From Bispira polyomma (lineage: Eukaryota), in the NCBI GenBank assembly GCA_965649765.1, contig OZ287749.1, positions 5,828,001-5,892,000 on the forward strand: a stretch of 64,000 nt of DNA. Direction: 5' to 3'. Positions 1 through 64,000 of the stretch are shown piece by piece. The position numbers and the translations under genes were made by a program. The stretch's first letter is position 1. The number at the start of each line of letters is the position of its first letter. The notes under the pieces were generated by a model, which saw nothing but the letters and a program-made list of their open reading frames with translations, was not told where the DNA came from and searched no databases.

Positions 1-47
1 AGTAAATGGTGAGAACTTCTCCATCCTCACTCAATTCAAACAGCAAG
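1..47 (-). CDS. Gene A internal exon, truncated by window edge
   Basis: Acceptor tgtttatag|; LLFELSEDGEVLTIY resembles the F-x-F-x(4-5)-G-x-V strand-turn-strand of LLTP N-sheets; phase 2 start. Confidence 0.55.
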
Positions 48-489
48 CTATAAACATTTAGAATATACACTGGCACCCTGTTAAGTCGAATCTAATGGAA
101 CAAAATTTGTCCTACCATTTTTTTTACTTGACTGAACAATAAAAACTGTCTGGATACATGGTCTCAGCCCCTATATATGTTTTTTGGAGGGAAATCTAGA
201 GGTTTTGAGGTCGCCCCATGTCAGATAGTTGGAAGTGAATGATTATGACGAGACAGTACAATTCACAGATTATTTTGATAAATCGAAATAAAGTACCTTG
301 CTTTATTGACTTTATCTTATCAAGATAATATGTTACCAAATAAAAAAAAAATTAAATGTGATGTTGCAGTAATATTCAATAACAGTGAGATAAAAATATT
401 CATCGTGGGAGTTTGCTACTAATATTTGCTACTACCACCAAGATCTGCACCCGCACCCACGGCGGTAGTTTGGAAACTGATTAATCAAG

Positions 490-1810
490 ATATACAACAC
501 GATATATCGAAAAATCCATCAGTGTCAGATATTGGACAAGATATCGTACATGTGGTTAAAAATACACCTCTCAGTGATTTTTTGATTCTGTCAGATATTG
601 TGTCTAATTTTAACTAACCATATCTTCATTAATATTTCATTAAGATTGAAATTGGTAAAGCTATCACAAAGTACTTAATAACAGCTTTCTAATGATACCA
701 AAACGAAAAATGTAGGTGAAGTATTTATAAAGATATAGTCATAATTTCATAATAAACTAAAAAAGTTGTAAGATAACTACATAAAATGTGACGTTTAACA
801 ATTGAATGACGTCAATCCCATCCGATATTGCATCAGTGAAACAATTTTCACGTGCACTGACACAGACACGGATTACTAGGAAAAGCACGGATCACGTATG
901 ATAGCGCTTACTGAAAGCTGTATTTTTAACAAGACAATATATAAGGATCTATATTTCACGCTCACGGACCCATGTACTGATCGTGCCATATCGCAGAGGT
1001 GTATTTCCAGGTTTAATATTTAAATGATTACGATGTTCAGTCTAAAACCAAGGATTTCAATATAAAATGTTTTATTGTATAACCTTATAAGATTTGCAAC
1101 TTGAAAATAAAAAATTTCAAAAACAAAAATATTTTTACCATTTATTGAAGTCCATTTCTGGTTTTTGTGCTTCTTGTGCTGAAATATAGAAGACAGACAA
1201 TATGGGTGTCATTGATGAAAATAACAATACATGGCACATAGTCAACATTGTATTATATTAACAAAGTCCATTGTGTAAGGAAATAGTAAAATATATATAT
1301 GGAGTTGGACCACTATTAATTTTGTTATATGTTATCTTATAGCCTGTTGCGCTACACTGAAGTCCGGCCAAATGCTTGCCCTACAAATCACACAGTTCAA
1401 TTTTGGAATTTCCCACCGACCATAACGTCCACATCCAGTTGACGTCTTTTTTTAAAAAAAAAAAGACTCGCCGTTAAAAAACTTACACATAAATTTTAAA
1501 CGTCACAAACTCACTGAGATATGATCTAATCAATAACCTCCACTCTAAAAACAGCAACTTTAACCCACAATATCATCATTACAATTTTACTAGAATTAAA
1601 ATTTGTGAGAAGTATCTTTATGCACATAATAAGGGCTTTCTGGTGATACAAAAACGGGAATTTTAGGTCAAGTATTCATATAGATACAGCCATTTAATCA
1701 ATTGAAATTTTCGGGGAAACGAAGCTGACACGATATCTAACAGGATCAAAACCATGTGTACGATATCTCGTACGATATCTAACACTGATGGATTTCACTG
1801 AGAGGTGTAT
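490..1810. mobile_element. Non-autonomous DNA element with long, partly rearranged inverted ends
   Basis: TACACCTCTCAGTGA and AATCCATCAGTG blocks at 510-605 are reverse-complementary to 1725-1810. Confidence 0.55.
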
Positions 1811-3112
1811 ATCCAACCTTAAGCGAGATTCGTTGCTGATAATTTGCCGACAGCATTGCGAACAGATCGTTGTGCTTACTGACAGTAAATCAAAGCATCA
1901 GCGAGGACAGAATACTCGGTCTACATGCATATATCAATTTCATTAATTTCGGGAAGATAGAGTGGGCGCCGTAATCGCCACAAGAACGTCATGATTACGT
2001 CACAGTGGACAATAAATAATATAATTGTCCAAGTTTGTTTCGTTGATTTAATGACACACACAAACGCTGAGTGGTAGCAGACGGAAAAACACCTTTGTAC
2101 CAATCGACGCCCACTCAGCTTCAAAGAGTAGATATCTCTTCGAAAGAATATCGATTGTCATTTTGTTAATGCAAACATATCCTAATACACTAATTGGTTT
2201 AACATGGTAATTTCTTGTGTTTAGATCATCGGTAAAGGTAAACATTTACAATCATCCATACACTATATTTTACCATTATCGTGCTTAAAATCGTACAAAA
2301 TATAAGAAAAAATTAACTCCCAAAACCCTCAAGTAGTATACATGTTTTCTGTTTGTTGAGAACCCTCTTGTTTATTGTGACGTCACAATTGTATGTTTCA
2401 AACGAAAGAAGTACGGGACCCCCTATGTATTTACTAATGACCAAGTCTTAAATCTAGAACAAAAGTTTGCTAAATTTATACCCAAGACTGTTAGTGAATA
2501 TTGTTTTTAAATATATGTTTTTAAACATAGTGAATTCAACATTGACACATTGTAAATTCAGCCAAATGCTCTCGTTTTAGTACACATATTTGCAAACAAT
2601 TTACGTACCATATGTGTGGATCTATGCAAATCTTTGAAGAAATTTATTGATTTTGGTTTCATCCACCACACAATGCTCTCGTATAAGTAGGACCTAACTG
2701 CTTATATAAATGTTTTATATAATCTTTGTTGGAACAAAAGGTATTTACAAACATTAACAGAGTTTGTGCAATATATATATTACAAATATTGTCATAGTTT
2801 TGGGAAAGTATTATAATTTGGGATTTAGTTTATATGAAGTGGATCTGAGTTTTATTTTGAGAAGGTTAAATATTAGATCAAAGAAATTACGTATTGAGCA
2901 CGAGTTATTTATTAAAAGAGCCTTCATTTTGAATTTATTCACCTTTTAATAAAGTTGATGTTGTTTCCATTCTGAAAAGGGTGTCGCCATCTTAGAAATA
3001 GTATGTAAGGTATACATGGATTGAGTATAAAGTGGCCATATCAAAGTCAGTGTATTTCACAAAGTGTGAAACTCTTGTTCTTTTTACGTTTGCAGAACAC
3101 GTGTGCTGGCAG

Positions 3113-3232
3113 CAGTTAAGGTACACTCACAGTTTAGGTGCACTAACAGTTAAAGTGCTCTAACAGTTAAGGTGCACTCACAGTTAAGGTGCACTAACAG
3201 TTAAGGTGCACTCACAGTTAAGGTGCACTTAA
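3113..3232. repeat. Short-period tandem repeat (ACAGTTAAGGTGCACT[C/A])
   Basis: About 6-7 visible units. Confidence 0.85.
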
Positions 3233-3598
3233 GGAACTCCCACTCTTTGACTGGTAAAACATCTTTTAATATGATTTTGAATATGTTATCAATAGAGAAT
3301 TCTACCGGTCCATTTTTAGTGTGTGATTTTGTTTCCAATTCTACTGAGATATATTCACCATTAAATTCAGTGTGGGCCTTACCTTTTACAGCACCACTAT
3401 TTGCTGAAACACACAATATGTGTTGTGTGTCTTTAAATTACAGTGTTTTACATTTCAAAGATGAACTTCTGGGGCTGTATTGGCAAAATGTCTTAGGCTT
3501 AACTAAGTCTTAAGTAAGTCTTAAGCTTTAGACTAAGTTAAGTCTAACACCTTTTGTGAATTTTCTTCTAAAGTCTGCTGTTCTAATGGGGGGTGTGT

Positions 3599-3629
<31 letters not shown>

Positions 3630-4261
3630 TATTAAATGTGAAGAAAGAAGATTCAATTTTTAACTTTATGTGAAATATACTTGTGGAGTAATAATCAGAC
3701 ATTGTAATAAATAACTAAATAAATGAAACAAGTGTTGAAGCTGGTATATCTGCTTATGTAAAAAATAAATAAATAATATCCTGTGACAGCAAATATATTA
3801 AAGTTAAACACAAAATATAGTTTGAATTTTTATCCTTAGAACAATTTATATAAAATTTATAAAATAAGATAGTGTTTGTGTACCTGTTTTTGTCTATTTA
3901 CAACGGCAGAAAAAAAAATGAGGAAGAATAATTTTATTCAAAGGTGCCATTTATCAACTAAGAAAATAACTTTTAAAAATAACCTATGACTCACTGTTCA
4001 CGACGAGATAAATAATTGTCTCTAGAATGTGTACTTTCAACACACTATTGGGGAAAACGTGACATCAGCCACGAAAAACATAGATGGGTGGAGGAGTGTT
4101 TGTGTAAATAAACCCCAAACGGGCCCACAAGAAGAAATTACTCTACATAAAAACGTAAGAAGAAAAAAATGGAAAGAAAAACATCACCATACATATATGA
4201 TCTGTTAAAGAAATCGGTGTGCCGTGTCCTGTTGTTTCGTGGGCAGTCTGTAAAGCACTTA

Positions 4262-4695
4262 AGTGGGTGTTTCCATCTATGTGGCTTGTAGATGCGGGTT
4301 ATAAAATCAATCCATAAAATAGAAGAGGTGTTTAAATGTGTGCAGTTGCGGATGTGTCAAAATTTGGTATAAGAACGAGTGTTTCCACATCTACATTAAT
4401 TTGCAAGCCAGAAAGTTCACTTTTTCTTCACTGTATATCAGGTTTTTTTGATACCGAAGGTTTCGTTTTATTCTTCTTTAAATATGGTATATTAATCCGA
4501 AAATGATAGCTTTCTTATTTTCGGTCATATATTTTAGAAATTCTATCACCATTTTAACCAAAAGAACCAAAAGTCAAAAAATATTTGATACAAAATAACC
4601 TGATTAACATAGAAAGTGAAATTGAGTGTTTTGTGTACTTCCAAGCCGCATCTGCAAGCCACAACCACAAAACTGCATATATGGAAACACCCACT
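4262..4695. mobile_element. MITE with 15-bp TIRs
   Basis: AGTGGGTGTTTCCAT ... ATGGAAACACCCACT; a similar left end occurs near 44860. Confidence 0.65.
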
Positions 4696-5651
4696 AATTA
4701 TGGTGAATTAAAGTCCCCATTGAATATGACTTCATATGATATATCTTGTTTTGAACAAAATAACAGTAATCATGGCAGCTGAATTTACTTGAAAACTTTC
4801 TGCATCGGTGTTTGAAGAAGGTGTCAATACATTATATTCACCACATCATCAGATATATTGGTACATGTATTTTTGTATAATCGGTTCTTGCCTTCTGCCA
4901 GAAAATGGACCATTTATAAAAAAAAAAAAAAAAAGAAAAGTTGCCGCTTTAAAAATTCTGCATAATTACAATGTATTACACTGTCTCAGATTTGAAATTC
5001 TAAAATCATGCAGAAGCCTTCATTTTTCTGGTGATGTACACTATTTTGGTATCAATATATCTTTTGAGTGTGAAGTATGTCACGTTTATAGAGCATGATA
5101 TCTTGATGGACAGTTAACTGGCTGGAGGTGGGGGGGAGATGAGGGGTGCTCCAAGACATGGTACTCGGTCACGATTCCTCTCATGTAAACTGTACTAACC
5201 TTCAGCAAGTCTACTTTCAATTTACCTACACATGGGTGTCAGGGTGATTCAAACCCACAACATCAGGTATAGAAAGACAGAGTGCTGCCACTTCACCACC
5301 GAGCCTCCAAACAATATACCATATAGATTACCTCTTAGTCTGGTTAGCAATTACGGTAAAATTATGCTATATTCATTGTGAATTTTGGCCCAAATGTTTA
5401 TATAATCTAATCTAACTTTTTAAGTGCCTAGCTCCATGTAAGTGTATTTTAAGGCATATGCAACAGGATAAATTACTTTCATAATTTTATTATAGCCAAT
5501 CGAACGTGAAGGGGGTCATGACCATAGAGATGCTGGGAAATGGTAAGGGAAGCTAAGGTGGAAAAACTTTGCTAAAAAGGTACGTTTAAGGTTTGAGCTT
5601 CGTTCTAAAGCAGGTAATGTGAGGACGCGGCGCGAATATCAACTGCCTTTT

Positions 5652-5865
5652 TTGACTTATGAACAACATGTATAGCTACATGTTAGTAATACATCTGTCG
5701 TACTTTGACTTATGAACAACATGTATAGCTACATGTTAGTAATACATCTGTTGTACTTTGACTTATGAACAACATGTATAGCTACATGTTAGTAATACAT
5801 CTGTCGTACTTTGACTTATGAACAACATGTATAGCTACATGTTAGTAATACATCTGTCGTACTTT
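5652..5865. repeat. 53-bp tandem repeat x4
   Basis: Register positions 5654, 5707, 5760, 5813; internal hairpin AACATGTA-TAGC-TACATGTT. Confidence 0.95.
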
Positions 5866-7579
5866 AGCCTAGTGGGTCGCACACTCACTAAGAAATGCAG
5901 AAAACCTGGGTTCAATCTCAGCATGGCCGTGACCAGGTAGATAAGTAGATAGGTATAGATAAGGTAGATTGGTGCAACCACTTAAAATGCTGGGGTAGCA
6001 TTCACAAAACACCTTAGTCTTAATTTAGTCTGAAAATTTAGTCTGAAAAAAGAGTTTGGTCTTTGCTTTTGGATGTGATGTTAAGAATTTGGTCTTAGAA
6101 CCAGTGACAATAAGGGTGATCGGGTACAGGTAGATAAAGTAGATAAGGGTGTAGATAAGGTAGATTGGTGAACCCACTTAAAATGCTGGTCCTCGGCCAA
6201 TGGGTCCCATCATTGACAGCGCTGACAAAACCGTGCAGACATTGTGTTAAATGCTGCCATTCTCCTAGGTTTCTCGTCAGCTAGAGTGGCAGTGACAGGG
6301 TGCTGGTTGGCTGTACTTGTTGCAGGATAAACAAGTGAATTTAGTGCTTCGAATATGAGACAAAGATAAAGTATAAATCTAAATAACCAAAAATGAATGT
6401 GCATGACTTTGGTGTCTAAATATGAACACAAAATAATAGGGTGGACCTGTCATTGTCAGAATCTGGGTTATTTAATGGCCTATGGTCCAAATGCATGACA
6501 TTTTCTTTTGGTGTTGATGGGTTTTAAAACTCTTTTTTTACAAAAACAATGATTACTAAGCAAGACTTTAATTGTTGTCGAGGGTTTTCAAAACTTGTAA
6601 ACACCCATTTTACATCTATGTATAGAGGATATGCCCAAATTGGGGTGATATATTGTAAGACAGAAAGATAGAGTATTTTTGTTTTACTTGATGACCTTGG
6701 GTAGGTGGAAATGAATTTACCAGTGTGTAAATAAAGGAGTCTAATATACAGATACTTGACAGATATAGAGAAAGTCTATGTAGAATGATTAGGCATTATA
6801 GTCAAATTACACATATACCCCAATCAAGAAAATCTGTCAGTTGTCCTGATGAATGCTGTCTGTTGTTTTACTTTAAGTGAGCGATAATACAAAGTAAATA
6901 TACTTAAAGTACCCAGAACCTTGTGTATTCATGACACTTAAATGGGGGCGGTCTTGCTGGTGTAGTAGTAACACACTGGTCCTCCCATCTTTACAATTTT
7001 CGAATCTCAGCCATAAGATGCATGTGGGGAAGTAGACACTATAGACTTCCTGAAGACTGATGGTTTGATTTGCAGAGCAGTGGAAAGCTTGACCCCCAAC
7101 TACCGTTCTCTAGTGAACTAATGATTTGACACAAGACCTTAAACGCGAAAAGCTCAACTAATCAAAGAAATAATTGGTGGTTGACGGTGGACATATACAT
7201 ATCGTATTGTTGTTGTTTTGTTTATGACTTTATCAACTTGTGGGAGGCGAACCCACACAGTGACAGCCTGTGATTAGATGCCAAACTTGCTAACCACTGG
7301 GTCAATGAGGACCTTTCATAGCATAACAAGTTATAACATGTTTGTAATGCACATTAAATATATTTAACTCAAGTTTTTTTGTAAGTTTGATAAAAATCAT
7401 GGTATAAGTGGAAATGTTTTACCTGGAATTAAATTTCAGCTTTTTTATAAGCTAATGACCCAAGAATAGTGAGAATTAATGCTCTGGTTCTAAGATTTAA
7501 ACTGATATAACACTTGAATATATATATAAAATGACAAAAGAGCCAAAAGTGAAAAATGTATTCCAGTGCACTTTCTTAA

Positions 7580-8749
7580 CCCTTTCGACCCCAAGAGAAA
7601 ACTTGTGCCGGGAATTGAGTAAAAAAAATTAATTAATAGGTTAAAGACAGCTAAAGTCACTAAAACACACACCACAGACTACTGGATAATAGATTACAGA
7701 CAGCTAGAGTCACTAAAACACACACCACAGACTACTGGATAATAGATTACAGACAGCTAGAGTCACTAAAACACACACCACAGACTACTGGATAATAGAT
7801 TACAGACAGCTAGAGTCACTAAAACACACACCACAGACTACTGGATAATAGATTACAGACAGCTAGAGTCACTAAAACACACACCACAGACTACTGGATA
7901 ATAGATTACAGACAGCTAGAGTCACTAAAACACACACCACAGACTACTGGATAATAGATTACAGACAGCTAGAGTCACTAAAACACACACCACAGACTAC
8001 TGGATAATAGGTTACAGACAGCTAGAGTCACTAAAACACACACCACAGACTACTGGATAATAGATTACAGACAGCTAGAGTCACTAAAACACACACCACA
8101 GACTACTGGGTAATAGATTACAGACAGCTAGAGTCACTAAACACACACACCACAGACTACTGGATAATAGATTACAGACAGCTAGAGTCACTAAAACACA
8201 CACCACAGACTACTGGGTAATAGATTACAGACAGCTAGAGTCACTAAACACACACACCACAGACTACTGGATAATAGATTACAGACAGCTAGAGTCACTA
8301 AAACACACACCACAGACTACTGGGTAATAGATTACAGACAGCTAGAGTCACTAAAACACACACCACAGACTACTGGGTAATAGGTTACAGACAGCTAGAG
8401 TCACTAAAACACACACCACAGACTACTGGATAATAGATTACAGACAGCTAGAGTCACTAAAACACACACCACAGACTACTGGATAAAAGATTACAGACAG
8501 CTAGAGTCACTAAAACACACACCACAGACTACTGGGTAATAGATTACAGACAGCTAGAGTCACTAAAACACACACCACAGACTATACTGCCGGCGATTAA
8601 TAACTGCTTCACGTATAATTGTTTAAATGAGGAATTTGTTTTCTTTCCTATTTCAAGAAACTGAAAGAAAATAAAATAGTTTTTTGGGTGTTAAACTGTT
8701 TGCTGACAGACATAGGTTTGGTACGTAACAAATGTTGGCAAGATAAGGG
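7580..8749. mobile_element. piggyBac-like MITE (TTAA-CCCT...AGGG-TTAA) carrying an expanded minisatellite
   Basis: Termini and TTAA TSD; homologous copies near 52297 and at 55067-55964. Confidence 0.8.
7646..8585. repeat. 53-bp minisatellite, about 17.5 units
   Basis: ACAGACAGCTAGAGTCACTAAAACACACACCACAGACTACTGGATAATAGATT, near-identical units. Confidence 0.97.
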
Positions 8750-10270
8750 TTAAAATTAATGAAATTTCTTCTGTTTAAAATTTCCAATTTTATACATTTT
8801 GTATTGTATTATGCATGTTTAACACAGTTTAATGACGCGAGGCATCTTCTAAAGTTCAACAACAGAAACAAATAACCAATCAAGCAGTCCAAAAAACATG
8901 GTCATAGGGAAGAATGAGAGGTGTACAGAGAAGAAAGTAAAGGGCATAAGCAAGTTTGAAAAGAAAGATAGGTTTCAGGTTGTTTCTTAAACCCAGAAAG
9001 TGTTTTTGAGTGATCTAAGCTCAAAAGGAAAAGCTCTAGACCCAGCTTCTTGGTGGGGTGTAGTAAACAAAACCTCACTTTCCTCTCCTGAGGTTACTGG
9101 GTTCAGTTTTCTGTTGTTTTGCACAATATAAAGTACAAATCTAAAATAGATATATATTAAGTTGACAAAAATAATGCCGGAGAAATAAATACATTTGTGA
9201 ATGCGCAAATATTATAATTAACACTGTGAATCTTGGCAAATTTTTAACATTTTCATTATTATAAGGAAATTACACCCACAAATGTAAGGTGTAATGGGCG
9301 CCTACCACTTTTACATTTGTCTTGGGATTTTCTCTGCTTTCCCAGCACGTACTTTGTTTGTTTAAAATAGCCGTTCATCGCCAAGTCATTCCTGTATTTT
9401 AGTTGCGGTCAGTTTTCCAAATATGGACATATCACGAATAAAGGAAAGTATAGCGTGCCTCTGCTGTGCCATGTTCATTGTTGACATTTACAAAAATCTT
9501 AAATTTCCATAATGGCTGAAATTTATGAGATTTCGAGATTTATGCTTACCCAGGGTTTCAGAAAAAAATCCCTGTGGGTTTAAAATATTATCAGGATGTT
9601 CCCTGGTTACTTTGGGGGATATCTATGCGACCCGCTAATCACCATAAATGCACTGGCATCATTTTATTAACTTCGAAAAGTGGAAGGCGACCGTAAAGCC
9701 TTTCATGACTGTTGTTTCCAAAAAAAGTAGGGCACATAAGGAAGTATAAAAACATGTTATTTCACAATGGAGAAAGGGGTATGTAAGGAATCTCAGGTAA
9801 TAAATTAGTCCAGATGATATATTCTGGTATTGTCAAATTGTGATAAATGTACATATATAGCATGTTTCAGCCTCTGTGTATAAATGTGGTTTATAACGCC
9901 TCTCTTGCTTCTAAAGCCTAGCCTTACCAGGTGCATATTTTTGCCAATTTGACATTATTAAGTATAAATTTGTGAATTTTAGTAGTTTTTGCTTGCTTTC
10001 AGTAGCTTAAGGTCATATGGCGATGACCAGATTCAATGGTGAAAGAAAGCCAGTGCTAAAGCAACTCTGCAAACCACTGGCCTACGGCAATTACCTAACA
10101 ACTTCCCCACATGAAGGAAGAAACAGGATTAAAGCTCAGACATTGGTGAGAGGCCAGACATTAATTCTAAAACATCTATATGTACAATCTACTATATATA
10201 GACGTAACTTTCAACTAGAGCAAACATTACAGTTTTAGGAATTTTAGTCGAACTTATCTTGACTACTTAC

Positions 10271-10313
10271 TCTTGCATAACTTCAGTTGTAGATAATTTT
10301 GTAAAATGCAAAT
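10271..10313 (-). CDS. Candidate gene A exon 3 (43 nt)
   Basis: cag|...|gtaagt, open, phase 1 to phase 2 as needed to join exon 2 to the exon at 1-47 (NLHFTKLSTTEVMQD); polypyrimidine tract is poor. Confidence 0.25.
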
Positions 10314-12859
10314 CTGCTTAATATTCTTTCTAAAGTGGTTATATTTAACAAAAACTCAATATGTATGTGATGATGATACCCAAATCCCTGGTATCACCAA
10401 GATACTGTTCAATGGTAGAAAAGTTAAATGGAGTGGTCTTGTTCTGTATGTTATGTTTTTTTTTTTAACTTTTAACATTTTACTTGCTTCTTTTTTATCC
10501 AGACATTGTTTTATAAATAATATTACAGTATTTCTAGTGAGACACTGTATTATGGAAAGCTTTACATTACAACTTACTACAACAAAGGTATGCTTATTTT
10601 AAGCAAGAGTCTATAGAACAGTGATGTTTGTGATGTGTATGGTGAAATAAGTAATCAAAACTCGTTATTTAGCTATTCATTGGTCCTGATATACTTATAC
10701 ATGTTATTTCATTACATATTAGTGCTATAGAGCAGGTCCCCCATCTATAGCCACTGTTTTTTAATTCGGGAAAACTGACCTCTTAGAAATTTGACCTTCT
10801 AGAAAATTGATCTCCGCCAAATATGTGGGCGTGGAAAATTGCCCTCCCTAAAGTTTTATTTAATGGGAAAATAGCAGTAGACTAAAGAAACAGATATAGA
10901 AATGCATTAGTTTAGCATGTCTAAAGCAATAGTAATTACGTTTAAATAGTACATCTTACATAATAATTCTTTTTTTTTTTTGTTGATGAAGTCTGGAAAT
11001 TTTAAGAACTAGACAAATAAAATGCAAATTAACATAAAATTTTTTTTAATTAGCATTATTTTTCCATTTTTTGGTTTAATAATTCAATGTGGCTTGATGC
11101 AAACTGACATTTTTGCGGTTTTAACATGGGTATACAACAGATATAGATGTCAATAAACAAATTGTGGATACAAACATAGAAATGGAATTATATATTGACC
11201 TTGCATCATTCTCGCAAATTTTCCCCATCAATCTAATATGCTAACCTTATTCTGTTCTGCACATAGTATTACTAATGTATCAGATACGTCTTGATTTTAC
11301 TTTTATCTTTTAACTGTGATAAGTAATGCTAAACTTCTTTTTCTTGAATACATGTATATACCATTTAACATGTAAAGTAGCAAAATTGATAATGTTAAAA
11401 ATATCATACTTTGTGCATAGTATACCTAATAGTATTTCTAAAGTGGTCAGGGCAATGTGAACTTGATATGTAATGTTGTTATTAAATATAAATATTTCAA
11501 AATAAAATTTAACCACAAACAGAATCTTAGAAAGGTTACACTGAATTTTGATTTCACCAGAAGATCTCTTACAGTGACAGGGCACTGTCAATTTGAAGAA
11601 AAGGGGGTTCCCCCATTTTCTTAAATTATTTAAAGTTTGTTTTGGCCAGTAATACCAGTGGAGTGTTTTGTAAGAAGTGAAATGGAAAACTTACCTTATC
11701 AGAACCGACCTAAAAGTCATATCATGTTTATCACTAGGCTTTGTCAGGGTACCATGGGAGTTTTTTAAAATAAAATAAGAAGCCCCAAAAAGCCTATTGT
11801 CCCAACATGTGTTGGTGGAGTTCAAATTAAGGATGATAAAAGAGGCATGCAATATTTAAAAGGCATGTTTATTATAAAACATGCATTTTGGGTTTTTATC
11901 CCTAAGTTTTATCTCTTCAGTTGGGGAGAAATGATACTGGTTGGCTTTTAGCAGTCAAAACAAGGTTTAATTACAGGCTTTAAATATATTGGTTATAGAT
12001 TTTAATACAATTAAAATTTACTGTGTTAATATAAAACAAAATCATTATAAGCCTTGACAAGACTAGGTGAACTTTAAGGGTTATCACTGCTTTATACACT
12101 TCCTTTCACAGGAAGAAAATTCACTTATCTTTTTTGCCTTTCCTTATGTAAACTTTTTCACAAGATAAATATTTACACCACTCTGGTTTCACATTGTTTT
12201 ATCCTAATAAAATACCATTTCTTGATATGGAAAAAAAAACCAAAAAACAAAAAAAACCCTCTTTGCTTCATATAAGTTTTGCTGCCAGCATGTGTTTTTA
12301 AAATGCTGAGAAGTTTGTTGCTATAATGTAATGTAAAAACAATTTCCCTGGCTTCTTCAGATTTACGTATCAAATATTAACTTAAGTGATACATAGATTT
12401 GCTTATTTGGCATTAACCTGTGTTTTCATTCAGAAGACAGTCAATAAATGGCTTCATGGTGATAGGTTGTCAGAGTTTTTATCAGACAAAGCATAATATT
12501 GTTTTCACTCTGAAAAGGGTGGGGCTATTTTGGAAAGCGCCACCATGTTGGAAATAATATAAAGGAAAACTTGAAGTTCATGGATTGAATTGAAACAAAT
12601 GAAGGAGTGTCAGATTAATATTTACCTCACTGTGTCTCCTGTGTCTTTTTTAAAAGACAACTCTTGTTTCAATTGAAGAGATTTCAAGGGTGATTTTGTT
12701 GATAAAATGAGAAAAACTCTCATGTACCGATACCTATGTCAGTACTCCAAGAGTTTTTAGAGAATACACATGGCAGAAATGAAACTGGCTGATTTACTGT
12801 AAAGTGCCGGTTAATGACACAGTTTAATGTTACCCACATTTTGTGTTACCTTCTGACAC

Positions 12860-13914
12860 TAAGGCTACGCTTCCTTTTAGCATGTTTTTACGTCGGCCGA
12901 TTTTTAGTACAACCAAGTGGTTCCTTTCAGCAGATTTGCATCAGATCCCATCAGACGTCGGCCGACGTCTGTTTGGCCAACAGATTTTATCAATAACGGA
13001 GCGAAAAAATCGGAAGGACTGTCCGATTTTGAAACAAAATTGGCTGCAAAGTGCTATCGTAGGTAGAGTTTTCATCCCATACATACTCAATATTCGTCAG
13101 ATGTTGACATTTAAAATGGCACGATAAAGGTTATTTTATTATGATTACTGTTACCAAAATCCGTTAAGAAACGGCTCAGACATTTAAGTTTATAGATGGG
13201 TACCCACTTAACTTCCTCCTTATATAATATGTCATATAACGTCATACTGACGTCAGTTTTGTAGCTACGTCACAACTTAAACACCAGGAAGTAAACATGG
13301 GTACCCTTACTAAACTGTATATATCTCAGCCATTTCTTAACGAATTCTGGTAGACAAAAAGCACTGTAATCACAATAAAATAAGATTTCTCAAGCCATTT
13401 TCAACATCTACATTCGATGGATTTTTAGTATATATCTGATGAAAGGAAGCACAACATCGGCCGACGTCGGATCGAATCGGACACACACAAATCGGCCTAC
13501 GTCGACAGATCTGTTTAAAGCATTCGTAGCACAGCTACTAATCCTTCTTATCAAGATGCTTATAAAGCATTTTAAAAAGTTCCCACGCATAGGGTGACTT
13601 TATGTCACTGATTTATTTGTAAATAAGACCTCAGTGTCAAGAAAAAAATGCATTTCTTACAGAATTATTTTGTGTTTTATTAAAAGGTTTTTGGTAGTGG
13701 AAAGGAACAACTTTGCTATCATGAGTCACCAACCTGTCTGTCACCGGCTGCCAAATGGTAATACATAAAAATAATAGATAAAACGCAAGACGGGGGAATT
13801 TTGTTTACATTACAGAATCAGAAAGGATGGGGTGGGAGGGGGTGGGGGCTGGGTCTTTACGGGGTAAACGGACATAAGAAAGAACATGTATATATTATAA
13901 TCTGTGAGACATTG

Positions 13915-13953
<39 letters not shown>

Positions 13954-14270
13954 ATATCTGTCTCATAATAATTTAATCATTTTGTCTTTTGTACTGATAA
14001 TGTCTTATTTTATCGGTCATTAGTTAATATTACCAACTGTTTCTTTTCAACATATTCCCCTCAGATTAGATTAGACGTCGGCCGACATCTGTTACACCAT
14101 CATAATTTATCGGTCAAGGAGCGAAAAAAATTGGGAGGTCTGTCTGATTCATTAACAAAAATTAAGAAAAAAACAAAAGGATAAAAGGAAGACCTACATT
14201 GGCCGATGTCAGCTCGGCTGGGATTTCAATAAATCGGCCGACGTCAGTGACTGCTGAAAGGAAGCCCAGA
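12860..14270. mobile_element. Foldback/MITE family rich in GTCGGCCGAC palindromes
   Basis: Imperfect long inverted repeat centred near 13250; CCTTTCAGCAG and CTGCTGAAAGG inverted ends; related piece at 29690-29945. Confidence 0.6.
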
Positions 14271-14819
14271 CTAACAGAACACATCGACAACAGTGTCTAG
14301 TTTTCCTTATCAATGTTTAAGTAGTGGGATATAAGATATCTGTGATATAAGGCCACAATAGCTGACCTCCTGTAATGGTACATAGGAGGGATAAAATAAC
14401 AGTGTATAGAAGATTAGTACAGGGAGACACACAGACACTCAATGTACACAAACACAGATAAAGCATAATTCTCCATACAATTTAAAAGGTTGCCAGTCTG
14501 AAAGGGTGTACAAGACCTGTACGCCCAACCCCCCCCCCCCCCCCCCCACATACACACACACTCTCACCCCCTGGATCAACCTCTGTAAAAAGGATATTTG
14601 TGTGAAGTATTTGGCACAACTTTCAGTGTAGTTTTGATGTTTGATATTTAGATTTATGTGAATCCTTAGCAGGTTTAATCTGGCTTTGTCTGGTTATTCA
14701 AAGTACACAAACAATCAGCAACCTTCTTTCATCTAACAAAGGCTTGTCAATAAGAGTCAGTGTCAGCCCTCAGTTATAGCTGTCTGTTTCTATACACGTT
14801 TTAAAGCATCCCGTGGTGC

Positions 14820-15110
14820 GTATACCTCTTGTAAATGTATACCTGCCGTACGTGTACATGTCGTATGTATACATGTTGTATGTATACCTGTTGTATGTAT
14901 AACTGTCGTACATGTACCTGTCATATGTATACCTGCTGTACATGTACCTGTCATATGTATACCTGTCGTACGTGTACCTGTCGTATGTATACCTGTCATA
15001 TGTAAATCTGTCGTACATATACCTCTCGTATGTATACCTGTCATACATGTACCTGTCGTATGTATACCTGTCATATGTATATCTGTTGTATGTGTACCTG
15101 TCGTATGTAT
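14820..15110. repeat. 15-bp minisatellite, about 19 units
   Basis: TACCTGTCGTATGTA variants. Confidence 0.95.
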
Positions 15111-15524
15111 TGTCAAGAAGAAGTGGTCTAGATGCCAAGTTATTATTCCTTATAATTCAGTTGTAGGTAGGTTGTGTTCTCTTGAGTTCTCCACTAGACA
15201 ATCGTTTGCGTCAAATGAAAGTTCAATATACGTTTTCTTCTTTTATTAACAACAAAATAACAATGTTCACAAAAATATATATAAAAGTACAAGATCTTTC
15301 TTGATGCTGTCTGTGGTTAAATTCTCTATAAACTGAGTTACATCACTCTCAGAAGTTCATATTGGTCTTTTTTAAACTGGCTAAAAAGCCTCCTTATATA
15401 CCTGACTGTAGAATGCATGCTCTGACTCATTGGGATTCCATTCTCTGGAATCCTACTGGTCACATGGTTATAGAAAAATAAGTAAAATTCCCTAATATAG
15501 AAGTCACATGATCAAGAATTTAGT

Positions 15525-15775
15525 GGGGCTGCGGTGGCCTAGTGGTTAGCATGCATTGCGCTTCACAATCACTGGTCTCTCACCTCTGGGCGGCGTGAGT
15601 TCGAATCCCGTCGATGCCTATGTGGAAAAGGTGGTAGTTCCTTACTGTGGGCCGCTGGTTTCTCTGCAGAACCTTGACCGACTGTATGCAGTGTTTCCTC
15701 CAGCGTTTTCAACTACCCGTCCCAATATAACCTACTAAAAGGTACTAGAGTGGACGTTAAATATCCAAATTCAAA
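15525..15775 (+). mobile_element. tRNA-derived SINE, full length
   Basis: GGGG start, A-box TGGCCTAGTGG, B-box GTTCGAATCC, second copy at 32343-32536. Confidence 0.9.
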
Positions 15776-15992
15776 TTTAAGAATTTAGTAATTTAGAAAA
15801 TGTTTAGAGCAAAACAACCTTGGGCAACCTACTCTGGTCTGATTTCCTCCACCAATGAACTACCCAAATGATAGGACACAAAACAAGTTAAACGTGACGT
15901 TATGACCAAACATTATGACATTATGAAAGTTCCGCAAAACAGAGAGTTAAGGGTTTAAAATAATCAAAGGGAAAAAATCTGAACAGACTTAC

Positions 15993-16107
15993 TCTGAGAG
16001 AGCTGTTTGGTGTCAATGTCATAGTCTTGTACCATCAGACGACACAGCTGATGGGGAGGTTGATCTGCATTTTGAACTTGTGTCCTGTTTAGAGGGACAA
16101 TAGCAAT
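15993..16107 (-). CDS. Gene A coding exon 2
   Basis: Acceptor tttttcttttcttttcag|, donor |gtaagt; IAIVPLNRTQVQNADQPPHQLCRLMVQDYDIDTKQLSQ; phase 0 start matches exon 1; phase 1 end. Confidence 0.7.
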
Positions 16108-16329
16108 CTGAAAAGAAAAGAAAAATACCTTGGAAATATCCAACAATAAAGGTTATATCACGACCGCCAGATTTAGCGGTTGAGCAAACTAATGGTGAAG
16201 TACCATCAGTGTCCTTTGGCAAATAGTTAACAAACTTTCCTACACAACTACACAGGATTCAAACCCATGTTTTGAATTCAAAACCATGTTTTGAATTCAA
16301 AACCATGTTTTGAATTCAAAACCATGATC

Positions 16330-16563
16330 ATGTTCGCCTGGCTCAAACTTTCTCCTCTTTCAGGAGTAAGCTGAAGGCCTATCTTTTTGAACAGGCTTTT
16401 CCACCTTAGCCGTCGCAACCATTTACGGTAGTCTCCCTGGTTACGACTTCCATCCGCCCACTATTTTTGATTTTCGATTAACGTTTCGAGTTTGTTGCGC
16501 CTTAGAATTTGTTGTACAAAGATTAAGCGCTATAAAAGTTCGACTAGATTAGATTAGATTAGA
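16330..16563 (+). mobile_element. L2 3'-end fragment with (ATTAG)n tail
   Basis: Encodes SFRSKLKAYLFEQAFPP*; GCGCCTTAG...TTAAGCGCTATAAAAG; related ends near 25977, 37583, 42368 and 5405 (minus). Confidence 0.8.
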
Positions 16564-19500
16564 TGTTGATGAGAGAGCCAGTGATAATAAGGCATACACT
16601 TCCAACCACAAGGCTTCCACTGCCTCCCTCAAATCAGCAAATTAGTACAATATAAGTACTTTTACTCAATAAGTTATAAAATATATATACATGTATACAA
16701 TAGATAAGATCATATCTAAAAATTTACTATAACATATATGTGCATGGAATTGTCTGCTTATGAATGTTTAAATTTATTGCATTAAAGTATTAAATCTGCA
16801 ATAAACCATACACAGAATAAGAATGGGTCTGTAAGTGCATTAAATAAACACAGCAAATCATTTTACTTCATAGAATCTGGTCACTGTATGCTCTATAAAC
16901 CATCAAGAGAAGGAACAAAACATTATCTCCTACTTTTTATATATATATATTTTCAGGATTTGCCAGTTATTGTCTGTTTTATTTGAGTTTGTAAATTGTT
17001 TTATTATTTCCCCCCAATTGGCTTTGATGTAAGACAGTAAATTGTTTTATTATTCCCCCCACCCCCAATTGGCTTTGATGTAAGACAGTAAATTGTTTTT
17101 ATTATTCCCGCCACCCCCATTTGGCTTTGATGTAGTAAGACAGTAAATTGTTCTATATCTATTCTTCGTCGCATGCATTTGTTTGATTTTATGACCAGAC
17201 ATTGGCCTCACAACTTTGAGGTCCTGGGTTCGAATCTCGACCGAAGCTTTAGTTGGGTAAGTTAGTATTTACTAGTAAATGGCTGGTGGTTTTCATTGCA
17301 AAATCTTGACTAACTAGTATGCACTGCTTAACACCCCCCCTCCCCCCCTCCACACACACACACACACACATCCGTCTGCCTGTCGTGATCTGGCGTACAG
17401 ATGTGTTAAACCAAAATCAATCAATAAATCAAATTTCTTACATTTACAACAGGAATATTTTTCGATTGATATTTTCACTGTGTGTCCATGGTTGTGGTAT
17501 TTACTCTACTGAGTGCCTGTCTAATTTAAAATATGTAATAGTTTTGTTTGAGTCATACATTTATATATTTACTTTGGTACCATGAATATAATACCACAGA
17601 AAAAATATGGCCTTCCACTTAGGAATTTCTCTAAAAAAACCCCACCAAATGGTTGTAAAAATCAGGTTTTTGGCACCTATCTATATTGACTCAGGTGTAT
17701 ACTTCTGTTTAGTCAAATCTACCACATAATCTATAATTGACCCAAATAAACAATCTTCTACGGAGTCCTTAAAGTGACATAGCAAAGGTTAAGATATGTT
17801 TTCAAACCTTTAGGTAACAACTTACTATTTTCAGATAACAAGATTTAAAAAAGCAAGGGGTAAAATATTTGTAAATCTTGAGGTAACGACTTTCTATCTT
17901 ACAATCTTGATGTAAAAAAATCTCACCCCTTGCTATGTCACTTTAGGGTCTCCGTAATCTTCCCTTACTCTAATTGTACTTAGTACAATGACTGCTGAAT
18001 ATTATAATAATAAATAATATTATTTAGACAAATACAAAATGTAATATAACTGTTTATCTTAGCTCAAATGTCACTTAATGTCTGGCCTCTGGAAGCTTTT
18101 AGGATCATCCATAAATGATTTGAACAAGGACCTCTTCAATTATTATGGGCAGAATTATTGTTTTGGGTTCACAAAAAGGTCCTAGATATATTGTAAAAAA
18201 TCGTAACAGGAATGTGGTATATTATATAAAGGACACTAGTTTATATCAGTAGAAAAACTTATCGAAAAAACAGTTTGGTGGCTTGATTGAGTAGTAACAT
18301 TGCAGTGTTTGTGGAGTTTATAGTGGGCTTTAAACAGTTATACCTTTTTAATCTTGAGTTATATTCACCTTATTTATCTATTCCATGTATAGAGTATATA
18401 TGTCATACAAGTACAATTAAATTAGACCCCCCCCCCCCCTCCAAAAAAAAAAAAAAAAAAAAATTAAGAAAATAATAAACTATTTTAACTGTCATCTATA
18501 TTTTTAGTTCAGCTGAGAAATGGGAGATTTGAAATGAAATAAAATGGGGATCATTTAAAAAACTTTATTGTGTAAATAATTTAAAACCAACGGCTTTCCA
18601 TTTTGGTCAAAGATAATATAGATAATAACCAGAAATGTGTAATGACACAGTATGTGCTTAGTGTAATCAATTTAAAAAAAAAGACTGCTCTTGTACGAAA
18701 TTGTTATTCAGTAATACTAGCTTTACCAATAGTTAAAAACAGTCCCTCCAAATTACACATTTCAAAAAGAATAGTACATTTAATAACGATTTCCAGTTGG
18801 CACTTTAATAAAGGATAGTCATATGTCGAAATGTTAACTATGATAATTCATTATAGCGTTATTAGCTACTGAGACTGAATAGTGACAAGTGCATTCCCAG
18901 TGAAAATTAAGTTTTGTTTGGTTTTAATATTTAACTATATTTCAAATAACCCACGAGAACAATTATTTTAGTGAAAATTCTCAAAAATTGTAAAATTGTA
19001 AATTTTTTTCTTTCAGGTGAAATTTGAACACTACTTTTATTTTTTTTCTTGCATACATCACACTTCATTCCTAATACAGTGAGTGTGTTTTAGCTAAAAT
19101 GGCAAAAAAAACCCAGGTTCTTATCCTTGTAGCAAATGCACTATATTTGACACAACCACAATAAGGTGTCGTTCACTATATGCATAACTTTATGCTAGAA
19201 TTGCCAAAACGATTTTCAGTCTTAATGACTATGTACACAGAAGTATCTATTTGTCACGTTATATTTACCTTAGCTCACAAAAATTAGCATTTCTCTTCGA
19301 CAACAAACTTTTTTTGCCTCATTACCATATGAATGGCTTTGTTTTACTTTAAGCCTATGCTTCTATATAGCCAATCCTGACGTTGGCCAAACTTAATATA
19401 TGGACCAATCAGTTAATTTGATACTTCCATGGAGCCAATAGACTAACTAAAACATGTGATCTGGTATTACCACTAATTTATTCCTTCATGATGTTTCTTC

Positions 19501-22500
19501 CTAAACACTTTTTTGGAATCATATTTTAAAAATAATTATTCTCCACAAAAACAGCCCCCAAAAATCTGCCAGATGTGCCCATTTTATCACTTTCTTGACT
19601 AAAACAAATGTGAAGCATTTGCCAACATGTGATCTCTTAACTGCTGTACATCTGATACATGGAACTGCCTACACTGTAAGTATTGAGATTAAAAAAATAT
19701 TGTGCAATGACAGCCACTTGTATATCTGATACAGGGATAGTTGGGTGTGGGTTTAATGTGACATTCACGTGTCTGTATTATGTATATGAGGTAGCTGTAT
19801 ATTTTAGAGATTTGTGTGTTAAAGTACAGGTTTGGAGAGACTTTTCTGTATCAAAAATTATTCTGTAAGGATGTTTACTGTTTATAAGGGACTTCAATAA
19901 TGCATTAGTGTGGGGTAAAATGTTCAAAAGCTTTTGTGTAAGCTATGATTCACATTTCAACAATATTAAATATAAAAATATTTTGTTTCTTTTCATCCAT
20001 GTGAAGGGCCAATTGCCATGACTTTGTCTTAGTTCTGCTTACCTAGTATACTTTTTTGTTAGAATTAGGACAATGTCTAGACTTAACCCTTTTGTGAACA
20101 GCACCTCTATCTATCCAGATTTGATCTGGATTTAGGACAATGTCTAGACTTAACCCCTTTTGTGAATAGCACCCCCGTTATCTGTATCAGTGGGAAGCTA
20201 TTGACACTAACCAAAAAGCCAAACTATTTGAATTAGAGATAAAATAGATTGCAGAAACGTGAGCACAATTTTATTAAATCTTGAGCAGAGTTTATTATTT
20301 GTGATCACAGATTAAGTCCCAATAAGGGCGCCTCCCACTTTCACATTGGCCTTGCTATTATCTCCACTTACCTAGCACATATCTGCCACTGAGAAAAGGT
20401 GCGTTCAACGCCAATCAAATCCAGTTTCTACTCGAGGTCAGTCAGATCATATTACATATGGTGGAAAGTATAGCAATGCCCCTGCTGTGTCACATTCATT
20501 TCAGATTTTTTTTCTTAATTTCCTTAGTGGCCCAGAGATTTTCGCTTACTTAGAAATTCAGACGGAAATCCCTGTGGGTTCAAATTTTCATACCGCTTAC
20601 ATTGGGGGATGTTTCTACGACCGGCCAATTGCCATACATGCAAAAGCATCGTTGCTAAAGTGGGAGGCGGGCATAATTAAACAAACTGTTCTAACAATTT
20701 AATAAACTCGTTGCTAAAGTGGGAGGCGGGCATAATTAAACAAACTGTTCTAACAATTTAATAAACTGTGTGCACGATTTAGTAAGTTGTGCTCACGAAT
20801 TATAAACTGTGTGCATGGTTTATAATCTGTGAGCACAAAATGGGACTGTGTTGTAGGGTTAATCCCCTTTTGAAAAACAACTGCCTCAAATGATCATAAA
20901 TTCAACAAGGCACACAAACCAATGAACAAATCGCCACAGGTGAAAACATTACCTCCTCAGCAGGGGTAACTTTATTGATCACTGATCGGAGGACCCTTGA
21001 AGAATACATAGCTCATAGAAATTTTTTAAAAAAATGTAGGTAGTTTTTCTTCTTAGAGATTTGTGGGTTAAAGTACAGGTTTTGAGAGATTTTTTCAGTA
21101 TAAAAAAAGATAATAAATAAGGATTTTTACTCTTGATAAATATTGCATTAGTATCGGTCTAATGGAAAGCATTTTGTGTAAACTGGGATTCATATTTCAA
21201 TCTTAAATGTTAAGATATCATATTTTTTATCAGGCACAGCCTGATATTGTTTTCATTCTAAAAAGGGCGCCACCAAGGCTTTCATCGATTGGTTGGAATC
21301 AATTGATCCAGCCAAACAGAGGGGTGTTAAATTAATATTTGTAGGGGTGCTAAGTAGGCCTGAGTGTAAAACCTTTGAGTTGTATGTGGTAGCATTCCGG
21401 TGTCTGTGCCAAAATAAGGGCATTGTAACAATATACATCGGTATATAGTATGATAAGACATGGTAAAGTAGAATGGTGAGGTGTCTTCTGGTACTATTTC
21501 TTTGGTTTTCATAACAAGCGGGAAAATGAGTGACAGGACAGAATTTCGACACATATTCATACACCACACTGGAATATAGTGCCATATCAACGTCCGTGTA
21601 GTTCACACTGCGTTCCTGTGTCTTTTTAAATAGTCAACTCTTGTTTTTAACTCATTCTTTTAGAGTAGTGTTAGTTTTTTGTTGTACACCATTAACATAA
21701 TATATAAAAAAAACTTGTCAAGCCTCCAGAGAAGATGCCTGAAATGCAAATATGCAAAATGTCATCAGTCACCACCGAAAAACCAGGCCAGTACAATTTA
21801 TATCTTCATAACATTTACTTCACTTACTAACTTTATGTGTGTCTACATAATCCGTAAACCACTTTTATAGCAATAAAATCTAAAGTGCAACCGGCCATAA
21901 TACTTTACATTCTAGTGACTTGTTTTAAAGCTAAAGACTTTGATTTTGGCCGATTTTGGGCCTCGTCCCAGCGACGGTAGGAAAAGATCTTTGGTTAGTA
22001 TCAACTTTGCACTTAATATTATGACTAACCGCAGACAGTCTCAACTAGTTTAGACATATGTGCTAAGCTTTTGTGAATACGGCCCCATGGGGAGTACATG
22101 TTCGTGAGCAGGAAGTTCCACTAAACAAGTTAAATGTCAAAATAAAAGTGGCTTTTGTAGGACAACAGACACCCACATACACATATAAGGTAGGACATCT
22201 ACTTAATAGAGTTCTACTTAAACGGGTTTGAAAGTATTTGACAGTAATTAATGTTTTTATACAATAAAAATGAACACACTTTTTAAATGGCTGTATGGAA
22301 GGCATAAAATTTTTGCATTAGACCACAAAACTAACCCTAAAGCTGCCACGCGAACTCACCCTGTAGAGTTGTCACACATCTCTATCTATCTAATCTAACT
22401 TTTAAGGAGACTAAGGTGAAAAAAAACTTCCTAAATAAGTAGGTTTGGAGCATGTGAATATAGCCCCCTGATAAGTATGTTATCATTAATAAATATCCAG

Positions 22501-22998
22501 CCTACATGTCTAAAGACCATTAATAGCTTTAATATAACTCACTGACAAGTGTTTTATTAATATACAGATGAACACAATTTTTAGAGAGCCACGTAGCAAG
22601 GGAGTAGCCAGGATTTTTCATCTGGTACTCCCAAATTAAACCAACATATTATGTTCTTTTTTGTCCTACCAAAAATTCAATTCGTGGGAGGCGGGGGGTG
22701 GGGGTGGGGTGGGTGGGGTGGGGTGGGGGGGGGGGGGGGGGGGGAGGTGCATCAAGGTAATATTTTGGTTTAGTTGAGGGGTACCAAATTTTTTTATTTA
22801 ATAACAGGAATCTATGTTACTACTAAAACAAACAGAATAAAATGAAGTTTAAATTTATGTTTTGTAATTTTTTTTCTTTCTTGTCATTAAATTTGTACGC
22901 CTGGGCGTACTGGCATTAATGGTAGCTTAGGGCCAACCCGCCAAAGAGGTTGCAGTTATAAATTGCAATATTGCCCTCTGAAAGTGTGTTAGTCTTAA

Positions 22999-23228
22999 CC
23001 CTTTGAGCAACAATTTTTTCAGCAAGCAGGTGCCAGCATTTGCTACTCCTGGAGACTCTGTCCATCGACAAGCAGTTGACAGAAAACTTTCTCTGTGTAG
23101 TAATGTTTTCGACTCCGTACTGTTTTATAAATTAAAACAAAGCCCTTACAAAGTGACTCCATTTAATGTGTTGGTTTGAGATATATCTTCAATTCCCGCT
23201 GACCGTTTTCTCTCGGGGGTTGAAAGGG
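22999..23228. mobile_element. Short piggyBac-like MITE
   Basis: TTAA-CCCTTT...AAAGGG-TTAA. Confidence 0.65.
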
Positions 23229-23367
23229 TTAACAGATAAAACACACATGTTATTGCTTTGCCATTTAGACATTTAGAAGTTATATAGCATTATATTCCCA
23301 TCACCCCTTCTTCCCTGCAATATAGCCCTCTACAAAGTGAATTATATTGTGAATATAAAACACCCAC

Positions 23368-23538
23368 CTTTGCTGATGTGAGTATGGTCCCTGCATCTTT
23401 GATCAAAGTGCTCGCCTCAAGACTGTACCAATATTCAAACCCTGGGGTGAAACCCAGTGCTGTAACAACCGGAAACTGGTGGTTGACAACCAGGAATGAC
23501 AGTGTAGTTAGCCACCAGCAACTAGTAGCAGTCAGCAT
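23368..23538 (-). CDS. Gene A coding exon 1: signal peptide + start of putative lipid-transport (vitellogenin-N/LPD_N-like) domain
   Basis: ATG in agg-ATG context; MLTATSCWWLTTLSFLVVNHQFPVVTALGFTPGFEYWYSLEASTLIKDAGTILTSAK; hydrophobic N-terminus, then F-x-PG-x-EY-x-Y motif like that opening LLTP domains; donor AAG|gtgggt, phase 0. Confidence 0.75.
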
Positions 23539-23697
23539 CCTTTTGTCTTGTCTGTTTTGTTTTATTGCTTCTACATTGAAATATCCTTTATATAATTGTT
23601 CACTTTGTAAGTTAAATCTCTGAATACAGTATACTTATATATCAGTATTTTAAGATAGGTTTCACCAATTTCAGTAATAACAATAAGTGCACCTATA

Positions 23698-23748
<51 letters not shown>

Positions 23749-24856
23749 TATGCGAGTCTAGGTTGTACATAAAAACCAGAAATGGCTAATATATTCAGTG
23801 TAAAACATGAAAACTTGATAGAATATCAAATATATCCTGTACGATGAGATCCATTGTACATACATATATGCACAAAACAAATATTATTTATGCATATTTC
23901 TTTTTCCCCAACAATCGAATCCTTTTCTCCGAAAACAAGACTTTTTGTGTTATTTAGTGATAGATTTTTATGTCACTCATTTATTAAGAACCTTAAGAAC
24001 TGAAGCATAACCAAATAGTTAACGCCTATGTATCAACAGAAAAGTAACTTCAGCATGTTTTTGGAAACAATCACCCATAAATAGAATACATTCGTCTAAT
24101 TCTCTTCCTTGTTTGTCATAGTGTAGATTTGTGTCTGTGCACAGTTTAAAAGAAATGCAAAGTTTTCTTGATCTAGTCATGATTTACTGATAAGAGGTAG
24201 AATATTTCTAATATGTATACAAACTTTACTACGTTCTGAAGGATGTGTTTTTGGTCACCAAAAAAAAAAAAGATTCATAAAAATTGACACACACTTTATT
24301 TCCGGGAAATTCAAGTGGGGAAATATCTAGTTTCAGTCTTCAAGGTGGTGTATGTGTTTTGCATAATATAGGATAAGGCAGTTGGTTAAAAAGATTCCAT
24401 AAAATTAACTTTGTGAATATATATATATATATATATATGGATAGTGTTGGATGTTCAGGTTCGATCATATGGATCATTAGAAAATGTTACATGTTGGAAT
24501 TTAACAATATGATAAAATATATGTCTAGATTGACTGAGCTGAATTTCATATAAAGAAAAAGCTGTTTAAGCTTTTTAAGCTATTGTTTGTAATAATAGTT
24601 AACTTTGTTGTGCCGAACATAAGATGCTCTTAAACTTTAGGCATGCAGGATGTTTAACGTTTGGATAGAATCGTAGAAGTCACCAAATCTTTGAAAGTTT
24701 AATCTTTACCCATTAGTGTCTGTTTCCATGTGTGCGGTTTGCGATTATCGATATCGTTCCGTTGGAAATAAAATATACCAAATACGGTATTTTATTCCAA
24801 AGCCTGTAACATACTTATTTCTTGTCAGATTTAAAAATCCATTTCTTCATTCTTGT

Positions 24857-25149
24857 ATGGCCTAATGGTCAGGGAGTTGCTTTGGTGATCAGAATGCCCC
24901 TGGTTTGACTCCTGGTAAGGGACTTGGTCTGGTGATCAGAAGGTCCCTGGTTTGACTCCTGGTAAAGGAGTTAGTCTGGTGATCAGAAGGTCCCTGGTTT
25001 GACTCCTGGTAAGGGAGTTGGTCTGGTGATCAGAAGGTCTCTGGTTTGACTCCTGGTAAGGAAGTTGATCTGGTGATCAGAAGGTCCCTGGTTGGACTTC
25101 TGGTTAGGGAGTTGGTCTGATGATCAGAAGGTCCCTAGTTTGACTCCTG
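24857..25149 (+). repeat. 47-bp tandem array x6 derived from a tRNA/SINE head
   Basis: One A-box-like TGGCCTAATGG, then units with GATCAGA at 24887, 24934, 24981, 25028, 25075, 25122, each with B-box-like GGTTTGACTCC or a close variant. Confidence 0.85.
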
Positions 25150-25605
25150 TTTAATGGGTGGGATAACAATATGTCATTGCCTCATGATGATGACCCAGGC
25201 TACATAGTAGACCACATGAATGGTTTATCAATTCAGTTGTTGCACTTTAGAAGATGCGTCACATTAATAAAGCATGTTAAAAATATATACAATAGAATAC
25301 AAAATATGTAGTCTGCGGCATTTGATATTCGGCTACAATAAATTTCGTAGACATCTGTAGGAGCTTTTTTGTTGTATGCGTGGTACGGTATACGAAACCC
25401 CTTTAAACTGGATGTGTTTGAGCAGCTATATAAGACATACATGTGGATGCCAGATGACATCCGACAGCATATATGGAAACTTCGCTTTATTTATGCAAAC
25501 TGTAATCTGTTTTTTTGATCAGGTATTCTAAAATAGTAAGCCGTACGCGTGGAAACACACAGTTGATCTTTTACGTATCATTCACATGACCTACGGTAGG
25601 ACACA

Positions 25606-25673
25606 ATGCTGCTGATATCTATTCTGGGCGTGCTCCTCTTACCTCACTTGGACATGGCTCTGACTCCTGGTGG
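25606..25673 (+). CDS. Gene B exon 1: signal peptide
   Basis: MLLISILGVLLLPHLDMALTPG; donor GG|gtgagt, phase 2 matches exon 2; possible upstream acceptor at 25522. Confidence 0.75.
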
Positions 25674-26357
25674 GTGAGTAAACTTCATTTATAATTAATA
25701 TGTATTTTTAGATATAAACATTTTTTTCTTTTAGGTTTTAAAGCCGTAACTGATTACATACGGAAGATATTTTAATAATACATTTTGCAAAAGTATCTCT
25801 GGCCAACCTCATTAGTTAGGGATCGCTTAAGATTCTAGTACAATCACTAAGCTAGTTATCACTATCAAAAAGCTTAGCCCACCTGACACGGTCTTACCAT
25901 CACCGATTCCCTCTCTGGTAACAACAGTTTTTCTGTTTCCCACAATACAAATACTGAATAATGATTTTTGGTTGTTGCGCCTTGGAATCCGCTAGTACAG
26001 AGATTAAGCATGATTAATTGATCGGATTAGATTGTTTTCAGTAAAAGATATAGTTTGACCATTCACGATTGTTGGTGTATATGTCATTAGTACTGGTGTA
26101 CGTACAAGTTTACTGGGCGAGGTTTGCTATATAAATCATCTGTACTGGTATACGTACTGCATATGTATGTAAACACATCCCCCCAAAATATCAAATGAGC
26201 CACAATTTGACTGTGTATGCGTGGTCCGTGCTGACGTCACATTTGTGTACATCTGAACAGAACTTTAGACAAAGTCTGTCGGGTATATGTGACAAACACA
26301 ATGGCTCTTCCTGGCCGTTGCATTTTTCAGAGAGGAAATCTGTCTAATTCCTCCGTC

Positions 26358-26720
26358 TTACTCTTCAACTGACCTGTGATTGCTTCCATTTCCGGTTTTC
26401 GATATTTGCTCAATATGTTCCTTCTCCATTGTGCGGAGTTCTGTCTGAAGATAATTACTTTCTCTATTAAGGACATGGAAGGTATGCACATCTATCACAA
26501 GAACAATGCCATTGTATCTTTGCATATTGCAATATTTGAATACTTCGTTTTCCATATCCTGTTGATGGAAGTCCTTTACTTCACAAAGAAAGTAGCGGAA
26601 TTTCAAGTCATCCTTTTCTAAATATTCACAGAAAGCTGCCATTACTTCCTCTTTCAGTTTATCCCAATTAACTGACACCTGTTCCATTTTAAACTTGAAC
26701 CTTGAAGTATGTTTACTCAT
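26358..26720 (-). pseudogene. Antisense intronic ORF or decayed gene fragment, unknown alpha/beta protein
   Basis: About 120 codons from MSKHTSRF with protein-like composition (...YNGIVLVIDVHTFHVLNRE...); a second frame continues to GRAIVFVTY past a stop. Confidence 0.4.
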
Positions 26721-27849
26721 TCTATGAAGAGATTTTTCAGCAAGGCAACTGTGATAACACACATACCCACTTAAGCCAAGGGTATTGATATCTTGTAAAA
26801 GAGTCAAAAATGACCTCAGTTAGACGTGGTTTATTTCTCCGTAACTTAGTTAAGGCTTTGAACGACTCAAATCACCGAGTCATGTGCAATCCTCACAAAG
26901 TTACATGTTAGTCTTTAGTAACAGCAAATCGTGCAAACATATCACAAGTAACCTGTTAACGTTATCACACAGTTGTGACTTAGCTTCTGTTGAACTCAAC
27001 AGTACACCTCGTTATGTTAACGAGCTACTGTTAACTGATATGACATGATCATTGTTTGTGCTTATATTATTGGTAAAATAATATTTGCAATCATTTACAA
27101 GGCGGGTGTCGATTAGTACCCCGGTGTGAACTTGTCTGCTACCACTAAAAGTTACCCAAGCTGCATTATTTCCCTGTAATCAATCACCACCAGTGTCACC
27201 AAAGATAATCACAGTGCTTTAGTTTGGAACAAATATGACGAATAAAAAATAATCTTTCATATTTACTTTATAAGTTCATTGTGTAACATTGTCCCATGGG
27301 CGTTAATGGAAACATTGCTACAGAGAAAAGGTATATCACTACTAAAATTCATATACATCAACCCTAATAACAAGTATAAGGGGGCCAGTAAAATACGGTA
27401 CATATTTCACATGCTATAAATGAGGCCATTATGATGTATTTTGACGTCACAATGACACGCCGTGAAAAAGTAATCCACGTATTGACTTTGCTGTGTGCCT
27501 ATATAACCCCGACGCGCCCGGTCAGGAAGGCTCGTGCTACGTCTTCCAATCACATATATAAAGCAAAACGTAACTGCAATAGATATGTTCCTGGGGTAAG
27601 TCAGACATCAAAGAAGTAGAGGTTTCGTTTTACGTTGGTCCACACAGCTAAAATGACGCACAAATAGACACAGAGAAGATGATTGGCCTTGGCTTGCGTG
27701 TTTAAACAGGCCTGTCGTATCTCGAATACACAGAATTATAAACTAAAACTAAGCAAGATGACGCCATGTATATATTACCTTTGAGTAGATCACTTACGTA
27801 CTGATTCCTGAAGCAAGGTAGAAAAAAAGACCACGAACTAAAAACAACA

Positions 27850-29050
27850 CACGAAATTACATAGCAAAAAAATATTAAGGTTCTTCAAACGAACTCTGGA
27901 CAAATCATTTCAGAACAACCTAAGAGACTCCATTTTGTGGAACAGCATTACCAGAAGCTTTTTAAAAACGAAAACAATGTCACAGAAAATGTTAATCTTA
28001 AAAAAAATATTAAAAGACAATACAATAGGTAAAATTAATGAAAAGAATTTAGGGAACCAAACAGCTTTAGAAGAGTTGAGCCTTGTTTTAAAAAAGACGA
28101 AACATAATATGTCCCCCGGAGTGGATGGCATGACTGCTGATTTTTGAAAGTTTTCTTTGAAAGGATAAACCTTTTTTACTTCATGCTATAAATACATGTT
28201 TCAAAAAATATATTTTGGCTTTAAGTTTTGATATATTGGTGTGAGCTATGTGAAATTCAAACTGCAAATTCAAAATCAGAATTACTGCAATCTTGTATCT
28301 GGTATAATTCATATATCTCAGTAGCACCTTTATATTTTCCCACTTGGGAGATATTGTAAATCCAGATGGTGAAATCATATCATGTTACAGTATAAAAAAA
28401 CATACATATAGTGTAAATATAAATATATTACACTATTCTCAAATAAGATCTTTATTAAACACTTGTTTATCTAAATTTAAGAAAGAATCAGAAAATGTAT
28501 TTATAAGACCAAACTATCTGTTTCATATTATCCCTTTGTTAAAGTGTACTAGAGGATGTAAAGGATTTTACCATATTCTTCAAACTGCCAAAAAGCCAGC
28601 CTTTATCACACTGAGCTAATTAAAGTGGGGAAACCTGTTACCTCAAAATAACACAGATCTTTTTTGAAAGAATATTTGTCAAGCATGTTTTAAGTCTGTG
28701 CTAGATAACTCTGTGTTAAGTATACAATATAAAATATTGTTTAATATTTTACCACAAGAGAATATCTTTTCAAAGTAAAATTAGTAACAATAGTTTTTAT
28801 AGGTTTTGTGAATGCATTAAAGTTTAAGTTTTTGGGATAATATACATCAATGGATGTTAAATAACTTTTGGCCTTTAAATTTTATGTTAGCAAGAAGATA
28901 TATTTACTGGTGTTTTAAAAGAGGTTATGACCAAAATACATATTTATTTTCAGAAGCAAAGTTACAACATATTTGTCACAAATCAATTGAATGGAACGTC
29001 GCCTCGGAAAGACCTTCTAAAAAGTTAAAATTTTTAATATTAAAAATGGC
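27850..29050 (+). mobile_element. Degenerate, internally deleted L1/Tx1-clade LINE ORF2 remnant
   Basis: LKKTKHNMSPGVDGMTADF matches the K-S-P-G-x-D-G-x-T-A-E-F pre-RT motif; downstream fragments LGDIVNPDGEI and FMLARRYIY resemble Tx1-like C-terminal region; multiple stops and frameshifts. Confidence 0.7.
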
Positions 29051-32000
29051 CTTTAGTATATTTTACATTAAAAGTAATTCATATATTGTATGGTATATCT
29101 ATCTTGTGTTTCACTTGATATGCTGACAAAGATATAGACCGAGTTTTCTGTCCTCGACAATGCTTTGAGTTTTGGTAGCCGTATTGGAGTGGCGTGTCAA
29201 TACTTATTTTTCACTCATTTGCATCTCCAATACTTATGTATCTGCATTCGAGTGGCACTCAACGGTCAAGAAATAAGTACTGAACTAATTCATATATATC
29301 GGCTGATAACTTCAGTAACTAACCCACGTGACATTATCTATTCCTTAATTAAGGTTAAATATTTAGGTTAAGATATATAGTAGGGAGTGAAAATAGTTTG
29401 TGAATGTGCGCAGGTGGGCGGCGCCTTAATACACATTGGAAAACAACGCCAGTAGAATAGCCCTATGTACGCATGGTATTTGATTAATCAAATAATTGTA
29501 CGCAATATTGTAACTTATGGGCAAAGTAAAAGTACTAGATTAATTATATGTCATTATTTGGAAAAAACATTTTATCCATTTAGAAAGCAATCTGAACTGT
29601 TTTGGATGCAAAGTCTGCAGCGAAATGAGTGATGCAAGCACTTTAGGTTTTTACAGATTGTTTTTAAATGGATAAAAATGTTACTAACGGCTTCCTTTCA
29701 ACATATTTCCCTCAGATGAGATCAGACTTAGGCCAATGTCTGTTCCCTCATCATAGTTTATCGTTCAGGGAGCGACAAAATCGCGAGGGTCTGTCCGATT
29801 TTCAAACAAAAATGAAGGCAAAAAAATTTATATCAAATATTTATTACATATCGGATGAACGGAAGTGCTACATCGGCTGATGTCAGATCGGCTCGGATGT
29901 TAATAAATTGGTCGACGTCGGAATCTGCTGAAAGTAAACCCAGGTTAAGCTGTCCACCCTTGCAGAGTAAAAATTCCTGGTTACAGAGTATTTAAGGTAG
30001 AAACGAAAACAAAAAATGGATAGGGTCGAAACTAAAATTCATAAAAATAGTAAACAATTATAACTTTATTATTCACAGCTATTCTAGGGTATTGACTTCT
30101 TAATAATTTCAAATGCATTCCCAAAGCTTATTCACCAAGATAAATCTTCAGAAGCTATTTTTTTAAAGGGCCTTTCTGTAATGTTCGGCCATCTTGGATT
30201 TAACAGGAAATCACCTAGTTCTATATTTTTCAAGATATCTAAAAAAACAATAGTTCAGACCTATTTTCATTTATACTGAAATGTCAGGCTAGGATTGGTG
30301 TTTAATTTAATATATGATTTGTAGGGCCAGCTATTCACCGGACTTCAGTATAGCTGAAAAGGCTATAAGATATTATATAACAAAATTAATAGTGGTCTGA
30401 CTCCATGAAATAACACAAAATCAGCCACTATATCATGTTTAAATAATGAGGGTATATATTTATCCCCAATCGGCTATCCATCAGTTTAAAAAGCCATTGG
30501 CGGCAGAATACTTGGTCTAATCAACACGCATCACTAAACCTGTCACCCAAAATCATTAGTAAACAGCTCAAAACTGTGAAGATCGTAACATTGTTTAAAA
30601 CTGTCGCTATACTTTTGTTCGGTTGATTGGCATTTTTATTGTTTTACTGGATTACCAGTATATGATATTTGTGAATATCAATATTATATTTCTTTCAACT
30701 GACAGTGACAAAACTAAACCTTCGCCTTAATAGGCGCATTTAACATAAGCATTTTTAACGCTGTACAACGTCATATGCGAGACTTTTTACACCTTTTCCC
30801 ATCAATCCGCACTCATGAAAAGATAAAACCACGTAGAAATTTGGAATTCCCCTATGACCATAACGTCCACAGACAGGTGATCTCAATATTACGTGGTAAA
30901 CAGGTAAAAACTGTGACATTAGTGTATTGTTTAAAAGAGCTGTCATGAACATCTTTGTGGGGGGTATTTGTATACTTTTGTATAATTAAGTTGTTGCATT
31001 ATGTAGTCAACATATAGTATCACATATTATTAATATTATTTACAACATTTTTACCCCTCATACTAAGGACGTCTTAAAAAGCGAACCCTTCACGTTAAAT
31101 ATGCATTTCTTACGTTTACTAAAAGTTGGAAGTGAAACGGTGCGGTTGGAAGGGTGCGGTAGAGGTGCGGAATTTGCAGATACACTGCATCTGAAAAACT
31201 GGTAGTTTTTTTCTAGTACTGTTTAATTAATAAAAACTTCCCCAACCTCATTTTGAAAATTCAGCTCCCGATTTGGAGGTGCTGTCGGCCAGGTGTATTT
31301 TACTTCTCAATTTTATTATATTTTTTCGGATGACGGAAACAGACATCGGATAGCGGATTCGGACACAAAATTCGCCCCTTAAGTTAATTCTCAGTCTTAA
31401 ATCTAGCACAAAAGTATACTAGATTCAAACCTAAGATTTGTTGAAGTCTATTAGTGAATATAGGCCTAGATCTAAAAGAGGTATTTTAGTGTAAAACAAC
31501 AAAAAATTTGAATTGGTAGGAGAAACAAATGTAATACATGTATTCAGAGAATAGAAGTTTGAGTGTACACAATTTTTTGGCATATAATACACATTTTTAG
31601 GTGCAAGTTACACTTGGTCCATATTTTGAATATGGTCTATAAAAACACACACTTGTGTATTCATATTACAGATGATCTCAAACTTTTGTTGCACTTAATC
31701 TTTTCATTCAAAAAAAAGTACATCGGCAAATTTGTGCAATTGGAAAATGAAAAATTCTATTTAAAACATAGTACTAATTCAAAACCTACCAATACATGTA
31801 TATACAAGATCATTAACAGATAATTATCCCTGTAGATAAATTGTTAAGGTGGTGTTTCTTATGTTTTACATACCTAAATTTATTCAGAGATTAATATGAA
31901 TTGAAAAAACATTTAAATATTTTTACAGGACCATAATTATATAGATTATTATGTGTGTGTCATTTCATTTGTGTGTAATGTTGATGTACAATGTAGTAGT

Positions 32001-32342
32001 GTTCATTTATTACCATATATGGTAATTGGATTATACAATGTACAAAGTTGGCATGACACAGTGGACTGAACACACACACACAGGTGTTAAGTTCACTTGG
32101 TACAGAATAGGTCCATTAATTGATTATGTGATATTGCCCTATGTGACATGATAAAGTTATGTTTTTCACATATTTATTTTGTATTGATATTTATAAAACA
32201 CTAAATGGTGATAACTAAGACAAACACATAGAGCCATTAATTAAAAAAATATGTGGAATATCCACAAATCTACAGTGGTGTAAAGTGAAAAATAGGTCCA
32301 TTAATTGATTGGGACTTCTACTTTAATTCTAAATAGAAAGAG

Positions 32343-32536
32343 TTTGAATATTTAACACTGGAGGAAACACTGCATACAGTCGGCCAAGGTTCTGCAGAGA
32401 AACCAGCGGCCCACAGTAAGGAACTACCACCTTCCCACATAGGCATTGACGGGATTCGAACTCACGCCGCCCAGAGGTGAGAGACCAGTGATTGTGAAAC
32501 GCAATGCTTGCTAACGACTAGGCCACCGCGGCCCCC
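32343..32536 (-). mobile_element. Same SINE family, with 15-bp target-site duplication
   Basis: TCTAAATAGAAAGAG at 32328-32342 and 32537-32551; high identity to the 15525 copy. Confidence 0.93.
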
Positions 32537-32797
32537 TCTAAATAGAAAGAGACGGTAAATGGGCTTTGTTGGGGTGTTAACTACTACGTAATGGTTATTA
32601 CGGAAGCGTAGAGCTGCCAATGTTTTCTTTAAATTTAATTAACTCGTACATTTAAATTATTAAGTTGTATAGACCAGTTACTAACTCATATATTCAAGTT
32701 ACCTACTCAACTTATGTAAGTTGAATATATGAGTTAGTAACAGGTACATACAATTAAGTTAATTACTTGAACATTCAAGTTACTAATTCAAATATTC

Positions 32798-32961
32798 CAG
32801 GGGTGTAGCTACCATTAACGCCAGTACGCCCAAAATATTACCTTGATGCTCCCCCCCCCCCCCTTTCCCCCCAGGAATTGTATTTTCGGTAGGACAAAAA
32901 AGAACATAATATATTGGTTTGATTTGTGAGTATCAGATGAAAAATCCTGGCTAGTCCCCTG
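32798..32961. mobile_element. Small MITE CAGGGG...CCCCTG; inverted relative at about 22598-22930
   Basis: TIR-like ends, TATTC on both flanks, homologous second copy. Confidence 0.55.
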
Positions 32962-33514
32962 TATTCCTGTTAGTAACTCGAATAAAAAAGTTGACTAACT
33001 TGAATACTAAAGTCAATAACTAGGATGTTTAAGTTAATTTAAAAAAAAAACTAAAATTACCAAAAAACACATTAGTTCTAGCTCAGTGTACGGTTATATA
33101 AAAGGTGTGAAAAAGTCTAATATAAAAACGATCTTTTTCGGCAGTAGAGCTTGGGTGCACTCACATGACCACCAACGAAAATATGCCAAAAATATGCTAA
33201 AAATGACTGTGCAAATGGACTTTTAATATTAAAATAAGCGATCAATACATTTCAGCTTTTCTTACCCTGCGTTTACACCTAAATTATCCATCTGCAGTGT
33301 GTTTTTTCGAATGAATTCAACCTAAAACGTCACAGCCCCCCCCCCCCATCCCTGCAATAGTCACGTGGTACTCACAACACATCACTTATGTTTACATCTG
33401 CGTATGCAGTTGATGATAAGTTGGCTAAGGATAAAATATATTTGAGTGCATTATGATTACTTTCATGGGTTTGGAATGATAGTGCACTCTTAATCGACAT
33501 CGTGTCAAAATAAT

Positions 33515-35160
33515 TTCATAAACAATATTTTATTGGAACAAAACAATCAGGCAAAATCAAAAAGATTATTATAAAGCCTTCTCGCAGGAAGATATATATA
33601 CAAAAGAAACAAAATAAAAAAATAACATAGAATCATGAATGAAAAGATGAGAAGGTGTGTGGGCACTGTAGCGATCAAAAACTATGAAACCGGTTTGTTT
33701 CCCTTAAAAATTCTTGAACTGTTCGAAATATTGTCTGGTTTTGTTCAAATGTCAAGTCAAGGCTACCAAATAATAGAGTTTCAGTTGTAACAGCAGGAAT
33801 ATCATATAATTTAGCTAACATTAACTGTCTCGGTATGGCATAGTTTATACAATCTAAAAGGAAATGTGTATTATTTTCATCAGATAGGCCACAGTCACAA
33901 GTGCAATTGCTCAAGACATGTAAATATTTTGTGAGGTGTTCCTTAAGAGGGCTACAGTTCATGCGCATTCTAGCATGAATTGCATTCCAGTACCGTTCAC
34001 CTTCAACAAACAATTTTTTACGGAATTTAACTAGTTTTTCATTACACTTAAATTGTCGTTTGCGTAATATGTATTTGAATGTAGAGAGAGTTGTTGCATA
34101 TTTGAGTGAGTTGTCAAGTTCATTCCAGAGTTTTATCCCAGCTGGAATGAAAGAACTTTGATGCATATTTATTCTACATTTTGGAACCTGAAAATCATGT
34201 CAGTTTCGAAGTTGATATGTGATGGTACTTCCAATTGTAGGAGGAATTAAGTTTTTCAGATAACTCGGAGCTAAATCATGTGCAATTTTATACATCATTA
34301 TCAACACATGCTGTTCACGCCTATTGCATAAATTTTGCCAGCCTAGTTCCTCAAAGAGTGAGCGAATGTTTGATCTAAAAGGAGCACCAGACACAAGCCT
34401 CATAGCATTAACCTGAATACTATCTAGTTTGCGTAAATCAGAGTGGCTAGCCCCAGCCCAAACAACATCACCGTATTCCAAAATGGGTCTAATAAAAGCA
34501 AAGTACATTTTTTCCAGTGTAATTCTGCTAACTTGATATTTTAACTGCTTTAGCATGCTCAATCGCTTTCCAGCTTTAGTACTGATTTCATCTATATGCA
34601 TATGCCAGCCCAAGTTATCCTCAAGCCAAAGCCCTACATGTTTATGTTTAGCCACATTAACAATTGGTGTGTTGTGTAAGTACAACCTTGGATTTTCACT
34701 TTTGTGATGTTTGAGGCCAATAATCATTGATTCGGTTTTTGAAGGATTGAAAGTAACAAGCCAATTCTGAGACCATTTTTCAATATTTCTTAGGTCCTCA
34801 TTTAATTTAATTGCTGAATCTATTCGATTGTCAACTTCAATAAAAAGGCAAGTATCATCTGCAAAAAGTCTTAAGCTACAATTTTTTACAACTTCTGTAA
34901 TATCATTAATAAAAATCAAAAACAAAAGAGGCCCCAGTACTGACCCCTGGGGTACCCCAGCAAAAATTTTGCTCCAGTCTGAAAATTGACCATTGATAAC
35001 AACTCGTTGAACCCTATCTTTTAGGTAATCTTCAAACCACTGGAATAATGTACCACTGATACCCCATTTCTTCAGTTTGAATAACAATCCCCGATGCCAA
35101 ACGCGATCGAAGGCTTTAGAAATATCAAGAAACACAACTCGTATTTCTTTGTTTTGAGAT
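33515..35160 (-). mobile_element. 5'-truncated CR1-group LINE, RT plus C-terminal region
   Basis: FLDISKAFDRVWH, GVPQGSVLGPLLF, LFADDT, RPILEYG; C-terminal CDCG...E...HFLLDC; the two ORFs share one frame separated by a single TGA at 34200; AATAAA near the 3' end. Confidence 0.93.
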
Positions 35161-35202
35161 AATTGTGTTGTGTGTTTTAGATTTAATTGTTGTGTGTTTT
35201 AG

Positions 35203-35292
35203 AGTTAATGTTTGTTCCTACCAAGCAACAAGACGAGACAGATATACAACCAGCTGCGGGTTTTGGGGAAGAAGGAGGTGTACACGATACAG
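35203..35292 (+). CDS. Gene B exon 2: EMI-like Cys module, first half
   Basis: tgtgttttag|; VNVCSYQATRRDRYTTSCGFWGRRRCTRYR; AG|gtatat; phase 2-2. Confidence 0.8.
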
Positions 35293-36303
35293 GTATATAG
35301 GTCAAGCGCGGTCGCGGGGGGGGGGGGGGAGGGGAATCAAAGACTTTGATGCAATGTAAATATAACAGAAGAGATTTCTTTAAAAATAGAAATACTTTAC
35401 TGTTAAAATGGATAGTCTTAAAAAGTGCGTTTTTAAATTTTTGGGGGATTTTTTTTAAGTAACTTCTTTTCCAACACATTTTGATTAAGTGACACTTTTA
35501 TTCAACAAATAAAAAGTTTATTTGTAGAGGTGGCCAAGGCGGTGTAGTGGTAACATAGTGAGTAATTATTATCTAAAAGAGAGTTATCTTAAAAGTTCAT
35601 GCAATTTATATGAAGACATGGTTAATTGTAATGTCAAGGACAACATAATTGGTGATATTAATTGGTGATGAAAGTTGATGTTATTTAAATATAAAGCTGA
35701 AACATCTCTAAATTTAGTAGGATCTTAAAGGGGTCATCTCAAGAGTTCATGAAATCTATAGATAAATTAAGGTTATGTCAAGTTGATAACAGCTATCTGT
35801 GAAACAGGGTTGTTTCAAAAGTTATTCTCATCTATTATGTAAAGGTAGTTGATGTTATCAACATATAAGGGGAACACCTCAAATGTTACAATGGTCTATA
35901 AAGGTAAAGGGGGTCATGTCACAAGTTTTGTCAATTTATAGTTAAACAGGGTTGTCTCAAAAGTTGATGTGATCTACAGGTAGAAATGCTGTTAAAAAGT
36001 TGATCTATAGATAAGTCAGTCATCTGAAAAGACAATGTGATTTATCAATTAATGTATCTGTTCATTTAAACTTTAATTTACATTGTGTCAGGTGATGATA
36101 TTGTTGATGAGGTCATTTAACAATATACTTCCAATTTTTATATTATTTTAAAAGTACTCATTTTAATACTTAGGGATATAATAACATGTAAGTTTATTTT
36201 CTTCTTGAAAATATTTTTGAAATATAAAATGATGTCTGATAGTGAGCTGTTTCAATAGAACTATGATTAAAACTTTTAGGACTGGTTATTACACCAACTA
36301 CAG

Positions 36304-36356
36304 ATGTTGTCAAGATTGGAGCGAAGCCTACTCAGGAGCAACCACATGTACTGTGC
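36304..36356 (+). CDS. Gene B exon 3: EMI-like module end (CC-x-x-W...C)
   Basis: ctacag|; CCQDWSEAYSGATTCTV; |gtaagt; phase 2-1. Confidence 0.85.
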
Positions 36357-38069
36357 GTAAGTAACACTCAAAACTGCTTTGTAGATCTGGGACCATACAA
36401 AATAAGACAAAACGTTGGACCAATCTTAACTTAACTCGTGATGACCTTGTCGGTTGACCAGCACTTGTATTGGTCAGTGCCATTATACAATATTATAATA
36501 TAACTCACTCAGCAGATAAGAATACGATCTATGTACATGTATGTGGTACATTGCTTTTAACATAAAAATATACATCTGTTTTAATTTGTGAGGTAATACT
36601 TACAATGTAGATGCAAAATTGTCATCTGTGACGTCATGGAAGTGTGTCAAAGTTTTCTCCTTCTGTATAGTAGAATTGAACAGGTTAAATTTGATGATTA
36701 CTTTAAAAGATCATTTGACCTTGAACGAGGGGCCCCCAAGGTCAAATCGGACCACATCAAAAGATTTCCAGGCCATAAATTTTCCTATAGGGGCGGTTTC
36801 ACATTCAAAACTGATAAAAAATAAGCGACATATTGGCACTTTTAAATTTGGCCATACCTTTTTGTCTTTGAAGGAGAGGCCCAAGGTAAAATCTGACCCT
36901 AAATCTGATCCTAAACCCATAGGACTCAATATTAAGATATAGGCATTTTTAAGTTTGGCAAAAATCGGCCACTTGGGGTACTTTGGCACTTTGTCAATGA
37001 CTTTGAATGACGAGATTCATGGTCAAATGTCTGCATGCTTATACAAGATATATATATCCGCTAAACATTACCCGTAAAGAGATTTAACCTTCTACTGCTG
37101 AGAAGCAGACACAGTTAAAAGCCTGATTATTTTCAAAGAAACCAGTGACAGCCATCTTGTTTTTCAAAATGAGGCCAAAATTATCCCCAGGCAAGCTTTT
37201 GTAATAAAGAAAATTTCCTGTAAATTTCAGGAGCCTGGGTGTAAAAGTTTTCCCAGGAGAGCGGTAATGGTAAAATCTCTACACACACTGACTCGTTTGC
37301 TGTGACGGCGTAACAAAGCACAAGCTTACCTTTGTATGATCAGTTCACAAGTCAAAAAGATTTAACAATAGTTTCTTGCTCCTTAGCTGATCTGAATGAT
37401 CTGCCTCATGATATTCGCACTGCCTCCTCCTCACTTGCCTTTTTTCGGAAAAAAACTTAAAACCTATTCAGCAAAGCTTTTCCACCTTAGCTTCCTTACC
37501 TTTTTCCGGCGTCTCCATGGTCACGACCCCTGTACATCCAATGGTTATATAAAATTGTCAAAATGATTTTTTTCGTCTCGCATGCCTTAGGATCTGCTAG
37601 CACAGAGATAAGCACCATAAAAGTTATATTAGATTAGAATAGATGCCATAAGTTTCTTTTTTATTGGTTCCAATTGCAAAAACATTAATAAGTGCTAATT
37701 GGACCACAAAGAATACAGACAGAACTTGTTGTTTTTCACCAAAAATATGTTCATAACATGCAATTTCTTCAGTAACTGTACGTCAAAGCTTGGTTATGTC
37801 AGAAGTTGATGTCCGTCTTGATACGGTACGGTACTAAAAGGTCTTTGATTTTTTGCTAAATAGTCTGGATTAATAGTGTTATTGAATTCCATTTTTTTCT
37901 CAAAAATTCGATAATGATTGATTTTTGAGGTATTCTTGTTTACTGTAAATTGTGGGTTAAATAATTGAAAAGAGATGTAGTTTAGTGAATTAGTTTGTAA
38001 TAGAGATATATATTGTTTCATACCTAAATGCTGCACATCATATAAGAAAGGCTTGTTTTTTGATCACAG

Positions 38070-38171
38070 CTTGGTGTATAGGTGGTTGGGACACTTGCCC
38101 CAATGGAGGAACCTGCACAACCGCTAACTACTGTGCTTGTCCAAGAGGTTACTTCTCGCCAAATTGTGTTC
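38070..38171 (+). CDS. Gene B exon 4: EGF-like domain
   Basis: cacag|; WCIGGWDTCPNGGTCTTANYCACPRGYFSPNCV, six-Cys EGF spacing; |gtaagt; phase 1-1. Confidence 0.92.
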
Positions 38172-38735
38172 GTAAGTATGATCATATTTTTGCCAGCTGT
38201 AAGGCTAGATTGAACCTCGTTTATAGGCAATTCTCTGTTCTGGTACAGCGACAGCATTTTTGGCTGTTTCTACTATAAGTTTTAACTTCGTACTTACCAG
38301 GTGTCGTTTATTATTTCAGAGGATAATGCAGTTATTTCGCCCAGACCCAAAAAAATAAGGAGGCCTCTCTTCAAACTTAAATATCTAATGTAGCGTTCAC
38401 ATCTTCACATTCTATATGGCTGTTACTCCCGATCTAAAGAACTTGTGTGAACTGGAGTAAATGTCTAACATCTGGGGATACACTGGGTATAAACTGGTGA
38501 GACCAGAACCAATAATTTTGTGGATTGTCGGCTGCATAAGAACATCTGGAGAGAACTGGAGACAAGGGGTGTGGTTAGGCTTAAACGAGGCATAAACAGA
38601 GTGTAAACGGCTAAGAACTTGTGTTCTTTGGGGGGGTCCTAAGTTCAACACGCCACTGCCTAATTGGTGTAATAGCAAACAGTTAGACAGACAGTTTTAG
38701 CCAGGTGTTTTTGGTTTGTGTTGTCTTATTTTCAG

Positions 38736-38882
38736 AATGTACACAAATAGCCAACTGTGCCATACACGAGTGCACATCCTCTTCTGATCAACGCTGTGTG
38801 ACGTGCAATTATGAATACGACCATATTATACGTGCTTATCAACCAGTGGATTCTGGGGGCTATCCAGAAAGAGTGTGTCAGC
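38736..38882 (+). CDS. Gene B exon 5: Cys-rich module
   Basis: ttttcag|; CTQIANCAIHECTSSSDQRCVTCNYEYDHIIRAYQPVDSGGYPERVCQ; |gtaaga; phase 1-1. Confidence 0.9.
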
Positions 38883-39934
38883 GTAAGAAAACAACATTAG
38901 CCGTATTCTCAAAAGATCTCAAGCTCAAGTCAGACTCCAACTCAAATCTAAAGTACACTGTATCTCAGACCAGAGTGGAGTTACATATACTCTGAGTGCA
39001 TATTTGAATTCCACACTGAAAGCTCTATTAATATGAATGTTTACAAGTGTAGGGTTACATCCATACACAGGAGATACACATAAGCTTTTACTTGAGTTGA
39101 GCTTGCGTTTCTTTGCAGAATATAGGTCCATATCGCCAATGTCTTTACCGAGAGTTCAATTTTCTTTTGTCTATAGTGTAAATAAGTTTTCTTTACTTCT
39201 TCCACGCAGGTGATGTTTTCACCCTCTCCTGTTGATTATGCCTTATCCTGTTCTGTTGGTTATTTTTGCTTATTTTGTCACAGTAATTACATAAAAAGTA
39301 CTGACAAAAATTTGTTGGCAGGATGGCACAGGCACAATTAAATAATTTGTTGACGTTTTTGACGCCTCAGTTGTTGGGAAGCATTCAATGCCATTTGTTA
39401 TTCCTGGAACCTATGTCTCTCTAGGCAAACAGTCGACATCCCCCAAAATACTTTTTTTTAAATAATTTTCCTTCAGTTCCTCGCATCGCAATAGAAAATT
39501 GTTAGTACAGCAGAATCTCCTGTGTGAGGCTGTTATCTGTAATCTATTACCTGAAAAATTTCGTTTGGTTCCTCCGATAATTCTATCTTCGGATCAAAAG
39601 GGTCAAATTTCACAGTACATCTGGGTAAAATGGGGTGGATCCAGTATATATTACAATTATACATAATGGCACCCTTGAGAGAGATATGTTTTTAAGTGAG
39701 TGCCCTTCTCGTTTGAAGCTTTTGTCATTCTTGAGGACAACAATGTTTTACTATACCCAAGCATTTTTAGCCTGTGACAGAGGACTGCCGTTAGAAGAAA
39801 ACATTTAAGCTACTGTATCTGTCCTTACCTGTACTTGGGACCATCTCATGCCCAATTGAGTTACTCATTAAGCCATAGTATTATATGCTATAATAGTAAA
39901 CACACATATTTGGTAACATGAAGAATTTATCAAA

Positions 39935-41420
39935 TAATAATAATAATATATCAGACTTTTTTAGCGCTTATTTTCGTTGTGACAAATTCTAAGGCGCAAA
40001 AAAAAACTACAGCCAGAGTCGAAAAACATAGGTGATAGACAGAAAGAAGTCATCATCAATGCGTCCACCGAGAATGGAAAAGAGACTATGGAGGGAATGC
40101 ATCATTGAACAGATAGGTCTTTAAACTGCACCGGAAGGAATACTATTCCATAGGGTAGGGGCATCATTTGCAAAACTTTTATCAAAGTGAACCTTTGACC
40201 TGTGTACTTTGGACTTATATTTTGGAACAAGAAGGAATCTATTTTTGGGAGCGGCTTTCCTGGTATTGACATTGCACTTGTAGTAACTCAAGTGTGGTTC
40301 AAAGCCTTTAGGCAAACCTGAATCGAGAAACTTATAAACTATTGTAGCAGTTTTAAAAACACACCGATACCTAACAGAGAGCCAGTGGAGTGACTTCAGA
40401 ATCGGCGAAACATTTGAAAGCTTAGCAGAACAACTGACCAGATGTGACAATGAGTTCTGGATACATTGCAATTTTTTTAGGTCCTTTTTGGTCAAGCTGC
40501 GATACAGTGAATTGCAGTAGTCCAATCTGCTACCAACCAGAGCATTTGCGGCAGTTATTGCAAACGACTTTGGAAGATACCTCATGATTCTCCTAAGGTC
40601 TCTGAGACCCATGAAGCATGACTTACACACTGATTGGATATGACTGGAAAATGAAAAGTCACTGTCAAACAAAACTCCCAGGTTCCGCACTTTATCAGTT
40701 GGGGATAACAGTGTCCCAAGAATGTTAACAAGAAAAGAATTTGACAGTTCAGCACGTTGAGTGCCCGACCCAAACAATATGAATTCGGTTTTAGCAAGAT
40801 TCAGCTTGAGCTTATTTAGCACCATCCAATTTTGAACATCTGCTAAGCATTTCTGAAGGACTTCAAGGGCACCGATTGATGTGTTAGGAGTAAGATGCAC
40901 GTAAATCTGTGTATCATCTGCATAGAAGTGATACTTCAGAGAAGAATAGGAGGAAATAATTTTGCTAAGGGGTGTAGTATATAATGAAAATAGGAGTGGT
41001 CCAAGCACAGACCCTTGTGGCACACCAAATTTCAGCACTTGTAAGTCAGACAGAATATCGCCAATTTTAATAAACTGGTACCTGTCTGACAAGTAGGAAA
41101 CAAACCATTGCAAGACAGAGTCTTTCAGACCAAACCAGGTTTTTAGTCTTTCAATGAGGACATTGTGATCAACAGTGTCAAAAGCTGCTGATAAATCTAA
41201 CAGTACTAATGCAGTGGGAACGCCCTTTGATAAAGACATATGAATATCGTTTTTAATATAAAGCAGAGCTGTTTCAGTTGAATGGTATTTTTTATATGCT
41301 GATTGGTAGATTTTCTCTAGGCTGAATTTTTCAAGATGACTATTGAATTGTTGGGCGACAACCCGTTCTATCAATTTTGAGATGTAGCATAGTCCAGATA
41401 CAGGACGATAATTTTGTAAG
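39935..41420 (-). mobile_element. 5'-truncated L2-clade LINE, RT domain open for about 430 codons
   Basis: NYRPVS, HSTETAL, DLSAAFDTVDH, GVPQGSVLGP, YADDTQIY, SRLDYCNSL, LHWL; L2-type 3' motif and (TTA)n tail. Confidence 0.95.
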
Positions 41421-41566
41421 TCGTGTAAATGTACATTAATGTATGCCATACACACATATCACTTCCACTTTTCATGTATGGCCCCACAAGAGACATCCAT
41501 ATAACCTTCTCAATAATCCTCAACAGCATTAACCATGGTAACATTTAATGTTCAGTAGTCTACTAG

Positions 41567-42077
41567 ATCAATGTCCAGACATCCTCTGTGATGCACATTC
41601 TAATCAATGTCCAGACATCCTCTGTGATGCACATTAATCAATGTCCAGACATCCTCTGTGATGCACATTCTAATCAATGTCCAGATATCCTCTGTGATAC
41701 ACATTCTAATCAATGTCCAGACATCCTCTGTGATGCACATTCTAATCAATGTTCAGACATCCTCTGTGACGCACATTCTAATCAATGTCCAGACATCCTC
41801 TGTGATGCACATTCTAATCAATGTCCAGATATCCTCTGTGACGCACATTCTAATCAATGTCCAGACATCCTCTGTGATGCACATTCTAATCAATGTCCAG
41901 ATATCCTCTGTGATACACATTCTAATCAATGTCCAGACATCCTCTGTGATGCACATTCTAATCAATGTCCAGACATCCTCTGTGATACACATTCTAATCA
42001 ATGTCCAGACATCCTCTGTGATGCACATTCTATTCAATGTCCAGACATTCTCTGTGATGCACATTCTATTCAATGTC
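41567..42077. repeat. 36-bp minisatellite, about 14 units
   Basis: AATCAATGTCCAGACATCCTCTGTGATGCACATTCT. Confidence 0.97.
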
Positions 42078-42717
42078 TAACAAAACACTAGTTTAGTCAG
42101 GAGAAAAAGTATGTGGTCAAAGAATCTAGGTGAAACCAGTGCAGGCAGTTCATATATGTGTATCAGCACACCACAAACAGTACAGCGTATCCTAAAACTG
42201 CACATTTATACTCAATATGATATCCTATATGCTATCAAAAGTGCTGATTGTGTCCCTTGGACTGTATTCGGTGAGTTTAATGGATAACAATGGACTCTTT
42301 CAAGGTTGGTGCTGACCCTTTTCTGTCCCTTGATTTTGGAAATTGGATTACTGTCTTTTGTGCTGGTGCGCCTTAGAGTCCCCTTTGTTAAGGGGAGATT
42401 AAGCGCTATAAAAGTCTAATTACATTACATTACATAACGATGTTTCCATACCTAAAGTAATGGGGCACTCAGTGGTGTAGTAATTACATACTCACTTCCA
42501 CCTCTGTCATTATGTGTTTCAATGTCAGTAGACTTGTTGAATACTGGTGGTTTTGCAGCACAGAAAACCTTGACTAAGTACCTTGTTCTGGTGTTTCCTC
42601 AACCATTTTGAAATGCAGATTACAGTATGACAAAAATGTCCTGGAAAGGCAACATTAAACACAAGCATAAACTAAAATGTCACATCAAAAGTGAGGTGTT
42701 TGTTTTGGTCATTCCAG

Positions 42718-42831
42718 AACTGTGCTCCTGGAGACCAGACAGTAAGCAGTGTTATCCAGGGAACTGTACAGATGGCACTCCAGACAGTTGTGACTGTGCT
42801 CCGGACTTTGGTGGAACTGACTGTAAATTAA
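42718..42831 (+). CDS. Gene B exon 6: EGF-like domain
   Basis: ttccag|; LCSWRPDSKQCYPGNCTDGTPDSCDCAPDFGGTDCKL; |gtgagt; phase 1-1. Confidence 0.9.
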   Translation, partial: NCAPGDQTVSSVIQGTVQMALQTVVTVLRTLVELTVN

Positions 42832-42965
42832 GTGAGTGATACTGCAGTAACAATGTCCTTTATAATGTACAGTCTATGTATTTGTAATTTAACATACTGC
42901 AGAAACCTCAGTAATCTGAACATGTTGGGAGAGCAAATATTTTGTTTAGATAATAGGATATTTAA

Positions 42966-43824
42966 GGCTTTAGTAACGTAAACACACATATGCCCAGCCC
43001 GTATATGTATACTTTACTTGCGAAAATATTTTAACCATAAGTACCCACTATGGCAGCCTTAAAATAGGTCTTTAGTGACAGGTTTAAGCAGTTTTACATG
43101 CAAATACTATTTAAAAGCTCACTATTTTGTTAAAAAGTGGTTAAAACACACATATAACAATTCTTGTATTGTGACGTCACACAATTTAAAATTTATGGTC
43201 GAACGTCATATTTGTAAACAATTCTCGCAGAGAGCCCCTTCTATTGTGACACAATACGAGTATTGATACAGCATATATGAAGATATTATATAAGCTACAC
43301 AACTTTAAAAAAACATTTATATTATTTTGAATGAATTAAATTTTTAAATATGTCTCCTTATGTTATAAACGAAGAATACAAAGTATCTTTCTATTTTCCC
43401 CGTTTTTGTGCTTTCTATTATCCCCGTTTTTGTGCTTTTATCAAAAAACTAATTCATTCGAAATATTGCTGATGTTTTCCTTTTTCTAGTAATATACAAT
43501 ACTTCAGTATTGATCCCTTTTTAGTAAATGAATTGTGTCACGATTGTGAACCATGTACTTTAAAAATATTAGCCATTTTTGGTAAAATTTTACACACTGC
43601 TACATGTGTTGTATGTCTCAAGATACCCATTAAAATGATATGTTAAATATATGAATTAGTGTATAATTAAAATATATGTCATTCTTTATCATTTCTACTT
43701 ATGTAAATGTAAATATGTTATCCATAAATCTAGTTTAAGGCCACGGTTGTGCAGTTTCTGAGAAGCTCAAACACACATAACGTGGTTATCGGCGATCGTT
43801 TTTTGTGTTTACGTTACTAAAGCC
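42966..43824. mobile_element. Non-autonomous DNA transposon, 21-bp perfect TIRs, TTAA TSD (Kolobok-like GG..CC termini)
   Basis: TTAA-GGCTTTAGTAACGTAAACACA ... TGTGTTTACGTTACTAAAGCC-TTAA; paralogous empty site with one TTAA at 57917-57920. Confidence 0.93.
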
Positions 43825-44649
43825 TTAAGAAATACAAGAGATATATTTTAGTGTGAAAGTGATAAAAAAATCTAAATTTTGGATGAGAGTGAAAATGTGT
43901 CCATCAAATCAAATATTCAGAAAAGCAAATGTTTGGATGATTGAGGTTCCACTAGAATTCGAAATAGAAACCTGACAATAAGCAAATATTTTTACACTTC
44001 CAAATTTATGACAGCACTACACATATTTGCTATGAATTCTGGTAAATTGTCAGCCTCTGGTCGATTCAATTAATACATTAGATAACTGGAAATTTTGTTT
44101 TTATTTTGAATTTCTTGCATTTCTGAACATTCAGATATCAAATTTAGAAGACACCTGTAGGCTATTGTTCTAATTATTATGTATTAAATAGTAAGGTACT
44201 GCATGTTGAAAAGATACACATTTTGTGAAAATTGCAACACAAATTGACCGTTGTATACAACATAAGGGGACGAGGTGCTTTACCCATAATGCATCGCACC
44301 CAGTGACCCATTGACCATAAACATAAGTCGGTAAACATGGCCAACTATTCTAGGGGAGAGAGATACTGAAGTAACAAGAAAACTGTCTCTCACTTACAGT
44401 TCCTAGTGTCTGTATACTAATGTACATATACTGGCACATTTTAAAACAAACAAAGAGCTATGTTATGAAATTATTTCTCTTAAATACCGTATTTTAACTT
44501 TTTGCTTTTCCAACATATTCAACTTGTTCTCTTTCAGGTAAAAGACTCTTATTACTACACAATGTGCAAAAGGATATGTTTCTTAAAAAAAAATTTTAGT
44601 CACTATTACACAAGATATTTGGTTACATTTTTCTGTTGTATTTTTCCAG

Positions 44650-44780
44650 TCACTACCACACCAGATATCGCTTCATGCTTGGCCACTATAACAGACAGTG
44701 ATGATGAGGTAGCTGAAGTCAACTGTGAAGACGTAAACAGGGTAACAAAGTATACCAACATCATGGCCAGCAAACTAAAA
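44650..44780 (+). CDS. Gene B exon 7
   Basis: tttttccag|; TTTPDIASCLATITDSDDEVAEVNCEDVNRVTKYTNIMASKLK; |gtgaga; phase 1-0. Confidence 0.85.
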
Positions 44781-45984
44781 GTGAGATTGCTCTTATATCA
44801 AGTTTCTGTATGACTTTTCCTGTTAATAACCTTTCCCTTGTTTTAGATTTAGCACCTTAAGTGGGTGTTCCACTTTGGTTTTTTGGTGCCCGACATTCCT
44901 AATTTGAGGTCTAGGGCATGTCCGTATAGGTCCAGGGGAAAAAACGGGGTGGTCGCGGTGGTCGGGAAGAATATCAATTATGTTTGATTTTTTCTAAAAG
45001 TACCCTGACTTACCTACCCGACCTCTAAAAACAGGAAGGTCAGCATTCCCCAAATAAGTTCGATCTTATTGTCAACAAGTTTTGTCTGATAGGTCTTATC
45101 TCACGCAAGGCCTGTCCTAACACTGGCTCGTTAGAACTTATAGGTTGGGGGTGAAAACAACGCAAACAAGGATGGTCTAGAAGGATATAAGATCATTTTG
45201 TCAGTCATTTTGCCATAACAGTCCCGACTTTGAGTTTTAGACATTCGATCCTGATGGTCAGGAATATGGATCTATCACATCATATTGGTGATATGTTCGA
45301 TCCTAGGGCAATACGTCAGATCCTATCACCAGTAAGTTCGATCCTAATCAGGGTAGGGGATGTTGAGGCGGTTAAATACAGATTTTAAGTTGATTGTGGT
45401 CGGTGTCCCATCAAAACGGGACGTAATCAGTTCGATCTCAAAATACCCACTTTAGAGGATGTATATAATCTAAATCTGGTACTTTAGAAATCCTTAAAAT
45501 ATTACATAATTCCATCAAAATGGGACGTAATCAGTTCGATCTCAAAATACCCACTTTAGAGGATGTATATAATCTAAATCTGGTACCTTAGAAATCCTTA
45601 AAATATTACATAGTTCCATTAATATAGTTTGTTGAAAGGGAAGTGGGGGGGGTGAGTTTCGACGATTTGTTTCATACACAGATAAAATTTACAAACAATT
45701 ACGGAAAAGTTTTAACCTATTATTTAAATCTCTACAATTACTAAAGATAATGGAACAGTTTCATGTTTTTGGCTTCATTATTTAAACTTATATCCAATAT
45801 TAGATATTTTAAAATATTTGTTCAGTACTTTTGAACTTTTATACATTTTGATCAAACTACGACTAGTTGGCACTTAAAATTGATTTGCAGCAGCAAATAA
45901 TTTAGTTCCCTACAAACCAGACAGTGATTAGAATATCTATATATTTTTGCTGGATAATAATGCTTAAAGTTTTTGAATACATAG

Positions 45985-46117
45985 GTTGACTGGGTCACAC
46001 AATATCAGGGACCAGCAGGGACAGGAGCAGGTGGATCCACATTTCCCTATCACTATTATGTCCAAGACTATGATGTGGGGGTGGTGTCTGCCACGGTGGA
46101 CTGGACCATATCGAGGG
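45985..46117 (+). CDS. Gene B exon 8
   Basis: catag|; VDWVTQYQGPAGTGAGGSTFPYHYYVQDYDVGVVSATVDWTISR; |gtatgg; phase 0-1; absent from the ORF track. Confidence 0.85.
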
Positions 46118-47832
46118 GTATGGCATTGCATTTTTGATGTTGTGATGTGAGTTGTTGATGTGAGTCATCTTCTAAAGCACAACAGCAGTATCAATTAACC
46201 TAACAAGGATGTGTACCGGGAAGGAATTAAGAGGACCAGGCGAGTTTCTGGTGATATAAGCCCTACTTATTTTAGACTATTCCATAACATAGATGCAGGA
46301 ATTAAGAGAAACAGAAAGTCTCTTTGCTGGCTTAAGGTAACTGACGGGAAGATGGTGAGAAGGTCGATTTGACTTTTACTGAATATTGCATTTTAAAGGC
46401 AGAGTGAGCAGTACTGCTATGCATTAAAGGAAATTCAAGGGAAATAGAGTCGTAATACTCGAAAACATGAACATCATAATGGCCTGATGAAATTTTTTTG
46501 AACAAATAATTCGTTATTTCTGCCAATTTGCTGCTCTGCTTTTGGTGGTGCTGAAAGAAATGGGAATGATGTACTAATATAATCAGGGAGGTCATGCAAT
46601 GAGAATGACAATGTCAATTTAAGACATTGGTAATGTAGTGATACCTGCTTCAGAGGGCACCTATATAGAGAGACCACTTATCTATAAAGACCACGCTTTC
46701 ATGTACCAAGACTAATAATACTCAACCTCTATATAAAGACCAACTGCCAATAAAGACAACTTCTGAGGGTTCCCTTGGGTGGTCTTTATATACATATTTC
46801 ATTGAGGCTTTCTTGCTGTATAGTATGAAGTCTGGGAATCTCTGAAACATTGAACTACCATGGCAATATCTGAAAGGGATTGAGTGATCTGTATATCAGA
46901 CCTAATGTCAATGCTGTGATAAATAAAATAATGGAAAAATGCTTATCTAATATTTATCTTAAAGTGGCAATAAGTACAGTTTGTGGGGAATTAACTTATT
47001 GAAAAAGGGCCAAGTTCGTTCAAAGCTATTAACCTGTCAACGACCCTGTTTGTTGCGCACAGTTGACAACCGTTTTTGTTGCTATAAACCATGGTTTTTA
47101 TTGCTAGAAACCTTGTTTGCTGACAAATGGTGACACCTGTATATTGCAGTTTTTATATCACTAGGTTTGTGTGATATTGTGTAAATGATGGTGTCTACCA
47201 ATTATAGTGAGACTACTGTTTACAGGAGTGTCAACATTACATTTTGTATAATTTTCACTAAATCTGACAATGGTGACTAACAATAATACGACTGCTTCTG
47301 TGGTACTGTGAAATATTCCTCCATTAGTGGCAAAAAGGTTAAAACAACAAAAATAATATTCTAGCAAATTAATAATGATCAAGAATATGAAAACTGTATT
47401 ATTTGCATTTTTGTAATATTATGAATCTTTCGTTATGTTTGGATTGTAAAAGTATTGAGTTAGTCCTTGTAATTCTCATCACTGTGGTTGGAATCCAAAT
47501 GTTTTTGTTGCTTACTCTCTATCAACAGGACAATTAATGGCCTGGTGACCAATGCCATTGAGTAATTTCTGTCTGAGGAGTCGTCACACTTTACTATGTA
47601 TGTTTTATTTTTGTTTGCTAGGCTTAGGAAGTTGGGCTGGTGATCAGACAGTTGATTTGTCATTGCATGGTCTCCAGTTTGGTTACCACAAAAGCCGATA
47701 GGTTCATCCTTGGGGCAAATTGTGCACATGTCAAGGCCTACTGATGATGACTCAGCTTTATAGGGTATTGTATATCAACAGGTTGCTATGTAAAATTTTA
47801 AATATTGATAAAATGTCTTTATAATTCTACAG

Positions 47833-47965
47833 GAAACCCCATGTCTTTAATATCTAGTGGCAGTATTGGATGTAATGATGGGATCTCTCCAGACAGTCCT
47901 GACAAAGGTGCACGTAGTTGTAGGGATGAGGGAACACTGAGCCCGTCGGTGATCTCTGGAGACAT
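47833..47965 (+). CDS. Gene B exon 9
   Basis: ttctacag|; NPMSLISSGSIGCNDGISPDSPDKGARSCRDEGTLSPSVISGD; |gtatgt; phase 1-2. Confidence 0.85.
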
Positions 47966-48439
47966 GTATGTATATCACTGTTAGTCTGGTATTCACAAAG
48001 ATTTTTATTCTTTAATCTTTTTTGTTGAAACAAATTTGATTTGCTGAAATTTTATTTCAAAGAACGCGATTGACTGGGACAAAGACAATTGTAAGAATTG
48101 TATTTTAAATAATATGATTGGCTGGGATTAAGAAAATTCTAAGAATTTTATTTCAAGAATGTGGGTGAATATAGCACATTGGTACTTATTGTCTACATCA
48201 GCTAAGCTTTAAACTAAAATATTATATGCAAGTTATGGCTATGTGAAAGGCTTTTGTGTATGGAAAACCCTAAACTTGTCACCATGCATGTTTACCTAAG
48301 ATAAGAAGATTTTGCTGAGAAATAAATGTCATGTAATTTTACTTACTTCCATCGAGGCTTTTACAAATGCCTTCATTATTAGTTTGTTTTCTTAAAAAAA
48401 TAAAGCCAAAATTTATATGCATATTGGATTTGTTTACAG

Positions 48440-48653
48440 GTTGCATTTTTCTCCTAAGTCTACAAATGGCGGCAGACTACAGATCAAGAACCATGACAGT
48501 TCTGCCACTAACCCCACTATAGAGGATCAGTACTACTCGGGTAGCACTCTGACCCACACTGCTAGTTTTACATTTGACTTTGACCCTCCTTACCACTGCC
48601 TCGGCTCCTGTTCCACCAGTATGCTAGAGAGAGGGGATGCTTTTACCAAACAG
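48440..48653 (+). CDS. Gene B exon 10
   Basis: tttacag|; LHFSPKSTNGGRLQIKNH...FTFDFDPPYHCLGSCSTSMLERGDAFTKQ; |gtacta; phase 2-0. Confidence 0.88.
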
Positions 48654-49123
48654 GTACTAAACATTACACATTTTATATATAGCATTAATAAGGAGTGGTA
48701 TATGAAAAATCTTAATATCAGTCAAATAGATGAGGTAAAACATGATGAAAATGATGTAACTTTTCCCCAAATTGTGGTTTCATGTGGTTTAGTGATTCAA
48801 CCTTTTCGATCCTTAGGTTGTTAGTTATCTTAATGTGGCACTTCTTACCTATGTTTGTCAGTAAGCAGTTGACCCAATTACCCAAAATGGGACAACGTAG
48901 AGGTCAAAAGGTTTAACCCTAACTATGTAATCCAAGGATGTTATTCCAAAATGACCAGCATATAATAGTAAGTTGAACAAGGGAACCTCCAGAAATGAGA
49001 CCAAATCCTATTACCACCTTTTCCACCAAGGTTACATAGAGTCCATGTCTAAACAAAATAATTAATAAAATGTATAGTATATACTGTTAAACATACGACT
49101 ACAGATGTCTTCAATCCATTTAG

Positions 49124-49322
49124 ACAACCTTCAGTGTGAGCTGGGAAGGCTGGACAGATGCTATTGCGGGTGTGAAGATGTACCAGTATGAAGTCTACAA
49201 GTTTAAACATCTGGGAACCGGAGTCAGCGCCATGTTAGACTATAAAACAGAAACACCAGTTGTGTCTGAAAAAGTGAACAGCCTACCCTCTCCAGTCCCC
49301 AGTCTAACCCTGGCTGAACCAG
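49124..49322 (+). CDS. Gene B exon 11: FN3/Ig-like repeat
   Basis: catttag|; TTFSVSWEGWTDAIAGVKMYQYEVY... (W-x-G-W/F-x-D-x-x-S/A-G-I/V-x-x-Y motif); CAG|gtaaat; phase 0-1. Confidence 0.9.
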
Positions 49323-49526
49323 GTAAATGAAATCATTTCTATGATTACAAATTTTGATATGTCAATATTATAATGTCTCCTGTGTTAAACCCACCAACAG
49401 AGCTTTCTATATCACTGCTCTCATGATATGAAATAGTCTCCCAGTTGAGCTTAGATCACCATAGAAACACTTTTGTTAAGGTTGGAAGAAAAACTTAAAA
49501 CCTATCTCTTCCACTGACTTACCATC

Positions 49527-49845
49527 TTTGCTGACCTAATTTACTGTATCTTTAGGCATGTCCTGTATCCTACTCATTGTCTATAATGACACAAGTGATG
49601 ATGTTCTTTGCTGATCTTGTTTACTTTTCTTTAGGTATGTCCTGTATCCTACTCATTGTCTATAATGACACAAGTGACGATGTTTTTGCTGACCTTGTTT
49701 ACTTTTTCTTTAGGTATGTCCTGTATCCTACTCATCGTCTATGATGACACAAGTGATGATGTGCTTTGCTGATCTTGTTTACTTTTCTTTAGGTATGTAC
49801 TGTGTCCTACTCATTGTCTATGATGACACAAGTGATAATGTTCTT
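49527..49845 (+). repeat. 79-bp tandem repeat x4 spanning the exon 12 acceptor
   Basis: Acceptor AGs end at 49555, 49634, 49713, 49792. Confidence 0.93.
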
Positions 49846-49992
49846 CATTCCAACCACAGACTGGCCAGGCGCTTTAAACTTTTTGATGATTCTAGTCTAG
49901 TAGAGACCAGTGACCATATTGACCATCAGATGTTTGTAAACTCTGCAGCAGCCAATACGTCTTATGAGTGGATTACAACCCTAGATGAAGAG
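49793..49992 (+). CDS. Gene B exon 12
   Basis: Last of four repeated acceptors; MYCVLLIVYDDTSDNVLHSNHRLARRFKLFDDSS...WITTLDEE; |gtaaat; phase 1-0. Confidence 0.88.
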
Positions 49993-50984
49993 GTAAATAT
50001 AAAAGTGACTTCCTGTGTCAAGAATATATCAATAATTCTGAATGAAAAACAAAAACAAATATAAAAAGAACTGACAATTCGTAATAATTTAGGTGCTGTA
50101 TTTCCCATTTTTAGCCTTAACTTAGTCTTTATGCTTTAGATTTTAGTCATTGATTTTGTTCAAATATTTTGTTTATAGTTCCAGTAAGAGTACGCAAAGA
50201 TCTTCGCTTAGTGTTAACTTTGCTCTTAACACTAAAGAAGTAACAGTAGGCAGTCCTAAATACTTCAGACATAAATGTTAAGCCTAAGACTCAGACTATT
50301 TGCTAAAACAGCTTAAGTAGGACATAAAGTGTGGAAGTTTTTTCACCACCCTAACATGATCCTCTTAAATATGTACACATATTTTAAAACAAATAAACAT
50401 TTTGACAGTGTATACATTCCATGAAGGGTAAATTATGTGCTTACATGTAAGTATATGGTTGTTGTCCATTCTTTGAAGTATACATTCTTAAAGAAATCTT
50501 TCTTTTTGTCACTACTAATGTGACAGCACAACCTCTATTGTCTGACCATGTTGGGAGATTTAAGATTTTATCCTGATGTGCAGTACAGCAAGTACTCTTC
50601 GTGAAACAATAAAACAATAAAGGTAAAATTATTTGACTTATTCCAACAATCTTTCATGTTTTCCATAAACCAGACAACCATGTATTTTATTATATAATTG
50701 TAAAACATCAAAATAAAATACAAAATATGGAGTTTTATAAACCTTAGTAAGTTATGTCTTGGGTGTGGTAAATTTTGTCCTGGTACGTTTTGTCCGGGTA
50801 CATTTTGTCGCGGTATGTTTACCCAGGAAAACCAGTGGCCCCCCTTTGGTAAAATCTGCTAGATCTGCCACTGACTGTTGGTTCAGAAATTAAATATTAG
50901 GATATATGTTACTATATAGTTAAAAAACGTGTTCCTTATGTTTTACAAGCCCCTGTAAATAGCTCATATATTGTGTTTATTCAG

Positions 50985-51157
50985 GTTGCAGTTCAATGGA
51001 CTGACCATTTCTACAATGACTTCCATAGGACAAACTTCCTACTGAACGCTATAGCCCCACACTCGACAGAAATAGATGCAGACTATGAAGAGAGAACGGG
51101 ACAACCCCACGGGTTTAGATCAATGGAAGCAATCCCTAATGTGAACGGCATTGTCAG
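50985..51157 (+). CDS. Gene B exon 13
   Basis: tattcag|; VAVQWTDHFYNDFHRTNFLLNAI...AIPNVNGIV; AG|gtatgg; phase 0-2. Confidence 0.9.
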
Positions 51158-52135
51158 GTATGGATTTTCTAGCTACAGTGTCAGGAGGATTAAGACGTTA
51201 ATCTATAGCTAATGCTCTTTAGTTAGTTGTGTTTTTTACTAAAGTGAATGGTATTGCCAGAGGTCGATGTAACCAAAATAAGACAAGCTACCAAATTTCT
51301 TTGCAACATGTAGTCCGGCATACCACTTCACTTACTTTGTAATATTTTAGCAAATGTTTACATTAACTCCAACTAACACAGCAAATATTATTTTTAAACA
51401 GAATCAAAGACTGGAATCTAACTATATCAAGTCAAAACTGATTGCCGCTCACTTGTTTGAAACCAATAAACATTTTTAACACTACATGCCTAAATTTAGA
51501 TATGTGGGTGCATTAGTACTTTGATAGCCAGCAAAGATTGTCATAAGGTAGTGGTTACCATAATATCAAAACTTCAGTGTTGATGATAGCAATTATTTAC
51601 CTGCTTGCCAGTTCTGGCCTGTGTCAATTGTTGGTCAGTTGGTTGATTTGGTTGTTGTTGTTGATTTGTTTCTTTATCACCAGGATCACTGTATTTCATT
51701 TACAGTCGTCACAACAATTATTAATCCTTATTCGCACACAAAATATTATGTTACTCCCTTGAGATCTGTGTAACTACCTTTGTTCTATCAAACCAAAAAG
51801 AAGCACCCCAATTTACTAGCACAAGCTCAAATGAAGAAGTTTTAATTAAAACCAAGTACAATTAATACAGTTTTGGCATATTTATCTGGTATTTAAAGCT
51901 TAAGCTAACCTTTAACTTCTAACCAGCATCAGTTTACTACCATTATATATGTACCTACCTGTAACTGGTCGCCTCACGCTGGGATCTTAACCCAGTCCCT
52001 GGGTGTTTTATAAATAAGTGTGTTACCTACTAGACCACAGTGGAAGATGAAATAGTTTATATGAAACTTCTATTATCCGAACAATATGGTGCTCTCCCAG
52101 ATATGTTCAGATAATAGAGACTCTACTTCCTTTAG

Positions 52136-52223
52136 GTATGACCTCATGTATGCATCAGATCACGATGGAGGAAGAACAATGAGCTCCCCATCATTTACAT
52201 GGAAAACTCTGGAAAACTTTCAG
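52136..52223 (+). CDS. Gene B exon 14
   Basis: cttcctttag|; YDLMYASDHDGGRTMSSPSFTWKTLENFQ; |gtaagg; phase 2-0. Confidence 0.88.
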
Positions 52224-53247
52224 GTAAGGAATGTGAGGTGTGAGCAACATGCTTGATATGATCGATACTATGTGTTATACAATCTTTCACACTTTTAACC
52301 CTTTAATGCCTTTTGACCCAAAGAGAAAACCATTCCCGGGAACTGAAGGAAATGTTTTGGGTAATAAGTTACAGACAGCTAAAGTCACTAACTGAAACAC
52401 AACCCACATACTATTTCTGGCATTAAATAACAGCCTCAAGTGTAGTGTGCTGTACTAACACTTTAGGGGTAACATAGGGTCATAAGGGATAAGTAAAATT
52501 CTGTTAATCTGTCAAGAGTGTTAGAAATATGAGTAAATCGGGGATCCATTATTGTTCTAAATGGTGAATTTCTTGAGAAATAAATCACCATTTTTGTAAC
52601 TGTGTTATATAACATGACTCACACAGATGTTGTTCTGCATGACATATACATTGGTACATTGTGATGAGCCTTTCTAAGCCTTTTCTTAGTCATTTCAATG
52701 CCATGTACCTGTTGACATACATGATTTTGTCAGTTTGTCCGTTTACCAGTGTTTGTGACATTGGTCTGATTTATAAGAAGACTACTTCACATACAAGCAT
52801 AAACATGTGCTACTCTTTTCTGAATAAAATTCACAGGGCAGCATACATACTTAGCAACTTTGTGTATGATGAAACTCTTTCATGTGGAATATAAATACTG
52901 ACCTTTGTGCAATTACCTGCAATCATACTGACAATATTGTGCGCTATTTTGTCTATTGTACTGAGATGGCTTTGATTTTGGCCAAAATTGGAAATGTCTT
53001 CAGGGTAGTCTATATTATATATTTGGAGCTAATTCTCTGAGGTTTCAAATCAATACTTTATTTGCTTATATTTTTTTGCTAACGGCATACAAATTTGTCA
53101 CTGGGTGAAGTTAAACTTGTTTTAACTGTAAATTGCATAAAATTGAACAATATATTATATTGAACAATTCTGGTTTCATAAATAAGTGTATCTTAATATA
53201 CTCATACACACCACTGGTGTGGTTTGACTATTGGTTTTTTAACATAG

Positions 53248-53456
53248 AATGAAACAGAATCCAGAGTAATCTCTCGAATTGATGGGGATTCCATCAAGTT
53301 TTGGGTGAAAGCCTTCGATGTCCTGAATAACACATTGATTGATGAAGTCTTGGTTCATGTAGACTCTACTGCACCTCATATTGAGAATGTGGGGCTTGTG
53401 AGGGATGGTGAAAAACTATTAGTGGTGCACAGTACTGTGGATCTGTTTGATATGGC
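53248..53456 (+). CDS. Gene B exon 15
   Basis: aacatag|; NETESRVISRIDGDSIKFWVKAFDVLNNTLIDEVLVHVDSTAPHIENVGLVRDGEKLLVVHSTVDLFDM; |gtaagt; phase 0-2. Confidence 0.9.
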
Positions 53457-53730
53457 GTAAGTTTTATAGAGTGGTGTTTTATAGAGATTATATGACATTG
53501 TTTCTTACTGATTACTACTAGCTTTACGCAAAAAAGCTTATATTAATTTCTATTGTCAGAATATTTGATTTTATAAATGACATAGTCATAACTCCGTCTT
53601 ATGCTGAAGATTTTGGTCTTTGACTTCGGCCGAAAAGGTTAAGATTTTTGCTTCAATCTTAGTGACAGCAGTGTTTTAACTTTATGCTCAAACTAACAGT
53701 GGGCAGTCTTTAAATATTTTAAACATCAAT

Positions 53731-53920
53731 GTTAAGACTAAGTTAAGACCAAGTTAAGACCAAGTTAAGACTAAGTTAAGACTAAGTTAAGACCAAATTA
53801 AGACCAAGTTAAGACTAAGTTAAGACCAAGTTAAGACTAAGTTAAGACTAAGTTAAACTGAATTAAGACTAAGGTAAGACCAAGTTAAGACCAAGTTAAG
53901 ACTAAGGTAAAACTTAAGAC
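53731..53920. repeat. 11-bp tandem repeat (AAGTTAAGAC[C/T]) inside a common MITE-like family
   Basis: About 17 units followed by CTTTTGTGAA end motif also seen near 3550, 20090 and 22070. Confidence 0.85.
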
Positions 53921-53945
53921 CTTTTGTGAACACATCTATTTACAG

Positions 53946-54063
53946 GCTTGAGTTTGAAACTTATGACCATCACTCTGGAATGAAACAGATCAGCTGGGAA
54001 TTATTTGACATGGCAGACCTTACAGTGCATGGACAGGGGGCTGTGGCTGTAGTGAGGACTAAT
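53946..54063 (+). CDS. Gene B exon 16
   Basis: tttacag|; LEFETYDHHSGMKQISWELFDMADLTVHGQGAVAVVRTN; |gtaagt; phase 2-0. Confidence 0.9.
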
Positions 54064-55066
54064 GTAAGTACACACTACAACTTCTAATATACAGACATCA
54101 GTTATCTGAACATATTAGCTGACATATCAGACCTTACAGAGTATGGACAGGGGGATGTTGCCGTAGTGAGGACTAATGTAAGTACACACTACAACTTCTA
54201 ATTGAGTAACTTGTCAGTCCAAGAGTTTAAGGTCAGTCAACACATTAAAACAGAAACAAGATGTGAAGCATTTAAGCTTTAATATAAAACGACATATATG
54301 TAAACAATGTTGTTTCACTAAAATTGTAATAATATTCTTCTATTCTACCTACATAATAACAGGCACCTAATTACATATTACACTAATTTTTTAAGGACAG
54401 ATATAGACAATTAGGTCATAGAACCACATGTTACATATCCCCTTTATTAATACTAAGATTAAAATTAGTGCAACACCAAGTTACATAACTATTAAAACAC
54501 ATAAAAGAGGTATGACCTTGACATGACCACTAAGGTCAAGGGGGTCGAGTGTTAACTGTACAACTGAAAATTAACAGTTAACCAGTTGATATTGGCACGA
54601 ATGTAGTTATTAATTACTGATACTACATTTGTTTCACATTATGAATATGTACATATATACATAAATTATACATTAGTAGGAGAGGCCAAACCATAAGTAC
54701 ACGTTATAACCTCTAATTTAGTAACTTGTCATGATAAACACACATGTACATTGCAAAGTGTGTAGTATTTACAGATACACAAGGTATTGACACAGAGGTT
54801 TGACTGTTGCTTTTAATTAATATTGTAGAAAGAAAGTTCGTAAAAAGTTTACCATATAAAATATATATGAATCTTCAACAATATTGTGGTTTACATGTAT
54901 ATATGAAGTTGTAGTGGTTTCTACATATGATTTTAGCTTTAATTCTTGTCACTTGTTGTATGTTTACATTATTTGTTGTGACATATAATTTGTGTAATTA
55001 CTGTGAATATTCCTCTCCTTACACTAGATATCCTACTTGTATGATCCAAGACAATTACTGTATTAA

Positions 55067-55964
55067 CGCTCTCGACTCCAAGAACAAACTATCACTGGTA
55101 GCGGAAGGAAATTATTTGCTAATAGGTTACGGATAGCAGGAGTCACTAAAACACACACCACAGACTACTTCCGGCATTCCATACCAACATGATTTGTAAT
55201 TTTTAACCAGACGTTTGCGCATGTGCAAGCGGTTGGTTTTCCCTGTCGAAATTCTGGGATCTTGGGTAGGAACAAGTAAATCTAAGAACTGCTGGGGAGC
55301 TATGGTCCGAAATTTGCGTCAATTCTATAGTTGGGCTTTATGTGCTTCGAGATTTTTTTGGGGTCGATTGTGACAAAGGAAATATTTTATTTTTACGTTT
55401 TTTAAAATTTTTTGGCAAGGTTTACCGTTAAAGTCGATTGGAATTAGAGCCTCGCTTTCACCTTGAAATATTGTAGTTTATAGCTGTACTTTATTTGCAA
55501 ATTTCTGTGACAACGATTTCTATTGGTTGCACTGTAGGTCACCTATAAAATCGTGGGAATTTATGGCGTCAAAAACAAAAAAAAAATATGAAGTTAGGAA
55601 AAAAAATTTATAAGACTTGTACACTAACAAAAGAGAAGTTTAATAGCTATTTTCGTCACGGTCAACAATATTTGTAAAGCATGTGTATAAGAGCGACACT
55701 CTAAGAATTTGATGCAAATTAGGCAATGTGGCTCAGATTTGAGTAAATGGCGATAACGGAAGTTGCTACGTATAGATCATTTTCGGAATCCATTTCGACC
55801 ACCAACTAGTGACTGGGTCACTATTTTCTGAATCAACAGCAAACATCTGGTACGCGGCCATTGGCCGTTTTTTTCTTGTTTATATGGTAAAGTCTGCTGT
55901 ACTGACAATTTCCTATTGTGAGAAACTGAAGGACTGCTAGTTGACAACCTAGGCGTCTAAAGGG
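55067..55964. mobile_element. piggyBac-like MITE, same family as 7580-8749
   Basis: TTAA flanks, AAAGGG-TTAA right end, single GAGTCACTAAAACACACACCACAGACTACT unit. Confidence 0.7.
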
Positions 55965-56011
55965 TTAAAATAACAATGTATGGATAGTCACACCTGCAAC
56001 AGAAACTACTA

Positions 56012-57525
56012 GTCTAATCTAATCCAATCTAACTTTTATAGCGCTTAATCTCTCCTTAGGGGATTCTAAGGCGCAGGACAGTATCCTTATTCAATTTGCA
56101 TTTCCGTTAGTCAAGTATGGGTGAAGCACCATGGAGACGCCGGATGAATTTAGGGCTATGGTGCAAAAGCTTTATCGAATAAGTAGGTTTTAATTTTTTT
56201 TTTAAAGGATGTAAGTGATGTTGGACAACGAATTTCGGCAGGGAGTTCATTCCAAAGTGTTCATTGGCAAAGCTATTGTTAAACTGACGTTTTAATTTGT
56301 GTACTGCTGGGATAAATCTTGGAGCAGTCAGGTAACTTTTTCCGGTCTGCTCCTTCTGGTATTGTGGTAAAGTGTGAGGTATGGATTCCAGTATGCTGGA
56401 AGGCCATAATTTAAGAATTTGTAGACTAAGGTGGCTAATTTGGGTAACCAGTGAAGACTTCGTAAGACCAGAGTAACACGGGAGTACTTGGAATGGTTGG
56501 CCACCATTTTGGCTAATGAGTTTTGGATGCATTGCAACTTACGGATGTCAGCCTTGGATAAACTTCTATAAAGAGAATTACAGTAGTCAAGATGACTTGT
56601 AACCAGGGCATTTGCGACTATAGTAGCAGTACTGACTGACAAATAGCGCCTAACCCTTCTTAGATCCCTCATTTGGATGAAGCAAACTTCATGAAATTGT
56701 TTGGAGAAGGAAAACGTAGAATCAAACCACACCCCCAGGTTCTTGACAGCACTTGCAGGGTACACCATGTTTCCTAAAATATTGACTGGGAAGAAATTCT
56801 TAAATCTATTAGCCTGTGCACTTGATCCTAATAGTATAAACTCAGTCTTGCCCTGGTTACTTTACTAATTAAAGTTTGTTGGCAAACATCCATTTTTGAA
56901 CATCACTGAGACAACTTTTTAGACTGTTGAGAACAGTTGTGGCATTTTTAAAAGTAGACAAACTGTGTTTTATGAGGTGTGGGCTAGTGATTGCCGCTGA
57001 TAATGAAGACTGTAAGGTGGACCTAATCTTGACTATTTCCTCAAAAAAGAAATTACCAAAAGTGTTAGCCAAGTCGGCAAGGTTTGTGTAGTCTGGCAAA
57101 ACAACTGCCGAGGACTTATGTAGAATGTTTTTAAAACATTTTCAAAATGCGTTTGGGTTTCCCTGATTTTCAGCAACAATGTTTGAGTAGTGGCTGCATT
57201 TGGACCGCTCCAGAAGGTAGTTGTTGTGATTAACTGCAGCACAGTATTTGCTACGATTACTCACAGAGTTATTATGGCGCCATGCTCGCTCATGTTTCCT
57301 CTTGAGATGTTTTGCAGCAAGAAAGTTGCTGTTCGTGAATCCAGTCTCAGGATGCTTTGGTAAATTCTTCCTCTTCATTGGGGCATGCTTGGCAAGGAGG
57401 TTATGCAGGGTGGTAAAATATTGATGGCTGAGAAGGCTAGCTGTTTTGTTGGGACATCTAATTAGGTCAGAATGAAGCATGTCTAACCTAAAGTCTGAGA
57501 TATTTATTTTATGAATTCTCCGAAA
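56012..57525 (-). mobile_element. Degenerate, internally deleted L2 LINE
   Basis: VKNLGVWFD, SHLDYCNSLY, LHWLP; pre-RT fragments; 3' motif and (ATTAG)n tail at 56012-56073. Confidence 0.9.
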
Positions 57526-57582
57526 TCATCTTTTCAACATGCAGTACTTAAATATTTAATACATAATTATTAGAACAACAGG

Positions 57583-58225
57583 TGACAGGTGTCTTCTACA
57601 TTTGACATCTGAATGTTCAGAAATGCAAGAAATTCAATATAAAAACAAAATTTCCAGTTATCTAATGTATTAAGTGAATCGACAAGAGGCTGACAATTTA
57701 CCAGAATTCACAGCAAATATGGGCAGTGCTGTCATAAATTTGGAACTGTAAAAAGATTTGCTTATTGTCAGGTGTCTATTTCGAATTCTAGTGGAACCTC
57801 CATCATCCGATCATTTGCTTCTCTGAATATTTGATTTGATGAGCACATTTTTACTCTCATCCAAAATTTTGATTTTTTTTATCATTTTTATACTAAAATA
57901 TATCTCTTGTATGTCTTTAACATTCTTTTATCCAAACAAAATATTTGCTCTCCCAGCATGTTCAGATTACTGAGGTTTCTGCAGTATGTTAAATTAAAAA
58001 TACATAGACTGTACATTATAAAGGACATTGTAACTGCAGTATCACTCACTTGATTTACAGTCAGTTCCACCAAAGTTCGAAGCACACTGACAAGTGTCTG
58101 GAGTGCCATCTGTACACTTCCCTGGATAACACTGCTTACTGTCTGGTCTCCAAGAGCACAGTTCTAGAATGACAAAAATAGAACCTTACTTTTGATCTGA
58201 CAGTTTAGTTTATGTTAGGGTTTTT
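57583..58225 (-). pseudogene. Inverted duplicate of exon 6 and flanking introns (exon copy 58050-58163)
   Basis: Reverse complement of about 42650-42961 joined to about 43829-44158; copy keeps AG/GT and an open frame LCSWRPDSKQCYPGKCTDGTPDTCQCASNFGGTDCKS. Confidence 0.9.
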
Positions 58226-59329
58226 AAGACATTTTTGTCAGACTATAATAGGCAGTTACCAATCGTTGACGAAACACCAGAACAGGGTAGTTGGTAAAGG
58301 TTTTCTGCTCTGCAAAACTACTGAACCAACAATGGAGAAGCGAGTATGTAACCACTTACACCCCCTAGTGACTTTTGGTATAAAATTCTTGTTATACATT
58401 AAAATTCTGGCCTCTGACGAATTTGTGCATCAAATATTTTGCATCCATAATGCTGTACATCTATTATATTTTTAATACATGTATACTCAGACCATTCCAC
58501 AATTGACACACACAGATGCAACAAGCTGTGATGTCAAAGTATTGATTTTGTGACATCAACCATATATGACATCACAAATGATGCAATACATTTGATGTCA
58601 CAATGGGCAATGAAAAAGCAAAACATACTGTTGCCTGATCAACAATTAATGTCATTTAAATCATTAGAGCACACAGTCAGGCATACAGTGCATATGTGCA
58701 GGGGAGTAAGGGAGAGTCTTGCCAAATTTTTACTTTAAATATAAGATATTTCTCAACCATGCATATCCCACACTTTCAACAAATGTTGCTTCAGTAGCTT
58801 TGTGTACTCATTGTGACAAAAAGAAGAAACAGCACAATTAAACAAATCAACGAATAAAATTGGATGAAGACATAACTTTCATGGAAGAGGTAAAGACAGT
58901 TTATGGACACTATGGACAAAAGGAAAATTTAAACTTTTGGTAAAGATATTAGAGATATATAGTGTTTTCTTACGCTGACACACTCTTCCTGTATAGCCGC
59001 CATGATCCACTGGTCTATAAGCACGTTTAACATGGTTGTGTTAAAAATTGCAGGTATGACAGCGTTGATCAGAAGAGGAAGTGCACACATGTATGTCACA
59101 GTTGGCTATCGGTGTACACTCTGTAATTAAAATTAGACGCAAATAAAAAGGCTGTACAAGTGGCAATTTTCATTGGTGAGGGTGGTTAGTAAACAATATA
59201 ATTTATATTCATCTTTTTGACTTTCCGCTCATGAGGCCAACGCTTAACAGTTGAGCGCAATGGAAAAGTCTAAAATTCCAAGTAACCAACGCATTGTTCT
59301 ACCTATACAAGGATATATTGTACAAAATG

Positions 59330-60055
59330 ATAAGTAGGTTTTAATTTTTTTTTTAAAGGATGTAAGTGAGGTCAGACAGTGAATTTCGGCAGGGAATTCA
59401 TTCCAAAGTGTTCATTTGCAAAGTTATTGTTAAACTGACGTTTTAATTTGTGTACTGCTGGGATAAATCTTGGAGCAGTCAGGTAACTTTTTCCGGTCTG
59501 CTCCTTCTGGTATTGTGGTAAAGTGTGAGGTATGGATTCCAGTATGCTGGAAGGCCATAATTTAAGAATTTGCAGACTAAGGTGGCTGATTTGGGTAACC
59601 AGTGAAGACTTCGTAAGACCAGAGTAACACGGGAGTACTTGGAATGGTTGGCCACCATTCTGGCTAATGAGTTTTGGATGCATTGCAACTTACAGATATC
59701 AGCCTTGGATAAACTTCTATAAAGAGAATTACAGTAGTCAAGACGACTTGTAACCAGGGCATTTGCGACTATAGTAGCAGTACTGACTGACAAATAGCGC
59801 CTAACCCTTCTTAGATCCCTCATTTGGATGAAGCAAACTTCATGAAATTGTTTGGAGAAGGAAAACGTAGAATCAAACCACACCCCCAGGTTCTTGACAG
59901 CACTTGCAGGGTACACCATGTTTCCTAAAATATTGACTGGGAAGAAATTCTTAAATCTATTAGGAGGAGATTACCTAAACCATTTTTGTTGATATGTTCT
60001 GTTATTTGTTTTGCAACAATTCTTTCCACTAGCTTGGAGATGAAACTTAGGCCCT
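59330..60055 (-). mobile_element. L2 fragment, near-identical to 56180-56810
   Basis: The two 146-aa ORFs differ at only a few residues; extra segment GLSFISKLVERIVAKQ. Confidence 0.9.
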
Positions 60056-60238
60056 TGTTACCTCTATATAAAGACCACTTATAAAAATACCACGCTTTCA
60101 TTCCCCAGACCGATTTTGAATAATACTCAACCTCTTGATCAAGACAACCTGTCAATAAATACCATGTTGGAAGATTCCTTTGGGTGGACCTTGTATACAA
60201 CTTTCACTGTATATCCACATTCTGTTTCCTATTTTCAG

Positions 60239-60430
60239 GCTGCAGATCCTACCTGTGTAGCCCCAGACTTTTACCTTATTGAGAAAGACGAGGAATGCTT
60301 TAAGACAACGTATCAGATAGCTCCTGAACAAGACAAACTGGACATTGCATCTGGAATACACGATGGTGATTATGTCTATGTAATTACTGTAGTGAACAAC
60401 GCCATGCTGCAAACTGTTTACAGATTTCAG
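60239..60430 (+). CDS. Gene B exon 17
   Basis: tattttcag|; AADPTCVAPDFYLIEKDEECFKTTYQ...VITVVNNAMLQTVYRFQ; |gtaagg; phase 0-0. Confidence 0.9.
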
Positions 60431-60859
60431 GTAAGGTTGATTTTTTACTATGTTCCATAGAAGTTTTCCCTTTGGATTTAGAGTCTTTGTGTAATGGATT
60501 ATGGATACTATTTTTGACATAAAGAATCTTTTTTAAGCTAAATCATTTTAACAGTCACAAAAATATTAAATAGAAATATTTTGGTAATTTTTGATATATG
60601 GAATCTTTTTCCAAGCTTAATCATTTTAACAATCATGGAAATTTTAAAAAGAAATATTTAATAAAAACGAAAAAAATAGCTGGTCATTCAGATTATATTT
60701 ATATTCTATTACTGAAGTCTTATTGATGCCGGACACCTTCTAAAGTGCAACATTAAAATCGATAATCGAATAACAATTAGTCATCAGTAGTAGACAAGTA
60801 TGTATTGACATTTCACCAAAGAATGTCATCTGCCAATGACCATTAATGGTGTTACCATG

Positions 60860-61256
60860 ACTACCAAATCAACTCCCCAACTGGGAGTCAAACCAAGAAC
60901 CTTCTGATCATTAGACCAACTCAGTAGTTTAACCAGGCACCGTCTGATTGCCAGATGTACCTCCCCAACTGGGAGTCAATCCTTTGGATCTTCTGATTAC
61001 CAGACTGACTCCCCAAATAACAATCAAACCAGGGAATTTCTGAACACCAGACCAACTCCCTTAGTGGCAGTTAAATCTTTGAATCTTCTGATCACCAAAC
61101 CAACTCCTCAACTGGATAATGAGCCTGGGACCTTTTCTTCACCAGACCAACTCCCTGAGTGGGAGTCTAAGCAACACATTCTGATGACTAGACCAACTTT
61201 GCAGTCGATAGTCAAACCAGCGATCTTCTGATCACCAGACCAACTCACACTAGGCA
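60860..61256 (-). repeat. Degenerate inverted relative of the 47-bp tRNA-head array
   Basis: Repeated GGGAGTCAAACC...CTTCTGATCACCAGACCAACTC. Confidence 0.75.
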
Positions 61257-61475
61257 ATGCAAGATCACAAGAGTTCATGAAGAACCAGCAAAAAAGTACA
61301 TTTCACAGCATGGCTTAGTGATAGATGTGTTTAGAAATCATCTGTGAAGGAACATAAAATAATCAGTTGATTTAATGGTACAAATATGATATCACAATTC
61401 CCACTTTAACTTTTAAACTTGGTGTTTCAGGCATCTGCCCTAATAACTGTTTGACATTATGTGTATTTTTTACAG

Positions 61476-61688
61476 ATCACCATAGATGTCTCTCCCCCAC
61501 TACCAGGCCATGTATTTGATGCTATACTAGGAAACAAAGACCTTGACTACCAATCTAGTCCACTTGTTCATGCATCTTGGCATGGCTTCTTTGATAGAGA
61601 AAGTGGCATCAAAATGTACAAATATGCTATTCATACAGCTTGTTTGGCAAAGACAGACTTTGAATTTGGAAGTTCCCCACTTGCTGAG
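61476..61688 (+). CDS. Gene B exon 18: FN3-like repeat
   Basis: tttttacag|; ITIDVSPPLPGHVFDAILGNKDLDYQSSPLVHASWHGFFDRESGIKMYKYAI...; |gtatgc; phase 0-0. Confidence 0.92.
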
Positions 61689-62969
61689 GTATGCTGTTTA
61701 TCTGATAAAATTTATAATTTTCCATTTTCCGTCTCTCAACAGCCTTCCTACCTTGTTACTCATCTTCTGTTCCAATCTCTGGTATACCCACCAAGAGGAC
61801 TGGATGTAGGGCTTGCTTAATCGCTGCCCCTATGTTATAGAATAGTCTCCCAGTTGTACTTAGATCACTGAAAATACTTTATGGGTTTATGATAAAACTA
61901 TCTCTTGTAACTCACTTACTTTAAGTTCCATCCTTTGTACACCCCTATATCCTTTGTTATGACTTGACTATGTTTTGTTTTTATTGACTTGTCTGTTGAT
62001 TAATTGATTATGTTGTTGTGCTTTAGAAGATGCCTCTTAGAGTCGGGTAGTTGGTCTAAGTCTTTGGTGGTGTAAACCACCAACCTTCTCCAAGTCTACT
62101 GCCAACCTTTCCAATAAATCATGTTAAAAATGTCATATGCAATACAAAAGAATATTTATACACAGTATTGACCAGTGTTCTGGGATTGAAGATGCTAGTA
62201 TACATTTATTCGAATGCACAAGTACAGTTATCCTGCATCAGACTAACTGCCCTTACTCTAACTGCAGACAGAGAATTGAGAGTAACACCATTTATCAATG
62301 TCATCAAGATTCTTTAGTCTACCATTGTCAATAATAGGACCCAGTGACAGTGGACAGCACCATTTTAAGTGGTCATTAGAGCCACTATGTAGCCACTGCC
62401 TGTACCTGTGAGGCCCATGCTAGGATCAGACCCAGGTCCTTTGTATTCATAGAGTGTGTCACAATGTTAAATTAAATTGTGGATAAGTGTTGTTTAAAGC
62501 ATTATTATTACATTGGGTTAAGGCCAAAATATACCTGTCATTAAATACCTGGGGAAGGGGTCTTACCATTTAAGGCCAATTATTGGAGGTTGTCTTAGTG
62601 CGTGATTTTAATTAAGCTTTTTTGCATTTCACAAGAAAGTGAAATTTTTGAACTGTAAAATCACCTACCTTATCTAATCATCCAAATACCTTGTAAATTG
62701 ATGAGTTTTATGTTACTTTTTAGTTAATAATCCTTGATATTTTGGGATATATTGAACTGTTATGTTTCCTATGTTATCCAAATATGATATTTATACAAAG
62801 TTAAAAGTGATGGCACATTCATAAGGAACAAGGCATTTAAAACCAACTATTCTATGTGCATTGATTTATCTAAGTAATAGTTAAAATACTATATATTTAC
62901 ACATACATGTGTTGAACACTGTTGAACCACTGGTGTTTTTGGATTAGGATCACTATTGCTACATGTACA

Positions 62970-63328
62970 TCACATTCAGTAACATATGGTGGCACATATT
63001 ACATCTTATGTTATCTTATTTTCCAGATAGCTACCACTTCTTACCCCTATGGCCCTAAATCAGTGACAGAGGGTGGTACATATTACATCTCATGTTACAT
63101 ACACTACTACGTACACTACATTCTGTTGTTGAATCTTCTTTTCCAGATAGCTACGACTTTTAACACCTTTGCCTCCCATTCAGTGACAGAGGGTGGCACA
63201 TATTACATCTCATGTTACATACACTACTACATACACTACATACTGTTGTTAAATCTTCTTTTCCAGATAGCTACCACTTTTAACACCTTTGCCTCCCAGT
63301 CAGTGACAGAGGGTGCTACATATTACAC
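62970..63328 (+). repeat. 120-bp tandem repeat x3 (plus degenerate partial) spanning the exon 19 acceptor
   Basis: TTTTCCAG|ATAGCTAC at 63027, 63147, 63267. Confidence 0.93.
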
Positions 63329-63538
63329 CACAGTTGTTGCCTACAACCACGCCTTAGAACCTTCACATCCTGTTTGTTCAGACGGTGTTACCATAGATAC
63401 AACTCCCCCGGAAGTTGGATCAATACATGTCAGTCATGCTTACAATAAGCCAGGATTAGTGAAAGATAGTGAGAAGATGATGTATAGAGATGAAGAAGGT
63501 TATATGTATGAGTTAGAAGTACAGACTGAGGATTGTAG
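63267..63538 (+). CDS. Gene B exon 19 (in-frame alternative acceptors at 63027 and 63147 possible)
   Basis: ttttccag|; IATTFNTFASQSVTEGATYYTTVVAYNHALEPSHPVCSDGVTIDTTPPEV...EDC; AG|gtaggt; phase 0-2. Confidence 0.88.
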
Positions 63539-63687
63539 GTAGGTTTTACATGCTAGATGCTAAAGCTATGAGTTGTAGTATGTCATTTACATTGATTATC
63601 ACCCACGAACAGTCCATGCATCAAACAAACAATTTTAAATAAATAACGTGCTGATATGTACCAAACTTTTTTTCATGTTTTCCACAG

Positions 63688-63733
63688 TATTACAGTGGAA
63701 GATGAACATAAAGTTACAATTTTACCTTTCTAA
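63688..63733 (+). CDS. Probable gene B exon 20 containing an in-frame TAA
   Basis: Strong acceptor ttttttcatgtttttccacag|; read in phase 2 gives (S)ITVEDEHKVTILPF*. Confidence 0.45.
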
Positions 63734-64000
63734 TTGTTTATATTTTCCTTGGCGATAATGTGCTTTAGGGCGTATACTAAAATTTGGTAAATAGGGATTA
63801 AAATATACATGATCGAGTACCAAAGTTTGGATTTGTCAAATGATCATTGCAATTTTAGTGAAATCTCTAGTATTTCAACATGTTCCACTCAAATGGTCGA
63901 TTGTAAAACTGACTTTTTGTTATCAAGAAATTTTGGTACAAATGTTATTGTTAGAAATATGCTATGATGTAGTAGCGTATTTTCATCAAGTAATGCATTG

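What the first reader, a model, noticed from the sequence alone, without database searches (positions are those of the whole stretch)
23368..25673. Head-to-head pair of large secreted-protein genes: LLTP/vitellogenin-N-like and EMI-EGF-FN3-like
Seen: two signal-peptide exons point away from each other, with ATGs at 23538 (minus) and 25606 (plus), about 2 kb apart, although introns here are commonly several kb. Established: tight divergent pairs often share a bidirectional promoter and can encode co-expressed subunits (e.g. collagen IV pairs). Inference: a co-regulated two-gene extracellular system, a lipid-binding-type protein plus a Cys-rich/FN3 partner, neither of which I can name. It could be a secreted complex in immunity or matrix formation. 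This is the best candidate for an undescribed system in the window.
Basis: partly seen in the sequence, partly recalled or inferred. Interest (0 to 1): 0.8.

Follow-up and report, generated by a model that had tools for sequence, protein, structure and literature searches.

The report
Conserved head-to-head giant secreted gene pair
Two very large secreted-protein genes, one lipid-transfer-protein-like and one built of EGF and fibronectin-III-like modules, start about 2 kb apart on opposite strands. The same pairing recurs six times on this chromosome and also in amphioxus, so it is probably an old, selectively kept gene pair whose function is unknown.

Summary
ATG 23538 (minus) and ATG 25606 (plus) each open a signal-peptide exon ending at a GT donor, 2,068 bp apart.

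- **Gene B** chains in frame through 17 exons to the window's end. Its order is signal peptide, EMI-like Cys module, EGF, Cys-rich modules, then FN3-like repeats. It is collinear with uncharacterised 3,000-3,400 aa proteins of amphioxus, hemichordates, echinoderms and molluscs.
- **Gene A** runs off the window's start. Two downstream exons give weak, collinear Vitellogenin_N hits, and an M23/LECT2-like exon follows in every copy found.

- This chromosome carries six A/B blocks, all head-to-head. A-type exons occur nowhere else.
- In amphioxus, B homologues have a divergent neighbour whose first exon matches A exon 1 and ends at the same place. One such neighbour is annotated as 5,363 aa with a weak Vitellogenin_N hit, Sushi and Lectin_C. 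ATG-to-ATG distances there are 0.54-5.3 kb.

No partner exon was found upstream of the homologues checked in abalone, limpet, starfish or an oyster paralogue.

Shared regulation is the likeliest reason for the linkage. A physical complex is untested. No RNA data were available. The scan's other note on this window treats B as about 960 aa, but the gene probably continues beyond the window.

The parts
23368..23538 (-). Gene A exon 1: ATG, signal-peptide-like stretch, start of the LLTP-type N-terminal motif; ends in phase 0 at a GT donor
   Evidence: sequence; five further copies on the chromosome with the same exon end; matching first exon of the divergent neighbour of B homologues in amphioxus.
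1..47 (-). Gene A internal exon, the part inside the window. The whole exon runs from window 47 to about 139 bases before the window start. Phase 2 in, phase 1 out.
   Evidence: acceptor and donor; 12 of 15 substitutions against the paralogue fall on codon position 3.
23588..23595 (-). TATA-like box 50-57 nt upstream of the A ATG (consensus resemblance only; not kept in paralogue par1)
23749..24429 (.). Intergenic block next to the A start, shared only by the three young copies (about 73% identity); not a dispersed repeat
24866..25149 (.). Six copies of a 47-bp satellite unit that is dispersed genome-wide; an insertion absent from the two paralogous spacers
25353..25393 (.). 40-nt block about 215-250 nt upstream of the B ATG, kept at 80-82% in both young paralogues; candidate promoter element (inference)
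25427..25434 (+). TATA-like box 172 nt upstream of the B ATG (consensus resemblance only)
25606..25673 (+). Gene B exon 1: signal peptide, ends in phase 2 at GTGAGT
35203..35292 (+). Gene B exon 2: first half of the EMI-like Cys module. Acceptor phase fits exon 1; donor CAG|GTA kept in three copies.
36280..36356 (+). Gene B exon 3: second half of the EMI-like module with the C-C-x-D-W motif; donor GTAAGT kept in three copies
38070..38171 (+). Gene B exon 4: EGF-like module
   Evidence: EGF_2 23.9 bits against a cut-off of 22.1; starfish homologue has its signal peptide directly followed by this module..
38736..38882 (+). Gene B exon 5: Cys-rich module, 54% identical to amphioxus P0067/P0152
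42718..42831 (+). Gene B exon 6: EGF-like Cys-rich module, 64-67% identical to amphioxus
44650..46117 (+). Gene B exons 7 (44650-44780) and 8 (45985-46117); weaker homology, boundaries less sure
48406..51157 (+). Gene B exons 9-12 (48406-48734 with an uncertain start, 49124-49322, 49793-49992, 50985-51157): first repeat modules
53265..54063 (+). Gene B exons 13-14 (53265-53456, 53946-54063)
60239..63538 (+). Gene B exons 15-17 (60239-60430, 61476-61688, 63267-63538): FN3-like tandem beta-sandwich modules. The gene continues beyond the window.
   Evidence: fold of the homologous amphioxus segment.

Best explanation
This is a genuine, evolutionarily old head-to-head gene pair.

Gene A (minus strand) encodes a giant secreted protein. 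It starts with a very divergent LLTP (Vitellogenin_N-type) module and continues, outside the window, with amphipathic-helix exons and M23/LECT2-like and SAP-like exons.

Gene B (plus strand) encodes a giant secreted protein. Its order is signal peptide, EMI-like Cys module, EGF and Cys-rich modules, then many FN3-like beta-sandwich repeats. Its family runs to 3,000-3,400 aa.

The two genes have been copied together as one block at least six times on this chromosome. A pair of the same kind also sits head-to-head in amphioxus. The most likely reason they stay together is shared cis-regulatory DNA in and around the short spacer, giving coordinated expression.

Shown: both genes' 5' structure, their family relations, and the recurrence and conservation of the arrangement. 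Inferred: shared regulation. Speculative: that the two products act together outside the cell.
For: Gene structure:
- Exon anatomy and donors are as described.
- B forms an in-frame chain of 17 exons, mostly with consensus splice sites.
- B is collinear with amphioxus P0067/P0152 and P0029 at 40-67% identity. The starfish homologue's N-terminus is a signal peptide followed directly by the EGF module.

Family relations:
- B family: 766 representatives at E<=1e-3, all eukaryotic members unnamed.
- B domains: EGF_2 over the Pfam cut-off. The repeat segment folds as tandem beta-sandwiches at pLDDT 82. Its best PDB matches are FN3 tandems and SiiE BIg domains.
- A gives Vitellogenin_N hits on two separate exons in collinear order: positions 358-403 at E 0.043 and 479-522 at E 0.002. 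The second is also the only such hit in this region in the genome-wide scan.
- One A exon shows 12 of 15 substitutions at codon position 3.

Recurrence in this genome:
- Six A/B blocks lie on contig C2, all divergent. A exon 1 to B exon 5 distances are 10.7-26.5 kb.
- An M23-like exon lies 11-21 kb downstream of the A Vitellogenin_N exon in all five copies where that exon was found.

Amphioxus:
- The divergent neighbour of P0153 is 5,363 aa with PF01347 (weak), Sushi and Lectin_C. Its ATG lies 4.4 kb from the B ATG.
- Its first exon matches A exon 1 at 57% identity, E 1.5e-7, with the same exon end.
- B. belcheri has two such exons upstream of P0152, the nearer one 543 bp from the B ATG. A profile that did not contain them detects them.
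Against: - No transcript, TSS or expression data were available.
- The A exon or exons between 23368 and 47 were not found, so exon 1 is linked to the LLTP exons only by strand, order, phase logic and the amphioxus parallel.
- Every Vitellogenin_N hit is below Pfam's cut-off for a single exon. The open beta-sheet and MTP lipid-binding domains were not found near A.
- The spacer is 2 kb, holds a dispersed satellite and two separate TATA-like boxes, and is not CpG-rich, so two independent promoters are possible.
- No A-like exon or divergent LLTP neighbour was found within 10 kb upstream of the B homologues checked. These were two Haliotis asinina loci, Patella, Acanthaster, a Saccostrea paralogue and two unionids.
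- Block duplication alone keeps the arrangement in young copies.
- In one young block (par2) the A copy has lost the signal-peptide half of exon 1, and its Vitellogenin_N and M23 exons were not detected.
- B-like N-terminal modules also occur at 10.6-11.9 Mb without A.
Confidence: 0.6

Rival explanations
1. The two genes are functionally unrelated neighbours with independent promoters. The linkage persists because enhancers of one gene lie inside or beside the other (a regulatory-block constraint) or simply because breakpoints are rare. It does not persist because the products work together or are co-expressed.
For: - Each ATG has its own TATA-like box.
- The spacer tolerates a satellite insertion and varies from 0.54 to 5.3 kb between copies and species.
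- Irimia et al. 2012 (PMC3514665) describe both co-regulation and bystander-gene constraints as causes of conserved pairs.
Against: - The conserved orientation is 5'-5' with short spacers in both phyla. The same paper links that pattern to co-regulation.
- A-type genes are never found away from a B-type gene in this genome.
Confidence: 0.25
2. The recurrence is an artefact of history. One chance adjacency was multiplied by segmental duplication in this genome, and the amphioxus resemblance is a coincidental LLTP-type first exon near an unrelated FN3 gene.
For: - The three youngest blocks are 75-97% identical, introns included.
- The match to amphioxus covers only 28 residues of a motif common to LLTP N-termini.
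- No pairing was seen at several other species' loci.
Against: - Older blocks still keep both genes, with A exon 1 at 42-62% and B exons at 49-75% amino-acid identity.
- Two different amphioxus B paralogues in different species each have the A-like exon on the opposite strand within 0.5-5.3 kb, with the same exon end.
- The annotated neighbour carries PF01347 independently.
Confidence: 0.1
3. The window's copy is a decaying duplicate: one or both genes here are pseudogenes, and function resides in other blocks.
For: - Intron 1 of B has grown from about 1 kb in the paralogues to 9.5 kb here.
- An inverted pseudo-copy of B exons 5-6 carrying a stop lies in a B intron.
- An A exon was not found.
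- The neighbouring par2 A copy is damaged.
Against: - All 17 B exons in the window are open and chain in frame.
- A exon 1, the A internal exon, the Vitellogenin_N exons and the M23 exon are open.
Confidence: 0.1

Closest known systems
Conserved ancestral microsyntenic pairs in 5'-5' orientation (Irimia et al. 2012, PMC3514665), for example HSPD1-HSPE1. The COL4A1-COL4A2 comparison rests on my own knowledge.
   Same: Two unrelated genes transcribed divergently from a short spacer. Adjacency and orientation are kept across phyla (a mollusc-like genome and cephalochordates). The pair is duplicated as a unit, as collagen IV pairs are.
   Different: - Both partners are uncharacterised giant secreted proteins with no homologue seen in vertebrates among the hits.
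- The spacer here is 2 kb, not under 1 kb, and contains a satellite.
- No co-expression or shared promoter has been shown.
- I did not check whether this pair is in that paper's list.
Large lipid transfer proteins: vitellogenin, apolipophorin/apoB, MTP (Pfam Vitellogenin_N, PF01347)
   Same: Signal peptide followed by the F-x-P-G-x-x-Y-x-Y type start. Weak collinear hits to the helical part of Vitellogenin_N. An HEAT-like feature profile for the following exon (a lead only).
   Different: - Far more divergent than this genome's canonical LLTP genes on C3 and C6.
- No open beta-sheet or MTP lipid-binding domain detected.
- Followed by M23/LECT2-like and SAP-like exons. The amphioxus counterpart has Sushi and C-type lectin domains.
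Uncharacterised 3,000-3,400 aa proteins: Branchiostoma LOC118405866 (XP_035661568.1) and LOC109483586 (XP_019642180.1), Acanthaster LOC110977889, Haliotis, Patella, Magallana 'EGF-like domain-containing protein'
   Same: Collinear with gene B exon by exon: same N-terminal order of signal peptide, Cys-rich/EGF modules and FN3-like repeats, at 40-67% identity.
   Different: - None has a described function.
- N-terminal tips vary: EMI-like, TSP1 or SRCR.
- The window holds only about the first 920-970 residues.
EMI-domain matrix proteins (EMILINs, multimerins, MEGF family) and FN3/BIg repeat adhesins such as Salmonella SiiE
   Same: N-terminal Cys module with a C-C-x-[DG]-W type motif directly after the signal peptide. 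Long runs of roughly 105-residue beta-sandwich modules. The repeat's junction motif is shared with giant bacterial proteins from metagenomes.
   Different: Pfam EMI is not detected. No gC1q, collagen or kinase parts were seen. Resemblance to SiiE is at the fold level only, at 14% identity.

Membership tests
LLTP superfamily (Vitellogenin_N, PF01347), gene A | Match to the Pfam Vitellogenin_N profile | tested here: inconclusive
   Two exons hit in collinear order: 12.8 bits (positions 358-403) and 17.2 bits (479-522). Each is below the 24-bit cut-off and each is the top or only hit. The amphioxus counterpart is flagged PF01347 'weak'. Exon 1 and the next known exon gave no Pfam hit.
LLTP superfamily, gene A | Signal peptide followed by the N-terminal beta-barrel start | tested here: inconclusive
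   The motif is present and conserved in six copies and in amphioxus. It was recognised as LLTP-type only from my own knowledge of vitellogenin and apoB N-termini.
LLTP superfamily, gene A | Lipid-binding open beta-sheet domain (PF09172) or MTP lipid-binding domain (PF19444) | tested here: not met
   Genome-wide scans found these only in the canonical genes on C3 and C6, none near gene A. Exon-wise detection of a divergent domain is weak, so absence is not proven.
LLTP superfamily, gene A | Binds and transfers lipid | not testable with these tools
   Needs biochemistry.
EMI domain (PF07546), gene B exons 2-4 | Profile match, and a seven-Cys pattern with the CCxGW motif after the signal peptide | tested here: not met
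   No EMI hit at E<=1 for the exons or for contiguous N-termini of P0037, P0189 and P0194. A seven-Cys pattern with C-C-x-D-W is visible and conserved in three copies. This is a resemblance only.
EGF-like domain, gene B exon 4 | Profile match over the curated cut-off | tested here: met
   EGF_2 at 23.9 bits against a cut-off of 22.1, E 5.5e-5.
Fibronectin type III / Ig-like beta-sandwich repeats, gene B | Beta-sandwich fold of about 100 residues in tandem | tested here: met
   AlphaFold model of the homologous amphioxus segment has mean pLDDT 81.9. Foldseek top matches are FN3 tandems (LAR, PTP-delta, contactin, titin) and SiiE, at probability 1.00 and E 3e-5 to 1e-3. The model is of the homologue, not of the window's spliced product.
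Fibronectin type III, gene B | Pfam fn3 sequence profile | tested here: inconclusive
   No fn3 hit on the window's exons. Homologues give fn3 hits mostly in their C-terminal parts.
Bidirectional-promoter gene pair | Divergent TSSs less than about 1 kb apart and co-expression | not testable with these tools
   ATG-to-ATG distance is 2,068 bp here, 1.6 kb and about 2.4 kb in the young paralogues, and 543 bp in B. belcheri. TSSs and expression are unknown.
Conserved ancestral microsyntenic pair | Same two unrelated gene families adjacent, in the same orientation, in distant lineages | tested here: met
   This genome has six blocks. Branchiostoma has two paralogous loci across three assemblies. 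Not seen at the loci checked in gastropods, a starfish and an oyster paralogue.
Peptidase M23 / LECT2-like domain, downstream part of gene A | Profile match and the HxxxD and HxH metal motifs in order | tested here: inconclusive
   Pfam M23 at E 0.011, 16.4 bits against a cut-off of 28.7. PDB 6smk M23 domain at E 5.7e-4. H-x-x-x-D and H-x-H are seen in successive exons. Whether these exons belong to gene A rests on their constant linkage in five copies.

The most novel reading that the evidence does not exclude
A and B are the two components of an ancient bilaterian extracellular system that vertebrates lost. A is an LLTP-derived carrier or recognition protein armed with M23/LECT2-like domains, or lectin and Sushi domains in amphioxus. 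B is a giant EGF/FN3 scaffold. They are made together from a shared divergent control region and bind each other outside the cell. The system is amplified as a unit where diversity is useful, for example in immunity or matrix and adhesive formation.
Probability: 0.15. Interest if true: 0.8.

Novelty: new member of a known kind. Interest (0 to 1): 0.6.

Why it matters
Gene order is mostly scrambled between phyla, so a divergent pair of unrelated genes kept between a mollusc-like genome and amphioxus is unusual. This pair has also been re-copied as a unit in both lineages. That makes it a strong hint of a shared control region or joint function.

Both partners are giant secreted proteins with no described function and no vertebrate counterpart among the hits. 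The linkage gives the first handle on them: it predicts co-expression, which public amphioxus RNA and chromatin data can test.

Gene A would also extend the LLTP superfamily to a new architecture, an LLTP N-terminus followed by M23/LECT2-like or lectin/Sushi modules.

Tried and rejected
- **Pfam, exon by exon.** Thirty A-side and about 20 B-side pieces gave mostly nothing.
- **PDB sequence searches.** One B exon matched cyanide dihydratase, which is noise. Two A exons gave nothing.
- **Local phmmer.** A exons against this genome's canonical LLTP exons gave no signal.
- **Word-indexed protein search.** A exon 1 and a 142-aa A ORF found nothing. The length filter excludes full-length relatives.
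- **ESM Atlas.** One A exon gave only HEAT-like leads at 0.81.
- **Codon-usage exon finder.** The training set was too small, so I abandoned it.
- **Missing A exon(s).** A search by splice sites plus paralogue conservation found nothing convincing. The ORF at 3204-3437 was rejected because it has stops or frameshifts in the paralogues. A CC-x-G ORF at 37298 was rejected as B exon 3.
- **Neighbour look-ups with no divergent LLTP partner.** These covered B homologues in Sinanodonta, Potamilus, Haliotis (two loci), Patella, Acanthaster and Saccostrea. A weak Patella profile hit was noise. The Mizuhopecten and Glandiceps proteins were not on record.
- **Literature searches.** Nothing was found on either family or on the pair.
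- The joined spliced proteins of A and B were never sent to any search or fold, because exons were searched apart. No complex prediction was run, because I do not claim binding.
Full report
**Setting**

The window is G000:C2:5828001-5892000 of a 1.04-Gb eukaryotic assembly with 35% G+C. Its closest protein relatives are in molluscs and other marine invertebrates. No transcript data were available. Gene structure therefore rests on sequence, paralogues and homologues. Spliced models were searched exon by exon only. The joined proteins were never sent to a tool.

**The observation**

- On the minus strand, ATG 23538 opens a 57-codon exon that ends in phase 0 at 23368, followed by GT.
- On the plus strand, ATG 25606 opens a 68-nt exon that ends in phase 2 at 25673, followed by GTGAGT.
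- Both begin with a hydrophobic, signal-peptide-like stretch, judged by eye.
- The ATGs are 2,068 bp apart.

**Gene B (plus strand)**

The 5' exons are conserved and chain in phase.
- Exon 1's ATG, frame (one 3-nt indel) and donor are kept in two paralogous copies, where the flanking DNA no longer aligns.
- Exon 2 (35203-35292) and exon 3 (36280-36356) were found by protein-level conservation with those copies and with amphioxus P0037. Their acceptors and donors are conserved, and their phases link exon 1 to exon 4 at 38070.
- A phase-constrained chain runs without a break through 17 exons to 63538, about 2,750 coding nt, mostly with consensus splice sites. Exons 8 and 9 are the least sure.

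The family is large and unnamed.
- A HMMER search with exon 16 found 766 representative proteins at E<=1e-3.
- Collinear tblastn shows that the window encodes roughly the first 920-970 residues of a protein like Branchiostoma XP_019642180.1/P0067, at 40-67% identity per exon.
- Relatives of 3,000-3,400 aa occur in amphioxus, hemichordates, echinoderms, gastropods, bivalves and an annelid. All are named 'uncharacterized' or given generic domain labels.
- The repeat's junction motif also occurs in giant proteins of bacterial metagenome bins.

Domain assignments:
- Exon 4 passes Pfam EGF_2.
- EMI is not detected by Pfam, even in contiguous homologue N-termini. A seven-Cys pattern with C-C-x-D-W is nevertheless conserved.
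- The amphioxus segment homologous to exons 15-17 folds at pLDDT 82 into tandem beta-sandwiches. Its best PDB matches are FN3 tandems and SiiE.

**Gene A (minus strand)**

Only exon 1 and 47 nt of a later exon lie inside the window.
- That later exon shows 12 of 15 substitutions against the paralogue at codon position 3.
- It enters in phase 2, whereas exon 1 leaves in phase 0. At least one exon between them therefore remains unfound.

Upstream of the window, on the same strand, there is a long series of coding-looking ORFs.
- Two give Vitellogenin_N as top hit in collinear order: positions 358-403 at E 0.043 and 479-522 at E 0.002.
- The second also appears in the genome-wide scan at E 2.8, about 36 kb downstream of exon 1 on the right strand. 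By my own estimate, about three such chance hits in 2 Gb put the chance of one landing there near 1e-4.
- Canonical LLTP genes sit on C3 and C6. Their open beta-sheet and MTP domains are not found near A.
- Further downstream lie M23/LECT2-like exons (Pfam E 0.011, PDB 6smk E 5.7e-4) and a SAP-like exon.
- The M23 exon follows the Vitellogenin_N exon at 11-21 kb, on the same strand, in all five copies where that exon was found. It probably belongs to gene A.

**Recurrence in this genome**

Four probes were searched genome-wide: A exon 1, the A Vitellogenin_N exon, B exon 5 and B exon 16. They define six blocks on C2. The table gives the A exon 1 and B exon 5 positions.

| Block | A exon 1 | B exon 5 | Distance |
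|---|---|---|---|
| 1 | 5617567 (-) | 5628229 (+) | 10.7 kb |
| 2 (this window) | 5851538 (-) | 5866738 (+) | 15.2 kb |
| 3 (par2) | 5984754 (-) | 6011243 (+) | 26.5 kb |
| 4 (par1, inverted) | 6227435 (+) | 6204893 (-) | 22.5 kb |
| 5 | 6660887 (-) | 6685132 (+) | 24.2 kb |
| 6 | 13351539 (-) | 13365466 (+) | 13.9 kb |

- All six blocks are divergent. A-type exons were found nowhere else.
- Three blocks are young, at 75-97% identity with introns included. The others are older, with A exon 1 at 42-62% and B exons at 49-75% amino-acid identity.
- In the older copies A exon 1 keeps the motif G-L-G-F-x-P-G-x-E-Y-W-Y and the same exon end.
- Counter-points: one young A copy (par2) has lost the signal-peptide half of exon 1. 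B-like N-terminal modules also occur at 10.6-11.9 Mb without A.

**Other species**

*Amphioxus: pairing present.*
- In the B. floridae x B. japonicum assembly, the B homologue P0153 has a divergent neighbour whose ATG lies 4.4 kb away. That neighbour is annotated as 5,363 aa with PF01347 (weak), Sushi and Lectin_C.
- The neighbour's first exon is a signal peptide followed by F-K-P-G-Y-x-Y-x-Y ... T-S-A-K, then GT. It matches A exon 1 at 57% over 28 residues (E 1.5e-7) and ends at the same position.
- The same exon lies unannotated 5.3 kb from P0037 in the B. floridae reference.
- B. belcheri has two such exons upstream of P0152, the nearer one 543 bp from the B ATG. A profile built without them finds them at E 7.8e-5 and 2.7e-3.

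*Other loci: pairing not seen.*
- No A-like exon or LLTP neighbour was seen within 10 kb upstream of the B homologues examined. These were Haliotis (two loci, one model N-truncated), Patella, Acanthaster, a Saccostrea paralogue and two unionids.
- These may be paralogues and the probe is short, so the negatives are weak.

**The spacer**

- It contains a (TG)n run and six units of a 47-bp satellite that is dispersed genome-wide and absent from the paralogous spacers.
- It contains a 680-bp block found only in the three young copies.
- It contains a 40-nt block upstream of B kept in all three young copies.
- It contains TATA-like boxes near each ATG.
- It is not CpG-enriched.
- These features allow either one shared control region or two separate promoters.

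**Reading**

The pair is real and old. The best-supported cause of its persistence is shared cis-regulation. This fits the pattern that Irimia et al. 2012 describe for conserved 5'-5' pairs.

Rivals:
- A regulatory-block or bystander constraint without co-function.
- Historical accident multiplied by block duplication.
- Decay of this particular copy.

A secreted complex remains a speculation. I did not run a complex prediction because I do not claim binding.

**Verdict**

Gene identities are largely right and the amphioxus microsynteny test is positive. EMI, a shared promoter, co-expression and a complex are unproven.
- This is a new member of a known kind: a conserved divergent gene pair, made of two uncharacterised giant gene families.

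Noticed in passing
window 57815-59329 (minus-strand copies at 58057-58164 and 58969-59118): An inverted duplicate of B exons 5-6 and their flanks lies inside a B intron. The exon-5 copy carries a TAA.
   Followed up: partly
window 25606-36356 against par1 (C2:6197001-6267000) and par2 (C2:5964001-6004000): Divergence between the young blocks is mosaic. B exons 1-3 (signal peptide and EMI-like tip) are only about 72% nt or 46-49% aa identical with cysteines kept. A exon 1 and B exon 4 onward are 89-97% identical. This suggests either fast evolution of the tip or gene conversion elsewhere.
   Followed up: partly
window 25674-35202: B intron 1 is 9.5 kb here against about 1 kb in both young paralogues. 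It is swollen by repeats, including a reverse-transcriptase-like ORF at 27842-28144.
   Followed up: no
G000:C2:10632353-11884906: Seven or more copies of the B exon-5 Cys-rich module, five of them with identical scores, form an array with no A-type exon detected. This is a B-like subfamily or fragment array without the partner.
   Followed up: no
par2, L036:1501-1599 (G000:C2:5984647-5984754): The A copy in this block keeps only residues 22-57 of exon 1, because the signal-peptide half is replaced by unrelated AT-rich sequence. Its Vitellogenin_N and M23 exons were not detected, while the B partner's exon is 97% identical to the window's.
   Followed up: partly
L030:4502-4655 (B. floridae reference) against L040:5483-5635: The A-like first exon is in frame from its ATG in the hybrid assembly. 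In the B. floridae reference a small indel puts the ATG out of frame, and no gene is listed there. This is a likely annotation gap or polymorphism.
   Followed up: partly
window 56110-57525 and 59375-60203 (minus strand): Two near-identical reverse-transcriptase-like ORF sets (LINE-type fragments) lie in a B intron, flanking the inverted exon duplicate.
   Followed up: no
window 63539-64000 and beyond: Another note of this scan describes B as a roughly 960-aa, 19-20-exon protein ending in the window. Collinear homologues of 3,000-3,400 aa and a paralogue exon map indicate that the gene continues well past the window's end.
   Followed up: partly
window 31269-31369: A 100-nt piece inside B intron 1 matches the DNA just upstream of A exon 1 in both young paralogues (75-80%). 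It is a displaced fragment of the A promoter-proximal region.
   Followed up: no
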